This document shows positions 1 to 64,000 of a DNA stretch of 64,000 nucleotides, piece by piece. Position 1 is the first letter of the stretch. Each line of letters opens with the position of its first letter. Where the stretch lies: the NCBI GenBank assembly GCA_048941285.1, contig JBHLNS010000006.1:1-64000 (forward strand). Reading direction: 5' to 3'. Origin of the DNA: Promethearchaeota archaeon (GTDB lineage: Archaea; Asgardarchaeota; Lokiarchaeia; Sigyniarchaeales; SOKP01). The notes under the pieces were generated by a model. It was given only the letters and a program-made list of their open reading frames with translations, made no database searches and was not told the DNA's origin. Both the position numbers and the translations under genes were made by a program.

Positions 1-2573
1 TTTTTAAAACCTCCTTTTTCATAAGAGGAAGCTGCTGTTCTTAACATCAATTTGATTTTGGGATACAATTGAGCTTTTACTTCAGATTCATAAGTCTCAT
101 CAAATTCACATCCAAGTTCTAAAGCTTGGCAAAAAGAAGAATTACCTAATGCCAGTAATTTCAAATTACTATCTGTGAAAAGATTACTTGCTTTTATGAA
201 TAAATTAGCAGATTCTGAAAATCTATCATGATCCTCATATTTTTCACCAAGCTCCATACTCTCCCATGCTCTACATAGATAATATACTGCCTCTAATTCC
301 ACTCTTTCTTTCTCAGTTTTAAAGAGGTTGCAAACATACCTAAACTGTGAAGCTGCTGAAGCAAATAGTTCAGCGGCTGTTATATGTTTACCTTGTTTTC
401 CTACTATTCTTGCCTTTTCAACATCTATTCTAGCAGAACAATATGATGTCCTTAATTTAGCTACTTTTATAAGTTTCTCGATTCTTGAGATTTCCATTTT
501 TTCCTTGGATTGATTTAAGCGTTTTTCTAGGGGTATTATTGCATTTTCAAACATTTCTATCGTTATATTATATTGCTCTATAGCCTCTTCGTGTTTTTCT
601 TGTTTGCTGAGTTTTTCTGCGATTTCCTGAGACGCCCATGCAGAGTAATAATTCGCTTCATAATTAAAACTTGGAAGATTTTTTAGAATTTTGCAAGCAC
701 TATTATAGCTCTCCTTAGCTTCTTGATGATTTTCACTTTTATGATTAAATTTAGCAATTTCAATTAAGTTCCATGCTTTAACATAATTCAATTTTTCATT
801 AATTCTCTTTATTAACGGTTTATACTCGACATTTTTCAATGATTCAACGTAGGATTTTTGAGCTTCCACATAATATTTCGCAGAAGCTGTATGATTACCT
901 AGGCGATCTTCTATACGGGCTATATATTCGAATATAGCGGCAGCGTAGGAATTATACCCTCTTTTAAGACTTTCTTTGGCTACTTTTATGAATAACTCTT
1001 TTGCTTCTACTAATGTATCGTTATTTACAGTTAAAATGCCAAGTTCTTCATAAAGAAGTCCTAATCGTATTTGACCTGTAATGATGCCCGTCCTAGCTTC
1101 ATTAGAATGGTCCAAATATTTTTCAGAAGCATCTATAGCTGCCTTTAACATTTCAATTTTGTACTCTTTATCCTGAGTAATATCTGCGAGAGTTTTATAG
1201 GCTCTAAAGAGAGCATTATAACCATAAGCTCGAATCCATCCTCCCTCATATTTTTCAGCAATTTCTCTAGCTTGTTCTGCATATTGGAGCATTTTTTGTG
1301 TGTTTTCATCTTGTTCATCTTTTGAGCTAGCGAGAATGGATAAATGTGAATACGAGTATGTTAATACTAAACAAGATTCTACAACACTATATAAAACTGA
1401 ACTTATTCTAAAAATTTTTTTAGCATATTTAATCCCTTCTTCAGCATATGATTTCCTCTGAGCTAAGGTGAAAAAACTCCTTTGAGCCATATAATTATAA
1501 TAAAATGCCATGAATTGGTTTGAGAAGTAATTCCAATAAGTATGGGTGCTTTCAAATAATTCTCCCATCTCTATAAACAATTGAAGGTCAACAGAAATTC
1601 TCTTCTGGAGATAATTAAATCTACCTCCGAGTAAAGCCCACCAATCCAACCAATATATAGACTCGAGTATTAATAATATATCGTCTAATTTCTTTGCAAA
1701 GTTTGAAGCTTTTTCTAGTAATCCTAATGTATTATCTAAATACTTTCTCTGCTCACTTTCATCCTCAGCGAAATTAATTGCATAAAAACCATTCAAAGCA
1801 CCAAAAGTGACATAAATCATTGAGAGAGCGCTCAACTCGTCATATTTCTCAATAAATTCTAAACCTTCCTTACATCTTAAACGCGAATTCCAAAAATATT
1901 CTCTCCAAGATTCATCCCATCTAAAAGGCTTTATAGAGGCATAAACTATATTTAGGTAAAACTCAGCATAATACGATTCGGCAAGAGATTGTAAACAGCT
2001 AATTTTCTTTGACAGAATTTGAGCTTGAAGGGCAATATCTATACCTTTTTCATAAATCTCTTCGATCTTTTTAGGATCGTTCAAAATAGTTACTTGTGCC
2101 GTAGAAACAATGGCAGTACGGCTTAAAATCCTAGCAATATGTTTTTGATCAGCATCTCTAGAATATTCTTTGCTTATTTCAATGAAAAGATCATAGGAAT
2201 TGCTGAAGTTTACCCTTGCTTCTTTAATAGAACTAGCAATAAATCCACTGAAATAGAAAGCTTCTGCTTCACATTCTAATTTCATAGATTTATATCCAAT
2301 CTTTTCAAAGAGAATCTTAGCATCTGTGTAAGCTTTTATAGTTTGTTTGATATATTCTGCCAATTTTTCAGCTGTTTTTACAGTGAAAGCTGCTCGTGAA
2401 TAGGAATATCCAAGCTTTCGATAAATTTCAGCAGTTTTTTCCAGCAAGTTTTTTTTCAAATAACTATTGACCACTTGCTCGTATATTTTGGCTGCTTCCA
2501 ACCAATTATAAGATTTCTCTTCTGCTAGTGCCTTTTCCAGTAAATCCTCGTCTTTTTCGGTTAAATCAGACAT
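1..2573 (-). CDS. Large all-helical TPR/SNAP-like repeat protein (C-terminus runs off the window; >850 aa)
   Basis: Not in the ORF track. ATG at 2571-2573 opens a frame MSDLTEKDEDLLEKALAEEKSYNWLEAAKIYEQVV...LRTAASSYEKGGFK, with no stop seen to position 1. Repeated A..Y..A helical-hairpin pattern. Confidence 0.75.
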   Translation of the reverse strand, partial: MSDLTEKDEDLLEKALAEEKSYNWLEAAKIYEQVVNSYLKKNLLEKTAEIYRKLGYSYSRAAFTVKTAEKLAEYIKQTIKAYTDAKILFEKIGYKSMKLECEAEAFYFSGFIASSIKEARVNFSNSYDLFIEISKEYSRDADQKHIARILSRTAIVSTAQVTILNDPKKIEEIYEKGIDIALQAQILSKKISCLQSLAESYYAEFYLNIVYASIKPFRWDESWREYFWNSRLRCKEGLEFIEKYDELSALSMIYVTFGALNGFYAINFAEDESEQRKYLDNTLGLLEKASNFAKKLDDILLILESIYWLDWWALLGGRFNYLQKRISVDLQLFIEMGELFESTHTYWNYFSNQFMAFYYNYMAQRSFFTLAQRKSYAEEGIKYAKKIFRISSVLYSVVESCLVLTYSYSHLSILASSKDEQDENTQKMLQYAEQAREIAEKYEGGWIRAYGYNALFRAYKTLADITQDKEYKIEMLKAAIDASEKYLDHSNEARTGIITGQIRLGLLYEELGILTVNNDTLVEAKELFIKVAKESLKRGYNSYAAAIFEYIARIEDRLGNHTASAKYYVEAQKSYVESLKNVEYKPLIKRINEKLNYVKAWNLIEIAKFNHKSENHQEAKESYNSACKILKNLPSFNYEANYYSAWASQEIAEKLSKQEKHEEAIEQYNITIEMFENAIIPLEKRLNQSKEKMEISRIEKLIKVAKLRTSYCSARIDVEKARIVGKQGKHITAAELFASAASQFRYVCNLFKTEKERVELEAVYYLCRAWESMELGEKYEDHDRFSESANLFIKASNLFTDSNLKLLALGNSSFCQALELGCEFDETYESEVKAQLYPKIKLMLRTAASSYEKGGFK

Positions 2574-2743
2574 TTTTTAAATTGATGATTGAATTGAGTT
2601 ATTTTCCTAATAAGATATTCTATTTAATTTGCCCTATAGATTATTTTTTATAATGATTAATTTCGTTTAATTCTTAATAAATTTAATTATAGTTCATGAT
2701 TAGAATGTAGAATAACTAAGTTATTTGATTTTTGACCATTTCT

Positions 2744-3889
2744 TCACTTTCTTATTACCCAAATACTATTACTATCCTCTTTAATAAATTCTGATCTTGT
2801 AAAGTGTGTTGAAGCGATAAACTCTCGAAAGGTTCTTTCATCATAAAAATGCGAAGTTTTTACTTCTGTAAACTTATGAGTAACATCAAAAAGCTGAAAT
2901 TTTTTTTTCGGTGCAAAGGTATTAGGAATCATACTTTCTCCAACAAGTAAAATACCATCATCTTTCAACAAGGAATATAGATTTTTAAATACACCTCTTC
3001 GGTAATTCTCATCAATGTTCATTTCATGGAGAACCTGATTTAATATAATCAAATCATATTTCTTACTAGCAGATTGGGCAAATTCATTAAGATCTGTTTC
3101 AAAAATCTCAATTCTTTCATTCCATTTATTTTTTTCAATTATTTTTTTTGCGTGGGTAATTGCTATAGGATCAATATCTATTCCTACAAATCTTGCTGTT
3201 TTATACTTTTTTGCCCACGTTTCAAGATTAAATCCATACCCACAGCCAAGCTCAAGGATGATACCTCCCTTTTGCAGATTTTTACAGAAACTTTCAAATT
3301 TCTTAGAAAACAATCTTTCTACTAAAGTTCCAAATCTTGCACCTCGTTCCTGTAGATCTTTCATAACATCTCCAGGTAAGTCCAATATACTCCAATCTTT
3401 ACCCGTTCTAAATCTTTCTATTAAAATGTCCTGAGCGGGAGCTATATAATAGAATGCACCGAGTGTTCCTCCAATATAAGCCTCATTGTTCCCGTCAATA
3501 AGTAAATCAAATACATAAGGAGCTGTTTTTAAAATCTTTTTATCAGACTCTGCAATCTCAAGAATACCACATTCGAGTGCCAAATGAAGCCAACCATCTA
3601 GATATTTAAAATCTAACTTTAAGTTTTCTGAGAGTTCAATTGGTGTAAAACTCACTTCAGTAGTTAAAGTAGAACTTTTAGATGATTTTGCTTTATCATA
3701 TAAGTAATTAAAAATGCCTAAACGTCTGCCCATCCCAATTAATATAACAGTATTAAATCCATAAAGACCATTTATAGCAAATCTTTTTATTTGATTGCTA
3801 ATAGTAATTTCAAGTTTACTTTCATTTTCGTTTTTAATTAATTTCACCATAATGTATTTTCTTAATTTATAAAAGCAATTATTTATCAA
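2744..3889 (-). CDS. Class I SAM-dependent methyltransferase with N-terminal winged-helix domain
   Basis: ILELGCGYG motif I, VGIDID, YDLIILNQVLHE. N-terminal GRRLGIF...ELSENLKLDFKYLDGWL HTH segment. True start may be ATG at about 3850. Confidence 0.85.
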   Translation of the reverse strand: MINNCFYKLRKYIMVKLIKNENESKLEITISNQIKRFAINGLYGFNTVILIGMGRRLGIFNYLYDKAKSSKSSTLTTEVSFTPIELSENLKLDFKYLDGWLHLALECGILEIAESDKKILKTAPYVFDLLIDGNNEAYIGGTLGAFYYIAPAQDILIERFRTGKDWSILDLPGDVMKDLQERGARFGTLVERLFSKKFESFCKNLQKGGIILELGCGYGFNLETWAKKYKTARFVGIDIDPIAITHAKKIIEKNKWNERIEIFETDLNEFAQSASKKYDLIILNQVLHEMNIDENYRRGVFKNLYSLLKDDGILLVGESMIPNTFAPKKKFQLFDVTHKFTEVKTSHFYDERTFREFIASTHFTRSEFIKEDSNSIWVIRK

Positions 3890-3916
3890 AAATCAGATTA
3901 AACTAGCTTTTCAAAT

Positions 3917-4147
3917 TTAAATTTCTTTAAGAGTGATAACTTCCTCTGGTAGAAATGATTTCAAAATGTCACTTAAAATCCTATTATCTTCAATTGGAAT
4001 TCCTCTAATGACAAACTGATTTTTTTTGAGAGGATCTAATTTCCATTCGAATTCAGTTAGTAGATATCGTTTGATATCAATAAACTTTTCTCCTGGCTCA
4101 ATCATAAAATCATCCATAAGCTTTTCAATATCTTTTACTTGTACCAT
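3917..4147 (-). CDS. Ubiquitin-like (beta-grasp) small protein lacking C-terminal GG
   Basis: EPGEKFIDIK aligns by eye to ubiquitin EPSDTIENVK, and QFVIRGIPIEDNRILSD to QRLIFAGKQLEDGRTLSD. 76 aa. Confidence 0.6.
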   Translation of the reverse strand: MVQVKDIEKLMDDFMIEPGEKFIDIKRYLLTEFEWKLDPLKKNQFVIRGIPIEDNRILSDILKSFLPEEVITLKEI

Positions 4148-4248
4148 TTTCTTTACCCATTCTTAATAAAAATTTGAAGTAAATATAATATTTGGTCTTC
4201 AAATAAAATTTAAGATAGAAAATTTATAAATTTTTTAACACTCATATT

Positions 4249-5043
4249 CTAAAAAAACATTCTAATTGCCAGTGCCATTAATATTATTGCGACAAAAGAT
4301 TGTAAGTAACTTTTATGCATTTTACCAGAGACTTGTGCTCCTACTACAGACCCTAAAACAGCTCCTAAACCAATTAATATTCCGATTAAATAGTTTATTT
4401 GCCCTAAAATGCTTTTGGCAATAGTATTATAAATCGCTGTAAAAAAAATAATCCCTATAGAAATTGCTGTAGCATTATGAATTGGATATTGAAGTATCAT
4501 ATGAAGAGCAGGAGTATTGATGATGCCTCCTCCAATACCTAATAAATTTGCAGAAAAACCTGCTAAAAAAAAAAGAGGGATAGATTTCTTTAAATTAGTT
4601 TGATAATCATGACTATGTAATATAAAATTATTCTCATACATCTCCAACTCGGGATTAGGTTTTCTAGATTTTAAGGCTTTATATATCATATTCAATCCAG
4701 CTATCAATATGGTTGTTGCAAATATAATTTTTAAAATGGTACTATCTAAATCAAAGGGTGTGAAGATCAGTGTGCTTGCAATACTTCCCAAAATTGAAAA
4801 TGATGAAAATATTATAACCTGTTTAATATGTAACCTCTCAGCTTTAAAATAAGTAAAAAATCCTGCTCCAGAAGAAATTAATATTATAAAAGCAGAAGTA
4901 TCTACAGCTATGTCAATAGGAATTAAAAATAGTAGAACCATAAAGCTAACAAAAAAAACTCCCCCTCCTATTCCAGCAATAGAGCTTATAAGTCCAAAAG
5001 CAAATCCCGCACCTAATAATATTATAACTGCGACACTATCCAT
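4249..5043 (-). CDS. Sulfite exporter TauE/SafE (TSUP) family membrane protein
   Basis: Duplicated GIGGG motifs (SSIAGIGGGVF, NLLGIGGGII) and about 8 TM segments. Confidence 0.9.
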   Translation of the reverse strand: MDSVAVIILLGAGFAFGLISSIAGIGGGVFFVSFMVLLFLIPIDIAVDTSAFIILISSGAGFFTYFKAERLHIKQVIIFSSFSILGSIASTLIFTPFDLDSTILKIIFATTILIAGLNMIYKALKSRKPNPELEMYENNFILHSHDYQTNLKKSIPLFFLAGFSANLLGIGGGIINTPALHMILQYPIHNATAISIGIIFFTAIYNTIAKSILGQINYLIGILIGLGAVLGSVVGAQVSGKMHKSYLQSFVAIILMALAIRMFF

Positions 5044-5177
5044 ATAGTGGGAAATATCTTAAGCTATTATTAGTTTTCTAAAATTTGAGGATTAAATTGA
5101 ATAATAATATATTATTAATACAAGATTATAATAATACATAATTTATTAATAAAATAAAATACAATTCTTACCCGATT

Positions 5178-5567
5178 ATGCCTGATTCTAACAACGACAA
5201 ATTTGTTTTAAAGCTAATACCTTGTGTTCGTTGTGGAAATCCTTTTATGGTAAAAAATGATCAGCCAAAGTCGGGGGATGTAATATGTGATAATTGCATA
5301 AAACTAGAAGAAAGAAAAAAGCAATTGGCATCATCTGTCATTGAATCTCAGAAAGAAATTAAAAGCTCTATCAAAGAATATGAAGATAAAATACAATTTG
5401 AGGAATCACAAGAAATAAAAAAAATATTCTATGATAAAATCAAAAAACAATCTGAGATTTTAACAAGGTCAATAGAACTTCTTAAAAAAATTGAAGAAAC
5501 TAATGATGAGACGTATATTGAAGAATATAAAAGGCTATTCGATAAATTGAAAAAAGAAAATGTATAG
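5178..5567 (+). CDS. Zinc-ribbon plus coiled-coil hypothetical protein
   Basis: CVRC...CDNC followed by a charged heptad helix. Confidence 0.65.
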   Translation: MPDSNNDKFVLKLIPCVRCGNPFMVKNDQPKSGDVICDNCIKLEERKKQLASSVIESQKEIKSSIKEYEDKIQFEESQEIKKIFYDKIKKQSEILTRSIELLKKIEETNDETYIEEYKRLFDKLKKENV

Positions 5568-5568
5568 A

Positions 5569-5586
5569 AAGGTTTAGTAAAACCTT
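5569..5586. terminator. Short hairpin between convergent genes (possible bidirectional terminator)
   Basis: AAGGTTT-AGTA-AAACCTT perfect 7-bp stem between the convergent stops at 5567 and 5585. Confidence 0.35.
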
Positions 5587-6343
5587 AATTCTTCATAAAT
5601 ATTAAACCTAAATTTCTCATTCTATGTTTTGAACTAAACTTAGCATCCAATTTCATAAGCTTTGCTAGAATTTTAACAATAACATTCCATATTTTTTGAA
5701 AAATCATATTTGATTCATATTTATTTCTTAAGGTTATAAGGTTCTTTTCAATTTTTCTTGGATTTGTGGTTTGGATATCTGCAATTAACATCAATCTACC
5801 ATATATACCGAAAATTTTTAGATTCTTTAGATTGAAGTTATTAAAATCAGAGATAATTTTACTCAATTCATATCTCCTAAAATGTCCTATTATTATATCT
5901 TGATTTGAATAATATTTCATCCGATGCGGAACCGTGATTAATGCTATTCCCTTTTTTTTTAAAATTCTACTAATTTCAGATATTGCTAATCTATCATCCC
6001 TTATATGTTCTAAAACGTCAAGTACAGTCACAAAATCAAAAGATTCATCTCTATAAGGTAATTTGACTAGATCTGCACATATAGGATTGTGAACATTATT
6101 ATTTTTGTATTGATTTAATGGAAAATTGGCAAGATCCAAGAAAGATTTATGTTTAATATTATCTAAAAAAGAGAGAATAGAATTACCAGATGAACCGAGA
6201 TCGATCCCACTTAAAAACTCTTTCTTATTACCTAAATTATCTTTCAAAATATCAAACTTACACCTGATACCGGGAGAAATATAGTATTCTGATAATGTTC
6301 TAAAAGAAAAATTCTTATGTTTATCATAAAAATCTTTAAGCAT
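5585..6343 (-). CDS. Class I SAM-dependent methyltransferase (Methyltransf_11-like)
   Basis: IDLGSSG, LPYRDESFDFVTVLDVLEHI, ITVP, GHFRRY. Confidence 0.85.
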   Translation of the reverse strand: MLKDFYDKHKNFSFRTLSEYYISPGIRCKFDILKDNLGNKKEFLSGIDLGSSGNSILSFLDNIKHKSFLDLANFPLNQYKNNNVHNPICADLVKLPYRDESFDFVTVLDVLEHIRDDRLAISEISRILKKKGIALITVPHRMKYYSNQDIIIGHFRRYELSKIISDFNNFNLKNLKIFGIYGRLMLIADIQTTNPRKIEKNLITLRNKYESNMIFQKIWNVIVKILAKLMKLDAKFSSKHRMRNLGLIFMKN

Positions 6344-6435
6344 AAGTTTATCTTAAGATCGATTATTCTTAATAATTTATTTACTAGGGAATATTAAAAT
6401 TTAACATCTATGTAATTTCAAAGAAAAAAATAAAA

Positions 6436-6843
6436 ATGATTCAGTTAAGTGTTTATCTAGAAGATCGACCAGGAGAACTTGCAAACTTCATAAAATTTCT
6501 TATGGATAATAAGGTTTTTATCCGAGCTTTAACAGTGGCAAAAACAAGTGATTATGGACTAATTTTGGTTTTAGTTGATAATCCTGAAAAATGTATTGAG
6601 ATTTTGGAACAAAAAGATTTTATTTTATCAACTACAGAAGTCATTGCTGTAAGATTAAATGATCACCCTAATGCTTTATATGAGATACCAAAAGCTTTAG
6701 GAGAGAATGAGATTAATATTGATTACTTCTACTCTACTTTAGTTAAAGATGAATCCATGCTTATTTTGCGAGTAGAAGATACAATAATAGAAGAGGCAGT
6801 AGATCTCTTACAAAAAGCAGGTTTTACTATAGTAGAAAGGTAG
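6436..6843 (+). CDS. Tandem ACT-domain protein
   Basis: QLSVYLEDRPGELA...AVRLNDHPNAL...INIDYFYS; two ACT repeats. Confidence 0.85.
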   Translation: MIQLSVYLEDRPGELANFIKFLMDNKVFIRALTVAKTSDYGLILVLVDNPEKCIEILEQKDFILSTTEVIAVRLNDHPNALYEIPKALGENEINIDYFYSTLVKDESMLILRVEDTIIEEAVDLLQKAGFTIVER

Positions 6844-6967
6844 ATTTAGCTTCTATTTCTTTAAAATGTTATCCCATTTTATTCCCAAATAATTCAATCT
6901 TCTAATTGAATAATAAAACTTAAGAATTTTTAGTAATTAGAAGTTATACCGTTTAATTATTATCAAT

Positions 6968-8164
6968 TTGGTAAGAATTATGAGTATTAAATTTACTGAA
7001 GAACAAGATATGATTAGAGAATCTGTTCGTGAATTTGCACAGAATAAAATTGTTCCTATCGCACTTCAAATGGAAGAAATTAAAGAGATTCCTAGAAGTG
7101 TTGTTAAAGGAATGGCAGAATTGGGCTTAATGACATGTACCGCAGATGAAAAATATGGGGGTCCAGGATTAAGCGCAGTAAGTGCTGGTGTTATTGCAGA
7201 AGAATTGGCAAGAGCAGATTGTACGGGTTCCACTTGTGTATATTATTTGGTTCCTGCATCATGGGGATTCCTTTTAAATAAATATGGAACAGAAGAAGCA
7301 AAACAAGAAATTTTTCCTAAGACACTCTCAGGAGAGTGGTTTCTAGGGATTGCTACAACTGAAAGTGATGCTGGATCTGATGTAGGTGGCACCAAAACAA
7401 CAATCAAACCAGATGATGAAGGATTTGTGGTTAATGGCGAAAAAATGTATATTAGTGGAGTAAGAGAGGCAGTTAAATATGGAGGGGGTCATGTTACAAT
7501 TGCTCATCAAACTCCAGAACGTGGAACGAGAGGGATGACATGTTTCTACTTACCCTTAACAGCTGAGGGAATTACTCCAACTTATATTGCTGATTTAGGA
7601 CGAGAGGGAATTTCATGTGGAGGTTTTTCAATAGATAATGTAAAAATTCCTAAACATTACATAATAGGTGAAGAAAATAAAGGTTTTTATATCTTACATG
7701 AAGGATATGAATATGCAAGAGCATTAATAACTGTAATTTGTGCTTCTGCAGGCTTAAAGTCTTTAGAAAATGGAATAAATTATATCAAGGAAAGAAAATC
7801 TTTTGGAAAATCTTTGTCACAATATCAAGGAATTAATTTTAAACTATCTGAACATTACACTAAATTAAGTATGTTGAGAGATTGGGGCTATCGAGCATTA
7901 AAGACTATCGACTTAGAACAACAAGGAAAAGCAAGTAGATTTGAAACTAGTAAAATTGTTGCTATGGGAAAAATGTTTTGTTCTACATGGGCTTGTGATG
8001 CTATAAATGATGTAATGCAGTGGCAAGGTGCTTTTGGTTATTCAAGAGAATGTCCTGACCAAGCTGCGTGGCGAGCAGTCAGATCCTTTGCGCTAGCAGA
8101 AGGAAGTTCTGAAGTTATGAAGATGATTGTAGCACGAGAGCTTCTTGGTAGGAAACAATATTAA
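6968..8164 (+). CDS. Acyl-CoA dehydrogenase, cyclohexanecarboxyl-CoA dehydrogenase (AliB)-like
   Basis: ACAD motifs TESDAGSD, NGEKMYISG, ERKSFGK, GAFGY, EGSSEVMK. AGVIAEELARAD and ARALI resemble the AliB subgroup. Substrate is inferred. Confidence 0.85.
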   Translation: MVRIMSIKFTEEQDMIRESVREFAQNKIVPIALQMEEIKEIPRSVVKGMAELGLMTCTADEKYGGPGLSAVSAGVIAEELARADCTGSTCVYYLVPASWGFLLNKYGTEEAKQEIFPKTLSGEWFLGIATTESDAGSDVGGTKTTIKPDDEGFVVNGEKMYISGVREAVKYGGGHVTIAHQTPERGTRGMTCFYLPLTAEGITPTYIADLGREGISCGGFSIDNVKIPKHYIIGEENKGFYILHEGYEYARALITVICASAGLKSLENGINYIKERKSFGKSLSQYQGINFKLSEHYTKLSMLRDWGYRALKTIDLEQQGKASRFETSKIVAMGKMFCSTWACDAINDVMQWQGAFGYSRECPDQAAWRAVRSFALAEGSSEVMKMIVARELLGRKQY

Positions 8165-8297
8165 ATCTTTTTTTCTAAATTTTTTTTTGTTATATTTTTC
8201 GTTATTTCATATTGAAAGGTTAAACTAGAAGAAAAATATAAATTTATTTGGAGCTCTAGTGATTTTAAATAAAGATTTTTCTTCTGAGATATCGTGA

Positions 8298-8699
8298 ATG
8301 ATCGAAAAAAACAAACGAATACGATTTATAGTGGTTTCAATTGGAATAATTTTTACTTCGTGTATTTCACTTTTGCTTACGAGTTTAATATATTCACCTG
8401 ATTTTTCAAAATTAGGTTTTTTCGTCTTTTTAAATATTTTCTATATTACTACAAATTTTATTGTCATTTGGGTATTTTATAATCTTTTAAAGAAGAATTA
8501 TCAAATGAAAAAGAGAACAATTTTCTATGCTAAAATAATTATCATTACAATGTTGAGTGGTGGATTCCTCGGCTTTATCCTTATGTTGATTGTTGATGTT
8601 TCAGATTACAGATTTCTTGTTGGACTTTCACTTTATGAAATACAAATCTTTGGATTTGCATATGCTGGAATTATTAATCTCCTTCATGAAAAAGATTAG
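8298..8699 (+). CDS. Hypothetical 4-TM membrane protein
   Basis: Four hydrophobic stretches, no recognisable motif. Confidence 0.6.
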   Translation: MIEKNKRIRFIVVSIGIIFTSCISLLLTSLIYSPDFSKLGFFVFLNIFYITTNFIVIWVFYNLLKKNYQMKKRTIFYAKIIIITMLSGGFLGFILMLIVDVSDYRFLVGLSLYEIQIFGFAYAGIINLLHEKD

Positions 8700-8781
8700 A
8701 GCTTATTAATTGTAATATTAATTAACTTTTTTTTTGATTTTTAATATCCTTATTTAACTCTTAAGAATTAAATGTGAAACT

Positions 8782-9570
8782 ATGAAATTTATTGTATGCA
8801 TAAAACAAGTTCCTGATACCACTGAAGTTAAAATTGACCCTGAAACTAATACATTGATTAGAGAAGGTGTTCCTAGCATCCTCAATCCCTTCGATCAGTT
8901 TGTACTTGAGGAAGCTATCAAAATCAGACAGGAAGGTGATGAGATTTTAGTAATTTCTATGGGTCCACCACAAGCAAAAAAGGCATTACTAAAGTGCCTT
9001 GCCTTAGGGGCAGATAAAGCTATCTTACTAAGTGATAAAATTTTTGCCGGGGCAGATACATGGGCAACATCTTATACTCTTACTCAATGTATCAAAAAGA
9101 TTGGTGATTTTAACATTATTTTTTGTGGTTTACAAGCTATTGACGGAGATACTGCTCAAGTAGGACCTGAAATTGCAGCTCAATTAGGGATTCCTCAGAT
9201 AACTTATGTTGAAAGTGTTGAAAAACTGGAAGGAAAAAAACTAACAGCAAAAGTACAAACAGATGATGGATATAAAATAGTAGAAGTTAGACTTCCAGTA
9301 CTAATAACTGGAATGACTCCATCTTCATTTGAACCCACAAATCCTCCCATGATGAATATAATGAAAGCGAATAAAAAACCATTTTTAACTTGGGATGCTG
9401 ATGAACTGGGAGGTAATAAAGAGGATTATGGCTTAAATGGGTCATTAACTGAAGTTATTAAAGTATATTCCCCACCAGCAAGACAACAGGGAGTTGTTAT
9501 TCAAGAGGAGACCTCTGAAGCTTCGGTTAAAAAATTAATTGAATTATTATCTAAGGATAAGGTGATTTAA
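8782..9570 (+). CDS. etfB: Electron transfer flavoprotein beta subunit (EtfB/FixA)
   Basis: VCIKQVPDT, NPFD, SMGPPQA, AGADTWATS, AIDGDTAQVGP. Confidence 0.95.
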   Translation: MKFIVCIKQVPDTTEVKIDPETNTLIREGVPSILNPFDQFVLEEAIKIRQEGDEILVISMGPPQAKKALLKCLALGADKAILLSDKIFAGADTWATSYTLTQCIKKIGDFNIIFCGLQAIDGDTAQVGPEIAAQLGIPQITYVESVEKLEGKKLTAKVQTDDGYKIVEVRLPVLITGMTPSSFEPTNPPMMNIMKANKKPFLTWDADELGGNKEDYGLNGSLTEVIKVYSPPARQQGVVIQEETSEASVKKLIELLSKDKVI

Positions 9571-9571
9571 T

Positions 9572-10765
9572 CTGATAAATGTAGATCAAGAAAAATGTAC
9601 TGGATGCGGTCTTTGTGAGAAAGCTTGCCCATTTGGGGCAATAACCCTAATAAATAAAATAGCAGTAATAGGAGATGAATGCACCCTTTGTGGAGCATGT
9701 GTAGATCAATGTAATGTAGGAGCAATAACTATTCAACGGAAAAAACTTGAAGATATTGATTTATCACAGTATCAAGATGTATGGATTATTGCTGAAATAA
9801 AAGATAATAAAATAAGAAATGTTTCTTTTGAATTGTTAGGTAAAGCACAAGAACTTGCGAATGAATTAAAACAAAAAGTTTGTGTTTTATTATTAGGAAA
9901 TAATGTGAAAAGATTTACACAGGAATTTTCAAACCGAGGGGCTAATAGAATATATATTGCCGAACATGAAGCTCTAAAAGATTACTATACTGAAACATAT
10001 TCTTCTGTAGTTACAGGTATAATCTCAAAATACAAGCCGAATATTGTTTTATATCCTGCAACCATTAATGGAAGAGATTTGGCACCAAGAGTAGCTGCAA
10101 CCCTTAAATTAGGACTTACTGCAGATTGTACAGGGTTATCTATACGAGACGGTCTATTATTACAAACTAGACCTGCATTTGGTGGAAATATTATGGCTGA
10201 TATAATTTGTCCAGCAACTCGACCCCAAATGGCGACAGTTAGACCTAATGTTATGGAGATTGCACAGATGCAAGATAATACAAATGCAGAAATCATTGAA
10301 GTTCCTGTAAAAGTAGATCTTCAAAGTCTAAAAGTTAAAACAAAAGAAATTTTAAATGGAACTACTATGGAATGTGGTATTCCAGTCTGTGAGGCTGATA
10401 CTATCGTATCTGGCGGAAGAGGTGTTGGAAATAAGGATAATTTTAAATTGATTGAGGATTTAGCAAATGTGTTAAATGCTGCTGTGGGAGCAAGTAGAGC
10501 TGCTGTAGATTTAGGTTGGATTCCAAAATCACAACAAGTAGGGCAGAGTGGAAACACAGTTTCTCCCAAGATTTATATAGCATGCGGTATATCGGGCACA
10601 ATTCAACACCTAGTTGGAATGAAAAGTAGCGATATAATAATCGCAATTAATAAAGATCCTGAAGCTCCCATTTTCCAATTTGCAAATTATGGTATTGTTG
10701 GCGATCTTTGCGAAATTTTGCCTTTATTAACTAAAGCTTTCGAAAAAAAGCTAAGTGAAAATTAA
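9572..10765 (+). CDS. etfA: Electron transfer flavoprotein alpha subunit with N-terminal 2[4Fe-4S] ferredoxin domain; probable CTG start
   Basis: The track ORF starts at 9833, but the same frame extends 87 codons upstream (INVDQEKCTGCGLCEKACPFG...CTLCGACVDQC) to CTG at 9572, with in-frame TGA at 9563. Core motifs TADCT, RPAFGGN, SGGRG, QVGQSG, GISGTIQH. Confidence 0.9.
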   Translation: MINVDQEKCTGCGLCEKACPFGAITLINKIAVIGDECTLCGACVDQCNVGAITIQRKKLEDIDLSQYQDVWIIAEIKDNKIRNVSFELLGKAQELANELKQKVCVLLLGNNVKRFTQEFSNRGANRIYIAEHEALKDYYTETYSSVVTGIISKYKPNIVLYPATINGRDLAPRVAATLKLGLTADCTGLSIRDGLLLQTRPAFGGNIMADIICPATRPQMATVRPNVMEIAQMQDNTNAEIIEVPVKVDLQSLKVKTKEILNGTTMECGIPVCEADTIVSGGRGVGNKDNFKLIEDLANVLNAAVGASRAAVDLGWIPKSQQVGQSGNTVSPKIYIACGISGTIQHLVGMKSSDIIIAINKDPEAPIFQFANYGIVGDLCEILPLLTKAFEKKLSEN

Positions 10766-13293
10766 AAAAGATCGTCATCAAGATCTTCATTCCCTTCTGG
10801 GAATCTTCCAAATTCTTGCATGAATTGCTGTAAAAGCTCACTCTCTCTTTTTGTATACATGGGATCTTCATCATAATCAAAAAAACAAGCATTTGGATTT
10901 GAATTTAATTGTTCTTCCATAGTTAAACGCATATTCTGAGTACCTTGAATTAAGATTATTTCTTGATTCTCATTTAAGATTTGAATTACACCCTCAGTTT
11001 CAGGGATGCTTTGAACATTTTCCGTGTTTAAATCTAACCATTTTTGAGGTGGTAATACAACAGAGGAGATTTCAAACCTTTGATCACATCTTAAACATCG
11101 ATTCGCTTCCTCAATGGCTAATTTTGCATCAAACCCCAATTCAATTTCACTAAAACTATTTTGACGCTGTTCCAATGATAATAAAGGCATTTTTATTCGT
11201 GGTTTATCATAAAAATCTTCATCGCGTCCAAAATTAGCGGACGTAATATCTGGCTCAATAAGTACATCTTCAATCTCGCCCTTTCCTCCCAAATATTTAT
11301 CAATTGAAGAAGCTGCCCTTCGACCCATTTCGATTGCATCAACAACGGAGCTAGGACTATTTATAACTTCACCACCTGCAAATATTCCTTCTATATTTGT
11401 CTCTAATGAACCTTCTTTAACTTGAATTAATCCTGATGAGGAAACCTTAATTTTACTTTCACTTCCTAGTAAGGATAGATCAGGAATTTGCCCTATAGCT
11501 AATATTACCATTTCAGTTTCAACTGATTTTGTATTATTACTATCAAAGATTGGATTGAACGCATTACGATCATCATATACAGAATCACAATGAACTAACT
11601 CAACTTCAGATATTTCACCATTCTTATCAATAATCGCTTTTGGCCCCCAGGAACAATCAAGTATAATTCCCTCGTCTATAGCTTTTTGAATTTCCCATTC
11701 ATGAGCAGGCATTTCTTCTCTACATTCGAGACATGTTAATTGTATATCTTTAGCACCAAGTCGTTTAGCAGTTAAAGCTACATCAATTGCTACATTTCCT
11801 CCACCAATCACAATAATATTATCTGATATTTTCACATTTTCACCATTATTAACTTTTTTAAGAAATTCAAGACCCCATAGGATATTAGGGAGATTTGTTC
11901 CCTCAAGATTAAGTTTTTTAGAATTTTGAGCGCCAATAGCCAAAAAAGTTGCATTGAATCCTTGATTTTTCAAATCTTCAAGAGATAAATGTTCCCCTAC
12001 AACTTTTTCAGTTTGAACATCAATTCCTATGGTCATAATATGCTCAAGATCTTTCTGAAGAACTGATCGTGGTAATCTATATTCAGGAATTCCTTGCTTT
12101 AACATACCTCCTAAATAAGAATTAGCTTCAAATATTGTAACTGAATGACCTAATCTCTTTAAATAATATGCTGCTGTCAAACCAGAGGGGCCTGAACCTA
12201 CAACCGCCACTCTTTTCCCTGTTGAAGTTTTTATCTTTAGATTTGGCTTCCACATTTCATTATCATAATCCATTGCAAAACGTTTTAAAGCACAAATGGC
12301 AATAGGTTCATTAAGTTGAGTCCTTCGACATTCAAGTTCACAATCATGAAAGCAAATTCTTCCAAGAACCGAAGGAAGAGGAGTTTTCTCCCTGATAACT
12401 GCTGCTGCTTCAGCATATTTTTCCTCTGATATTAATCGAATATAACGTGGTACATCCATTCCTAATGGGCAAACTTTTTTACATGGTACCAGTAATTTTT
12501 CACGTTCAGCCCATAAGATGTCTTTATCTGTAAGCGCACCTGTTGGACAAACTTCAATACAAGCACCGCAGAATTTACACCCAGATTCCTTGAGAGAAGG
12601 TGCAAGGCTTCCAACAATAGTTTCTTCATTAGAAAATACAAATCCTAAAGCTTCAATTCCTCGAACATCTCGACATACTCTCACACACCTCGTACACCCT
12701 ATACATAGCTCATAATTTCGAATAAAAAGTGGTTCGTCTTCAATAATCACACGATCTTGAGGTTTATAACGAGGAGTATCTTCGCGAATACCAATATATT
12801 CCGCAACTTTTTGTAATTCACATCTTCCCAAGATTGGACAGCAACGCTCTTCAACTGGAACATTAGGCGAACATGGTTCGCGACTGCATCCCTCACGTTG
12901 AGCACACATTAAGCATGCATGAGGATGTTTTGATAGTATGTTCATCAACTTTTCACGCCGGAAGATTTGAATTTCTGGTGTATCGATTGAAATTACCATA
13001 CCATCTTCCACAATAGTACTACAGGATGTTACCAATCCTTCTTTTCCTTCTACTTTTACTACACAAAGTTGACATCCCTGATGTGCTTGAGAATTAGTAT
13101 TTTTAAATTTAGAATTCCCTTGGAAAATTTCTTCAGTTGGTTCTAAGCCGACTAGAGGTGGTAAATCAGGGTGTGCACAGATGCTAGGAATATAAATACC
13201 CGCATTTTGAGATGCTTCTAGAATAGAACTTCCTTTCTTCGCTTCAATTTTAGTTCCATTAATAGTCATTGATATAGTTTCCATGTTAAACAC
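10762..13293 (-). CDS. bzdV: BzdV-like multidomain Fe-S/flavin NAD(P)H:ferredoxin oxidoreductase
   Basis: N-terminal [2Fe-2S] (CAHP...CQLC...SC), HPHACLMC cluster, CIGCTRCVRVC and CKFCGACIEVCP, GltD-like region (PCKKVCP, GRICFHDC, GSGPSG, GGGNVAID), extra ~90-aa C-terminal domain. Co-oriented with the bzd operon. Confidence 0.75.
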   Translation of the reverse strand: MFNMETISMTINGTKIEAKKGSSILEASQNAGIYIPSICAHPDLPPLVGLEPTEEIFQGNSKFKNTNSQAHQGCQLCVVKVEGKEGLVTSCSTIVEDGMVISIDTPEIQIFRREKLMNILSKHPHACLMCAQREGCSREPCSPNVPVEERCCPILGRCELQKVAEYIGIREDTPRYKPQDRVIIEDEPLFIRNYELCIGCTRCVRVCRDVRGIEALGFVFSNEETIVGSLAPSLKESGCKFCGACIEVCPTGALTDKDILWAEREKLLVPCKKVCPLGMDVPRYIRLISEEKYAEAAAVIREKTPLPSVLGRICFHDCELECRRTQLNEPIAICALKRFAMDYDNEMWKPNLKIKTSTGKRVAVVGSGPSGLTAAYYLKRLGHSVTIFEANSYLGGMLKQGIPEYRLPRSVLQKDLEHIMTIGIDVQTEKVVGEHLSLEDLKNQGFNATFLAIGAQNSKKLNLEGTNLPNILWGLEFLKKVNNGENVKISDNIIVIGGGNVAIDVALTAKRLGAKDIQLTCLECREEMPAHEWEIQKAIDEGIILDCSWGPKAIIDKNGEISEVELVHCDSVYDDRNAFNPIFDSNNTKSVETEMVILAIGQIPDLSLLGSESKIKVSSSGLIQVKEGSLETNIEGIFAGGEVINSPSSVVDAIEMGRRAASSIDKYLGGKGEIEDVLIEPDITSANFGRDEDFYDKPRIKMPLLSLEQRQNSFSEIELGFDAKLAIEEANRCLRCDQRFEISSVVLPPQKWLDLNTENVQSIPETEGVIQILNENQEIILIQGTQNMRLTMEEQLNSNPNACFFDYDEDPMYTKRESELLQQFMQEFGRFPEGNEDLDDDLF

Positions 13294-13390
13294 TTTCTAA
13301 ATAAAATTAAACATAAAATTAATTACTTATTAATTCGAATATTGGGTCTTATATTTTCAATCTCAAAGTTTTTGTCTACCTGAAATTTTA

Positions 13391-14173
13391 TTATTCGAAT
13401 TTAACCTTAAATTCTTTTATGTTATCTGGTGGCCATGCTCGGGGTGTTTTATGGTTTTTTATATACCTATGATCACATAGAGGAGCTCCATTTGAGAGAG
13501 TTTGAGTTCGAGAGAAACCAAAACCAAATATATTTGCCTCAGAAAAATCGGATAAACAGATTAGAGGGACATATTTTTCAGCATTATACTTTTTAAAAAA
13601 TTTTTGAATCCCGCATTCATAAACATTAAAACCCCATTCGAAAGTTTCGCTATCTCCTTCTATATAATCCGCTACCCAATTCTCCGGATATTCTCTTTCA
13701 TGTGATGTTTCTGTTATAGCTTTCATATAATCCATATACTCTTTTTCAAAAGGATATTGAGACGGATCCTTCCCTGTATCTTCCATCATTTTTTTTCTAA
13801 ATTTGTTATTAATATCACTAAGATTATAGAAAAATTCCCCAATATCCCATAATGTAAACCCTTCTTTTTCTAGAATACGAATAATTGCTAGAACAGAAGC
13901 GCCTCCAATAAGGTAATTGGTAAAGAAATTTTTGTTGCCTCCAATGTACGGTATTTCAGGAATTAGATCTTCATATTCTTGTTTCATCAGATTAAAAAGT
14001 TCATTAACTTTTTCATCACTAAGCTTTTTAGTGAAAATTTGTTGTAAAATAGGTAATATTGAGTCAAAATCTTTCAGTAATTTCGCTTTTTTTTTAATAT
14101 AATACTCTTTTATAATTTTTACACTCATAATTAAATTTAACACCAAATTAATTTTAAAATGGATTAAGAGCAA
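13391..14173 (-). CDS. L-2-amino-thiazoline-4-carboxylate hydrolase family protein
   Basis: ECG..KFF...CLSDF...GFSRTQTL..GAPLCDHRY three-Cys signature. Start probably ATG at about 14128. Confidence 0.75.
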   Translation of the reverse strand: MLLIHFKINLVLNLIMSVKIIKEYYIKKKAKLLKDFDSILPILQQIFTKKLSDEKVNELFNLMKQEYEDLIPEIPYIGGNKNFFTNYLIGGASVLAIIRILEKEGFTLWDIGEFFYNLSDINNKFRKKMMEDTGKDPSQYPFEKEYMDYMKAITETSHEREYPENWVADYIEGDSETFEWGFNVYECGIQKFFKKYNAEKYVPLICLSDFSEANIFGFGFSRTQTLSNGAPLCDHRYIKNHKTPRAWPPDNIKEFKVKFE

Positions 14174-14256
14174 ATAAAATTAGAATTTCTTTTACTTTTA
14201 AAGATTATGCATAATCAATAAATAAAGTAATCTAGATTTTTTTATCTCAAAAGTCC

Positions 14257-14796
14257 TCAAGACAATTTAGCATTTAATTCCTTCCTCGTTAATTTACTCA
14301 CTTGTTCTATAGCAAAAAGCACAAAATTGCAGCACTTATTTTCCCAGGCTCTATTCTTGACATAATCTCTAATATGATATTGTAAGTCATAACCACAAAG
14401 ATCTTGACAACTTAATGATCCGAATTTTTCCTCGAATTTTTTAGCAAATCGGATTGCTTTTCCGTATACTATTGGTACATCCAAGTCTTTTGTTTTATCT
14501 TGACCTCCCATTATAATACCAATCGAAGCTATAGCACCAGATATCGCACCACAAGGTTCTTTCCAACCATTCTCAGCCTTAAATGAAGCAAATCCACTAA
14601 ATGGGATAGCTCAATTATTAAAATGAATCTTTTTTAAACTTGGAATATCCAAGGCATCTAAAATATTAGTTAAAGTAACAGCTGCGCAGCTATGACCAAT
14701 ATTTTTCCCTAAAGGGGGTAGAATTAGTTTTAAATCGTCTAATTTATTTTTAAAACGTGTACCAATATTATTATGAGAATCAATCTCAGAATTCAT
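14257..14796 (-). pseudogene. C_GCAxxG_C_C family putative redox protein interrupted by one in-frame TGA
   Basis: Track ORFs 14611-14796 and 14257-14511 are in the same frame. Read-through gives HSCAA...HFNN*AIPFSGF...EPCGAISG...SLSCQDL...KCC. Confidence 0.75.
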
Positions 14797-14853
14797 AATA
14801 ATCCTACAATAAAAGAAATTATAAAATTACTTCAAATAAAATATAATCATATC

Positions 14854-15141
14854 TTACCAAGAGTGAGATATCGCACCGGGTTCACAAGCTTTTATACAAG
14901 GTAATTCTTTTGTTGCACCACCTTTACAAGGAGCACAAGAATATTTAATTTTCTTACGATGTTCTTCTGAAACAGTTGCTATAATCTCGTCTCCCAAAGG
15001 ATCTAATTCATTTTCTGCCATTTCGAGAACACCTTCAGGACAGACTTCTACGCATTTTCCACATGAATTACACAAATCGGTATCTATTGTTATAAAAAAT
15101 TCTCCTGAACCATCTTTATATCCATAATTTGCTTTCGTCAT
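14854..15141 (-). CDS. bzdM: BzdM-type 2[4Fe-4S] ferredoxin
   Basis: ANYGYKDGSGEFFITIDTDLCNSCGKCVEVCP...KYSCAPCK...PCIKAC...ISHSW; directly downstream of bzdQ. Confidence 0.85.
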   Translation of the reverse strand: MTKANYGYKDGSGEFFITIDTDLCNSCGKCVEVCPEGVLEMAENELDPLGDEIIATVSEEHRKKIKYSCAPCKGGATKELPCIKACEPGAISHSW

Positions 15142-15177
15142 TTTTTTCCTCTTCTCTCTAATTGATTTAAAATAATA

Positions 15178-16065
15178 TTAAGCTGCTTTACGTTCTTTTT
15201 CGACAAGAGCTTTAGCAAATAAAGCAGCACCAATTGCTCCAGCAATTTGTGGATCAATATCTGGTTCAGGGGCTTTTAGTTTTAGCTCATCTTCAATTCT
15301 CTTTACAACTCCAATATTTTTAGCAATTCCCCCTGTGATCGCAAACTTTTCTTCAATCCCTAACCGTAATAATAGAGTCACCACACGATGTGCCATAGCT
15401 GAGCAATATGCTGCTAAAACTTTTTCTTTTGGCCATCCTTTTCTCAATAATCCAACTGCTTCTGATTTTGCAAATACTACACAAGTACTACTAACTGGTT
15501 CGGGTTCTTGGTCAACTTCTAAAGACATTTTTCCAACGTCATTAATATGTACTTGAAGTAAATCTGCAAATACTTCCATACCTCTTCCCGTTCCTGCTGC
15601 ACATTTATCATTCATGAGAAATGCTGTGACCTTCCCACGATTATCACATCGTATAGCTTTACAATCTTGACCCCCCATATCTAATACGGTTCTTATCTCA
15701 GGGCCATATATAAAGTTTGCGCCTCGCGCATGACATGCGATTTCGGTTATTGCTCTTTTGGCAAATGGAACATTAACACGGCCGTATCCGGTTCCAACTA
15801 CATATTGAATCTTATCTAAAGTCAAACCAGTACCCTCAAGCGCCCAATCCATAGCATTTTTAGCGCTATCTGGACTGTCTGATCCAGTTCGCATACTCGA
15901 ATAGCAGTAAATTTCTCCATCCACCATTATAACAGCCTGAGTACTAACTGATCCAACATCTACTCCTGCTGAAATAATTTCACCTTCTTCCCAATTAATG
16001 TCAGGGTTAGTATAACGAGATTCGGTCCATCTCCAATATTCTGTTCCTGATTCTGTATTTGACAT
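15178..16065 (-). CDS. bzdQ: Benzoyl-CoA reductase, bzd-type, subunit Q (ASKHA ATPase)
   Basis: N-terminal EYWRWTE extension, GVDVGSVS, TGYGR, EIACHARG, DMGGQDCK, MNDKCAAGTGR, STCVVFAKSE. Confidence 0.92.
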   Translation of the reverse strand: MSNTESGTEYWRWTESRYTNPDINWEEGEIISAGVDVGSVSTQAVIMVDGEIYCYSSMRTGSDSPDSAKNAMDWALEGTGLTLDKIQYVVGTGYGRVNVPFAKRAITEIACHARGANFIYGPEIRTVLDMGGQDCKAIRCDNRGKVTAFLMNDKCAAGTGRGMEVFADLLQVHINDVGKMSLEVDQEPEPVSSTCVVFAKSEAVGLLRKGWPKEKVLAAYCSAMAHRVVTLLLRLGIEEKFAITGGIAKNIGVVKRIEDELKLKAPEPDIDPQIAGAIGAALFAKALVEKERKAA

Positions 16066-16069
16066 ATTT

Positions 16070-16855
16070 TTAACCTCCTATTTTATCTTGTGCTACAAGA
16101 GCCGCTCCCAGTGCGCTAACATACTCTGGGGAGACACCATCTTTTGGTACTAAGAGTTCAAAACCTAAGTTCTTATTCATTGCATCTACAAAACCAATAT
16201 TATTAGCAACTCCACCTATCAATGCAACTTCTTTTTCAATACCTATTTGACGTACCATACTTGTATTTCTATCTGCAATTGCGTCATGTACTGCTCGGAT
16301 TATATCTTCCTTAGCTGTCTTTTGATGAATCAATGATACAACTTCAGATTCAGCAAAAATTGTACACTGTGCATTCATAGGAATTTGTTTTGTTGATCTT
16401 AGGGACATCTCTCCCATCGTTTCAATGTCTACTTCTAATGCTCTTGACATGGCTTCTATAAATGCACCAGCTCCAGCAGCACATTTCTCATTAATTCCAA
16501 AATCCTTAACTTTTCCATCTTCGCCAAGTTTTACCACTAATCCTTCTTCTGCCCCAATATCAATAATAGTTCGAGCTGTGGGGAAGAGAAAAAATGCTCC
16601 GCGGCCATCGCAAGTTACGGTTGTAATATTATCATCCGCAAAAGAAATTGCTTCCATTCCTGCTCCAGTCACAGTAATGTGTTTAATATCTTCACGTTTA
16701 ACTCCTGCTTTTTCAAGAGCTTTATTTAATGCCTGCTTTGCTGATTCTTCCTGGTCAAAACCACTTAATACCGAAGCGGTTGATAAAACACTTTCCTCGT
16801 TCAAAAGAACTACTTTCGTGTTTTTACTACCACAATCAATTCCAGCTGTTATCAT
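16070..16855 (-). CDS. bzdP: Benzoyl-CoA reductase, bzd-type, subunit P (ASKHA ATPase)
   Basis: ITAGIDCGS, IDIGAEEG, NEKCAAGAGAF, MNAQCTIFAESE; paired with bzdQ. Confidence 0.9.
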   Translation of the reverse strand: MITAGIDCGSKNTKVVLLNEESVLSTASVLSGFDQEESAKQALNKALEKAGVKREDIKHITVTGAGMEAISFADDNITTVTCDGRGAFFLFPTARTIIDIGAEEGLVVKLGEDGKVKDFGINEKCAAGAGAFIEAMSRALEVDIETMGEMSLRSTKQIPMNAQCTIFAESEVVSLIHQKTAKEDIIRAVHDAIADRNTSMVRQIGIEKEVALIGGVANNIGFVDAMNKNLGFELLVPKDGVSPEYVSALGAALVAQDKIGG

Positions 16856-17346
16856 ATAAAACCACTTTCTTTATTTTCATTTAAATCTTTATTATTATAG
16901 ATTCCATCATTTATTCTAATCAAATCTAATTTGTTTATTACAAAAAATACAATTAAATCAAAAATCATTAAAAATGGAATTGGAAAAACGATTGGAAATA
17001 AATTATCTCCTTGTGAATTTAGTATAAACAAGGCAGGTATAGATAGTGTTAAAGGAATTAACTCACTAATGATACCAATCAAAATAAAACGCTTTTTATT
17101 AAATTTGCCAATGATTAATAGAATAACATCAACCATAAAAATAAGTCTAAAAAAACAAAACGCTAAGAAATATTGAAATGCACTGAAAAATCTTATTGAA
17201 TACCATGCTGGACTAAGGGGTACTTCCCATATCATTGAAATGATAGAATTTGGTCCTGGTCCAAGATCAATATGGATACCAAAAGGAACGAAGAAAACTA
17301 TTATAATTGTTAAAATACCAATTATCATTGCCAAATATCTTTTCAT
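16852..17346 (-). CDS. Hypothetical 4-TM membrane protein inside the bzd operon
   Basis: Four hydrophobic segments; its stop overlaps the bzdP start (ATGA, 16852-16855). Confidence 0.7.
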   Translation of the reverse strand: MKRYLAMIIGILTIIIVFFVPFGIHIDLGPGPNSIISMIWEVPLSPAWYSIRFFSAFQYFLAFCFFRLIFMVDVILLIIGKFNKKRFILIGIISELIPLTLSIPALFILNSQGDNLFPIVFPIPFLMIFDLIVFFVINKLDLIRINDGIYNNKDLNENKESGFI

Positions 17347-17375
17347 AAAACTCTTTTTAGCTTTTTTTGTTTAAT

Positions 17376-18692
17376 TTATTGTAAATTCACTTTTTCTATT
17401 CCTAAAGATTCCATAAAAGCATCTACACGTTTCATTGTTCTTTCAAGATCGAATTCTCTCTCATCACCCATATTACCTTCAAATGGCATTGTTGGAATTC
17501 CCGCTTTTTGTATAGCCAAACGATTCTCCGCAATTCCAAGGCTTAAACCTTCGCACCCTCTATTAAAATGTAGAAAAACTCCATCTAGTTTCCATTCCTT
17601 TGCGATCCTGATCATCATTTCCGATTTAAGACTTGGATGGTAAAAGTGTTGCCATTCTGGTTTGCTTAAATTCCATTCAGCAAGTGCTCGTAATGCTTCA
17701 TCTCTGTTGGTAATTTCAATATCAGGAATAGATCTTGGCCCCCATGTTCCATCTTCTTTATCTTCCCATAAACCAATAAGACCAAATGTGTAAAGGCTTC
17801 CAACAGAAACGCAACCGTATTGTTCTAAATAACGAAATATTCTTAAAAATGCCCAAGGAGGTTGAGTATCTGTCATAATTCGACACTTCTCATTCCCTAC
17901 AGCAGCTATACCTCTTGCTACACGATCTTTTACCTCTGGATATAGCTCTTTTTCATAAAAATCTGCAGTCCATTGAGCTGATTTTCTTAAAGTTCCTAGA
18001 ACATATAACGAATACATTGATTTCTCGTCTAATGGAGCTGGGATTGCTTTATTGAGTTCACAAATAGCTGCCCAATAATGACATGATCGAAATTCATTTT
18101 TGACTGCTCTTATTAATAATTCATTATCATAGTCTCTTCCTGTTACTTTTTCTAACCACTTTATACCATCATGCATCTGTCCCACAATATAGTTGATTTT
18201 ATGTTCTGTCAGTTCTTCATATGGACCCACTGATACATCGATATCAAACATAGGAATTCCTCCTTCAAGATCACTCGCTACTTGATACCATTTAGCATGT
18301 GAACAACAAATATGATCCTGCCAAATAAAATCAGGTTTAGGGAATTCTTCTGAATATTGTGGCCATGCATACTTATTAATTAGTATCGAACCCCAATAGT
18401 TGCGCATATACGAACATAGATCTCGAGCAAATCCCCTCGCTTCAGTTGCTTCATGACACTCTAAAGCAAACTTATCATTGAATGCTACTGTTGCGCCATA
18501 AGGTTCTCCAGTTAAAGAATAAACATCATCTCCTAAGCCTGCAGGGATCGCATCAAAAGACCATGCTCCTCCTACCCACCGAAGACCTCCTTTTTCATGC
18601 GCTTCAGCAAAATCTTTATAATAATTCTCTCTAAGAATTTTAGCCTTATTCCAACATTTTAATGGTTCTGTTGGATATTTAGTTCCCATCAT
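17376..18692 (-). CDS. bzdO: Benzoyl-CoA reductase, bzd-type, subunit O
   Basis: [61 protein letters not shown]. Confidence 0.93.
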
Positions 18693-18709
18693 GATAATTC
18701 CTCCTTTTT

Positions 18710-19834
18710 TTAAAAAAGATCCTCCTCTCTTATAATTTCGAGAAACGCTTCTACTCGCGTTTTAAATTGACCAATTGGCACTGTGACATCAAATTCAAGA
18801 AATAGAGTTTGAATATTAAGATCATTTTCTAATGTCTCTTTTATTACAACGGTATCAAGTTCATGTGGGTCGCAGAATTTCATTTGCATAATAATTGCTC
18901 CTTGTACATCATATTCTTTAGCTAATTGGATTATATGATCCAGTCTTTTACGTTGAGGCCAATCTTTACTTGGACATGGTATGCGCTTAACATATCTTTC
19001 TGCTAATGAGGTAAGGGTATCTCCATTTGCATTAACAAGTGTATTAAAATATCGGGTACCAGTGCAATGATCATCAATAACAAATCTTGCACCTAAATTT
19101 TCAACCATTGCTATAAATTCAGTATCATCATCTTCAGACCCTAATATCATTAATCGTTCACCAGGATTATCTAATTTCCTTGAGGGAAGTTTCTGCAAAA
19201 GTTCTTCTAATGCTTTATTATGTTCTCGTTTATCGACCATTTGTGAAGATACCACCATGTACATTGCCTCTAGACCAGTTAATGGTGGATTTGGGTTCTT
19301 TCTCAATTCATATACTTTTTGTAACAGTTGTCTATTCTTATTCATTATTTCAATTCCCCGCTTGATATCCTCATCTGTAATTTGTTTTCCCGTCCAATCC
19401 TCAATTGCTTTTTTGAAAACTTTTAATTCCTCTGTTAAATAAGGAACAGCATGAGGACTCTGAACATTCATAGGATGTGGTAGATAATATTTAAAGTCCA
19501 CTGGGATGTGGAGATCCCAACTGGTAAAAGCCTGACGAATGTGGAGACAACTCTGAGCAATGGTAATTCCATCAAGATAGTCAAATCTCCCCTTTAATCC
19601 TTGTGCTAAGCAATCACGACAGAATGGACAAAACATAGCAAAAATATGTGGCTCTGAGACATCTTGTGGTTCATGACTCCCTAATATTCTTACTGGTAGA
19701 ATATCTGCCGCATAAAGAATTTCTTCCGGTACGTAGGTACAGAAAGTTCCTATTACTTTTCCGCCAGTTCGTTTTTTCCATTCTTTCGCATAATTATGAC
19801 GATTTTCATACCAATCTTTAAATTGTTCAAACAA
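18710..19834 (-). CDS. bzdN: Benzoyl-CoA reductase, bzd-type, subunit N
   Basis: [58 protein letters not shown]-terminal EDLF. Confidence 0.93.
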
Positions 19835-19901
19835 TCTTTATATCCCCTTGATTCATTCTAATTTGGAAAATAAAAAATAAATTAAAAATTTTATTAAACC
19901 T

Positions 19902-20948
19902 CTATTTTTGACATAATATAATTATTCTAATTCCTTCTCCTCTACGCATGACATCGAAGGCTTCATTAATTTCTGAAAGTGGGAATTTATGAGTAATTAA
20001 TGGTTTAAGCTGAAGAGAACCATTCTTAACCAAGTCAATAATATGTGGATAATCAACAGGACGACAACCAAGGCTTCCCATTATTTCCATTTCTCGAAAC
20101 ATTACACGACCAATATCAAATCCATCCCAACGTTGGGGAGAATATCCAACAGCCACTAAACGCCCACCAGTTCGTAAACTATTAAATGCCTGTTTCATTG
20201 TGGTTGGGTGCCCAATTGCCTCAAATGCTATATCCGCTCCGCCTCCCGTTATTTTTCGTATGGCTCCAACAATTTCCCTTTCATCCATATCTTTTGCTAA
20301 AACAGTTTCTATAGCACCAATTTGTTTAGCAATTTCAAGTTTCTTTGGGACAATATCAACAGCAATAGGTAATCCTCCTGCTGCTTTTATATTCTGGACC
20401 ACATTTAAACCAATACCACCACAACCTATAACTACTGCCCAATCACCAGGTCTTACTTGGCCTCGGTTTTTAACAGCATGATACGGTGTTGATATAGCAT
20501 CAGAAATTATACAACTTTCCTCCAATGACATGTCAGTAGGAAGATGGACTACATCCTTTACTGGGACCTTAATTTGCTCAGCAAAACCACCATCAATGTG
20601 GTTTCCGAGCATTATTTGATTAAGGCAAATATTCTCTCTACCGGTTCTGCAATTAACACAATAACCACAGGAAAGTACAGCAGGAATAATCACGTGATCT
20701 CCTTCTTTGAAATTTTTAACATCTTCACTAACCGCTTTAATTCGTCCTGAAATTTCATGACCTAAAATAAGAGGTGGTTGTTTAACTGTAGGTACTCCAT
20801 GTTCTAGATAGCCAAAATCAGTATGACATACTCCACAGGCTTCTATCTCTATTATAGCTTGGCCTAACTCACCGGAAATATTTGGATCTGGATAATTATT
20901 ATCTACTTTTAAAGGGTCCTTAATTTTTTCAAAAACTGCTGCTTTCAT
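19902..20948 (-). CDS. had: 6-hydroxycyclohex-1-ene-1-carbonyl-CoA dehydrogenase (Zn-MDR)
   Basis: CGVCHTD, GHEISG, PAVLSCGYCVNC...C, DAISTPY, GCGGIG; operon context. Confidence 0.85.
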   Translation of the reverse strand: MKAAVFEKIKDPLKVDNNYPDPNISGELGQAIIEIEACGVCHTDFGYLEHGVPTVKQPPLILGHEISGRIKAVSEDVKNFKEGDHVIIPAVLSCGYCVNCRTGRENICLNQIMLGNHIDGGFAEQIKVPVKDVVHLPTDMSLEESCIISDAISTPYHAVKNRGQVRPGDWAVVIGCGGIGLNVVQNIKAAGGLPIAVDIVPKKLEIAKQIGAIETVLAKDMDEREIVGAIRKITGGGADIAFEAIGHPTTMKQAFNSLRTGGRLVAVGYSPQRWDGFDIGRVMFREMEIMGSLGCRPVDYPHIIDLVKNGSLQLKPLITHKFPLSEINEAFDVMRRGEGIRIIILCQK

Positions 20949-21016
20949 TTCAATTTCCTACAATTTGTTTTATTATAATTCTAATTTAAACCTAATTCTT
21001 ATTAAATTTAAGAAAA

Positions 21017-21784
21017 TTAACGATTCTGCCAATTTGGTGGTCGCTTTTCTAAGAATGCCTGTAATCCTTCATTTGCATCATGTGTTGACATTAATTCTTT
21101 AAGATAAAATTCTTCGATTTCATCTAATTTAGACTCAAAATCGATTCTTAAAGCTTTCTTAAAGGATTTTTTAGTATAGTGCAAAACAACAGTACTTAAA
21201 TTATTAAAGGATTCGATAAACTTGTTAAATTCTTGATCATATGATTCAAGAGGGAAAACATGATTGGAGATTCCAAGTCTAAAAGCTTCTTCAGCATCGA
21301 TTATTTCTCCTAACATGATAAGTTCAAAAGCTTTTTTATTTCCTATAATTTGTGGAAAAGCTAAAATGGCGATCGGAGGAAAAACACCTACTTTTATTTC
21401 CGGTTGACCAAATTTTGCTTTATCTGAGGTAAGAACGATATCGCAAAAAATAACAATTTCACAACCACCACCAAGTGCGGCTCCTTTAACACTTGCTATT
21501 GTTGGGCATTTTAAATTATTAAGTTTTCTAAAAATGTCATGAAATTCTTTAATCATCTTAGAAGCTTTATGCCCCATGTGATCCCTAACATCAACTCCAG
21601 CAGAAAAAGTCTTTCCATTATGATCAAAAATTACTAACTTTAATGATTCATCTTCAAGAAAACCTTCCAGAGCTTCATTAATTTGCTCCATCATCTGGAT
21701 TGTTAAAATATTTAATGGACCATTGTTGAATATTATTTTTCCAATTTTATTGACTTTTTCAACAATAATTAAATCATTCGTCAA
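21017..21784 (-). CDS. dch: Cyclohexa-1,5-dienecarbonyl-CoA hydratase (crotonase family)
   Basis: PLNIL, FSAGVDV..H, LGGGCE, GQPEIKVGVFPP, YLKELMSTHDANEG. Confidence 0.85.
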   Translation of the reverse strand: MTNDLIIVEKVNKIGKIIFNNGPLNILTIQMMEQINEALEGFLEDESLKLVIFDHNGKTFSAGVDVRDHMGHKASKMIKEFHDIFRKLNNLKCPTIASVKGAALGGGCEIVIFCDIVLTSDKAKFGQPEIKVGVFPPIAILAFPQIIGNKKAFELIMLGEIIDAEEAFRLGISNHVFPLESYDQEFNKFIESFNNLSTVVLHYTKKSFKKALRIDFESKLDEIEEFYLKELMSTHDANEGLQAFLEKRPPNWQNR

Positions 21785-21851
21785 AAATTTTCACTCAAAA
21801 TAGTTAATTTTCTTTAAAGTCTCTTTTATTAATAAAAAAATTTGTTAATTT

Positions 21852-22820
21852 TTATTTTAATTTAGATCCACATTTACCGCAAAACTCGAAATCGGAAGGC
21901 AAACTTTTTGCTTGACATGAAGGGCATGTGATCGAAGGAGGTCCCCATAAGAATTCTGGATGTGAACTTTCTCGTACACCCCTATAATTTGGAGGACGTT
22001 TTTCCACAAATGCTGACATTCCTTCAAGTGGCTCCCATGAAGCATAATGGATTGATAACCAATCTTTAGCATGTCCAATTGTTTGGTGCCAAACAAAATC
22101 TTTCCAAAAATTTACCTGTTGTTTTGTATATCTCATGCATTCTGGAAACTTATCAATGAGTTTCTGGCAATATTTATCTACTTCTTCATCAATTTCTGCA
22201 TATGGAACTACAGAATTTACTAAACCCCATTCTAATGCTTTTTCTGCTGAGATAGGTTCACATAAAAATAAAATCTCTCTTGCTCTGCGGTCGCCAACTA
22301 TTATAGGTAACCATTGAGTAGCACCTCCACATGCTACAGACCCTACTCTTGTTCCTACTTGCCTAATGGTTGCATGATCTGCGCAAATTGCTAAATCACA
22401 AGCCATTTGCCATTCATTACCTCCGCCTGCCACAATTCCATTAATTCTTGCAAGAGTAGGTTTGCCAATATTTCGAAAGACATCATGTGCTTCTTGAAAA
22501 ATAGACATCCATTTCCAATATTCAGCAGGTTGTATAGTAAATCTTTCTCTATACTCTTTTACATCTCCACCAGTACAAAAAGCTTTATCGCCAGCTCCGG
22601 TTAAGATAATAACTGCAACTTTATTATCCCACGCAGCATCATGAAAAGCTTCAATCATTTCCATTAATGTAAGGGTTGAATAAGCATTATATACTTCTGG
22701 ACGATTAATCGTGACAGTAGCTTTCCAATCTTTCTTTTCATAAATTATTTCTTTAAAATCAAATTCCTTTGGATCTTTAGGCTTAAAATTTGGTTCTTTT
22801 GTATAAGTCACTATAATCAC
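21852..22820 (-). CDS. oah: 6-oxocyclohex-1-ene-1-carbonyl-CoA hydrolase (ring-opening) with C-terminal zinc ribbon
   Basis: NAYST, AFCTGGD, GGGNEW..ACD, GS...GGATQWLP, FPEC..YTK; ends CPSC...FCGKCG. First gene of the bzd operon. Confidence 0.8.
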   Translation of the reverse strand: MIIVTYTKEPNFKPKDPKEFDFKEIIYEKKDWKATVTINRPEVYNAYSTLTLMEMIEAFHDAAWDNKVAVIILTGAGDKAFCTGGDVKEYRERFTIQPAEYWKWMSIFQEAHDVFRNIGKPTLARINGIVAGGGNEWQMACDLAICADHATIRQVGTRVGSVACGGATQWLPIIVGDRRAREILFLCEPISAEKALEWGLVNSVVPYAEIDEEVDKYCQKLIDKFPECMRYTKQQVNFWKDFVWHQTIGHAKDWLSIHYASWEPLEGMSAFVEKRPPNYRGVRESSHPEFLWGPPSITCPSCQAKSLPSDFEFCGKCGSKLK

Positions 22821-22910
22821 TTCAAAACTTGCTTTTTTTGATTTCTTTTATTTTTATTATTATTCTTAGATAATTTTCCAAAATAATATAAAATTTGTTA
22901 ATAGGAAACG

Positions 22911-22936
22911 TTTAGTGGGAATAAAATTCCACTAAA
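22911..22936. promoter_or_regulatory. Inverted repeat (candidate operator) in the divergent promoter region of the bzd operon
   Basis: TTTAGTGGGAAT-AAA-ATTCCACTAAA near-perfect palindrome between oah (-) and 23028 (+). Confidence 0.55.
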
Positions 22937-23027
22937 AGCACATATCAGATGATATAAGAAAAAGAGTAAGATTTAAACTGAACATTATCATAATATCTAA
23001 TGTAGACTCGGAAAAGAAAACAAAAAT

Positions 23028-23309
23028 TTGAGTAGAATAACCTTGGTATCAGATAAGGAAAAAAAGCAAGAAGAAAAAGCATTAGAAAGATTTCCTGAAG
23101 ATGAAGGCTGGGAGAGGGGATTCACAGTTGAAGAAAATAGGGTAGCTGAATATGTCGAATTATATGAATCAATAGGACATGAAGTACTTGTTGTTCCTGC
23201 TACTCCTGATGAGCAAGAGGAATGTCAAACATGTTTTAAAGCTAATTTTGATAATTTAAGAACTATTTTTATAAAGCGAAAAGACAGTAAAATAGATTTT
23301 GAAGAATAG
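23028..23309 (+). CDS. Small hypothetical protein with CxxC
   Basis: GWERGFTVEENRVAEYVELYESIGHEV...ECQTC; divergent from oah. Confidence 0.65.
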   Translation: MSRITLVSDKEKKQEEKALERFPEDEGWERGFTVEENRVAEYVELYESIGHEVLVVPATPDEQEECQTCFKANFDNLRTIFIKRKDSKIDFEE

Positions 23310-23345
23310 TTAATATTTTTATCTATTTTTTCATTAGATTAATTT

Positions 23346-23786
23346 ATGTCGAAAACTGCTATCGTTAAATTTGACGATTATGAAGAAGGAACTTCAGCTT
23401 CTTGTAGTAAAACCATTACTGAAGCCGATGTAACTCTATTTGCGGGAATAAGTGGCGATTTTAATCCTCTTCACGTGAATGAAGAGTTCGCAAAAACCCA
23501 AATGTTTGGTAAACGAGTAGTTCATGGCGCCTTTAGTTCAGCATTAATTTCAGCAGTACTTGGTGTTCATTTATTTGGTCCAGGGGCTCTTTATGCTTCT
23601 CAAAAAGTGTTTTTTAAGAAACCAGTGTTTATTGGAGATACATTAACCGCTGTAGCAACTGTAACAAAGAAATATACAAAAGAAGGTAAAAGTGGAACCT
23701 TACAATTTTTAGATGTTGAGACTAAAGTGCTGAACCAGAAAAATGAAGTTGTCACGGATGGAGAAGCACAAGTATTAATCATGTAA
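23346..23786 (+). CDS. MaoC/PhaJ family (R)-specific enoyl-CoA hydratase
   Basis: FAGISGDFNPLH...FGKRVVHG...PG...F.KPVFIGD hotdog motif. Confidence 0.9.
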   Translation: MSKTAIVKFDDYEEGTSASCSKTITEADVTLFAGISGDFNPLHVNEEFAKTQMFGKRVVHGAFSSALISAVLGVHLFGPGALYASQKVFFKKPVFIGDTLTAVATVTKKYTKEGKSGTLQFLDVETKVLNQKNEVVTDGEAQVLIM

Positions 23787-23871
23787 TTTTTTTTCTTTTC
23801 TTTATTCAAATTTTGACGATGCGTAACATCAATGATTTCTTTTTTAAACAATACATTATTATTTCAAACTC

Positions 23872-24597
23872 ATGAAAAAACAATATCTCAGTGAAATTAT
23901 GGATCATCCTCTTTTAGGGAGGCTACTGCCAGTAGATTTTAGTCCTTTGAAGACGTGCTCCTTTAACTGTTATTATTGTAGTTTAGGAAAAACCACCAAC
24001 ATGACAATGCAGAGAGAGGAATTCTTTCCAGTTCAAGATATTTTTGAGAAAGTTGATTTATATCTTCAGAACAACGAATATCCTGATACAATCTTCCTTA
24101 CTGGAAGCGGTGAACCTGCTTTGTATTCTAAATTTGGAGAATTAGCGAGAAAACTTAAAGAGAAATACCCTAACATAAAACTTACAGCCTATTCGAATGC
24201 TTCTTTACTAACCAACCCTGAAGTGCGTAAAGATTTTTGTGAATGTGATATGATGCAATTTAACTTGAATGCGGTGAGATCTGAAGAATTTCAGAGAATT
24301 AACCGGCATCATGGTAAAGTAAAAATTGAGAATATTCTAGAAGGATTGAAAAAATTTAAAGCTGATTCTAATAAACCAATCTGGATTCATTCAGTTTTTG
24401 GAGATAATTTCAATGTTTCTAAGGAGAACATAATTGGATTGCGTAATTTTATCGAAGAAATTAAACCTGATAAATATATTATCAGGAAATTTGAAATAGA
24501 GAATGATGTAAAGCCATTAAGAGATGAGACTATCAAATTTATTAAAGCTCAGATGGATTCATTAAATTGTAAATGCCATTATATAGGATTTGATTAA
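23872..24597 (+). CDS. Radical SAM protein
   Basis: KTCSFNCYYCSLG (CxxxCxxC), TGSGEPAL. Confidence 0.85.
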   Translation: MKKQYLSEIMDHPLLGRLLPVDFSPLKTCSFNCYYCSLGKTTNMTMQREEFFPVQDIFEKVDLYLQNNEYPDTIFLTGSGEPALYSKFGELARKLKEKYPNIKLTAYSNASLLTNPEVRKDFCECDMMQFNLNAVRSEEFQRINRHHGKVKIENILEGLKKFKADSNKPIWIHSVFGDNFNVSKENIIGLRNFIEEIKPDKYIIRKFEIENDVKPLRDETIKFIKAQMDSLNCKCHYIGFD

Positions 24598-25444
24598 TCT
24601 TATGTCCAAAAATACTAATTTGATATTTATTGGGACTAGTGGAGCTATCCAAATCCCATCATTTCACTGTACATGCCAAACTTGTGAGGAAGCAAGGAAA
24701 AATCAAGAATTACGTCGAACTAGGGCTTCAATAATATTAACTGGAAGTGAAAATATCTTAATTGATGCTACACCAGATGTAGAATTTCAACTTGAGCGAG
24801 AAAAAATCAGGTATGTTGATAGGATTTTTCTTACTCATTGGCATTATGATCATTGCTTTGGTTTAGGTGCATTTCATGAATTAGGAAGTCATGGAATTTG
24901 GAAGAAACAAATAATTGATTTATATTTACCCAAACAAGATATAGATTATTTTGAAAGTATCGGCTTTAGTTGGGCAAAGGGCCGATATAATTTACATCCG
25001 ATAATGCCAGGAGATATTATTGAACTTCCTGAGTTTATTTTTGAAGTCGTAAAAACTATCCATTCAGTTGATAGCGTTGGTTATATTATTAAAGCACCTC
25101 AGAAAACTTTTGCTTATCTAGTTGATGGGATTAAACCTCCTAAAAAAACAATAGAAAGGTTAAAAGAAAATAATTTAGACTTCATCATTTTAGAAGGCAC
25201 TGTTGATAAATTAATCTTACCAAAAGGGCAAACAATTGAACATTGGAAAAATTTTTCTATTTCAGAAGCAGTAGCTTTTTGGAAAATATTGGATATTCCA
25301 ATATGCATCCTGACGCACACATCTTTCCATAGTTGGAATATTAATAAATTGATCGCAGGATTAACTATCAAGCAACGTAAGACGTTTGAAGAGAAAAACC
25401 CTGGCTTAAAATTTGCGTATGATGGATTGAGAATTGAAATATGA
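24590..25444 (+). CDS. PhnP-like metallo-beta-lactamase-fold hydrolase
   Basis: IGTSG...CTCQTC...RTRAS, IDATPD, THWHYDH, LTH, AYDG. Confidence 0.85.
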   Translation: MINLMSKNTNLIFIGTSGAIQIPSFHCTCQTCEEARKNQELRRTRASIILTGSENILIDATPDVEFQLEREKIRYVDRIFLTHWHYDHCFGLGAFHELGSHGIWKKQIIDLYLPKQDIDYFESIGFSWAKGRYNLHPIMPGDIIELPEFIFEVVKTIHSVDSVGYIIKAPQKTFAYLVDGIKPPKKTIERLKENNLDFIILEGTVDKLILPKGQTIEHWKNFSISEAVAFWKILDIPICILTHTSFHSWNINKLIAGLTIKQRKTFEEKNPGLKFAYDGLRIEI

Positions 25445-25498
25445 TTCTACTTTCTTTTTCAAGAACTCAATCGCTCAATAAAATGTTAAATAAGGATA

Positions 25499-26176
25499 TT
25501 ATAGGTCTTTTCTATAACTGTCAAATATTAACAGAAGTCCAATTATAAATAAAATAGGAACTATAATGTTTGATACCATCTTAAATGCCTCTAATATTTC
25601 AGAGGTTCCTATATACCCTTCCAAAATTTCTGGTTTAAGTAAGTATCCCATTCCAAGGAAAATAGTACCAAATATAATTTTTAGACTTTTACTTCTCTCA
25701 GTTCCTGTATTTTTGAAAAATATAAAAAAAATTAAAAAAAGACTGAAGGTTGAGTAAAAGAAAATTAAAATTAAAATTATATTCGAAATATTTGTAAAAC
25801 CCAGCACCAATGTAATAATAAGAGGAACAATTCCAGCATAATAATGCCTCTCATAAGTAATTTTATTCATAACTTTTTCTAAATGTATTATTTTCGTCCA
25901 AAATGGGAAAAAAAAGATTAAGATTCTAACTCTTAAAAGTATAAATGAAATTACATCACTGTATAATAAAAAAATTGATATTATTTTTAAAAAACTTTCA
26001 ATTCCAATAAAAAGGTAGAACATTTCCCAAGAAAATAAGTCATTATAGAAGTGGAAGTGATTTTCTTTAGAAAATTTCTTAGAGATATATAATTTGTTGA
26101 TAATGCTCATAGCTAGTATAATAGAAAAAATGGTATTAACAAAGTATAGCAATACACCGATCAATAATAGATCCAA
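25499..26176 (-). CDS. Hypothetical multi-pass (about 7 TM) membrane protein
   Basis: Seven hydrophobic segments. Confidence 0.6.
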   Translation of the reverse strand: MDLLLIGVLLYFVNTIFSIILAMSIINKLYISKKFSKENHFHFYNDLFSWEMFYLFIGIESFLKIISIFLLYSDVISFILLRVRILIFFFPFWTKIIHLEKVMNKITYERHYYAGIVPLIITLVLGFTNISNIILILIFFYSTFSLFLIFFIFFKNTGTERSKSLKIIFGTIFLGMGYLLKPEILEGYIGTSEILEAFKMVSNIIVPILFIIGLLLIFDSYRKDL

Positions 26177-26221
26177 AATTATTCCTCCAATAATTAAATA
26201 TATATTATAAAAAATGAATCA

Positions 26222-27496
26222 TTATTGAGGGAAAAATAATACGGTAGGCACTAAATTCCCTTTAAGAGATAATTTCTCATTTTTTGCAAGATTTACTATT
26301 TTAGATGCACAATTATTAATTGAATGTTCAGCAGAGTCAAGACAGAATAAGTTTCTATACCTTTTTTCATCGGGATTGGAAATAACCTTCGTTTGCCACC
26401 TTAAACCTAAAGCATTTGCTTGTAATTGTAATCCTGCTAATGCCATCCCTGCTTCAATCTCAGCCCAATATTTTATATTCATAACTTTATGCATAAATCC
26501 TGAACAAGGTTTCTTTCTGTCAATACATAATAGAATAGCATAATTAGATAAATTAATATCGAATTCTTCTTCAATTTTTGCTTTGGAATTATCTATGGAA
26601 AAATATTGAAGATAATGATCATATTTTATTTTATCATTCACCTTAATCCATCTGTTTAACGCTGAATATCCTACAGGATTATATATATAACATCCTTTGG
26701 GCAGATTAGCAAGATCCTCCACAATCATTATCGGATATACCGCATATCCAGCACATCCTGAAGCATGGACTCTACCATAACCATTTTTTTCCAGAAGATC
26801 TCTGTTTCCATGAGTCGCATGATCATTCTCACCTTGACAAGCCCATAATAATTGAGAAATCTCTTGTAAACTGGTAGTATTCGGAGCTTTACTTTCCACT
26901 TGATTAAAAATAGCTGCATCTAATTGTACTCCCTTATATTGATCCTTATAGAGTGCACGATCCTTATAACAAGCTGGAGTTTCGAGTAGAAAAGTATCAC
27001 TCTCTATTTCTTTTTGGATAGGATCTAGTGTATCTTCTACTAAAGCGCCTCGATCTCTTTCTCGGACTGCTACTGAATATAAGAAGAAATAATTAAGATT
27101 GAGTTCAGTGTTAACGATCTTATTAAATTTCTTTGGAGCTCTAGCACGTTGAGATACTCCAAGTCCCATACTTTCCACTTTTAGCGAAAGGTATTGCCAA
27201 ATAAGTCCTACTCGGATTAAATCATCTAAATTTATTGATTCTTTCCAAAGCAATTCGGGATAGAGTTCCATGCAATATTGGGTTTTTTCTTTATCCGTAA
27301 TTAAAGTTAATTCGTCATTTTTATAGATGTATATTCCTCCTGAATAGTCCTTTCCGTTGGGTAAAACTAAAAATAAAGATTTTAAGGGAGCTGCTTGGTT
27401 GGTTGATTTACAAATATCTAAAATCTCTTTCATTGATAATACTCTGCCTGATCCAGAGCAATCTTTACGACTTGCTAAACATCCTTGTAAACTCAT
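26222..27496 (-). CDS. SagB/ThcOx-like nitroreductase-fold protein (two domains, divergent)
   Basis: ISQLLWACQG, GCYIYNP, EIEAG...LQLQANALGL. The N-terminal half repeats a degenerate copy (GIYIY...VGLIWQYLSLKVESMGLG). Confidence 0.65.
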   Translation of the reverse strand: MSLQGCLASRKDCSGSGRVLSMKEILDICKSTNQAAPLKSLFLVLPNGKDYSGGIYIYKNDELTLITDKEKTQYCMELYPELLWKESINLDDLIRVGLIWQYLSLKVESMGLGVSQRARAPKKFNKIVNTELNLNYFFLYSVAVRERDRGALVEDTLDPIQKEIESDTFLLETPACYKDRALYKDQYKGVQLDAAIFNQVESKAPNTTSLQEISQLLWACQGENDHATHGNRDLLEKNGYGRVHASGCAGYAVYPIMIVEDLANLPKGCYIYNPVGYSALNRWIKVNDKIKYDHYLQYFSIDNSKAKIEEEFDINLSNYAILLCIDRKKPCSGFMHKVMNIKYWAEIEAGMALAGLQLQANALGLRWQTKVISNPDEKRYRNLFCLDSAEHSINNCASKIVNLAKNEKLSLKGNLVPTVLFFPQ

Positions 27497-27579
27497 TTTT
27501 ATATCAATTTTATTATCAATTATAAATGTATTAGATATTTATTTCAAATTAAATTTATTATAGGTGATTTCCATAGAAA

Positions 27580-27599
27580 TTTCCCATAAATATGGGAAA
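27580..27599. promoter_or_regulatory. Perfect inverted repeat upstream of the CoA-ligase operon
   Basis: TTTCCCATA-AA-TATGGGAAA in the divergent intergenic region 27497-27726. Confidence 0.5.
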
Positions 27600-27726
27600 A
27601 GGTAAAATTTTTTATATAATTTAGATGTTTAAAATAAGATTAAAATATTTTTGAAATCGTTCTGATTCATTACAACAGAGAAATTTTTTATATAAATGAA
27701 TATGTATATGAAAGGAGGATTATTGA

Positions 27727-29313
27727 ATGACTTGGCTTAATATTGGTGAAATAATTAATGTTAATGCGAATAAATATCCAAATAAACTTGCTTTAAAAGA
27801 TAATAGAAGACAATTAACATTTAAACAGTTAAATGAAAGTACTAATAAACTTGCTAATGGAATTCTTAAGAGTGGTATAAAAAAAGGCGATAAAGTAGCT
27901 ATATTATCTAATAATTGCATTGAATTCATGGAGCTCTATGTAGCAGCAGCTAAGGGAGGATTTATTCTGGTACCATTAAATTTTCGTCTCCATCCAGATG
28001 ATATCTCTTTTATAATCAATAACTCAGATGCAAAATGGTTATTTGTAGAATCCAGATTTCAAGCTGCAACAGAAAAGATTTGGCAAAGAGCTAAAGAATT
28101 AGGATTTGATGATGTTGAACGCGTTTTGATAGCCGAGAAACCAGCAGAAGGTTGGAAATTTTTTGAAGATATTGTAGAAATGGGAGAAAAGTCCTATCCC
28201 TCAACAGAGGTAAACCCTGATGATACTTGGGTTATTCTCTACACATCAGGGACTACAGGAAAACCAAAGGGAGTTATTCGCTCTCATCGTTCTTACATTG
28301 CGTTTTTCTTGATTAATGAAGCAGAATTCTCATTTACTCCCCAAGATTATGGATTGATTCTGATGCCATTGTCCCATGTAAATTCTACCTTCTATTCATT
28401 CGTATTCACTTATCTAGGAGCTCCAGTTTATATCCATATTGAATATAAATTTGATCCTGAAGAAGTTTTAAGGATTATTAGTCAAGAGAAAATAACTTTT
28501 ACATCGATGATACCTACTCATTATAATTTAATATTAAGTCTCCCCGAGGAAATTAAGCAAAAGTATGACCTTAGTTGTGTCACCGCTCTATTAACTTCTT
28601 CGGCTCCTGCAACTAAACAAATGAAATTAGATGTCATGAAACTATTTAATAAAACGAAACTTTTTGAAGCTTATGGGTCAACAGAGGCAGGACTTGTAAC
28701 ACTCCTCAGACCCGAAGATCAGATGAATAAGTTAGGGTCGATTGGAAAAGAATGCATTGGAACTGACTGTATAAAACTTTTAGATGAAGAGGGAAAACCT
28801 GTACCCGTAGGAGAAATTGGTGAATTATATTCCCGTGGACCACAAATGTTTGATAAATATTATAAATTGCCAGAAAAAACAAATGAATCTTTTAAAGGAA
28901 AATATTTTAGTGCTGGTGATATGGGCAAAAAAGATGATGATGGTTTCTATTATTTAGTAGATAGAAAAGCCAATATGATCATAACTGGGGGTGAACATGT
29001 TTATCCCTCTGAAGTTGAAGAAGTGGTTGTATCTCATCCATCAGTAGTAGAATGCGCCGTAGTAGGATTACATGATTATAAATGGGGAGAAAGTGTGACT
29101 GCTGTCTGTGTATTAAACAGAGAAGTTGGATCTCCAGATCCAGATACTTTTGATAAAGAATTACGACAATATTGTGAAGATAAATTAGCCAGATTTAAGA
29201 TTCCAAAACGATTTTTATGTATCAATCCCGAAGATATGCCTAGAACTGGTTCTGGAAAAGTTATTCATCGAAGATTAAGAGAACGATTTGATAAACAAAT
29301 TAATAATGAATAA
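27727..29313 (+). CDS. Acyl-CoA synthetase (AMP-forming, FadD/CaiC-like)
   Basis: LYTSGTTGKPKG, AYGSTEAG, AGDMG, DRKANMIITGGE, PRTGSGK; GGAGG SD upstream. Confidence 0.9.
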   Translation: MTWLNIGEIINVNANKYPNKLALKDNRRQLTFKQLNESTNKLANGILKSGIKKGDKVAILSNNCIEFMELYVAAAKGGFILVPLNFRLHPDDISFIINNSDAKWLFVESRFQAATEKIWQRAKELGFDDVERVLIAEKPAEGWKFFEDIVEMGEKSYPSTEVNPDDTWVILYTSGTTGKPKGVIRSHRSYIAFFLINEAEFSFTPQDYGLILMPLSHVNSTFYSFVFTYLGAPVYIHIEYKFDPEEVLRIISQEKITFTSMIPTHYNLILSLPEEIKQKYDLSCVTALLTSSAPATKQMKLDVMKLFNKTKLFEAYGSTEAGLVTLLRPEDQMNKLGSIGKECIGTDCIKLLDEEGKPVPVGEIGELYSRGPQMFDKYYKLPEKTNESFKGKYFSAGDMGKKDDDGFYYLVDRKANMIITGGEHVYPSEVEEVVVSHPSVVECAVVGLHDYKWGESVTAVCVLNREVGSPDPDTFDKELRQYCEDKLARFKIPKRFLCINPEDMPRTGSGKVIHRRLRERFDKQINNE

Positions 29314-29344
29314 CAAATTATCATAATAACAAGTTAAAAATAAA

Positions 29345-30568
29345 TTGGTTATTAAAAAAATGTCCTTTAAAAAAGCTTATATACCTTATGGGCAGTATTG
29401 GAGTACACCTTTTTCAAGGTGGCAAATGAGTTTTCAAGATCTCCATGCTATTAAATTTGCAGCTGATATCTCTACACGTTTTTTGAATGAAAGGGGAATT
29501 TCCCCCAAAGAATTTGATCAGCTTATATTTGGTTTAACCATTCCACAACTTAATTGTTTTTATGGGGGTCCATGGTTAGCGAGTTTGATTGGAGCTAAGG
29601 CAACTACAGGACCAATAATTGGTCAAGCTTGTGCTACTGGAACCAATTCTGTTTCAATTGCAGCACAACATATAGAGACGGGTATTAATCAGAATGTTCT
29701 TGTTGTGTGTGCAGATCGATGTTCCAACGGACCTCATCTCGTATATCCTAATCCTCAAGCACCTGGAAGCACATTAGATTCAGAAAATTGGGTATGGGAT
29801 AATTTTGGTTATGATCCCTATGCCAAAAATGCAATGATTGAAACGGGTGAAAATGTAGCTAAAGAAGCTGGGATTACCAAAGATGAGCAAGATGAGGTTA
29901 CTTTATTACGTTATAATCAATATCAAGATTCATTAAAAAATGATCGAGCATTCCAAAAAAAGTACATGATAGGACCAATAGAGGTAAAAGATCGCTCTGG
30001 TAGAAAAGTTTTAGCTACACTAGAAGGAGATGAAGGTATTTACCCTACTACTATGGAAGGACTTTCTAAACTTCGCCCCGTACTTCCAGATGGCACTATA
30101 ACTTATGGAACCCAAACACATCCCGCAGATGGAAACTGTGGTATCATTGTAACAACAAAAGAAAAAGCAAAAAAATTAAGCAAAAGAGACGATGTTGTAG
30201 TTAGAGTCGTATCATATGGAGATCACAAAACAAAAAAAGGATATATGGCGATGGCCATCGTTCCAGCTGCAAAGAAAGCTTTAGAAATTGCAGGAATTTC
30301 CATAGCAGACATATCTGTAATTAAAACACATAATCCCTTTGCGGTTAATGATATATATTTCTCGAGAGAGATGGATGTGGATTGGAAGAAAATGAATAAT
30401 TATGGTAGCTCTCTAATATTTGGTCATCCTCAAGCACCTACAATGTTAAGAATTATAATAGAACTTATAGAAGAATTAGTAGAGAAGGGTGGAGGATTAG
30501 GTCTCGCTGATGGATGTGCTGCTGGTGATACTGGTGCAGCTTTGATTTTGGAAGTAAACGTGGATTAA
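29345..30568 (+). CDS. Thiolase family protein (candidate 3-oxoacyl/3-oxopimeloyl-CoA thiolase)
   Basis: QACATG active Cys, HNPFAVND (in place of NEAF), GHPQ, GCAAGDTG. Confidence 0.85.
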   Translation: MVIKKMSFKKAYIPYGQYWSTPFSRWQMSFQDLHAIKFAADISTRFLNERGISPKEFDQLIFGLTIPQLNCFYGGPWLASLIGAKATTGPIIGQACATGTNSVSIAAQHIETGINQNVLVVCADRCSNGPHLVYPNPQAPGSTLDSENWVWDNFGYDPYAKNAMIETGENVAKEAGITKDEQDEVTLLRYNQYQDSLKNDRAFQKKYMIGPIEVKDRSGRKVLATLEGDEGIYPTTMEGLSKLRPVLPDGTITYGTQTHPADGNCGIIVTTKEKAKKLSKRDDVVVRVVSYGDHKTKKGYMAMAIVPAAKKALEIAGISIADISVIKTHNPFAVNDIYFSREMDVDWKKMNNYGSSLIFGHPQAPTMLRIIIELIEELVEKGGGLGLADGCAAGDTGAALILEVNVD

Positions 30569-30627
30569 ATTAAATTCTTATATTTATTTTTTTGTTATTT
30601 ATTTGAATTATTTTATAGGTTTCTTGA

Positions 30628-31854
30628 ATGCTTAGAAAGAAAATAAAGGTAACAAATGAATTAAACCAAGTAATGTCTGATTATTATCATGAGTTAGATC
30701 AAGCTTCTAAAAATAGTAATCAGAAAGTTGCTTGGTGTTCCAGTGTTGGCCCAGCCGAAATTCTAAGAAGTCTAGATTTTAAAGTTTATTTTCCAGAGAA
30801 CCATAGTGCAATGTTGGGTTCTTCTAGAATGTCTACGGATTTAATTCCATATGCAAATGCAATAGGATATTCACCTGAAATTTGTTCCTATCTAACAGCT
30901 GATATAGGAGCCTATTTAAAGCAGGTAACTCCCTTATCTAAAGTATACCCAGATATAAAGAATATTCCTAAACCTGATGTGCTTGTATTTAATACAAATC
31001 AATGTAGAGAAGTTCAAGATTGGTTTACATGGTATGCTAATGAATTTAAAGTTCCATTAGTAGGTATTTCTACTCCCAGAACTATAAGTGAAATTAAAGA
31101 TGCCCATATAACCTTTATTGCTCAACAGATGGAACACCTAGTTCAAGAATTGGAAAAAATATCACCCATAAATTATGATCTTAAGAAGCTTAAGGATGTA
31201 GTATCACTTTCGCGTGAATGTTCTGATTTATGGAAAAAAGTGCTAGATACAGCAGCAAATATACCTTCACCATTCACATTTTTCGATGGAACAATTCATA
31301 TGGGACCTGCTGTAGTATTAAGAGGAACTAAGCAAGCTATTGATTATTATAAAATTCTCTTATTGGAGTTAGAGGAAAGAGTAACAGATAAAATGGCTGC
31401 TGTAGAAGATGAGAGATACAGACTTTATTGGGAAGGAATGCCTATTTGGGGAAGGTTAAAACACTATTCTGAATTATTTGCTAGTCTTAAAGTGTGTGTT
31501 GTTGCCTCGACTTATTGCAATAGTTGGATATTTTCTGCTTTTGACGAGAATGATCCGTTTCGGAGTATGGCTAAAGCTTATACTGAATTATTTATAGTAC
31601 GTTCAGATGAGTATAAAGAGAAATATCTCAAGAAAATGACAGAATTTTTTAAAATTGATGGAATTATTTTTCATGATGCTAAAACTTGTCCTCATAATAC
31701 TAATTCTCGCTATGGTATGCCACAAAGAATTGAAATAGAAACAGGAGTACCAAACCTGGTAATAAATGGAGATTTAAACGATATAAGATGTCTTTCAGAT
31801 GAACAATCACGAACAAGTATTGAAGCTTTTATTGAACAATTAGAAGAAAGTTAA
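30628..31854 (+). CDS. 2-hydroxyacyl-CoA dehydratase family subunit (HgdAB/FldBC/BcrBC fold)
   Basis: VAWCSS.GPAE, FPENH, EICSY, NTNQC, YWEGMP.W, KTCP, IEAFIEQL. Confidence 0.85.
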   Translation: MLRKKIKVTNELNQVMSDYYHELDQASKNSNQKVAWCSSVGPAEILRSLDFKVYFPENHSAMLGSSRMSTDLIPYANAIGYSPEICSYLTADIGAYLKQVTPLSKVYPDIKNIPKPDVLVFNTNQCREVQDWFTWYANEFKVPLVGISTPRTISEIKDAHITFIAQQMEHLVQELEKISPINYDLKKLKDVVSLSRECSDLWKKVLDTAANIPSPFTFFDGTIHMGPAVVLRGTKQAIDYYKILLLELEERVTDKMAAVEDERYRLYWEGMPIWGRLKHYSELFASLKVCVVASTYCNSWIFSAFDENDPFRSMAKAYTELFIVRSDEYKEKYLKKMTEFFKIDGIIFHDAKTCPHNTNSRYGMPQRIEIETGVPNLVINGDLNDIRCLSDEQSRTSIEAFIEQLEES

Positions 31855-31922
31855 TTTTGGTATAATTTTTAAAGAATTGTGAATAAGAAATTTTGTATAT
31901 ATGTTTATGAGGGAGCCTAAAA

Positions 31923-32393
31923 ATGGTTGATAAGATAAATGCTATAGACATTAAAAATTATATAGGTAAAGAATTTAAAACTCGATGGATCCAAGTCACT
32001 CAAGAAGCTATAGATAAATTTGCGGATCTTACAAAAGATCATCAATATATCCATATTAATCCAGAAAAAGCGAAGAGATCAATTTATGGTGAAACTGTTG
32101 CTCACGGTTTCTATGTTTTGGCCATGCTTGGATTCTTTACATTACAAGATGGAGAAAAAGATTCCATGCAATTCTACGTAACAGATGCAAAAGCAATAAT
32201 CAATTACGGATTCGACAAAATAAGATTTATTTCAGCTGTTCCTGTTGGTGCGTTTATTCGGGATGTGACTTATATATCAAAAGTTGAGTTAGTTAAGCGA
32301 GGTATGAAATTCACTTCTCATCACATAATCGAAATTAAAGGACAAGAAAAACCTGCTCTTATAGCAGATTGGATTAATCTTCTTGTTTTATAA
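31923..32393 (+). CDS. MaoC family (NodN-like) dehydratase
   Basis: FADLTKDHQYIH...TVAHGF, NYGFDKIRFISAVPVG, KPAL. Confidence 0.88.
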   Translation: MVDKINAIDIKNYIGKEFKTRWIQVTQEAIDKFADLTKDHQYIHINPEKAKRSIYGETVAHGFYVLAMLGFFTLQDGEKDSMQFYVTDAKAIINYGFDKIRFISAVPVGAFIRDVTYISKVELVKRGMKFTSHHIIEIKGQEKPALIADWINLLVL

Positions 32394-32439
32394 ATTAAAT
32401 TAAAATTCATTAAATATATCTTGATTCTATATAAATAAA

Positions 32440-32796
32440 TCAGTTTGTAATTATTTTTTGCAGTGAATTTTCAATTTCTTGTATTTCTTCTGAATTAGGT
32501 CTTAAAATAAATGATTTCTCTCTGGTTTTTTCTTGAATTATTATGAATCCAGACCCTTTCACCCTATCTTTAATGTGATTCTTCCTATTTTGGGCAGCTA
32601 AATTCAAAATTGAAACTATATAATCATATTGAGTCTTATTTAATTCTTTTTTTAAATAATCTCCACCATTATAAAAACCACTCGAACTATTATATGGTTT
32701 TATAGGAATATATTCAATTGTTTCTGCATTTATAATATATTTATTACCATTTCCATCGAAATAATAGTAAATTTTTATAATAGAATTAAGACCCAT
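32440..32796 (-). CDS. Hypothetical protein
   Basis: Open frame with GGGG SD-like motif upstream; DGNGN.Y, EY.P.KP..SSSG.Y.GG. Confidence 0.55.
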   Translation of the reverse strand: MGLNSIIKIYYYFDGNGNKYIINAETIEYIPIKPYNSSSGFYNGGDYLKKELNKTQYDYIVSILNLAAQNRKNHIKDRVKGSGFIIIQEKTREKSFILRPNSEEIQEIENSLQKIITN

Positions 32797-32829
32797 TTTC
32801 CATCCCCTTGATTTATAACAAATACAGAA

Positions 32830-33111
32830 TTATCCACCAACTAATGGTGGTGATATTACTATTTGATCTCCATCTTTTAGTTTTGTGTTTAATTCATCTA
32901 GAAATAGATAATTCCTCCCATTTACCAAAATTACAACATGGCTCTCTAATTTTCCTTTTGGGGTTATAAAATTTTTTCGTATTTTGTTTCCATGTTCATT
33001 CATGAATAGTTCGATAACTTCTCCTAATGTATCAACTTCAGAATAATCGATCTGAGATAGACCTACATCAGTAGAAAATATAGTCATCAATTTAAGCGTA
33101 ACATGCACCAT
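32830..33111 (-). CDS. MoaD/ThiS/SAMP ubiquitin-like sulfur carrier
   Basis: ILVNGRN...L.T.LKDGD.I.ISPPLVGG with C-terminal GG. Confidence 0.9.
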   Translation of the reverse strand: MVHVTLKLMTIFSTDVGLSQIDYSEVDTLGEVIELFMNEHGNKIRKNFITPKGKLESHVVILVNGRNYLFLDELNTKLKDGDQIVISPPLVGG

Positions 33112-33241
33112 TAAATCATTAATATTCTATTGATGTTAAAAATTTTATTCAATAGAATTATAAAGATTAATCACAAGGTTAAAAATTTTTAAATAATATT
33201 TTCAAGTAACACATTAAATCCTCTCAATTCAAGTGAAGTGA

Positions 33242-34792
33242 ATGAATTCCAGAAATGGCTTAATTGAAAAATTAAATGGTATTATAAAAAAAGGGCAAAT
33301 ATTAACAGATTTAGAGGATCTTTATATTTATTCTTTTGAACAAATATTTCTAGATCAAAAGTCTACAAAGCCAGATATTGTTGTTCGAGTATCCTCTTCA
33401 GACGAAGAAAATGAACTTAGAAAATTAGCTGAAAAAGAGGATATCATTTTAATCGAGAGAGGAAAAGGCAATAATCAATTTTTTCATAATACTTCAAAGA
33501 CTGTATTATTATTGGATAATGTTGAAGCCCCTAAACTTGAGAGTTGCCTTGATGAGTCAAATCATAAAGAAGATTTTATCTCAAGTTTAAAAAAATTTCC
33601 TCTAAGTGGAGCTGGAACTTATAAAAACCTTGCTTTAGCAGTGCAAAATTTACTTGTAGGGAAGATTTTAAACAAATGTCAAAAATGTACAACTTGCAGT
33701 GGATATTGTACTGTAAGTCCTTATTTTAATGGAATCGAGACCTATTCTTCAAAAGGTAGAATGCTTATCACAAAGGGTATAATGAAAGGAGATTTAGAGT
33801 TTTCTGATAAAGTTGTAGATATTTTATACAATTGTACTAAGTGTGGCCTTTGTTTTGCTCAGTGCTTTCAAGATTTAGAATTTCATGAAGCAATACTTTA
33901 TTTAAGAAATAAAATAGCTAAAAATAATTTAGTCCCAGATATTTTTCATACAGCAGCTAAGCATATTTTTGAGCATGGAGATCCTAGTGCTATATCTGCT
34001 CGACATCGACTCTCTAGAGTGAAAAATTATTCTAAATTATTATTACCAAAAAAGGCAAAAACTCTTGGGTGGCTAGGATGCACAGTAGCAACTCGAACTC
34101 CTAAAACTGCTGAATCCTTTATCAATGTTTTGAAAAAAGTTAACCAAGATTTCACTATGCTAGGAAAAGAAGAGGGATGCTGTGGATATGTCTTAATATC
34201 AGCTGGCTTGTGGGATGAAGCAAAAAAGATTGCGAGTGATGTAATTAAAAGAGTTGAAAATACCAATGCGGAAACACTTATAACACCTTGTTCTGGTTGT
34301 TATTATACTTTCACCAGACTCTATCCTGAAGTTTTGGACAGGCAAATGCCTTGTGAAATACTTCATACATCTCAATTCTTTGAGAACTTAATAAAGACTG
34401 AAAAGGTCAAGTTAAAACCATTAGATATGAGGGTTACATATCACGATCCTTGCTCCCTTGGAAGACATAGTAATGTTTATGATGCACCACGAAATGTATT
34501 AAAAGCAATTCCAAGCCTTGAACTTATAGAATTACCAATGAATAGAAATTGTGCAAGATGTTGTGGTGGTGGTGGCGGATTATGGTCATATAATAATGAT
34601 GCAAGTTTAAAATCAACGCAGGCAAGACTTAAAGAAGATTTAATTCCAATAAATGTAAATGTTTTAACAACTGCTTGTCCACAATGCCAATTAAATTTCC
34701 GGTTTGCTTCCCGTATGAAAAAAATCGGTGATAAAGCTACGAAAATTTATGATATCACAGAATTATTTGATAGAGCGATGCAATTTGACTAA
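33242..34792 (+). CDS. Fe-S oxidoreductase (GlcF/HdrD-like, two CCG domains) with a degenerate GlcD-like N-terminus
   Basis: CQKCTTCSGYC, CTKCGLCFAQC, EGCCG, PCSGC, YHDPCSLGR, CCGGGGG, TACPQC. Confidence 0.8.
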   Translation: MNSRNGLIEKLNGIIKKGQILTDLEDLYIYSFEQIFLDQKSTKPDIVVRVSSSDEENELRKLAEKEDIILIERGKGNNQFFHNTSKTVLLLDNVEAPKLESCLDESNHKEDFISSLKKFPLSGAGTYKNLALAVQNLLVGKILNKCQKCTTCSGYCTVSPYFNGIETYSSKGRMLITKGIMKGDLEFSDKVVDILYNCTKCGLCFAQCFQDLEFHEAILYLRNKIAKNNLVPDIFHTAAKHIFEHGDPSAISARHRLSRVKNYSKLLLPKKAKTLGWLGCTVATRTPKTAESFINVLKKVNQDFTMLGKEEGCCGYVLISAGLWDEAKKIASDVIKRVENTNAETLITPCSGCYYTFTRLYPEVLDRQMPCEILHTSQFFENLIKTEKVKLKPLDMRVTYHDPCSLGRHSNVYDAPRNVLKAIPSLELIELPMNRNCARCCGGGGGLWSYNNDASLKSTQARLKEDLIPINVNVLTTACPQCQLNFRFASRMKKIGDKATKIYDITELFDRAMQFD

Positions 34793-34800
34793 TTTAAATA

Positions 34801-36474
34801 TTATTTTTCAATAAATTTTTCAGAGGGACTAGTTTCTTGAGGAGGAAGTCTTTTTTTTTCGAAAAAGTCCAATGGAAGACTTCTTTTTATTCTGGACATT
34901 CCCGCTACTAATACTATAGTGATTACTATCATCGATATTAATAATACAAAAGGAAATTGGGGTATAGTGTATACTCCAATATTTATATTATTGCCACTAA
35001 ATGTATTGTTTGTAATTTCAATGGAAGAACAGTAATATCGATAAATCCCGACATAATTATTTGAGATTGTGTTCATTTCAATGATAATATTAGTACTCCA
35101 AAGAAGATATATACCATAATTATCGTGATCGTCAATTGTATTTCCCAAAATATTAGTATAATAGCTATAGTATACAGATATTCCATTGTAAGTATTATCT
35201 AAAGTATTATCAGTGATATTATTAAAATTGCTATAGGATATTTCCATTCCAATATAATTATCTATCACTATGTTTCTTGAAATAATCGTGTAAGTACTTA
35301 CATATAATTCTAATCCTGCCCAATCATTAGATTGCATTGTGTTTCTGGAAATGATGTTATGATCACAAGAAGATTGATATATTCCATTTTGGTTGTCATA
35401 CATGATGTTTTTTGAGATTTTGTTATAATCACTATATTGCAAATAAATACCTCCCCCCCCATTAAATTGTACTGTGTTTTCTAAAATAAAGTTGTTATCA
35501 CTATTCCAAATCCGTATACCATGTATATCACTGTTCATTACTAGATTTTCTGAAATATTATTGTAATTGCCATGCTCTATTGATATCCCATAATAACTGT
35601 GATGATTTATCCTATTCTCTTTTATTAGGTTATAATTACATCTATTAAAACCTATTCCATAAATTCCATTTGAATTAAAAATATTATCTGTAAGATTGTT
35701 ATCATTACTATTATATGAGCCAACTCCACCTACATCATTTTCACTTAAGACATTACTTGTAATATTGTTGTTATTACTATTTAATAAACCGATACCTAGG
35801 TCATTTTCGGTAGCTTCATTAATTGAAATTGTGTTATAGCTACTATCACCCAACCCTATTCCATAATCATTGTTCAGATAAGCGTTATTATTTGAAATTG
35901 AATTATTATGACTATTATCTAAGCCTATACCGCCCACCAAATTTTCATATGTTGTGTTATTCGCAATAATGTTTTGATTGCTATTTGACAAACCGATCCC
36001 TACTAAATCATTATCCTGAGCCGTGTTATTGATTATTTTTGAGTTACTAACATTCCTTAAGGAAATCCCTGCTAATGAAGCTTTCAAAACTGTACAATTT
36101 TTGATTACAAAATATTTAATTGAATTCTCTATACGAATACAGTTATCAAAATTCTTATTAACGTCAATAGTTATACTTTCTAAAATATACGGATTAGAAA
36201 TTGTTCCATTACCACCTCCAAACCATGCTTCTCCCTCGGCCCACGTCCAATTATTTGTTCCATGGTCATTTATTTCAATTGGAGATGACAATTCCCAATA
36301 ACCTGATGTCTCTAGATTTTCGTTATCTAAATTAACTTTATCGTTATTTTCTAAACTTCCAAATTGATATCTCATGATATATAAATTGAGATAGCTATTA
36401 ACGAAAGAAAACATTGTGAAAATGATTCCTATTGAAATAATAATTATTTTTGCTTTTCTAAACTTAGTCATCAC
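34801..36474 (-). CDS. NosD/CASH parallel beta-helix surface protein
   Basis: N-terminal TM, GNGTISNPYIL, many ~22-23-aa GI.L..S..N.I..N repeats, C-terminal TM anchor. Confidence 0.85.
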   Translation of the reverse strand: MMTKFRKAKIIIISIGIIFTMFSFVNSYLNLYIMRYQFGSLENNDKVNLDNENLETSGYWELSSPIEINDHGTNNWTWAEGEAWFGGGNGTISNPYILESITIDVNKNFDNCIRIENSIKYFVIKNCTVLKASLAGISLRNVSNSKIINNTAQDNDLVGIGLSNSNQNIIANNTTYENLVGGIGLDNSHNNSISNNNAYLNNDYGIGLGDSSYNTISINEATENDLGIGLLNSNNNNITSNVLSENDVGGVGSYNSNDNNLTDNIFNSNGIYGIGFNRCNYNLIKENRINHHSYYGISIEHGNYNNISENLVMNSDIHGIRIWNSDNNFILENTVQFNGGGGIYLQYSDYNKISKNIMYDNQNGIYQSSCDHNIISRNTMQSNDWAGLELYVSTYTIISRNIVIDNYIGMEISYSNFNNITDNTLDNTYNGISVYYSYYTNILGNTIDDHDNYGIYLLWSTNIIIEMNTISNNYVGIYRYYCSSIEITNNTFSGNNINIGVYTIPQFPFVLLISMIVITIVLVAGMSRIKRSLPLDFFEKKRLPPQETSPSEKFIEK

Positions 36475-36693
36475 TTATTCGCCAAAAATGTAATAATCGT
36501 AAATAAAAAGATCATTAATTGGTATTTAATGTTTTAGTAAACTTTTCAACAGAACAGAACTGTGCATAATTTAGAGAAAGATTATCATTTTGCATAATAC
36601 TTAAATAATTCATTATCACAAATAATAATTATTTACTATTTTGTAAATCCACTCTTAATTAGAATTACTTTATAACTTTTAGAAGTGATATAA

Positions 36694-37623
36694 TTGATTG
36701 ATCCTTCGATGTTTATTGCTCCCTTTGCGATTTTATATGCATTATATATCACTCTTGTATACCTAGCAATTTATGCAAGAAAAAAAATTTTAGAAGAAGG
36801 TAAAAATTGGAGAGGTATCCCAATATTTTTGGGGATAGTAGCTTTCTTTGTTGTGATTGGTGTAATATTCTTTGGGATCTATACGTTGTTTATTTTGTGG
36901 TATGCAGCTTTCTTCATTATACCGACTCTTATTGCTTTACCATTAATATTCGCTTACAGGGCAAATTCCAAAATAAAGAGAAGAGATATATTGGAATATG
37001 AAGTACTCCACAGAGAAATGAGTTGGAGTGAGACTTTGGGGATGATAGGTCCTGTTCTCGTTTTAATCGGATGTGTGATGCTTTTTATCTCGTCTTTTCT
37101 TTATGTAATTTTTGGATGGTATTATATAAATTATTTATCTACTCTATTTACTTGGGGGTGTAGCCTATTAGGTTTCAGCGGAATAATTCTTGGGTTAAAA
37201 GGAAGAGCTTATGGAAGATTTCTTTGTTTTCTTGCTGGAGTCTTAATTGTAGCAGGAATGTATATTCCATTCGGGTTTTATCTTACCATAACTATGTTTA
37301 TGTTTGATCCATATATCGTTGGAATTGGAGCTATACTCAGTATTATCTCTGGAAAAAATTTTTTGGTATATTACTTGAGAAGAAGCGAAATTACTGAGAG
37401 ATTTATTAGTATTGAAGATGAAATAGATAAAGTAAAGGACTTAAAATTATTTCTGCAAGAAAAATTAGGCTCAGATTGGGAGAAAATAAAGATAAGTTTT
37501 GAAGCTTATCAAGCCGGTGAATTGGATAAAAAAACATTCATAGCAACTGCTATCAAGAATATTGGGAATAACTTTATTGACATATTTAAAGAATTAAAAG
37601 GAGGGAAACCAAGTGAAATATGA
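36694..37623 (+). CDS. Hypothetical multi-pass membrane protein with soluble C-terminal domain
   Basis: About 7 hydrophobic segments followed by a charged tail. Confidence 0.6.
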   Translation: MIDPSMFIAPFAILYALYITLVYLAIYARKKILEEGKNWRGIPIFLGIVAFFVVIGVIFFGIYTLFILWYAAFFIIPTLIALPLIFAYRANSKIKRRDILEYEVLHREMSWSETLGMIGPVLVLIGCVMLFISSFLYVIFGWYYINYLSTLFTWGCSLLGFSGIILGLKGRAYGRFLCFLAGVLIVAGMYIPFGFYLTITMFMFDPYIVGIGAILSIISGKNFLVYYLRRSEITERFISIEDEIDKVKDLKLFLQEKLGSDWEKIKISFEAYQAGELDKKTFIATAIKNIGNNFIDIFKELKGGKPSEI

Positions 37624-38302
37624 AAATTGGAGACAGATTGCTTTTCTTTTAACTATAATAAATTGCATACAATCTCTTATCTTTACTAGTTTAGCAATGC
37701 TTTTTTACCCTGGAGGTACATTTTCAGATCCTAATACTGATGGTTATTCCTTTTTTGGAAATATCTTTAGTGACTTAGGTAGGTTTACTGCTCATTCAGG
37801 TGAATCAAATTTTATTTCCTTTATCATGTATAATACTTCATTATTCGCAATGGGTGTGTTATTTATTCCATTCTTCATAGCAATACCCTATCTGTTTAAA
37901 AAAGAAGGAGAAGGAAAAGGGTTGGCAAAAATAAGTTCTCTATTAGGGATATTAGTTGTAGTAGCGATGGCAGGCGCTAGTCTTACTCCCGCGGATCTTT
38001 ATTATGTCATTCATGTTAGTTTTGGATTTTTTAGTTTCATTGCTTTACTTCCTTTAACGATTTTATATACATTAGCAATTTTTCAAAATAAAGCATATCA
38101 TAAACATTATGCTTATGTGAATATAGTTTTTGGTATAATGCAGATTATTTTTTTATTAATAATGTCCTTCAGTGCTAGTGAAACCGGAGTATCAACAACC
38201 TTTGCAGCTGGTCAAAATATCATTGTTATAGCCATGTTAAGTTGCTTTCTTATTCAAGCTTATGGTGCAAGGAAATTAGATAAAAGTATGATAAATTCAT
38301 AG
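37613..38302 (+). CDS. DUF998-like membrane protein
   Basis: YPGG...YSFFGNIFSDLG, PAD...H; about 6 TM. Confidence 0.65.
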   Translation: MKYENWRQIAFLLTIINCIQSLIFTSLAMLFYPGGTFSDPNTDGYSFFGNIFSDLGRFTAHSGESNFISFIMYNTSLFAMGVLFIPFFIAIPYLFKKEGEGKGLAKISSLLGILVVVAMAGASLTPADLYYVIHVSFGFFSFIALLPLTILYTLAIFQNKAYHKHYAYVNIVFGIMQIIFLLIMSFSASETGVSTTFAAGQNIIVIAMLSCFLIQAYGARKLDKSMINS

Positions 38303-38339
38303 AAATAATAAAATATATATCTAAAACAAAATTAGTCTT

Positions 38340-38495
38340 TTATTTTGCTAAACCTCGAACTTTTGGTTGCCCTGGCCAAGGCCATGAGATCCTATATTTA
38401 ACATTACAATGAGGACAAATAGCTTCTTTGGCATTTGGTTGAACAGGAAATCTTTCAAGACAATTCATACACCTACATTTAGGATTTTCACTCAA
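38340..38495 (-). CDS. Small zinc-ribbon protein (51 aa), missed by the track
   Basis: TTG start with AGGTGA SD; MSENPKCRCMNCLERFPVQPNAKEAICPHCNVKYRISWPWPGQPKVRGLAK. Confidence 0.75.
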   Translation of the reverse strand: MSENPKCRCMNCLERFPVQPNAKEAICPHCNVKYRISWPWPGQPKVRGLAK

Positions 38496-38833
38496 AAATA
38501 GCTCACCTATTTACATAAAACGTTTCAAGACTAATTTTTAATTATAAGAGTTTAACAATCGTTCTATAGAATTTTTATTTTTAAATTTATACTTAAATGA
38601 TGCTCCTATTACTACTTTATTATAATCTACTACTTATTAGTTTTCGTTGAAATATTTAAATCTAATGGATAATATAAATAAAAGGCAAAATATTTTTAAT
38701 CTTGCAAGTGAATACTAGTATTAAGATTAATTCTGAGTTCAAATCTGAGGTAGATGTGGGCACATTTTCCCATTACACTGAAATACATAGAGATTTGTTT
38801 TAAACCAAAAATGAAAGATAAGGGTGGAAGATT

Positions 38834-40723
38834 ATAGTTTGGAATAAAGAGATTGCTTACATTGATTTGTCTACTGGTGAAATTACAAAAAAGCAAATTC
38901 CAAAACAGATACGAAAGCAATTTTTAGGTGGTAGAGGGATAAATATGTATCTCTTATATAATCATCTCTCTCCTGGTATTGATCCTTTGAGCCCTGAAAA
39001 TGTATTGCTTATTGGTGCAGGCCTATTGACTGGCATCCCAGCAATGGGAAGCGGAAGGTGTGATATCGCGGCAAAATCGCCTATAACAGGAGCTATTGGA
39101 GATTCAAATATAGGAGGCTTTTTTGCTCCCGAAATGAGAATGGCTGGATTTGATCATCTGGTAATAACTGGAAAAGCTGAGAAACCTAGTTATCTTTGGA
39201 TACACGATGGAGAGATAGAAATATTAGACGCTACACATTTGTGGGGAAAAGATACATTTGAGACACAAGAATTGATTAGGGAAGATCATGGGGACGAAGA
39301 AATCAAATCTTTAGTAATAGGTAAAGCAGGAGAAAATCTTGTCCGTTTTGCTAATATTAGAACTGGTATGAAAAACTCTGCTGGACGGACAGGTATGGGC
39401 TGTGTTATGGGCTCTAAAAATTTAAAGGCTATAGCAGTTCGCGGAACTATGGATATTGAATTCACTCACCCAGAGGATCTATTGACCTATTGTAAAGAAA
39501 TGATCGACAAAGTTATGAAGAATCGATATTCTAGAGCTGCGTCAAAGTGGGGTACTCTAATCATTTATAGTACTACAAATACTACAGGACTAATTCGAAC
39601 AAGAAACTTCCAATTAAATCAGTTAGAACAGGGTTGGGCTATTGAACCTGAAGAAATGGATAAGTATACAATTGGAATGTCAGGCTGCTATGGATGTCCA
39701 GTAAGTTGTCGTCATCGTTATACCATGAAAGAAGGTTCTTTTGCTCCATTTTTTGCTGAAGGTCCAGAATATACTTCTCTAGGAGCGTTTGGAACTATGG
39801 TTGACTGTAAAGAAATGGATACTATTCTTGTAGCAAACCATCTAGTTAACAAGTATGGATTGGATACATTAGAAACTGGGGGGCTTATCGCCTGGGCAAT
39901 GGAATTATACGAGAAGGGCATTATTAACGAAGCTCTGACAAATGGCTTGAAACTTGAATGGGGTAATAAAGATGTTCTTTATGAGTTAATTAGAAAAATA
40001 GCCTATCGGGAAGGTTTTGGCAATATACTTGCTGATGGTTTCAAACTTGCAATACCAAAAATAGGCGAAGAATCTAGATATTATGCTATTGAAGTTAAAG
40101 GTATGAGTAATTTACATTCAGATGAACGTCCCACTCCTAGTCTAGCATTAGGTATTGCTACATCGACAAGGGGTGCAGATCATTTGAGAGGACGTCCAGC
40201 TATTGACCTATATGGGTTGCCAGAAGACTTTTTGGAAGAGATCTATGGAGGAAAAATGTCTTCAGACTATCGAGAATATAAAGGAAAGAGCCGAATGGTA
40301 TGGTGGCAAGAACTATTATACTCAGTTACCGATTCAATTGGCACCTGCAAATTTCAAACAGTTTTTCTAGCTGTTCATGCTCCAAAATGGGAGGAATTTT
40401 CAAAATTAATCTATTTAGCTTCAGGAATGGAGTTTTCAAGCTCTCAGCTCATGGATATTGGCGAAAGAATTTACACTCTAGAAAGAATGTTTAATATTAG
40501 AGAAGGATTTTCAAGAAAAGATGACAGTTTACCTGAAAGATACTTTGAAGAACCAACACCTATAGGATTACCAAGAGTAAAAGGACTTAAAATAGAAAGA
40601 GAAAAATTTGAAAGAATGCTTGATGAGCATTATAATCTTCATGGGTGGGATAAAAAGGGAGTACCTACTGAAGAAACTCTCCGAAGACTTGGAATTGAGA
40701 AGGAACCAACACATATTATCTAA
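38834..40723 (+). CDS. Tungsten aldehyde:ferredoxin oxidoreductase family catalytic subunit; probable ATA start
   Basis: FLGGRG, KSPITG, GR.GMG.VMGSKNLKA, CYGCPVSC, EGPEY, DT.ETG, RGADH. The frame extends upstream of 38867 as (I)VWNKEIAYIDLSTG, with in-frame TAA at 38819. Confidence 0.88.
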   Translation: MVWNKEIAYIDLSTGEITKKQIPKQIRKQFLGGRGINMYLLYNHLSPGIDPLSPENVLLIGAGLLTGIPAMGSGRCDIAAKSPITGAIGDSNIGGFFAPEMRMAGFDHLVITGKAEKPSYLWIHDGEIEILDATHLWGKDTFETQELIREDHGDEEIKSLVIGKAGENLVRFANIRTGMKNSAGRTGMGCVMGSKNLKAIAVRGTMDIEFTHPEDLLTYCKEMIDKVMKNRYSRAASKWGTLIIYSTTNTTGLIRTRNFQLNQLEQGWAIEPEEMDKYTIGMSGCYGCPVSCRHRYTMKEGSFAPFFAEGPEYTSLGAFGTMVDCKEMDTILVANHLVNKYGLDTLETGGLIAWAMELYEKGIINEALTNGLKLEWGNKDVLYELIRKIAYREGFGNILADGFKLAIPKIGEESRYYAIEVKGMSNLHSDERPTPSLALGIATSTRGADHLRGRPAIDLYGLPEDFLEEIYGGKMSSDYREYKGKSRMVWWQELLYSVTDSIGTCKFQTVFLAVHAPKWEEFSKLIYLASGMEFSSSQLMDIGERIYTLERMFNIREGFSRKDDSLPERYFEEPTPIGLPRVKGLKIEREKFERMLDEHYNLHGWDKKGVPTEETLRRLGIEKEPTHII

Positions 40724-40740
40724 GATCGAGGGATAGTAAA

Positions 40741-41229
40741 ATGGCAAAAATATTATTTGTTGACCCAGAAAAATGTACTGGATGTAGGTTATGTGAAAAT
40801 GCATGCTCACTTTTTCATGAGAAAGTTAGTAATCCTTCTCGAGCAAGAATTCATGTCGTAAAATGGGAAAATTCTGGTTTGTATGTCCCTATGGTTTGTC
40901 AACATTGTGAAATACCTATATGTGAGACAGTTTGTCCTATGGGAGCCGTTAGTAGAGATGAAAAGACAGGTGCAGTTATTATTAATAGAGACTTATGTGT
41001 GGGTTGTAAACTCTGTTTAACTTTTTGTCCTCTAGGGGGAATAGGAATTGATAAAAACAGAAAGATTTTAAAATGCGATCTTTGCGAAGGGGATCCCTTA
41101 TGCGTTAGATTTTGCATTCCCAATGCGCTTCAATTTTTAGATGCAAACACCATTAATCTTAAAAAAAGGAGAATTGCAGCAGAAAAGTTGTCAGAATTAA
41201 TGAAAAAGTTATTAGAGGTATCAATCTAG
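40741..41229 (+). CDS. 4x[4Fe-4S] electron-transfer subunit of AOR (AorA/DmsB-like)
   Basis: CTGCRLCENAC, CQHC...CETVCP, CVGCKLCLTFCP, KCDLC...P.CVRFC. Confidence 0.9.
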   Translation: MAKILFVDPEKCTGCRLCENACSLFHEKVSNPSRARIHVVKWENSGLYVPMVCQHCEIPICETVCPMGAVSRDEKTGAVIINRDLCVGCKLCLTFCPLGGIGIDKNRKILKCDLCEGDPLCVRFCIPNALQFLDANTINLKKRRIAAEKLSELMKKLLEVSI

Positions 41230-41259
41230 ATTTTTTACAAAAATTAAAGAGATTTCATT

Positions 41260-42207
41260 ATGAACGAAGAATTTAAAATAGGGATAATTGGCATTGGTCC
41301 AACTGGTGGAATTCTGGCTGCTCATCTCGCTAGGTTTGGACACAATATAATCCTTGTTGACATTAATAAGAGTCATATGGATAAAATAAAAAAGAAAGGA
41401 TTAACATTAACACATCTCAAGGAATTCACTGTTAAATTCCCTAAAGAAAATATCTGTTATTCAATTAATGAATTAGCGGATAAAGATCTAAATACTTTGT
41501 TTATTGCAGTAAAAGCTTCTCATCTTGATACTATTTTGCCTCAAATTAAAAACGTTATAAAACCTAACACAACCATAATTAGTTTACAAAATGGATTTGA
41601 TACAGAAGAACTCATTGCAGAGTATGTAGGAAAAGACAATACATTCCGAATTGTTGTTAATTATGCTGGTAATATTACAGAGAATGGGATTATCCGAATG
41701 TCATTTTTTAATCCCCCCAACTATTTAGGTGTATTATCAACTGACGCTGAAGAAAAAGCTAAGAAATTAGCAGAAGTCATCAATTTAGCGGAATTGGAAA
41801 CTTTATATACTCCAGATATCAAAAAATATGAATGGACAAAATGTATACTTAATACTATAAGTCCTGTTTGTGTCACTACACATACCACGATGAAACAGAC
41901 AATGGGATTCGAAGATACAAGAATAATATGCCGAGAAATATTACGTGAAGGAATTGAAGTTGCACATGCTCGAGGTCTTAATTTTGAACCAGATTTTTTA
42001 GATAAATGTATGAGCTATTTGGATAAAGCAGGACACCACAGAGTTTCAATGGAGGCCGATATTAATGCTGGAAATCCCTCAGAAATAGGATTTCTTAATG
42101 GAAAAATAGTAGAATATGGAGAAATCGAAGGAATACCAACACCTTATAATAAAATATTTGTTTCTTTAATCAAAGGATGTGAATTGCCGCCGATCAATCA
42201 CGAATAA
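41260..42207 (+). CDS. panE: Ketopantoate reductase (PanE/ApbA) family 2-oxoacid reductase
   Basis: GIGPTGG, AVKA, SLQNG, W.K...N, SM..D...G.PSEI..LNG, TPYN. Confidence 0.85.
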   Translation: MNEEFKIGIIGIGPTGGILAAHLARFGHNIILVDINKSHMDKIKKKGLTLTHLKEFTVKFPKENICYSINELADKDLNTLFIAVKASHLDTILPQIKNVIKPNTTIISLQNGFDTEELIAEYVGKDNTFRIVVNYAGNITENGIIRMSFFNPPNYLGVLSTDAEEKAKKLAEVINLAELETLYTPDIKKYEWTKCILNTISPVCVTTHTTMKQTMGFEDTRIICREILREGIEVAHARGLNFEPDFLDKCMSYLDKAGHHRVSMEADINAGNPSEIGFLNGKIVEYGEIEGIPTPYNKIFVSLIKGCELPPINHE

Positions 42208-42228
42208 ATAACATTATTTAACTTAACT

Positions 42229-43017
42229 ATGAGCAATGGAATTTATTTTTTTGGTATCGATGTTGGAACATCCTATGTTAAGTCAGTTCTTATTGATATC
42301 CATAAAGAAATTTTGAGTTCATTTGTTAAACGTACTGGTATGTCAATAGAAAATTCCAGTAAACATTCTTTTCAAAAAGTTATTTCAGATGCAGGCATAT
42401 CCACAACAGCCATAAAATCTATTACAGCTACAGGATATGGAAAAAGTAAAGTTTTATTTGCTAATAATTATAAAACTGAAATAAGCTGCCATGCTAAAGG
42501 AGCATATCACTATTTTCCTAAAAAACTTACAATCATCGATATAGGAGGGCAGGATACTAAAGTTATTAAACTTGATGAACGGGGAAAAATCATACGGTTT
42601 AAAATGAATCGGAAATGTGCTGCAGGAACAGGGGCATTTATTGAAGAAATTGCTTATCGTCTTGATATTCCCCTAAAAGATTTAAATGACCTAGCCGCAA
42701 AGTCTACTTCAAATGTTCCACTTGCTAGTTTTTGTACCGTTTTTGCAAAAACCGAAATTCTTACTCGTATTAAAGATGGAGAAAAAGTAGAAGATTTAAT
42801 AAGAAGCGCGTTTGGTTCGGTAATAAAGAGGATTATTGAAATGACTGAGATTGAAGGCACAGTAGTTATTACAGGGGGTGTTATAGCTTATAACAGCATA
42901 ATTGGAGAAATCTTGAAAACAGAATTAAATGCAGATATTTTAATTCCACCTTGTCCGCAATTTATAGGTGCAATAGGAGCGGCTTTATATGGTTTAGATG
43001 GTCACAATCTTACCTAA
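42229..43017 (+). CDS. Acyl-CoA dehydratase activase (HgdC/FldI-type ATPase)
   Basis: GIDVGT, TGYG, EISCHAKG, DIGGQDTK, MNRKCAAGTG, SFCTVFA. Confidence 0.9.
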   Translation: MSNGIYFFGIDVGTSYVKSVLIDIHKEILSSFVKRTGMSIENSSKHSFQKVISDAGISTTAIKSITATGYGKSKVLFANNYKTEISCHAKGAYHYFPKKLTIIDIGGQDTKVIKLDERGKIIRFKMNRKCAAGTGAFIEEIAYRLDIPLKDLNDLAAKSTSNVPLASFCTVFAKTEILTRIKDGEKVEDLIRSAFGSVIKRIIEMTEIEGTVVITGGVIAYNSIIGEILKTELNADILIPPCPQFIGAIGAALYGLDGHNLT

Positions 43018-43060
43018 TTAGTATTAAAAAAAAGAAGAAATTAAGAAAAATTTAGCAGTT

Positions 43061-43579
43061 CTAACTTATTACTTTACCAAGTTCTTTTCTTGCTTTCTTA
43101 GTCCTCTCATTTGTGATGTAGAAACCGATAAAATATGCGATAATTACAAGAAGGAAAAGACAAATTGCTGATACATAAAACCAACGTCCTCTTTCACCTA
43201 CAACATCCATAATTATCCATTTAAGTAGCCAAGTTGCAAGCCCACCTATTATAACAAATATAATATCAAAAAATGCATTAACAAAAGTATCTCTCCTATT
43301 TTCATATTTTAGTCCTAGTCTCCATAGAACTGTGTTTTCAAAGATTTCCCAAATCACACCCGTAATAAGAACTAATAGTAAGATAAAATACCATGGTATA
43401 AGAGCGGGTCCTATTAATAATTCCCATATAGTTATAATTAGTGAAAATATTGAAAAAGAACCAATACCAAAGGCAATATGGCCCCAACTATAATAATCCC
43501 ATGGTGACCGGCCAACATAATCCTCTAAAAGGCCTATAAAAGGCAAATAATGTTTACTTTCTGATTCTTTATCTGACAT
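43061..43579 (-). CDS. Membrane protein with H...WE..EN...D motif (DUF2585-like)
   Basis: WDYYSWGHIAFG, WEIFEN, DTFVNAFFD; 4 TM. Confidence 0.55.
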   Translation of the reverse strand: MSDKESESKHYLPFIGLLEDYVGRSPWDYYSWGHIAFGIGSFSIFSLIITIWELLIGPALIPWYFILLLVLITGVIWEIFENTVLWRLGLKYENRRDTFVNAFFDIIFVIIGGLATWLLKWIIMDVVGERGRWFYVSAICLFLLVIIAYFIGFYITNERTKKARKELGKVIS

Positions 43580-44174
43580 AATAATTCATTTTTTTTTGGA
43601 TATTTCTAATTAAAGTATGAATTATAAAGAAATAAATGGATTTATAATTGATCCTACTAATCGTTTGGTTAATCTTATTATAATTAATTAAATGTTTTTT
43701 AGTAATTAATTTAAATCTCTATTTTAATATGAATTAAGGTTCCTTAGGTGAATTTTAAAAATTAATAGAGAAACTAACAACCGAGTAAGCTTCTAAATTA
43801 ATTTGTCGGTTCCATTCGAAATTTTAAAACATAATCATTTTTGGGTATTTTAAAAAGATTTTACTCTTATTAAGATCTTAATAAAATTCAAAATTATTTT
43901 TCCTAAAATGAAGAGGAACAAAAATTTTTGAAAAACTTTGGAAAATACTTTTCAAAAAAATCTAATTATTTCGTTTTTCATGAGAGAAAAATTTTGTTTT
44001 TTAATTAAAATTATGGACTTTTTTAGCTTTTATTTTTAAAAAAAGGATGTAATAGAGAAATATAAAAAATATAGTCTCATAATGTTATCATAGCAATTAT
44101 ATTTACGGAATAATGGAACAGAACGTTCATAAGATTCACGAAACATTTATTAAGATGTTTGACTAGATACATAA

Positions 44175-44271
44175 TAGAAAAAAATTAATTTTTTTTCTAG
44201 TAGTGGAATGTAAAAGCCATATTTATTCCTCCACGAATAATAAAAACACATTCCATTACTCCATTTTTTTT
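44175..44271. other. Structured intergenic element (nested hairpins; candidate small RNA or micro-ORF leader)
   Basis: AGTAGTGGAATGT...ACATTCCATTACT stem with an inner TTATTC/GAATAA stem, then a T-run. The minus strand carries GGAGG plus ATG GCT TTT ACA TTC CAC TAC TAG (44197-44220). Confidence 0.4.
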
Positions 44272-44390
44272 CATAAGCAATAATCTTTTTTATATCCTAT
44301 AAATTATTGCTAAGTTTAATTTTGTAAATATAGCTTAATTAACTAATAACATAGTTTTAAGAAACCTTTTATATTTAATACCTCTTCATG

Positions 44391-45584
44391 TTAATCTATA
44401 GCTTTGCTTTTCATAAATTCTTTAATAAGTGCAGGTAGAACTTCATGTAGGTCAGCTACTATCCCATAATGAGCCACATTAAAAATAGGAGCATTTGGAT
44501 CTTTATTAATTGCTACAATAATTTCTGAATTCTGCATTCCAACTAAATGTTGAATCGCTCCGGATATTCCACATGCAATATACAATTTCGGTGAAACAGT
44601 TTTTCCAGTCTGACCTATTTGTCTATCTTGATTAAGCCAATTTAATTCAACAGTCACTCTCGATCCTCCTAACTCAGCACCTAAAATTTCTGCTAATTTT
44701 TCTATTATTTTAAAATTCTCCTTTGAGCCAACTCCTCGCCCTCCTGCTATAATAATATCTGCATCCTCAAGATTTACTTGTTCTTTATGTTTAGTAATAA
44801 CTTTAAGGATTTTAGTAACTGAATCTTTTTGTTTAAAGTCGTAGTCTATCTTTCTTATCTTTACTTTTCTTTTTACGCTTTTTAATGCCTTGAATGTACC
44901 AGGTCTTACAGTTGCCACTTGCGGTCTACTATTTGGAGTCCTTATAGTAGCCATTATATTACCTCCAAAAGTTGGACGTGTTTGTAATAAATTTCGAGTA
45001 TATAAATCAATATCTAAACCTGTACAGTCTGCGGTTAAACCGGCATTAAGCCTTTTAGCCATTCTTGGTGCAAAATCTCTACCCGTTGGAGTTGCACCAA
45101 TTAAAACGATTTCTGGTTTATTTTCTTGTATTAATTCTGTTAGTACTTGAACATACAAATCAGAATAGTAATGTTTCAATATTGGTGATTTTATGTAAAT
45201 TATTTCATCAGCACCATATTGGGTTAAATTCTTCAGTTCTTCATCAATATTAGCAGCAAGAATTATAAGTGATAAACCTACTTCTAGCAAATCTGCTAAT
45301 TCTCTCCCTTTTCCTAACAATTGAAAGGCTACTGGGTGAATTTCATTGTTGTAATGTTCTGCTATGACCCAAACTCCACTATAATCAGAAAGATCCTTCT
45401 TTTCAATAATCTTACTTTCTATTGTGATTGCCTCGACAGGACAGACTTCTATACAGGCACCGCAAAGATTACATTTTTCATTCATAACAGCCTTATTATC
45501 AATTATTTCAATTCCTCCATAGGGACAGTTATCTAAGCAACTAGCACATCCAGTACACAGTTCATCATCAATTATAATGCTCAA
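44391..45584 (-). CDS. etfA: EtfA with N-terminal 2[4Fe-4S] ferredoxin domain
   Basis: CTGCASCLDNCP, CNLCGACIEVCP, TADCT, RPTFGGN, QIGQTG, GISGAIQH. Confidence 0.95.
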   Translation of the reverse strand: MSIIIDDELCTGCASCLDNCPYGGIEIIDNKAVMNEKCNLCGACIEVCPVEAITIESKIIEKKDLSDYSGVWVIAEHYNNEIHPVAFQLLGKGRELADLLEVGLSLIILAANIDEELKNLTQYGADEIIYIKSPILKHYYSDLYVQVLTELIQENKPEIVLIGATPTGRDFAPRMAKRLNAGLTADCTGLDIDLYTRNLLQTRPTFGGNIMATIRTPNSRPQVATVRPGTFKALKSVKRKVKIRKIDYDFKQKDSVTKILKVITKHKEQVNLEDADIIIAGGRGVGSKENFKIIEKLAEILGAELGGSRVTVELNWLNQDRQIGQTGKTVSPKLYIACGISGAIQHLVGMQNSEIIVAINKDPNAPIFNVAHYGIVADLHEVLPALIKEFMKSKAID

Positions 45585-45597
45585 TCTTAAAAACTCC

Positions 45598-46416
45598 TTA
45601 TATTACTTTATCATTCTTTAGATTTCTCAATAATTTTTGTGTAATTTCTTCTATTGTTCCCTCTAAGATAATTCGATCTCCCTTTCTTTCCGGAGTAAAT
45701 ATTTTCCACACTTCTGTCATTGAACCCTTTAAACCTATTTTAGACTCCTCGGCATTAAGCGCTTTTGCATCTAAATATGAGATTTGCTTTTTTTCATATG
45801 CTCCTATTATTCCTAACATGGACGGATATCTTGGTATATTGATCTCCTTCAAAACAGAAATCAAAGCTGGTAATTTAGTTTCGATAATCACGACTTCTTC
45901 TTTTCGAAAAGCTCTTTGAACAATTATGGCATCTTCTTTCAGCTCAAACTTTTGAACATAAGTGATTTGCGGGATCTCTAATTCTTCGGCAATCATAGAT
46001 CCAACTTGAGCTGTATCCCCGTCTATTGCATTAGTGCCACAAATAACAAGGAATTTTTCACAATTTCTAGATTCCTTTAGAATTTTGTTAATTGCTAGGG
46101 ATAAAGTATATGATGTTGCGAGCGTATCCGCACCCGCAAAAAGTCTATCTGTTAATAAATATGCTTGATCTGCACCCATAGCTAAGGCTTCGCGTAAGAT
46201 CTCTTCTGCTTGAGGTGGACCCATACTTATTGTAATTACTTCTGCACCGTACATCTCCTTTATCGATAGAGCTAATTCAATCGCATTTTTATCAAGTGGA
46301 TTTATAATAGATGGTATACCTTCTCTAACTAGGGTATTAGTTTTAGGATCGATCTTAACTTCTGGTACAGCTGGTACTTGTTTAATGCAAACAAAGACTT
46401 GAAATTTTTTTTTCAT
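45598..46416 (-). CDS. etfB: Electron transfer flavoprotein beta subunit
   Basis: CIKQVP, NPLD, AGADTLATS, AIDGDTAQVG; TAATG overlap with the upstream ACAD. Confidence 0.95.
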   Translation of the reverse strand: MKKKFQVFVCIKQVPAVPEVKIDPKTNTLVREGIPSIINPLDKNAIELALSIKEMYGAEVITISMGPPQAEEILREALAMGADQAYLLTDRLFAGADTLATSYTLSLAINKILKESRNCEKFLVICGTNAIDGDTAQVGSMIAEELEIPQITYVQKFELKEDAIIVQRAFRKEEVVIIETKLPALISVLKEINIPRYPSMLGIIGAYEKKQISYLDAKALNAEESKIGLKGSMTEVWKIFTPERKGDRIILEGTIEEITQKLLRNLKNDKVI

Positions 46417-47573
46417 TATTGAATTCCTTTTCGTAATAGATGATTAGCTATTACTAACCTCTGAATTTCAGAAGTACCTTCATAAATTTCTCCCATTTTA
46501 GCATCACGGAAATATCTCTCAACAGGATATGCTTTCATCAGTCCATAGCCTCCATGTATTTGAACTGCATCATGTGCTGCTTGCATTGCAGCTTCAGATG
46601 CCACTAATTTTGCCATCGAACTTGTATACCCATATTCTTTTCCTTTATCACATAAGTATGCAGCTTTATAAGTAATTAAACGACCAGATTCAACCGTACA
46701 TGCCATATTGGAGATCATCCATTGTATTCCTTGAAATCTTCCTATAGGCTGTCCGAATTGAACTCTTTCATTTGCATATTTAATAGAAGCTTCTAATGCT
46801 GCTTGTCCTAACCCCACACATTGAGCAGCTATAGAGATCCTCCCAAAATCTAAGGTTTGCATTGCTAATTTGAATCCTTCTCCTCTCTTACCCAAAATAT
46901 TCTCCTCTGGGACACGAACATCTTGAAAAACCAATTCTGATGTATCTGAACCTCGAACTCCTAATTTATCTTCTTTTACACCAACAGAATAACCAGGAGT
47001 GTCAGTATTAACTATAAAAATTGTTAATTCCTTTCTTTTATTTATTTCTCCAGTTTTTGCTACAACTAATAATGTCTTTGCAATACCTCCATTTGTAGCA
47101 AATATTTTACTTCCATTTAAAATCCATTCATTACCATCCTTTTCTGCTTTTAATTGCACTCCAGCGGCATCAGAACCTGCATTAGCTTCTGTTAAACAAA
47201 AAGCCCCGATTTTTTCTCCTTTAGCTAATGGAACTAAGAATTTTTTCTTTTGTTCTTCAGTTCCAAATCGATAAAGGGGGCTTGCAACAACAGAACAATG
47301 AACTCCTGTGGTGATCGACCAAGAAGCATCCACTCGTCCAATTTCTTCTGTGACGATACAAAAACTTAATGTATCATTATGAAGACCTGCCCCCCCATAC
47401 TCTTCTGGGATACAAGTGCCAAAGTAATTCATTTCTTTCATCTTTTCCATAACTATGGGATCTAATTCTTGCTTATGGTCGCTCTCTTGGGCTACAGGCG
47501 CAATATATTTCTCAGCAAATTCTCGTGTAACTTTCTTTAACATTTTTTGCTTTTCAGTTAAGCTAAAATCCAT
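46416..47573 (-). CDS. Short-chain (Bcd-like) acyl-CoA dehydrogenase
   Basis: LTEANAGSD, NGSKIFATNG, GRISIAAQ, RVQFG, GGYG, EIYEGTSEIQR. Confidence 0.92.
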   Translation of the reverse strand: MDFSLTEKQKMLKKVTREFAEKYIAPVAQESDHKQELDPIVMEKMKEMNYFGTCIPEEYGGAGLHNDTLSFCIVTEEIGRVDASWSITTGVHCSVVASPLYRFGTEEQKKKFLVPLAKGEKIGAFCLTEANAGSDAAGVQLKAEKDGNEWILNGSKIFATNGGIAKTLLVVAKTGEINKRKELTIFIVNTDTPGYSVGVKEDKLGVRGSDTSELVFQDVRVPEENILGKRGEGFKLAMQTLDFGRISIAAQCVGLGQAALEASIKYANERVQFGQPIGRFQGIQWMISNMACTVESGRLITYKAAYLCDKGKEYGYTSSMAKLVASEAAMQAAHDAVQIHGGYGLMKAYPVERYFRDAKMGEIYEGTSEIQRLVIANHLLRKGIQ

Positions 47574-47843
47574 AATAAATCAACAATTTCTTTACTCTTT
47601 TATCTAAATTGTACTTTTGATGTAATCTATTTGAAAAAATTAGTTAATAATCATAATTATATTTTATTAAATTTTTAACACATAGGAGTGAAGGCTACTT
47701 GTTGTTTATTATCTTAACATTAAGTAAGGATATATTTGTACACAATTTTTATATATTAATGAAATTAAACTATATATTAAACTACTTAATTAAATAAATA
47801 AGTTTTTAAGCAAAATTAAAAACAGAACGAATATTGTTTACTC

Positions 47844-49178
47844 TTGTTTTTGAGATTGTTTTTTAAAAAATTTTACCTAAAAAAGAGGAAAGAAATTAAA
47901 ATGGAAATTGAACAAGTTTTTTTAAAACTTTTTGGGAGGAATCTCATAAGTTATAAAAAGCTTGAAAATGGCCAAGTAAAAGGTTCAGGGATTCTTAATC
48001 CCATCCTCGATAGATTTGTAGTATACCGTTTAATTTTTATGCTTCTATTACAAGCAAGTTTCTATAAACAATATAATAACATAGGGAAATGGAAAGGAAA
48101 GTATCAGGTAGCAAATACATTTGCTCCCCCAGTCGGAAGCAAACCAATGTTTCGTGCTTTAAAAGGATTAATAAAATCACAACTGATGCCTTATCCATTT
48201 CCATTAGCAATGACTTTCGCTGTTAGTTATAAATGTCAATGTAATTGTGTTCATTGCAGTGCTGGAAAGCATCTTAGGAAAGATAGGAAGGAACTTACCA
48301 CAGAAGAGGCGAAGAAACTAATAGATGAAGCTCAGGATTTAGGAGTATCTATTATTACTTTTACTGGAGGAGAGCCTTTATTACGTGAAGACATTTTCGA
48401 ACTTATTTCTTATGTAGATACCAAAAAAGCAATGCCAATGATGTTTACAAATGGAGAGTTTCTCACAGATGAAAATGTGGAGAAACTAGCGGATGCAGGT
48501 CTCTATTCAGTTTTTTTAAGTATAGATTCGCCTAATCCAGAAGAACATGATACTTTACGAAGAAGACCTGGGCTCTTCGAGATTGCAATCGAAGGTCTTT
48601 TAAAAGCTAAATCAAAAGGAATTTTTGTGGGATTTTCTAGTTATGCTACCCACACAGGTGCCGATCGAGGTATATATCAGCAGCTATATAAGTATGGGAA
48701 AGAATTAGGGGTTCAAAATATCTTACTTTTCGATTGTGTACCAACTGGAAAAATGTTACATGATACAAGTGAAATGTTAACATTTGAACAGAGGGAAGTG
48801 CTACATCAATTCTCTGCTGAAAAATTCAGAAACAGTGACCTACCGCCACTTTCGTCACAAAGTTGGCAAAATTCTGTAGAGGCATATTTATCGGGAATAG
48901 GATGTTTAGGAGGAAATATTCAGTTCTACGCTTCTGCTTATGGAGATATTTGTCCTTGTGATTTCGCTCCTCTTTCTTTTGGAAATGTTCGAAAAGAGTC
49001 ACTAAAAAAGATATGGATGCGAATGGTAAAACACCCCGCTTATAATCATCGAGTCCCATTCTGTAGAATGCAAAATCCAGGTTTCAGAAAGTATTACATT
49101 GATCCTATTCCTGATGATGCATATTTGCCTTACCCTATAAATAAACTTCCAAGCGTAGATTATCGGATAGAGAATTAG
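47844..49178 (+). CDS. Radical SAM/SPASM domain protein
   Basis: CQCNCVHC, TGGEPLLR, GC.GG...G.ICPC.F...FGNV...W. Start probably ATG at 47901. Confidence 0.88.
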   Translation: MFLRLFFKKFYLKKRKEIKMEIEQVFLKLFGRNLISYKKLENGQVKGSGILNPILDRFVVYRLIFMLLLQASFYKQYNNIGKWKGKYQVANTFAPPVGSKPMFRALKGLIKSQLMPYPFPLAMTFAVSYKCQCNCVHCSAGKHLRKDRKELTTEEAKKLIDEAQDLGVSIITFTGGEPLLREDIFELISYVDTKKAMPMMFTNGEFLTDENVEKLADAGLYSVFLSIDSPNPEEHDTLRRRPGLFEIAIEGLLKAKSKGIFVGFSSYATHTGADRGIYQQLYKYGKELGVQNILLFDCVPTGKMLHDTSEMLTFEQREVLHQFSAEKFRNSDLPPLSSQSWQNSVEAYLSGIGCLGGNIQFYASAYGDICPCDFAPLSFGNVRKESLKKIWMRMVKHPAYNHRVPFCRMQNPGFRKYYIDPIPDDAYLPYPINKLPSVDYRIEN

Positions 49179-49235
49179 TTTATTCTATTTTCCCTATACT
49201 TATATTTTTAAAAAAAAAAATTAAAATATATTTAT

Positions 49236-49961
49236 TTAATCCATTTTTAATAATTTTTTTACCCAGTTAGGTAATACTAACCCGATATAAAATTCAAGAG
49301 AGCTTGATAATAAGATTAACCTTGCTATAAGATATGTAATCGGTGTCGGTATTGCAAAATCTAATACTGTGCCAATAGTGAAAGAAATGAAAGCTATCAA
49401 GAGAAATTTGCCTTTCATGTGTATATCTAGTTCTTCAGAGCGAAGAGAAACTCTAGAAAAGGGTATACCAACTAGTAAAAAGACTATCAAACTAAATATA
49501 AAATATATTTGACTGGGGATAGACCACTCTAGAATAAAAATGTCTTCGAATGCTGCAATAAAAGACAAATCTATAAAGAGAAAGATAAAGAAGTAGATTT
49601 CGTATGCTATATTAGCACAGACATCGATAATAAAAAAGATTTTCTTATTCTTTTTATTTAGTGGTAATACTTTTAGAAAAGCAATGAGTCCTATAGTAAT
49701 TGTTATGGGTAAAAATGCAATACCTAAAACTACATATATTGCTATATTAATAGCTCCACCAGTTACAAGAACCATTATAAAAGTAATTATATTTGGCCAC
49801 CAAGGAGTTGTCATTCCAATCCAAAATATGCCAAATAACAGAAATTCATTTCTTTTAAGCTCAAAATATCTTGACACTATTCTTAATCCAAGTATAATTG
49901 ATATAACTACGAACAATATAGTTAGGCTTCCATGTAATACTTCTAATAGGTCTAAGACCAT
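49236..49961 (-). CDS. Hypothetical 7-TM membrane protein
   Basis: Seven hydrophobic segments; PWW and KGKFL motifs. Confidence 0.65.
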   Translation of the reverse strand: MVLDLLEVLHGSLTILFVVISIILGLRIVSRYFELKRNEFLLFGIFWIGMTTPWWPNIITFIMVLVTGGAINIAIYVVLGIAFLPITITIGLIAFLKVLPLNKKNKKIFFIIDVCANIAYEIYFFIFLFIDLSFIAAFEDIFILEWSIPSQIYFIFSLIVFLLVGIPFSRVSLRSEELDIHMKGKFLLIAFISFTIGTVLDFAIPTPITYLIARLILLSSSLEFYIGLVLPNWVKKLLKMD

Positions 49962-50142
49962 GCAAAATCACTGTAATTTAATTTTTTTGTTAAAAGTCAT
50001 TTTTTTAAATATAATCTTTATACAATAAAACCCTTAATATAGCTTTATTCACTGATTTTCCAATATTGTCAATAAGCTAAACAACGATTTATAATTAGGA
50101 ATTATAATTAGAATTAAATCTACAACAAGCATTATTTAAAAT

Positions 50143-50952
50143 ATGGATAGTGAAGATCAACATTTTGAGGTTTCAAAACTTAAGGATTATCTATATGTAA
50201 TAAAAGAAAATATCTCGTTAGTCCATCCTGTTTATACTAATGATCCTCTTAATATGTATTTACTTTTAGGATCTCATACAGCTCTTTTAATTGATACAGG
50301 ATGTGGCCTTTCACCTCTAAAACCAATCGTAGATAAGTTGGTAGGTGAGAAAAAACTTTTAGTTTTCAATACTCACTATCATTGGGATCACCCTCTAGGT
50401 AATGTGGAATTTAAAGAGGTATATATTCATGAAAATGAATTAGATATTGTTTCAAAACCTTATGATGTTTCATATTTTAAAGATTCTCCTAATAAAATTG
50501 TACGGATATATGCAGAACAGAATTTTTTAATCCCACCAGCCAAAATAGTTAGGCCCTTAAAAGATGGAGATAAGTTTAATTTGGGCGAAATAAAATTAAA
50601 AGTGATTCATTGTCCTGGCCATTCTCCTGGCTCTATATGCTTGTTAACATCATCAGGTGAGCTTTTTACTAGTGATGTTGCTTATTATGGAGATCAGTTC
50701 CTACCTAAAAAAGAGATGTTTCCTCAAGTTCTTAAAACTCTTTCTAAATTAATAGCGTTATGTGAAATGGAAAAAAATCTTGAACTTTATCCATCTCATA
50801 GAAAGTGTCCGTGTGATAAGACTCTTTTAACAGATTTATACAATGAAATTGAAAATATAGAGAATTTATGGGATACGAAAAAAGCCTTTGATTTCTTTGA
50901 AGCTTGGCAGATTGATGGTAATAAATTTAGATTCTTTATATCTCGAAGGTAA
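50143..50952 (+). CDS. MBL-fold metallo-hydrolase
   Basis: IDTG, THYHWDH, PGHSPGS, FTSD, PSH. Confidence 0.88.
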   Translation: MDSEDQHFEVSKLKDYLYVIKENISLVHPVYTNDPLNMYLLLGSHTALLIDTGCGLSPLKPIVDKLVGEKKLLVFNTHYHWDHPLGNVEFKEVYIHENELDIVSKPYDVSYFKDSPNKIVRIYAEQNFLIPPAKIVRPLKDGDKFNLGEIKLKVIHCPGHSPGSICLLTSSGELFTSDVAYYGDQFLPKKEMFPQVLKTLSKLIALCEMEKNLELYPSHRKCPCDKTLLTDLYNEIENIENLWDTKKAFDFFEAWQIDGNKFRFFISRR

Positions 50953-51110
50953 AATATATCTTTTCTATTATAATTCTATATTTTATAATACAAATCCTAA
51001 AATAATCAAAAAATTTTTTTTAAACTCATAAAGATATTATAAGATTCTTTTAAAATCTTGAAATATGAAAACGCTAATAGTAAAAAAGTTAAATATAAAA
51101 GTGTATTATT

Positions 51111-52619
51111 ATGGAAGATGTTTCAGAATTTTCTGTAATGAAAGAAGGTATAAATTATAAATATTATTTAAATGGGCAATGGCAAAAATCAACTTCAGAT
51201 AAAGTAATACCTGTTTATAATCCATATAATCATGAACTAATTGGAAACATACAAGCTTGTACAAAGAATGAGGTAGATGAACTTATACAAGCAGCTCATG
51301 AAAATATCAATTGTTGGGACAACATACCTTTAAATAAGCGAGCGGATATTTTAAATAAAGCAGCTGATTTAATGTTAAAGTGGTCAAAATCTTTAGGCTT
51401 TTTATTAATGAAGGAGATAGGAAAACCAATTAATAGTGCAATATCTGAAATTATCCGAACAGCAGAAATTTTTAAAGCAACTGCAGATTCAAGCTTGCAG
51501 GTATCAGGTGAAACAATTTTAGGTGACGCTTTTGAAGGTTATACGAAAGAAAAAGTATCTATGACATATAGAGTTCCATTAGGAGTTGTTTTATGTATAG
51601 GGCCATTTAATTACCCATTTAATTTAACTGGTTCTAAAATTGCTCCAGCACTTATTGCAGGGAATACTGTGGTAATGAAACCTCCAACTCAAGGGCCTAT
51701 AACCGCCCTTCATTTTGGAATTATTTTGGAAAAAGCCGGTGTACCTCCTGGAGCATTTCACATCATAACCGGCCGTGGATCAGAGATTGGAGATTATTTA
51801 GTTAGTCATCCTTTGATAGATATGATTAATTTCACTGGATCTTCTGAAACTGGGAAAAGTTTAGCAAAAGTTGCAGGGATGAAACCTTTATTACTTGAAT
51901 TAGGAGGAAAAGACGCTGCAATAGTGTTAGACGATGCTGATTTAGAAATTACTGTACAAGCAATAGTTTCAGGCGCTTTTTCTTATAGCGGGCAACGTTG
52001 TACTGCCGTAAAACGAGTATTACCAATGCCTGGTATAGCTAATAAATTAATTGAAAAAGTAACAAAAGAAACTCTTAAGTTATCAGTAGGAGATCCAGCA
52101 GAAAACAAAACAATTGGACCACTTATAAGTTCAGAACAATGTAATTATGTTGAAGGTTTAATAAACGATGCAATTGATAAGGGAGCAACCTTAAAATGTG
52201 GAAATAAACGCGAAGGTAATATTATCTGGCCTACAATTTTAGATAATGTTAATACTAATATGAGGATCGCTTGGGAAGAACCTTTCGGACCAGTGCTTCC
52301 TTTTATTCGTATTAAAAGTGCTGAAGAAGCTATAGAAATTTCAAATAAATCAGAATATGGCCTTCAAGGAATGATTTTTACAAATGATATTGATCTTGCA
52401 TTTAATATTGCACAAGAATTAGAGGTCGGAACTGTTCAAATTAACGGGAAGAGTGCTCGTGGTCCAGATCATTTTCCTTTTTTAGGAACCAAATCTTCTG
52501 GTCTAGGTACTCAAGGTATAAGATATTCTATCGAAGCTATGAGCCGCCCCAAAGTGGTAGTTATCAATCTTTCTGAAAAGGGAAAATTAGTAAAACAATG
52601 TTTTTCTCCAAATGAATAG
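51111..52619 (+). CDS. gapN: Non-phosphorylating NADP-dependent glyceraldehyde-3-phosphate dehydrogenase
   Basis: PFNYP.NL.GSKIAPAL, KPPTQG, ELGGKD, YSGQRCTAVKR, IAWEEPFGP, RGPDHFPF. Confidence 0.88.
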   Translation: MEDVSEFSVMKEGINYKYYLNGQWQKSTSDKVIPVYNPYNHELIGNIQACTKNEVDELIQAAHENINCWDNIPLNKRADILNKAADLMLKWSKSLGFLLMKEIGKPINSAISEIIRTAEIFKATADSSLQVSGETILGDAFEGYTKEKVSMTYRVPLGVVLCIGPFNYPFNLTGSKIAPALIAGNTVVMKPPTQGPITALHFGIILEKAGVPPGAFHIITGRGSEIGDYLVSHPLIDMINFTGSSETGKSLAKVAGMKPLLLELGGKDAAIVLDDADLEITVQAIVSGAFSYSGQRCTAVKRVLPMPGIANKLIEKVTKETLKLSVGDPAENKTIGPLISSEQCNYVEGLINDAIDKGATLKCGNKREGNIIWPTILDNVNTNMRIAWEEPFGPVLPFIRIKSAEEAIEISNKSEYGLQGMIFTNDIDLAFNIAQELEVGTVQINGKSARGPDHFPFLGTKSSGLGTQGIRYSIEAMSRPKVVVINLSEKGKLVKQCFSPNE

Positions 52620-52845
52620 ATTAAGTTTCGAGCCGAAAATGAATTAAATTGAATGAAATTATGAACTTCTCAAATCTTTGAAAATAAAAATATTTAATAG
52701 GTAAGGATTTTCAAAGTTATAGATATCTTGGTAATTTTTACTAATCTTGAATGAATCCTCCAAAATCACCTTTAAGAAACATAATTTTTTCTGAAAATTT
52801 AAAAAAAGAGAAAGATAATGAATTTAATAAAAACACAATAAAAAA

Positions 52846-53037
52846 ATGATTCCAAGAAAAATTATTGAAGGATTAGTAGACAATTATGTTTATGTCTACA
52901 TTAAAAATTTAGGTAAAGAATTTGCTGGAAAAATTAATTCTATAACTGATTCGGATATAGTTGTTTTAGAAGATAAAAATGAGAATCTCTCTTATATTCC
53001 AATTTCAGAAATAACTGTCATTACTGAACGAAGATAA
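52846..53037 (+). CDS. Small Sm/LSm(Hfq)-like beta-barrel protein
   Basis: Helix, then V.VYI...KEFAGKI..I...IVVL...SYIPISEI.VI pattern typical of the Sm fold. Confidence 0.5.
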   Translation: MIPRKIIEGLVDNYVYVYIKNLGKEFAGKINSITDSDIVVLEDKNENLSYIPISEITVITERR

Positions 53038-53167
53038 CTGTTAAATTTTCATTAACAAACCAATAATTACGATAGAATTGTTCTATTAAAAACAAAAAAA
53101 TTACCATGTTAATTATATATTAAAATCATTTGAAAATTATTTATAACGTGAAATATGAGATATTAAT

Positions 53168-54613
53168 ATGGTAATTAGTATAATCATAATTTTAGGATGT
53201 TTTATTGCTGTAATTATTTTAATAATCACTAATAAACTAAATAGAGCCATCTCTTCATTACTAGCTGCAATTATTACTTACTTCGTCCTTATTTTTATTG
53301 AGGGTAAGGATTTTTCTATAATAGTTGAGTTACTATTTGGATCTCCCACTGAAGGATTTGTTAACTTGCATTCTTTAATTATGATAATTGGTACAATGAT
53401 GATTGTACAAATTGCTCATGAAGCTGGTTCATTCCAATTTATTGCTGGTAAATTAATTAAATTATCAAGAGGAAAACCTATTGCTTTAATGGTAATATTT
53501 TGTGCAGTGACGGTCTTTATTTCTGCTATTTTAAACAACATTTTAACAGTCATTATAATTATTCCTCTAACGATTACAGTTTCAAGAATTTTAAATATAA
53601 ATCCATCTCCTTATATATTAACCCAAGCAGTATTAGTAAATGTTGGAGGAACGGTCTTTTCAATTTCCTCTATTCCAAACATTTTAATTACAACTTACGC
53701 GGGAATAGAATTCTTAGAATTCTTCATTAACGTAGGGCTAATCTCCTTTATTATTTTTATATTTACTCTCCTTTTTTTCATTTTAATTTATAAAAAGGAA
53801 TTAACAATACCGGAAGAAGGTCAAAAAGCATTAAAAGAATTTGATGTTTGGAATGTTGTTCAAAATAAAAGATTATTATATCAATCATTATTTTCTTTAA
53901 TCATCTTATTAATTTTACTCACTCTTATTCCTTCTTCATTAATTTCTCCAGATATCATTGCATTAACTATTGCCATTATTTTAATTGTTATAACGAGATT
54001 AGACCCTAAAGAAATTATAAATAAGATAGATTTTGAGTTGCTATTCTATCTATTGGGTATTTTTATAATTGTTGGAGGGCTTGAGGTAACAAGAGCAACG
54101 GAAGCCTTGGGAACTTTTATTTTAAATATTGGTGGAAGTAATCTTTTTTTTCAGATTCTTATAGTACTATGGTTTTCAGCTTATTTAAGTAGTTGCATTG
54201 ATAATATCCCAATAACTAAAGTATTAATTCCAGTTGCAAATACAATGACAGAAACCGCTTCAATATTTAATAGAAAACAAATTTTTTATAGCCTTGCATT
54301 TGGAGCAAATTGGGGAGATAATTTGACACCATTAGGAGACAATATTCTTGTTGTGAATATTGCCGAAAAAAACAAGCGTCCTATAAGTTTTAAATCATTT
54401 TTCAAATTAGGATTTGTTACAACGAATTATCAATTATTAATTATTTCAATTTATTATTGTTTAATTTTTTATTTACAAATAGGCATTATTATTTTAGCGA
54501 TTGTGGGTTTATTTTTAATAGTAATCTATTGTTTGAATAAATTTGGTTCTAAAAATATTAAATCACGTATGAATAATTTTAGTACTAAACTAAGAGAAAT
54601 AATAATAAGGTGA
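53168..54613 (+). CDS. ArsB/NhaD/SLC13 (P-protein-like) ion transporter
   Basis: SAILNN, N.GG..SI...PNILI, SS.IDNIP, GANWG.NLTP.G; about 12 TM. Confidence 0.85.
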   Translation: MVISIIIILGCFIAVIILIITNKLNRAISSLLAAIITYFVLIFIEGKDFSIIVELLFGSPTEGFVNLHSLIMIIGTMMIVQIAHEAGSFQFIAGKLIKLSRGKPIALMVIFCAVTVFISAILNNILTVIIIIPLTITVSRILNINPSPYILTQAVLVNVGGTVFSISSIPNILITTYAGIEFLEFFINVGLISFIIFIFTLLFFILIYKKELTIPEEGQKALKEFDVWNVVQNKRLLYQSLFSLIILLILLTLIPSSLISPDIIALTIAIILIVITRLDPKEIINKIDFELLFYLLGIFIIVGGLEVTRATEALGTFILNIGGSNLFFQILIVLWFSAYLSSCIDNIPITKVLIPVANTMTETASIFNRKQIFYSLAFGANWGDNLTPLGDNILVVNIAEKNKRPISFKSFFKLGFVTTNYQLLIISIYYCLIFYLQIGIIILAIVGLFLIVIYCLNKFGSKNIKSRMNNFSTKLREIIIR

Positions 54614-54620
54614 TTATTAG

Positions 54621-55259
54621 TTGGTTTTTAAAAATATTTTAAGAATAAAAGCAGCTTTACCAGAAGTTAAACATATTGCTATGTTCTATAATAGTGGTAT
54701 AATTTTTCAAACTACGTTTGAGCAAGAAACTAATATTCCTAAATTAGGCGAGAATTTAGCAGAAATTTTAAATCATGCGAGAAAGCTATATGATATCTCC
54801 AATTATAGTTTTGAAAATTATAAAAAAATTATTTTTGAAACTGATGATATTTCAATTATTATTTTAAAACTTGGTGAAGATAGTAATATTGCTCTGTTTT
54901 TCAAGAAAGAGGAAGAAAAAGAACTAAAAATAACAACAATAAAACGATATATGACAAGAATCGAAGAAATAATTGATATGGATGAAAAAGAACTGATAAT
55001 ACAAGAAATATTATTGAAAGAAGAGGAAATTAAACGCTTAAGGGAATTACTCAGTGAGAGAGAAAATAAGATCGAACAATTAAATATAGAATTAAGTAAT
55101 ATAGAGAAAGCGGTAATTGAGGGAGATAGTAAAAAGATTAATACGGAATTAAATGACCTAAGTCTTGAAAGTGTAAATTTGAAACAAGAATTAGAAAAAA
55201 AAAGTAATGAAATCGAGCATTTAAAAGAAAAAATAGAAAAAAGCCATAAAAAAGAATAA
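54621..55259 (+). CDS. Roadblock/LC7-like domain fused to a C-terminal coiled coil
   Basis: Residues ~1-118 show an alpha-beta-beta-alpha-beta-beta-beta-alpha pattern (IAMFYNSGIIF, IIFETDDISIIILKLG..SNIALFF), then ~90 aa of heptads. Confidence 0.6.
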   Translation: MVFKNILRIKAALPEVKHIAMFYNSGIIFQTTFEQETNIPKLGENLAEILNHARKLYDISNYSFENYKKIIFETDDISIIILKLGEDSNIALFFKKEEEKELKITTIKRYMTRIEEIIDMDEKELIIQEILLKEEEIKRLRELLSERENKIEQLNIELSNIEKAVIEGDSKKINTELNDLSLESVNLKQELEKKSNEIEHLKEKIEKSHKKE

Positions 55260-55286
55260 AATGCTTACCTAATTTTTCTAAAATAA

Positions 55287-55472
55287 TTATAGGGTAAATC
55301 CTAAGATTAAGGGAATTAAAAAAATTATCACCAGACATATAATAGTAAGAATGATAAAAGACTCATTTGATTCTTTATTCAACTGTTCTCTAAATATATA
55401 TATCAATAATATTAAAGATATAATAAACGCTCCATATACAAGCACAATTAATATCATTAGGTTATTTAGCAC
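55287..55472 (-). CDS. Small 2-TM membrane protein
   Basis: Two hydrophobic helices; co-oriented downstream of 55541-56197. Confidence 0.5.
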   Translation of the reverse strand: MLNNLMILIVLVYGAFIISLILLIYIFREQLNKESNESFIILTIICLVIIFLIPLILGFTL

Positions 55473-55540
55473 TTTACTTATTCTATTTTCATTTTAATTC
55501 GATTTTAAAAATTAAAAAAAAAAATTATCTCCTTAATTTT

Positions 55541-56197
55541 TTAAGAACTTGGTTCTAAAGGTCTAACCTTTTCACGTTCATTTAATTTTTCTGATAGATC
55601 TTTCTTAAGATCAGCTAATTTGTTCTGTTTTTCAACTATTTTTTTATTCAAATCTAGGGCATCGGTTTCAATCTTGGTTAAGTACTTCTGAATTCTATGA
55701 TATGCTTCTTCTGCTTTAGAGATTTTCTCACCAGGTGCATTATTATTAACTAATTTTACATAAACCATAATTCTTTTTGCTAAATTAGCTCTTTCTTTAG
55801 CCTCATCAAGCTTCTTATTAGCAATTTTAACTCTTACTTCAGTAATTTCAGTTTCAACATTTGCAATCTTTTTTTGAATATCAGCTATTTCTGTTTGAAT
55901 TTTAGCAACTTCTTGGTTGTATCTCGCTTGTACTCTTTCCGCTTTTAAAAGATCATCACCTATTTTTAAAAGATCTTTCACTTTCTCTTTTTTTTCAACT
56001 AATTTCTTACTTCTTTCTGCCAATCTCTCTCGAACTTTTGCTACTTCAATTTCATTCCTAGCAAGCATTTCTCTGGCTTTAGCCCTTTTTACAGATTGCT
56101 TAGCTAATTCTTTCATTTCACTAGCAGATTCTTTTTCAATTTTGGCTAAATTTGAATTTTCTTCAGCTATCTTTTCAATATTTTTAACTTCTTCCAT
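55541..56197 (-). CDS. All-helical coiled-coil protein (paralog A)
   Basis: Continuous heptads; shares IEK..E.N, KARE.L, YN..[VI]AK, NLAK, YVK, LA.LKK.LS.KL.EREK.R with 57229-57897. Confidence 0.75.
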   Translation of the reverse strand: MEEVKNIEKIAEENSNLAKIEKESASEMKELAKQSVKRAKAREMLARNEIEVAKVRERLAERSKKLVEKKEKVKDLLKIGDDLLKAERVQARYNQEVAKIQTEIADIQKKIANVETEITEVRVKIANKKLDEAKERANLAKRIMVYVKLVNNNAPGEKISKAEEAYHRIQKYLTKIETDALDLNKKIVEKQNKLADLKKDLSEKLNEREKVRPLEPSS

Positions 56198-56242
56198 ATT
56201 CTCATCTCTTTTTTTATTTATTTTACTATAATTTTATTTATT

Positions 56243-56416
56243 CTAACTATATATCTCGTTAAAATTATCTAAATCTTCTTTTTCTTCCTCATCTTCATAA
56301 TCCCAATCATCTTCTTCGTCAGAATCATCATCTTCGTAATAACCATCATTTTCATTACCATAATCATCATTTTCATAATCATATTTCTTCTTATTTTCTT
56401 TCGGGTCCCCTTCCAT
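56243..56416 (-). CDS. 57-aa highly acidic, aromatic-rich disordered protein, missed by the track
   Basis: AGGAGGT SD then ATG; MEGDPKENKKKYDYENDDYGNENDGYYEDDDSDEEDDWDYEDEEEKEDLDNFNEIYS. Confidence 0.7.
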   Translation of the reverse strand: MEGDPKENKKKYDYENDDYGNENDGYYEDDDSDEEDDWDYEDEEEKEDLDNFNEIYS

Positions 56417-56591
56417 TAAGTTAATTACCTCCTATATTTTGTTGGTTAGTGTTTGTTATTTTTTAATTGTTGCATAGTATTTAAATGTTTTCATATGAAA
56501 ACAAATCCATCTATCGACAACTTTATATACTTTGATATCATCATTTTATTAAAAAAAAGAGAATCAAACTGGAAAAAAGGCTATATTTAAT

Positions 56592-57161
56592 ATGGCAAAT
56601 AAAGAAATGAAGAAAACTAGCAATTTTCTTGGATTTAGGCTTTCAGAAGAAATAATTGAGAAATTAGAACTAATTGCAAAACAAGAGAATAAGACGCGTG
56701 GTTTGGTTGCTAAAGATGCTATTGAGCAATGGCTAAATTTAGAATTATTAAATCAAACTAACCAAATGATTATGATATCCAAATCGATTTTTTCAAAAAT
56801 TCTCTCTAAATTAGATGCACAAACTTTAAATATAATAGCTAAAGATTTTGCTGATTTATTTTCAGATCTAATGAAGTTTTCAACAGCAAAACCAATGAAT
56901 GAAGAAACCTTGAGATCTTATACTGCTTTTTTAATTAATTTTTTTGGCAAAAATGGATTGAAATGGTTTAATACACTTGATATTCAGACCAGGGAAAACT
57001 CTTTCATATTTAGAGGTTTGCACGATATGGACGAGGTCTATTCCAATTTTTTCACAGAATTTTATAAATATCTCCTATCTAAATATTTTGAACTAGAATT
57101 TACAACAAAAATAGAGGAAAAAACATCTAATTTAATCCATTTAGAATTTAAAATTAATTAG
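56592..57161 (+). CDS. Ribbon-helix-helix (CopG-like) regulator with C-terminal domain
   Basis: FLGFRLSEEIIEKLELIAKQENKTRGLVAKDAIEQWL RHH pattern. Confidence 0.65.
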   Translation: MANKEMKKTSNFLGFRLSEEIIEKLELIAKQENKTRGLVAKDAIEQWLNLELLNQTNQMIMISKSIFSKILSKLDAQTLNIIAKDFADLFSDLMKFSTAKPMNEETLRSYTAFLINFFGKNGLKWFNTLDIQTRENSFIFRGLHDMDEVYSNFFTEFYKYLLSKYFELEFTTKIEEKTSNLIHLEFKIN

Positions 57162-57228
57162 AATTTTAAAATTCAAGAAAAATTTAATAAAGGATGAGCT
57201 CATAAAAATTAAAACAAGGTAAAAAATT

Positions 57229-57897
57229 ATGGAAGATTTAATTATTATAGAGAAAGAAGCTGAAAACAATTTGAAAATAGCGCAATTTGAAAAAGAACTA
57301 GCCCAAAAATCAAAAATAAATGCTCTAGCTGAAATTAAAAAATCAAAAGCAAGAGAAACTCTATACAAACTTGAATATGAAATTGCTGACATAAAAAAAG
57401 AATTAGCTGAAAAGAGAAGTGTATTAGCAACCGAAAAATCAGAAATTAAAAAAAATCAAATTTTAGATTTTTCAGAAGAAGAATTAAAAAATGAAAAAGA
57501 TTATGCCAATTACAACAAAAATATAGCAAAAAGTCAAAAAGAGATTGCTGAGGTTCATAAGAAAATTGCTTCAGTTGAGAAGCAAATAGCTGAACAAAAA
57601 TTAAAATTGTCTAAGGAAAAATTAGATGTAGCAAAAGCGCGACAAAATTTGGCTAAGAAACAAACGATATATGTTAAAGTAGCTCGAAGAACTAATTCAG
57701 AAAGTAAAATTTTGAAAGCTAAAAATAATTTCGAGGGTCACAAAAAAAATCTTTTAAAACAAAAGAATGACGTTTTGGAAAAGGAAAAGGATATTAAGAA
57801 AAAAGAAAATAATCTAGCAGAATTAAAAAAGGAACTTTCCTTAAAATTGGCAGAAAGGGAGAAAATAAGACACCCCGGAGTTATATTAGCCGAATAA
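57229..57897 (+). CDS. All-helical coiled-coil protein (paralog B)
   Basis: Full-length collinear similarity to 55541-56197. Confidence 0.75.
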   Translation: MEDLIIIEKEAENNLKIAQFEKELAQKSKINALAEIKKSKARETLYKLEYEIADIKKELAEKRSVLATEKSEIKKNQILDFSEEELKNEKDYANYNKNIAKSQKEIAEVHKKIASVEKQIAEQKLKLSKEKLDVAKARQNLAKKQTIYVKVARRTNSESKILKAKNNFEGHKKNLLKQKNDVLEKEKDIKKKENNLAELKKELSLKLAEREKIRHPGVILAE

Positions 57898-57945
57898 ACT
57901 TTTTTTCTCTAATTATATAGTAAATTAATTAAAGGGTTTAAGGAA

Positions 57946-59037
57946 TTATATCCATTTTTTCCTTTTAAAGAAATACAACATGGTAAAAGCTATCGCAAAC
58001 ATTATGATGATTAAAATTGGATATGCAAACGGAGAGGAAAATTCAGGCATATAAATAAAATTCATCCCATAAAAACCTGCTAGAAATGATAGTGGAATAA
58101 AAATTGTGGATATAATCGTTAAAACTTTCATAATATCATTCATCCTATTGCTAACACTGGATAAATACATATCTAACATTCCAAAAATGATATCCCGATA
58201 ATTTTCTAAAAGATCACTAATTCTAAAAATATGATCATATATATCTCTTAAGTAGATTTGTAAATCATCTCTGATTAACTTTGATTGTTCACGTTGCAGT
58301 TTATTGATTATTTCTCTTATTGGCCAAATTGATTTTCTTAATTCAATCGAAGATCTTTTCAATCGATAAATAAGCTGTAAGGTTTCTGGTTCAGGTTTCT
58401 TTATTAATATATCTTCAATATTTTCTATATCCTCACCTACTTTTTCCAATACTATAAAATAATTGTCTATTATAATATCAATTAAAACATAAAAGAGATA
58501 GTCTGCTCCCATTAATCGAACTCTTCCCTTTGGAACTTGTATCCTCTCATAAATAGGATTGAAAAGATTCGTATCTCTCTCTTGGAAGGATATTACATAA
58601 TTTTCCCCCAAAATTAAGCTAATTTGTTCATATTCAAATTCTTCTTCTTCTTGATTCCAACTTAATTTTTTTAATACTGCAAAAATAAAATTTCCATAAT
58701 CTTCTAATTTAGGTCTTTGATTTGGATTTAAAATATCTTCCAATATGAGAGGATGTAAATCAAATTGGCGACCAATCTCTTCAATAATTTCTACTTCTGC
58801 AAGACCATATATATCAATCCATCTAATTAATGATTTTTCAATTTGAGTAAGATTTTTTTTAATATCCTCAAATTCTTGCATAATAAAACGGTCTTCTGTA
58901 TAATCTGTTACCTTAATTTTAGTTTTTTCTTTTACTTTGTCCCCTGTATAAATTAAAGTTCCTGGAGGAAGCCCAACCTTTTTCTTTCTTTTACTAGATG
59001 GAATCATTTTATGTAAAGGTCGAGATATTCTCCTCAT
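57946..59037 (-). CDS. corA: Magnesium/cobalt transporter CorA
   Basis: GLPPGTL, LHPL.LEDI, QRPK.E, MKVLT, GFYGMNF..MPE. Confidence 0.95.
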   Translation of the reverse strand: MRRISRPLHKMIPSSKRKKKVGLPPGTLIYTGDKVKEKTKIKVTDYTEDRFIMQEFEDIKKNLTQIEKSLIRWIDIYGLAEVEIIEEIGRQFDLHPLILEDILNPNQRPKLEDYGNFIFAVLKKLSWNQEEEEFEYEQISLILGENYVISFQERDTNLFNPIYERIQVPKGRVRLMGADYLFYVLIDIIIDNYFIVLEKVGEDIENIEDILIKKPEPETLQLIYRLKRSSIELRKSIWPIREIINKLQREQSKLIRDDLQIYLRDIYDHIFRISDLLENYRDIIFGMLDMYLSSVSNRMNDIMKVLTIISTIFIPLSFLAGFYGMNFIYMPEFSSPFAYPILIIIMFAIAFTMLYFFKRKKWI

Positions 59038-59150
59038 TTTTTTTCACTCAAAAAATTTATGGTTTCTTTTGACTAATTTATTAATAAATTAGCTTTTAAA
59101 ATAAAAGTTTTCTTAAGATGATTTTATAAGAAAATTGGAACCTTAAGAAG

Positions 59151-59175
59151 AGAAGGGTTTAGATAAACCTTTTTC
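59151..59175. terminator. Hairpin downstream of the HAD gene
   Basis: AGAAGGGTTTA-GA-TAAACCTTTTTCT stem-loop. Confidence 0.3.
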
Positions 59176-59188
59176 TTTTGAGTTTGGT

Positions 59189-59824
59189 TTATGGATCCAG
59201 AGAGATACCATATTTTTTTAAATCTTCTATTAATTTTTCAGTGTAATAATAATGAATTCCTTTCAATCCTAAAGATCTTGCTATTTTTATATTTTTTTTC
59301 TCATCATCGATTAAAATAGCTTCAGAGGGTTCGCATTCTAAATGTTTTATTAGTTCATTATAAAATTCAATATCATCTTTATTCATTTTATAATCAAAAC
59401 TTAATATTGTATCATCAAAATACTTTAAAAATCCACACTTTTTTTCTAAATAGTCTATACGTTCTCTTATGTTTCCGCTAAAAATCAACAATCTATAATT
59501 ATTCTTCTTCAAATTCTTTAATAATTCTTCAATACCATAGTGGATACAATATGAACCAAACCATATATATCTTGTATGCTTTTTTTCTTTTTTATTAATT
59601 CCTAGTTTAAAGAATAAGTTTTCCTCAAATTCATCAATAGTCATTAAACCTTTACGTAAAAGATTTCCCTCAGAATTTGGTTTATCACTAAAAATTTCTC
59701 GAAGTAATTTTTCATTTTTAATGTCGTAAATCTCTTTAATTTTCTCTATTGCTAAAAAAGAACCTGGGGTAAAATATACGCCCCCTAAATCAAAAATAAT
59801 TGTTTTTATTTTATCAATTTTCAT
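59189..59824 (-). CDS. HAD family phosphatase
   Basis: IIFDLGGV, SGN, K, LIDD...N...A...G. Confidence 0.88.
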   Translation of the reverse strand: MKIDKIKTIIFDLGGVYFTPGSFLAIEKIKEIYDIKNEKLLREIFSDKPNSEGNLLRKGLMTIDEFEENLFFKLGINKKEKKHTRYIWFGSYCIHYGIEELLKNLKKNNYRLLIFSGNIRERIDYLEKKCGFLKYFDDTILSFDYKMNKDDIEFYNELIKHLECEPSEAILIDDEKKNIKIARSLGLKGIHYYYTEKLIEDLKKYGISLDP

Positions 59825-60068
59825 AATAACTTATGTTATAAATATTAAGAATAAAATTATCTATTATCTATATATTTATTGTCAATAAAATTTGGGCTTC
59901 CCTTCATTTAATCTGTTCTTAGAAAACTATTTATAATTAAGGGTTATCAGAAAATCATTTTTTTTTAAATATTATGTAAACTTTTATAATAAAACTATTC
60001 TTATAATTTTTTTATAAAAGAATTAGCCTTGTAGAATTAATAAAAACCTTGGAGTTGAAGTTTAAAAT

Positions 60069-60986
60069 ATGAAAAGACTTTATAAAATCTTCATTTGGAT
60101 TACTATTATAGGACTTTTTATTCTAGGTTATTTTTATTTTGGATTTGAGCAATTTTTATTAAATTTAATCCTTTTGAACATGGTTGCTTATGTCCTTAGA
60201 TCTATTTTAATTGATGTATTTCAGACTATAATTAAAAATTTGATTGTTCGTTATATCTTGATGATTATAATCAATATCCTGTGGTTGATATTTCCTTTTT
60301 GGCTATTGTCTGTTATTTCACCAATTTATTTTGTAGCAATAATCTCTTTTTTGGTTGTGGCAATTTCTCTGACTTTTCAAAATATTATAAATAATATTGC
60401 TTCAGGAATAATGCTTTTATCATCAGAAGGCTTTGAAGCTGGTGATTTGATTGAAACAAATGGAGTTCAAGGTATTGTAAAGGAGATAACCTTAAATAGC
60501 TTAAAGTTAGAAGATTTTGATGGTTCTATTACATATATACCTAATAAAAATGCATTTAATTCCTCTGTAATCCGATTTACGCATAAACCTATAGAAAAGG
60601 GAAAAAAAATAGAAATCTCTAAAGTAGTCAAAAAAATCGGTAAAATTATCACTGGTGAAAAAAAATTAACTCGTTATATTAAGGTAGTAGAACTTTTAGG
60701 TACTGTAGATTCAAATAAGCTTAATGAATTATTGGATCCAATTTTTGAGAAATATGAACCCATATTTGGGAAAAAACCTTATTTTTATGCAAATACTACT
60801 GTTAGTGGGCTTATAAATCGTTTAAGTATAACTATTCAGATTATTACAGAAAATCCGAAGTTGATTTTAACCTACACAGATCCATTCTTGAAAGAAATCC
60901 TTTTTAAGATTTATGATGAAGAAATTAATTATGGTTGGAATGAAAAAGCACAAGAATCTTCACAAAATAGCAAAGAGGTGGATTAA
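60069..60986 (+). CDS. Mechanosensitive channel MscS family protein
   Basis: FQNIINNIASG, FEAGDLIE...GIVKEI, DG....IPN. Confidence 0.8.
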   Translation: MKRLYKIFIWITIIGLFILGYFYFGFEQFLLNLILLNMVAYVLRSILIDVFQTIIKNLIVRYILMIIINILWLIFPFWLLSVISPIYFVAIISFLVVAISLTFQNIINNIASGIMLLSSEGFEAGDLIETNGVQGIVKEITLNSLKLEDFDGSITYIPNKNAFNSSVIRFTHKPIEKGKKIEISKVVKKIGKIITGEKKLTRYIKVVELLGTVDSNKLNELLDPIFEKYEPIFGKKPYFYANTTVSGLINRLSITIQIITENPKLILTYTDPFLKEILFKIYDEEINYGWNEKAQESSQNSKEVD

Positions 60987-60988
60987 GG

Positions 60989-61900
60989 ATGGCAATCTTC
61001 AGTTCAGATTTAGAGGCATTAATATATCTTGCAATAATAGGAGTTGGGCTTTATATCATTAATAAGTTGGTTTCTTCAATATTTGCTAAAAGTAAAAAAA
61101 TACCCTTAAAACAGAAGGTTATTCTTAATTTTACTCTAAAAATAGGTGTTGTTCTTATTTTTGCATTTTTTATTATTGAGGGCTTTCCCGTTATTGGTTC
61201 AATCCCTATTGAATACACAGCAGTGCTTACTGGAGCAATAAGTACTGCAATTGCTTTTGCTTCCAGTGGAATATTTTCTAATTTTATTTCTGGCATTGTT
61301 CTCATGTTAATAAGACCTTTTGAAGTTGATGATTTAGTTAAAATTGAAGACGATAAAGGAATTATACGAGCAATAAATATAACTAAAGTGAAATTAGAAA
61401 CATTTGATAATATAATAATCGAGAAGTCAAACGCTCAAGTTCTTTACTCCAAAATTGTAAATTATACTGTTAAATTAGGGAAAAAAAAATCATTTGAAGA
61501 TTTTAAAAATAAGATCCTCGCTCCTCAGGATATTGGGTTTAAAGGTATTTATGAAGATACATCAAGTTCAAAAAGGGAATTTGAAAGTAATTTAGAAAAG
61601 GCTTACAATTCCTTTTCTAGTAAATATTTCCCAAAATTATATAATTATACTTTTAAAATGGCTTTTCCCTATAAAGGATTTAGAGTTCTCATAAATGAAG
61701 TAACAGAACTTTGTGATTTATATAATCAGAAGAATATTTTTCGGATTAAACCTCAATTTGATATAGTAAATTTTAACATTAGCATAATTGTCAAATTTCG
61801 ATTGTTAACTTTTAATCCCCAAAAAATATTTGATTTTCAACCTAAATTCGCAAGGGATGTCTATAATATAATTTTCAAACACAAAATAATGCAAAATTAA
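60989..61900 (+). CDS. Mechanosensitive channel MscS family protein
   Basis: AFAS...SNFISG..L...RPF.V.D, TFDN, NYT. Confidence 0.8.
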   Translation: MAIFSSDLEALIYLAIIGVGLYIINKLVSSIFAKSKKIPLKQKVILNFTLKIGVVLIFAFFIIEGFPVIGSIPIEYTAVLTGAISTAIAFASSGIFSNFISGIVLMLIRPFEVDDLVKIEDDKGIIRAINITKVKLETFDNIIIEKSNAQVLYSKIVNYTVKLGKKKSFEDFKNKILAPQDIGFKGIYEDTSSSKREFESNLEKAYNSFSSKYFPKLYNYTFKMAFPYKGFRVLINEVTELCDLYNQKNIFRIKPQFDIVNFNISIIVKFRLLTFNPQKIFDFQPKFARDVYNIIFKHKIMQN

Positions 61901-61935
61901 CTCATCATTTATTATGATCAAAAATTTAGAAATTC

Positions 61936-62583
61936 TCAGGCTTTACTTCTTTTTCTCCAAACTCTAATAATTTCTTTTTGTTTTTTTTGTTCTAATGGGT
62001 TTATGTAGCCTAGTAAGTCTTCAAAAACAATTTTTTGGTGTAAATGCGGTCGGAAAATAAATTTAAAATATTTTTTTTTCCAATAAAAACGTAAACTATT
62101 AAGATATAACGATAATTCTTTGATTTGTTGAGGTTTGATTTCATGGTATGAGTCGATTATATTTTCTTCTGTGTTATTTTCAATATTTCTTTTTAATAAG
62201 CTTCCATCAGTTTTTAAAATATAGATTGTGCCATTTAAATAAGCGTCATTCTCCTTATTATGAGTTAATCCAAGATATTGAGCATATAATTTAAAGTTTT
62301 GACTAATTTTAGCATTTAGATAACTTTTTTGAATTATGTCTCGATTTTTATTTTTGACTAATGTTTTAAGTTCTTGTTCTTCCATCTCTCCTTTACTGCT
62401 TTGTAATATTTCATAGTATTTCACTTGTAAATTGGTAAATATTAACATCTCAATATCAATATAAAAATCTTGAACCTCACGTGCTAAAATCCTGTCATCT
62501 TTAATATGGTCCCAGATTATAAAGAAAAGTACAGCAATTGAAACACATAAACTAACATATACCAATATATCTTGTGGGTTCAT
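61936..62583 (-). CDS. Hypothetical protein with N-terminal TM anchor
   Basis: Single hydrophobic helix followed by a soluble region. Confidence 0.6.
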   Translation of the reverse strand: MNPQDILVYVSLCVSIAVLFFIIWDHIKDDRILAREVQDFYIDIEMLIFTNLQVKYYEILQSSKGEMEEQELKTLVKNKNRDIIQKSYLNAKISQNFKLYAQYLGLTHNKENDAYLNGTIYILKTDGSLLKRNIENNTEENIIDSYHEIKPQQIKELSLYLNSLRFYWKKKYFKFIFRPHLHQKIVFEDLLGYINPLEQKKQKEIIRVWRKRSKA

Positions 62584-62729
62584 TTTTTTAGTTTTAATTT
62601 ACCATCTGGGTTGAATTAGATAAATATAGATTTTTATCATTTTTAAAGAATTAACCTTGTCATTTATATCAGATTAAATCTGACATATTTTTCAGGTTTC
62701 TAAAAACCTTAAAAGTTCTTTTTTTTTAT

Positions 62730-63692
62730 TTGATCATAATCAAGGTGATCCGAGCGATTTCCATATTTAAATTATTGACACCAGAAAATATTTTAAAAGG
62801 ATTTTCATATGGAGCTTACTTTTTAAAACATAAAATAAAGAAAATTCCATTTGGAGTAAATTATGATTTAACATGGCAGTGTAATTTAAAATGTAGGCAT
62901 TGTTATTTCAGGTCTTCTGTCCAAGAGTTGGCTAATTATTCAACAAGAAAAATAAAAGATTTAAGTGATGAACAGTGGTTAAAAATTTTTGATTATCACA
63001 GTAAATTAGGTATTAAAAGTGCTTCATTAACAGGAGGAGAGCCTACTCTTAGAATGGAGTTAATACATAAAGCTATAAAAATGTTTCCCTCAGTCCAAAT
63101 TGCTTCAAATGGCATTATCAAATTACCTTGGTTTGATCATCATAAACAACCTATTTATTGGGTCAGCTTAGATGGTGGAGAGGAAATACATAATAATATC
63201 AGAGGAGCAAATATATTTCAAAGAGTAATCGAAAATATCAAAGAGGATAAGAGAGTCTTAATCTCTACTACTATAACTGCCATAAACTATAAGGATATTG
63301 AAAATGTTGTGAATATTGCTTATAATACGGGAGTTTCAGGTATATTTTTCTTAATGTATACCGGTTATCCTAATGATCCTTTATTAATAAAAGGAGAAAA
63401 ATTGAAAACGGTAATTCGTAGTATATTAAAGGTTATGTCAGATTTCGATGATTTTATACTAATTTCCAGGAAAATGCTTGAATTATACATGACTAAAGAA
63501 TTTATACCTCATTGTATTTTTAAAAGTGGAGGGATTAAAAGTTATTACCCTAATGGTCAGCGCAAATTCTGTGTCATGGGAAATTCTCCTTTATTATGTG
63601 AAAATTGTGGTTGTATTGTACCTGTAGCTTCTTATGCTCTTTCTAAACTTGATTCTGAAACTGTTGAAAAATTGCAAAAATTCCCTTTTTAA
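62730..63692 (+). CDS. Radical SAM protein
   Basis: CNLKCRHC, TGGEP, VSLDG, C-terminal C..G....CENCGC. Confidence 0.85.
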   Translation: MIIIKVIRAISIFKLLTPENILKGFSYGAYFLKHKIKKIPFGVNYDLTWQCNLKCRHCYFRSSVQELANYSTRKIKDLSDEQWLKIFDYHSKLGIKSASLTGGEPTLRMELIHKAIKMFPSVQIASNGIIKLPWFDHHKQPIYWVSLDGGEEIHNNIRGANIFQRVIENIKEDKRVLISTTITAINYKDIENVVNIAYNTGVSGIFFLMYTGYPNDPLLIKGEKLKTVIRSILKVMSDFDDFILISRKMLELYMTKEFIPHCIFKSGGIKSYYPNGQRKFCVMGNSPLLCENCGCIVPVASYALSKLDSETVEKLQKFPF

Positions 63693-63905
63693 TAAATAAA
63701 GAAAAAATATAATGATTTGATTTTTGTAATTATATTCAGATTTAGCAAAAAGCATCTCTGAATCGGATTTTCGAGAATGTTTATTAGGACGAGCTCAGAC
63801 GACTAAATAAGGCTCTAATAGATGAATAATAATCTTTCTATTAAATAATAATTAAAAGTTTATATGGATTTACAAGAATAATTGAAATTATTTTTATATT
63901 ATCTT

Positions 63906-64000
63906 ATGAAAATCATCCAGATCTTTAGTAAAGATTATCCAAATAATAAAAAATCAGTATTTACGTATGAATCTGATTATTATTATGATATTAAACTCCA
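63906..64000 (+). CDS. 5' part of a gene truncated by the window end
   Basis: ATG at 63906 is open to the edge: MKIIQIFSKDYPNNKKSVFTYESDYYYDIKL. Confidence 0.45.
   Translation, partial: MKIIQIFSKDYPNNKKSVFTYESDYYYDIKL

What the first reader, a model, noticed from the sequence alone, without database searches (positions are those of the whole stretch)
10762..22820. Complete contiguous bzd-type anaerobic benzoyl-CoA ring-reduction and cleavage operon in an Asgard-like archaeon
Seen: oah-dch-had-bzdN-bzdO-X-bzdP-bzdQ-bzdM-(2 genes)-bzdV on one strand with subunit-specific motifs. Established: this set converts benzoyl-CoA to 3-hydroxypimeloyl-CoA in Azoarcus/Aromatoleum and Ferroglobus. Such genes have been noted in some Asgard MAGs, so the capacity itself is not wholly new. 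The intact operon with its electron-donor system plus about 25 kb of linked lower and peripheral pathway genes is unusually complete. An ATP-costly class I reductase in a presumed low-energy anaerobe is notable.
Basis: partly seen in the sequence, partly recalled or inferred. Interest (0 to 1): 0.75.

Follow-up and report, generated by a model that had tools for sequence, protein, structure and literature searches.

The report
Benzoyl-CoA ring-reduction operon in Asgard archaeon
This is a real and intact gene cluster for the ATP-driven anaerobic breakdown of the aromatic intermediate benzoyl-CoA in an Asgard archaeon, but the same cluster is common in related genomes and was described in print in 2019-2021, so it is largely ordinary.

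Summary
BzdN, BzdO and BzdQ pass NCBI's curated cut-offs. All nine cluster-binding cysteines and the three catalytic residues of the solved Aromatoleum BzdNO are conserved. The genome is an Asgard archaeon, and the contig matches the rest of the genome in composition.

Four points need correcting:
- The "oah" is not canonical Oah. It belongs to a separate family of about 320 aa that resembles MenB and BadI.
- Dch and Had are best hits only and score below their cut-offs.
- "X" and the "2 genes" are accessory inserts. One of the two carries a nonsense mutation.
- No benzoate-CoA ligase passes its cut-off, and the flanking genes are generic beta-oxidation genes.

The cluster is not unusual. A bzdO above cut-off occurs in 31 of 201 sampled Asgard genomes, and 17 public Asgard loci share the same gene order. 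Bzd-type reductase clusters in Loki-, Hermod- and Heimdallarchaeota, and the puzzle of their ATP cost, were published in 2019-2021.

The minor new leads are the non-canonical ring hydrolase, a conserved small CxxC protein, and a conserved palindromic intergenic site.

The parts
21852..22820 (-). Oah-like ring-hydrolase candidate, a 322-aa crotonase that resembles MenB and BadI. It is not canonical Oah/BamA.
   Evidence: NCBIfam scores: BadI 207.6 (cut-off 467.6), MenB 203.6 (380), Oah 186.8 (464.45). It is the best Oah match in the whole genome but below cut-off. Canonical Oah in other bzd loci scores 555-576 bits and is only 29-38% identical. Its own family is 66-76% identical across many phyla.
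21017..21784 (-). [quoted passage not shown]
   Evidence: TIGR03189 is the top family at 174.9 bits, below the 292.5 cut-off. It is 52% identical to the crotonase that sits between a canonical Oah and bzdN in a Brocadiaceae locus. That protein scores the same 174.8 bits.
19902..20948 (-). [quoted passage not shown]
   Evidence: TIGR03201 is the top family at 239.2 bits, below the 338.65 cut-off; the next family scores 196.8. It is 53-57% identical to Had-like genes in bacterial bzd loci, which score 255-274 bits.
18710..19834 (-). BzdN, the reductase subunit that carries the double-cubane [8Fe-9S] cluster.
   Evidence: TIGR03190 486.0 vs cut-off 453.8. PDB 8S02_B (BzdN) E 9e-142. Cys36/73/100/263/293/327, Arg53/267/290, His330 and Ser239 of the Aromatoleum protein are conserved in the printed alignment; Gln324 is Met here (residue list from PMC11971306).
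17376..18692 (-). BzdO, the catalytic subunit with the [4Fe-4S]-OH2 cluster.
   Evidence: TIGR03191 700.9 vs cut-off 448.6. PDB 8S02_A (BzdO) E 7e-200. Cys95/128/380, Trp46, Glu65 and His131 are conserved in the printed alignment.
16852..17346 (-). X164, a small hydrophobic (membrane-like) protein of unknown function. It is an accessory insert.
   Evidence: No Pfam or NCBIfam family. It is present in 7 of 33 close public loci. The bzdO-bzdP gap is 516-557 nt with it and 24-100 nt without. The Atlas gives only unnamed clusters.
16070..16855 (-). BzdP-like ATPase subunit (BcrAD/BadFG activase family).
   Evidence: TIGR00241 230.2 vs cut-off 125.4; PF01869 168.5 bits. It is 48-61% identical to the gene in the same position in 39 non-Asgard bzd loci. 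It does not reach the BzdQ-specific model's cut-off (142.1 vs 380.2), and no BzdP-named family appeared among its six NCBIfam matches at E <= 1e-5.
15178..16065 (-). BzdQ ATPase subunit.
   Evidence: TIGR03192 428.7 vs cut-off 380.2.
14854..15141 (-). BzdM-like 2x[4Fe-4S] ferredoxin, the inferred electron donor.
   Evidence: Fer4 family hits. It is 51-71% identical to the gene directly after bzdQ in non-Asgard bzd loci.
14257..14796 (-). C_GCAxxG_C_C family gene broken by an in-frame TGA at 14611-14613. It is an accessory insert and probably a pseudogene.
   Evidence: Reading through the TGA raises the PF09719 score from 23.2 to 47.3 bits. The TGA aligns with Leu in 7 of 8 and Val in 1 of 8 intact same-genus homologues, never Cys. 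No homologue lies in any of the 91 bzd loci held at that point.
13391..14173 (-). ATC_hydrolase-like protein (PF14196), an accessory insert.
   Evidence: PF14196 51.1 bits. It is present in only 2 of 33 close loci, L023 and L039. The fdx-bzdV spacer is 47-172 nt in 21 of 27 loci and 839-3389 nt in 6.
10762..13293 (-). BzdV-like 843-aa oxidoreductase. It combines an N-terminal 2Fe-2S/4Fe-4S module like HoxU/NuoG with a GltD-like FAD/NAD(P)H module. It is the inferred ferredoxin-regenerating enzyme.
   Evidence: Pfam Fer2_4, Fer4_Nqo3, Fer4_20 and Pyr_redox_2. NF009410 470.4 bits, below its 516 cut-off. It is 42-52% identical to the gene after the ferredoxin in 31 of 47 non-Asgard bzd loci. BzdV is called a 'putative NADPH:ferredoxin oxidoreductase' in PMC5658619.
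23028..23309 (+). h93, a conserved small CxxC protein transcribed divergently from the operon. Function unknown.
   Evidence: No family. Homologues occur in 31 loci, including 8 non-Asgard ones, where the gene lies just after bzdV or, in two Thermoplasmata loci, near it. W28, R38, E41, Y46, C66 and C69 are invariant. The AF2 model has pLDDT 65.8, and there was no PDB fold match at E<=0.001.
22821..23027 (.). Conserved divergent intergenic (promoter) region with the palindrome TTTAGTGG-N10-CCACTAAA at 22911-22936.
   Evidence: Inverted repeat I16. The exact pattern lies upstream of the oah-like gene in 13 loci. The 15-sequence alignment shows long invariant blocks, including ATTTTATTCCCAC.
6968..10765 (+). 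Acyl-CoA dehydrogenase plus EtfB/EtfA, convergent with bzdV. The role is inferred only (beta-oxidation or an alicyclic acyl-CoA dehydrogenase).
   Evidence: Pfam ACAD and ETF. Best NCBIfam hits are AcrC 220 bits, cyclohexanecarboxyl-CoA dehydrogenase 211 and glutaryl-CoA dehydrogenase Acd 187, all below cut-off. It is syntenic next to bzdV, at 88-94% identity for the dehydrogenase, in L021, L029 and L039.
23346..32393 (.). Syntenic neighbours on the + strand: MaoC hydratase (23346-23786), AMP-ligase (27727-29313), thiolase (29345-30568), a lone HGD-D protein (30628-31854) and a second MaoC (31923-32393). Interspersed are a radical-SAM gene and an MBL-fold gene (+ strand) and two unassigned ORFs on the - strand.
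   Evidence: No equivalog cut-off is reached; the ligase scores 187.7 vs 375.25 on the benzoate-CoA ligase model. The block is conserved in many Loki/Hermod-type loci.

Best explanation
The region encodes the central anaerobic benzoyl-CoA pathway of an Asgard archaeon.

Proposed mechanism:
- BzdPQ forms an ATPase module with a bridging Fe-S cluster. It takes electrons from the adjacent 2x[4Fe-4S] ferredoxin and, using ATP, passes them at very low potential to BzdNO.
- In BzdNO, the [8Fe-9S] cluster of BzdN relays the electrons to the water-ligated [4Fe-4S] cluster of BzdO. This cluster reduces benzoyl-CoA to cyclohexa-1,5-diene-1-carbonyl-CoA.
- The BzdV-like Fe-S flavoprotein re-reduces the ferredoxin from NAD(P)H.
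- The three upstream genes then hydrate the diene (Dch-like), oxidise the alcohol (Had-like) and open the ring hydrolytically (Oah-like crotonase resembling MenB and BadI). The product is a C7 dicarboxyl-CoA that enters beta-oxidation.

What is shown: the family membership of BzdN, BzdO and BzdQ, conservation of their cofactor-binding and catalytic residues, the gene order, and its conservation across genomes.

What is inferred: the activity itself, the roles of BzdV, Dch, Had and above all the Oah-like protein, the source of benzoyl-CoA, and the energy balance.
For: - BzdN, BzdO and BzdQ exceed NCBIfam equivalog cut-offs.
- PDB BzdO (8S02_A) matches at E 7e-200 and BzdN (8S02_B) at 9e-142. 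The 2-hydroxyisocaproyl-CoA dehydratase subunits score only 107 and 177 bits.
- All nine Fe-S cysteines and Trp46, Glu65 and His131 named in PMC11971306 are conserved in the printed alignments.
- The core bzdN-O-P-Q-fdx-bzdV is complete in 31 of 47 non-Asgard loci.
- Dch-like and Had-like have those families as their top hits. They are 52-57% identical to genes in bacterial bzd loci.
- The Oah-like gene is linked to benzoyl-CoA-type reductases in three independent settings. It sits next to bzd in this clade. It lies about 10-15 kb from bzdO in another Asgard family. In a third family it sits directly after a Thauera-type-like bcrCBAD set plus had.
- In a sample of 201 Asgard genomes, 24 of the 31 with bzdO also have the Oah-like gene.
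- No MenD above cut-off is in the genome, so a menaquinone role for the MenB-like protein is unlikely.
Against: - Oah, BadI and MenB models are all far below cut-off for the ring-hydrolase candidate.
- Its family also occurs in 10 of 201 sampled Asgard genomes without bzdO, and in many phyla whose gene context I did not examine.
- Dch and Had are below cut-off.
- No benzoate-CoA ligase above cut-off was found in a 94%-complete genome.
- One accessory gene inside the operon carries a nonsense codon.
- A same-genus closed chromosome has a decayed cluster: bzdO is truncated at the 5' end, and no bzdN, had, dch or oah lies in the 10 kb upstream. The trait is therefore dispensable.
Confidence: 0.8

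Rival explanations
1. The genes are the same, but the physiological role differs. The cluster would dispose of benzoyl-CoA (or a substituted aryl-CoA) arising from fermentation of aromatic amino acids or lignin-derived acids. It would not serve growth on benzoate or hydrocarbons. Alternatively it would use ring reduction as an electron sink, with the adjacent acyl-CoA dehydrogenase and ETF acting on alicyclic CoA esters.
For: No benzoate-CoA ligase is above cut-off. The conserved neighbours are an aldehyde:ferredoxin oxidoreductase closest to Pyrococcus AOR (404 bits, against 269 for BamB), a PanE-like dehydrogenase, a lone HGD-D protein and an activase. The acyl-CoA dehydrogenase next to bzdV scores 211 bits on the cyclohexanecarboxyl-CoA dehydrogenase model, below cut-off.
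Against: All of this rests on context alone. None of these neighbours reaches an equivalog cut-off. The ligase-thiolase block is syntenic with the operon, and a 51%-identical ligase sits beside the 56% Oah-like gene in an Acidobacteriota bzd locus. This is compatible with direct activation of an aromatic acid.
Confidence: 0.3
2. The N and O subunits are 2-hydroxyacyl-CoA dehydratases or double-cubane proteins, not a benzoyl-CoA reductase.
For: They share the Pfam family HGD-D. BzdN scores 205 bits on the double-cubane reductase model and 206 on HadC.
Against: The BzdN and BzdO models score 486 and 701 bits, above their cut-offs, against 206 and 134 for HadC and HadB. Solved BzdNO is the top PDB match by more than 290 bits. 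The BzdO catalytic residues are conserved.
Confidence: 0.01
3. The contig is bacterial or mis-binned, so the capacity does not belong to the archaeon.
For: The bzd region has slightly higher GC (0.34-0.35 against 0.30). Its tetranucleotide correlation is 0.975, the 1.2th percentile of 247 genome chunks. One 7.9-kb contig with a 94-95% identical cluster is labelled Halanaerobiales (L024).
Against: The other seven 12-kb chunks of contig C64 correlate 0.988-0.994 with the genome mean, whose 5th percentile is 0.986. Bacterial bzd loci correlate -0.51 to 0.68. The same cluster and flanks lie on Asgard-labelled contigs of 250-388 kb, and bzd clusters lie on two Asgard-labelled closed chromosomes, although one of those clusters is decayed. 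bzdO above cut-off occurs in 10 of 25 same-genus genomes. All 29 Asgard-side rows form one branch with SH-aLRT 100.
Confidence: 0.02

Closest known systems
bzd cluster of Aromatoleum/Azoarcus sp. CIB (bzdNOPQ, bzdM, bzdV, bzdW/X/Y)
   Same: It has the same four reductase subunits, followed by a ferredoxin and a BzdV-like oxidoreductase. BzdO and BzdN match the solved CIB proteins at E 7e-200 and 9e-142, with all cluster ligands and catalytic residues conserved. The pathway logic is as described in PMC5658619.
   Different: The hydratase, dehydrogenase and hydrolase genes lie upstream of bzdN here, not downstream. The hydrolase is not a canonical Oah/BzdY-type protein. No BzdA-type ligase is present. 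There are extra accessory inserts (X164, the GCAxxG pseudogene, the ATC_hydrolase-like gene). I did not search the window for a BzdR-type regulator.
Published Asgard bzd clusters (Hermodarchaeota, Zhang et al. 2021, PMC8163825; Lokiarchaeota CR_06, Farag et al., bioRxiv 10.1101/763623; Loki_b32 contig NJBH01000012.1)
   Same: The Loki_b32 locus (L029) has the same gene order, including X164 and the flanking MaoC, h93, ETF and acyl-CoA dehydrogenase genes. Its BzdO is 91-92% identical. Zhang et al. report Bcr with BzdV, ferredoxin, Dch and Had on one contig, and Bcr in 10 of 118 Asgard genomes.
   Different: This genome is another species of the same lineage. The only feature found in this locus alone, among those compared, is the disrupted GCAxxG gene between the ferredoxin and bzdV.
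Canonical Oah/BamA (TIGR03200), BadI (TIGR03210) and MenB
   Same: All are crotonase-fold enzymes that make or break a ring C-C bond of a beta-keto acyl-CoA. This statement rests on established knowledge of the families and was not tested here. The candidate aligns over its full length with BadI and MenB (PDB MenB 190 bits).
   Different: It scores 187-208 bits against cut-offs of 380-468. It lacks profile positions 214-262 and 328-360 of the Oah model. It is 29-38% identical to canonical Oah proteins found in bacterial and Thermoplasmata bzd loci.

Membership tests
Class I benzoyl-CoA reductase, Bzd type | BzdN, BzdO and BzdQ score above the curated equivalog cut-offs | tested here: met
   486.0/453.8, 700.9/448.6 and 428.7/380.2 bits
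Class I benzoyl-CoA reductase, Bzd type | Six Cys ligands of the [8Fe-9S] cluster in BzdN and three Cys of the [4Fe-4S] cluster in BzdO, plus Trp46, Glu65 and His131 | tested here: met
   Residue list from PMC11971306. All are conserved in the printed alignments to 8S02_A and 8S02_B, read by eye. BzdN Gln324 is Met.
Class I benzoyl-CoA reductase, Bzd type | Two activase-type ATPase subunits (P and Q) adjacent to N and O | tested here: met
   TIGR00241 scores 230.2 and 230.8 against a cut-off of 125.4. BzdQ is above its own cut-off. BzdP reaches only the domain-level model. The gene order is conserved in the 39 of 47 non-Asgard loci that show a BzdP hit.
Class I benzoyl-CoA reductase, Bzd type | ATP-dependent reduction of benzoyl-CoA to the 1,5-dienoyl-CoA | not testable with these tools
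   Needs an enzyme assay.
[quoted passage not shown] | Score above the equivalog cut-off | tested here: not met
   174.9 vs 292.5, although it is the top family. Crotonases in bacterial bzd loci also score only 150-186 bits.
[quoted passage not shown] | Score above the equivalog cut-off | tested here: not met
   239.2 vs 338.65; it is the top family by 42 bits. Had-like genes in four other bzd loci score 225-274 bits, also below cut-off.
[quoted passage not shown] | Score above the equivalog cut-off and full-length match | tested here: not met
   186.8 vs 464.45, in two stretches. No gene in the genome passes. Canonical members in loci L045, L053, L064 and L079 score 555-576 bits.
BadI, 2-ketocyclohexanecarboxyl-CoA hydrolase (TIGR03210), and MenB | Score above the equivalog cut-off; for MenB, the presence of the menaquinone pathway | tested here: not met
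   BadI 207.6 vs 467.6; MenB 203.6 vs 380. No MenD is above cut-off in the genome; the best scores 61 vs 244.
Benzoate-CoA ligase (TIGR02262) | Score above the equivalog cut-off | tested here: not met
   The window ligase scores 187.7 and the best in the genome 251.4, against a cut-off of 375.25.
Asgard archaea | Eukaryote-like actin and ESCRT-III genes in the genome; the contig's composition matches the bin; near relatives are named Asgard | tested here: met
   Four PF00022 matches (best 440.9 bits) and two Snf7 matches above cut-off. Tetranucleotide correlation. Record titles. No 16S rRNA gene was found in the assembly. Submitters' phylum labels conflict within one GTDB genus.
Selenoprotein (for the TGA-containing GCAxxG gene) | The TGA aligns with Cys or Sec in homologues | tested here: not met
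   It aligns with Leu in 7 of 8 and Val in 1 of 8 homologues, although a tRNA-Sec gene exists on contig C52.

The most novel reading that the evidence does not exclude
The ~320-aa crotonase family resembling MenB and BadI is the real ring-opening hydrolase of the benzoyl-CoA pathway in Asgard archaea, and probably in many other strict anaerobes. It would replace canonical Oah/BamA and serve two different types of class I reductase (Bzd-type and Thauera-type-like). If so, surveys based on oah/bamA markers systematically miss these degraders. The conserved small CxxC protein h93 and the palindromic site in the shared promoter would be unrecognised parts of the same system.
Probability: 0.45. Interest if true: 0.45.

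Novelty: already known. Interest (0 to 1): 0.22.

Why it matters
The cluster supports the published view that some Asgard archaea in anoxic sediments can dearomatise benzoyl-CoA with an ATP-dependent enzyme. That bears on carbon cycling and on the energy budget of these relatives of eukaryotes. This window adds no new capacity.

Its value lies in three things:
- A clean, intact example on a 106-kb contig.
- The finding that the trait is patchy and sometimes decaying within one genus.
- The ring-cleavage step, which is carried out by an uncharacterised crotonase family and would be worth an enzyme assay.

Tried and rejected
- **Selenocysteine reading of the TGA at 14611-14613: rejected.** Reading through improves the Pfam match, and a tRNA-Sec gene exists. 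But intact homologues have Leu or Val at that position, so it is a nonsense mutation.
- **The AOR at 38867-40723 as a class II reductase (BamB): rejected.** Pyrococcus AOR scores 404 bits against 269 for BamB.
- **16S rRNA for taxonomy:** none was found in the assembly.
- **Expression:** no RNA holder was listed for 15178-22820. I laid no reads, so this says nothing about expression.
- **h93 fold:** the AF2 model has pLDDT 65.8. Foldseek against the PDB gave no match at E<=0.001.
- **X164:** no Pfam or NCBIfam family. The Atlas gave only unnamed clusters.
- **Donor lineage:** the quick tree leaves the Asgard clade in an unresolved three-way split with an Aminicenantes/'Eubacteriales' group and an Acetothermia/Fraserbacteria pair. 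Only the best 80 of 399 relatives were fetched, 70 rows were used and 11 loci were dropped for partial genes. No donor can be named.
- **Literature on the non-canonical hydrolase:** one targeted search gave a single paper that is unrelated by its title. I cannot say the point is not in print.
- **Earlier findings of this scan:** nothing to show near this place.
Full report
**What is there**

The window is the first 64 kb of a 106-kb contig (C64). It belongs to a 3.55-Mb, 101-contig genome that is 94% complete and 3.4% contaminated.

From 22820 down to 10762, twelve ORFs lie on the minus strand with gaps of -4 to 97 nt. The assignments from NCBIfam and Pfam are:
- a crotonase ('oah', 21852-22820)
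- a second crotonase ('dch', 21017-21784)
- a Zn-dependent alcohol dehydrogenase ('had', 19902-20948)
- BzdN (18710-19834)
- BzdO (17376-18692)
- a 164-aa hydrophobic ORF (16852-17346)
- a BzdP-like ATPase (16070-16855)
- BzdQ (15178-16065)
- a 95-aa 2x[4Fe-4S] ferredoxin (14854-15141)
- two further ORFs
- an 843-aa Fe-S/flavin oxidoreductase (10762-13293)

**The reductase is a true Bzd-type class I benzoyl-CoA reductase**

- BzdN scores 486.0 bits (cut-off 453.8), BzdO 700.9 (448.6) and BzdQ 428.7 (380.2). All three pass NCBI's equivalog cut-offs.
- The 2-hydroxyisocaproyl-CoA dehydratase models score only 206 and 134 bits for N and O.
- Against the PDB, the best matches are BzdO and BzdN of entry 8S02, at E 7e-200 and 9e-142. 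The dehydratase chains score 107 and 177 bits.
- The paper on that structure is PMC11971306 (passages read). It names Cys36/73/100/263/293/327 of BzdN as ligands of an [8Fe-9S] double cubane. It names Cys95/128/380 of BzdO as ligands of the catalytic [4Fe-4S]-OH2 cluster, with Trp46, Glu65 and His131 in the active site.
- Reading the printed alignments, all of these residues are conserved in the window's proteins. So are BzdN Arg53/267/290, His330 and Ser239. Only the channel residue Gln324 differs (Met).

**The organism is an Asgard archaeon and the contig belongs to it**

- The genome holds four actin-family matches (best 440.9 bits) and two Snf7 matches above cut-off.
- Among the 52 closest BzdO clusters (84-96% identity), every one that carries a name has an Asgard label: Promethearchaeota, Hermod-, Hod-, Heimdall- or Odinarchaeota.
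- Submitters' labels conflict within one GTDB genus. G016 is titled Hermodarchaeota and G006 Promethearchaeota. I therefore name only the superphylum.
- The 12-kb chunks of C64 correlate 0.978-0.994 with the genome's mean tetranucleotide profile. The median of all 247 chunks is 0.993 and the 5th percentile 0.986.
- The bzd stretch itself is a mild outlier at 0.975, with GC 0.34-0.35 against 0.30. Bacterial bzd loci correlate -0.51 to 0.68.
- The same cluster with the same flanks lies on Asgard-labelled contigs of 250-388 kb, and bzd clusters lie on two Asgard-labelled closed chromosomes, one of them decayed.

**How common it is**

- bzdO above cut-off occurs in 10 of 25 genomes of the window's GTDB genus (counting the window's own genome). 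It occurs in 0 of 16 genomes sampled from other families of the order.
- It occurs in 31 of 201 genomes drawn evenly across the phylum, in 7 of 59 genera.
- Of the 80 best public genome loci (out of 399 relatives found), 33 are 84-96% identical. Of these, 31 are Asgard-labelled, one is an 'uncultured archaeon', and one is a 7.9-kb contig labelled Halanaerobiales.
- 17 of those 33 show oah-dch-had-bzdN-bzdO-(X)-bzdP-bzdQ-fdx-bzdV.
- The core bzdN-O-P-Q-fdx-bzdV is also complete in 31 of 47 loci from bacteria and Thermoplasmatota.
- A concatenated BzdN+BzdO tree was built with the quick method on 70 rows; 11 loci with partial genes were dropped. It puts all 29 Asgard-side rows on one branch (SH-aLRT 100). 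They split into a Loki/Hermod-type group of 21 and a Heimdall/Hod-type group of 8.
- The nearest groups (Aminicenantes/'Eubacteriales', Acetothermia/Fraserbacteria) are unresolved, so no donor can be named.
- One closed same-genus chromosome (L039) has a decayed cluster. Its bzdO is truncated at the 5' end (343-aa ORF), and no bzdN, had, dch or oah lies in the 10 kb upstream.

1. *The 'oah' is not canonical Oah.* Its best families are BadI (207.6 vs 467.6), MenB (203.6 vs 380) and Oah (186.8 vs 464.45, in two stretches). No gene in the genome passes the Oah cut-off.
   - Four other bzd loci (Aminicenantes, Brocadiaceae, Planctomycetota, Thermoplasmatales) carry canonical Oah proteins. These have 376-385 aa, score 555-576 bits, and are only 29-38% identical to the window's protein.
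   - The window's protein belongs to a family of about 317-326 aa that is 66-76% identical across many phyla. NCBI names its members only 'enoyl-CoA hydratase/isomerase family protein'.
   - A ring-hydrolase role is still the best reading. In a second Asgard family the 62-64% orthologue lies about 10-15 kb from bzdO.
   - In a third Asgard family the 73% orthologue sits in a had-bcrC-bcrB-bcrA-bcrD-oah-like cluster. The reductase there resembles the Thauera type: the BcrC, B, A and D models score 308, 318, 207 and 183 bits, all below cut-off.
   - In the 201-genome sample, 24 genomes have both bzdO and the Oah-like gene, 7 have bzdO only and 10 have the Oah-like gene only (I compared the two lists by hand).
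   - No MenD above cut-off is in the genome.
2. *Dch and Had are below cut-off.* Dch scores 174.9 vs 292.5 and Had 239.2 vs 338.65. Each is nevertheless the top family, and each is 52-57% identical to genes in bacterial bzd loci that score about the same.
3. *'X' and the '2 genes' are accessory.*
   - X164 has no family. It is present in 7 of 33 close loci as a clean insert.
   - The fdx-bzdV spacer is 47-172 nt in 21 of 27 loci and 839-3389 nt in 6. It is 1560 nt here.
   - One of the two genes is ATC_hydrolase-like and also occurs in L023 and L039.
   - The other is a C_GCAxxG_C_C gene with an in-frame TGA at 14611-14613. The TGA aligns with Leu or Val in eight intact homologues, so it is a nonsense mutation and not selenocysteine.
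4. *The flanks are generic.* The flanking acyl-CoA dehydrogenases, ETFs, MaoC hydratases, thiolase and AMP-ligase reach no equivalog cut-off. No benzoate-CoA ligase passes its cut-off in the genome. The AOR at 38867-40723 is an ordinary aldehyde oxidoreductase, not BamB.

**What is already in print**

- Zhang et al. 2021 (PMC8163825; passages and supplement passages read) describe Bcr clusters with BzdV, ferredoxin, Dch and Had on one contig in Hermodarchaeota. They report Bcr in 10 of 118 Asgard genomes. Their trees include the Loki_b32 BzdN and BzdO, whose locus (L029) has the window's gene order.
- Farag et al. (bioRxiv 10.1101/763623, passages read) report Bzd-type BCR in Lokiarchaeota. 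They state that an ATP-dependent enzyme was unexpected in such organisms.
- Sewell et al. 2017 (PMC5736913, passages read) make the same point for deep-sea Chloroflexi.
- NCBI's pipeline already names these proteins.

**Verdict**

The finding is real and mostly correctly interpreted, but it is already known.

The residual leads are:
- the non-canonical ring hydrolase
- the conserved small CxxC protein h93, found in 31 loci including 8 non-Asgard ones
- a strongly conserved divergent promoter region with a palindrome

Noticed in passing
window 23028-23309 (+): h93 is a 93-aa protein with no Pfam or NCBIfam family. Its homologues accompany bzd clusters in 31 loci: 23 Asgard and 8 from Thermoplasmata, Gemmatimonadota, Acidobacteria, Ignavibacteria and Fraserbacteria. 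In the non-Asgard loci the gene lies directly after bzdV or, in two Thermoplasmata loci, near it. W28, R38, E41, Y46 and a CxxC pair (C66, C69) are invariant. It might correspond to one of the small bzdS/T/U ORFs of Azoarcus; those names are recalled and were not tested.
   Followed up: partly
window 22821-23027 (palindrome at 22911-22936): The divergent intergenic region between h93 and the oah-like gene is highly conserved in 15 aligned loci. It has invariant blocks and a palindrome (GTGG-N-ATTTTATTCCCAC core). It is a candidate operator and promoter region.
   Followed up: partly
window 30628-31854 (+) and 42229-43017 (+): A lone HGD-D family protein (HadB-like 226 bits, BcrB-like 153 bits) and a separate activase-type ATPase. 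56-67% homologues of the HGD-D gene, each with an activase-like gene beside it, also lie next to bzd clusters in Heimdall/Hod-type loci, in an Ignavibacteriaceae locus and in an Acidobacteria locus. This may be a second ATP-activated radical enzyme linked to the pathway. Function unknown.
   Followed up: no
window 38867-43017 (+): An AOR (closest to Pyrococcus AOR), a polyferredoxin, a PanE-like dehydrogenase and an activase lie in a row. The set resembles one for 2-oxo or 2-hydroxy acid and aldehyde metabolism, possibly fermentation of aromatic amino acids.
   Followed up: partly
L039 (a closed same-genus chromosome), 10001-11200: A decayed bzd cluster. bzdO is truncated at the 5' end (343-aa ORF). 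No bzdN, had, dch or oah lies in the 10 kb upstream. bzdP, bzdQ, fdx and bzdV remain.
   Followed up: partly
G099:C8, G159:C61, G133:C65, G106:C10, G112:C49, G118:C224: In another Asgard family, six bzdO matches above cut-off are reported with one in-frame stop each (five TAG, one TAA). I did not check whether the stop lies at the edge of the match or is a real interruption or recoding.
   Followed up: no
G000:C52:88257-88349: ARAGORN finds a tRNA-Sec (anticodon TCA) in the genome, so the organism probably makes selenoproteins, although the TGA in the bzd operon is not one. ARAGORN found only 13 tRNAs in all with the settings used.
   Followed up: no
L122 (G054:C14) 5208-11550: An Asgard genome of another family carries had-bcrC-bcrB-bcrA-bcrD followed by the Oah-like gene (73% identical). 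This is a Thauera-type-like four-subunit reductase whose subunits are all below equivalog cut-offs. It is a second kind of class I-like aryl-CoA reductase cluster in Asgard archaea.
   Followed up: partly
L024 (DAOVRZ010000160.1): A 7.9-kb contig labelled Halanaerobiales carries a bzd cluster 94-95% identical (BzdO) to the Asgard ones. It is probably a mis-binned Asgard contig.
   Followed up: no
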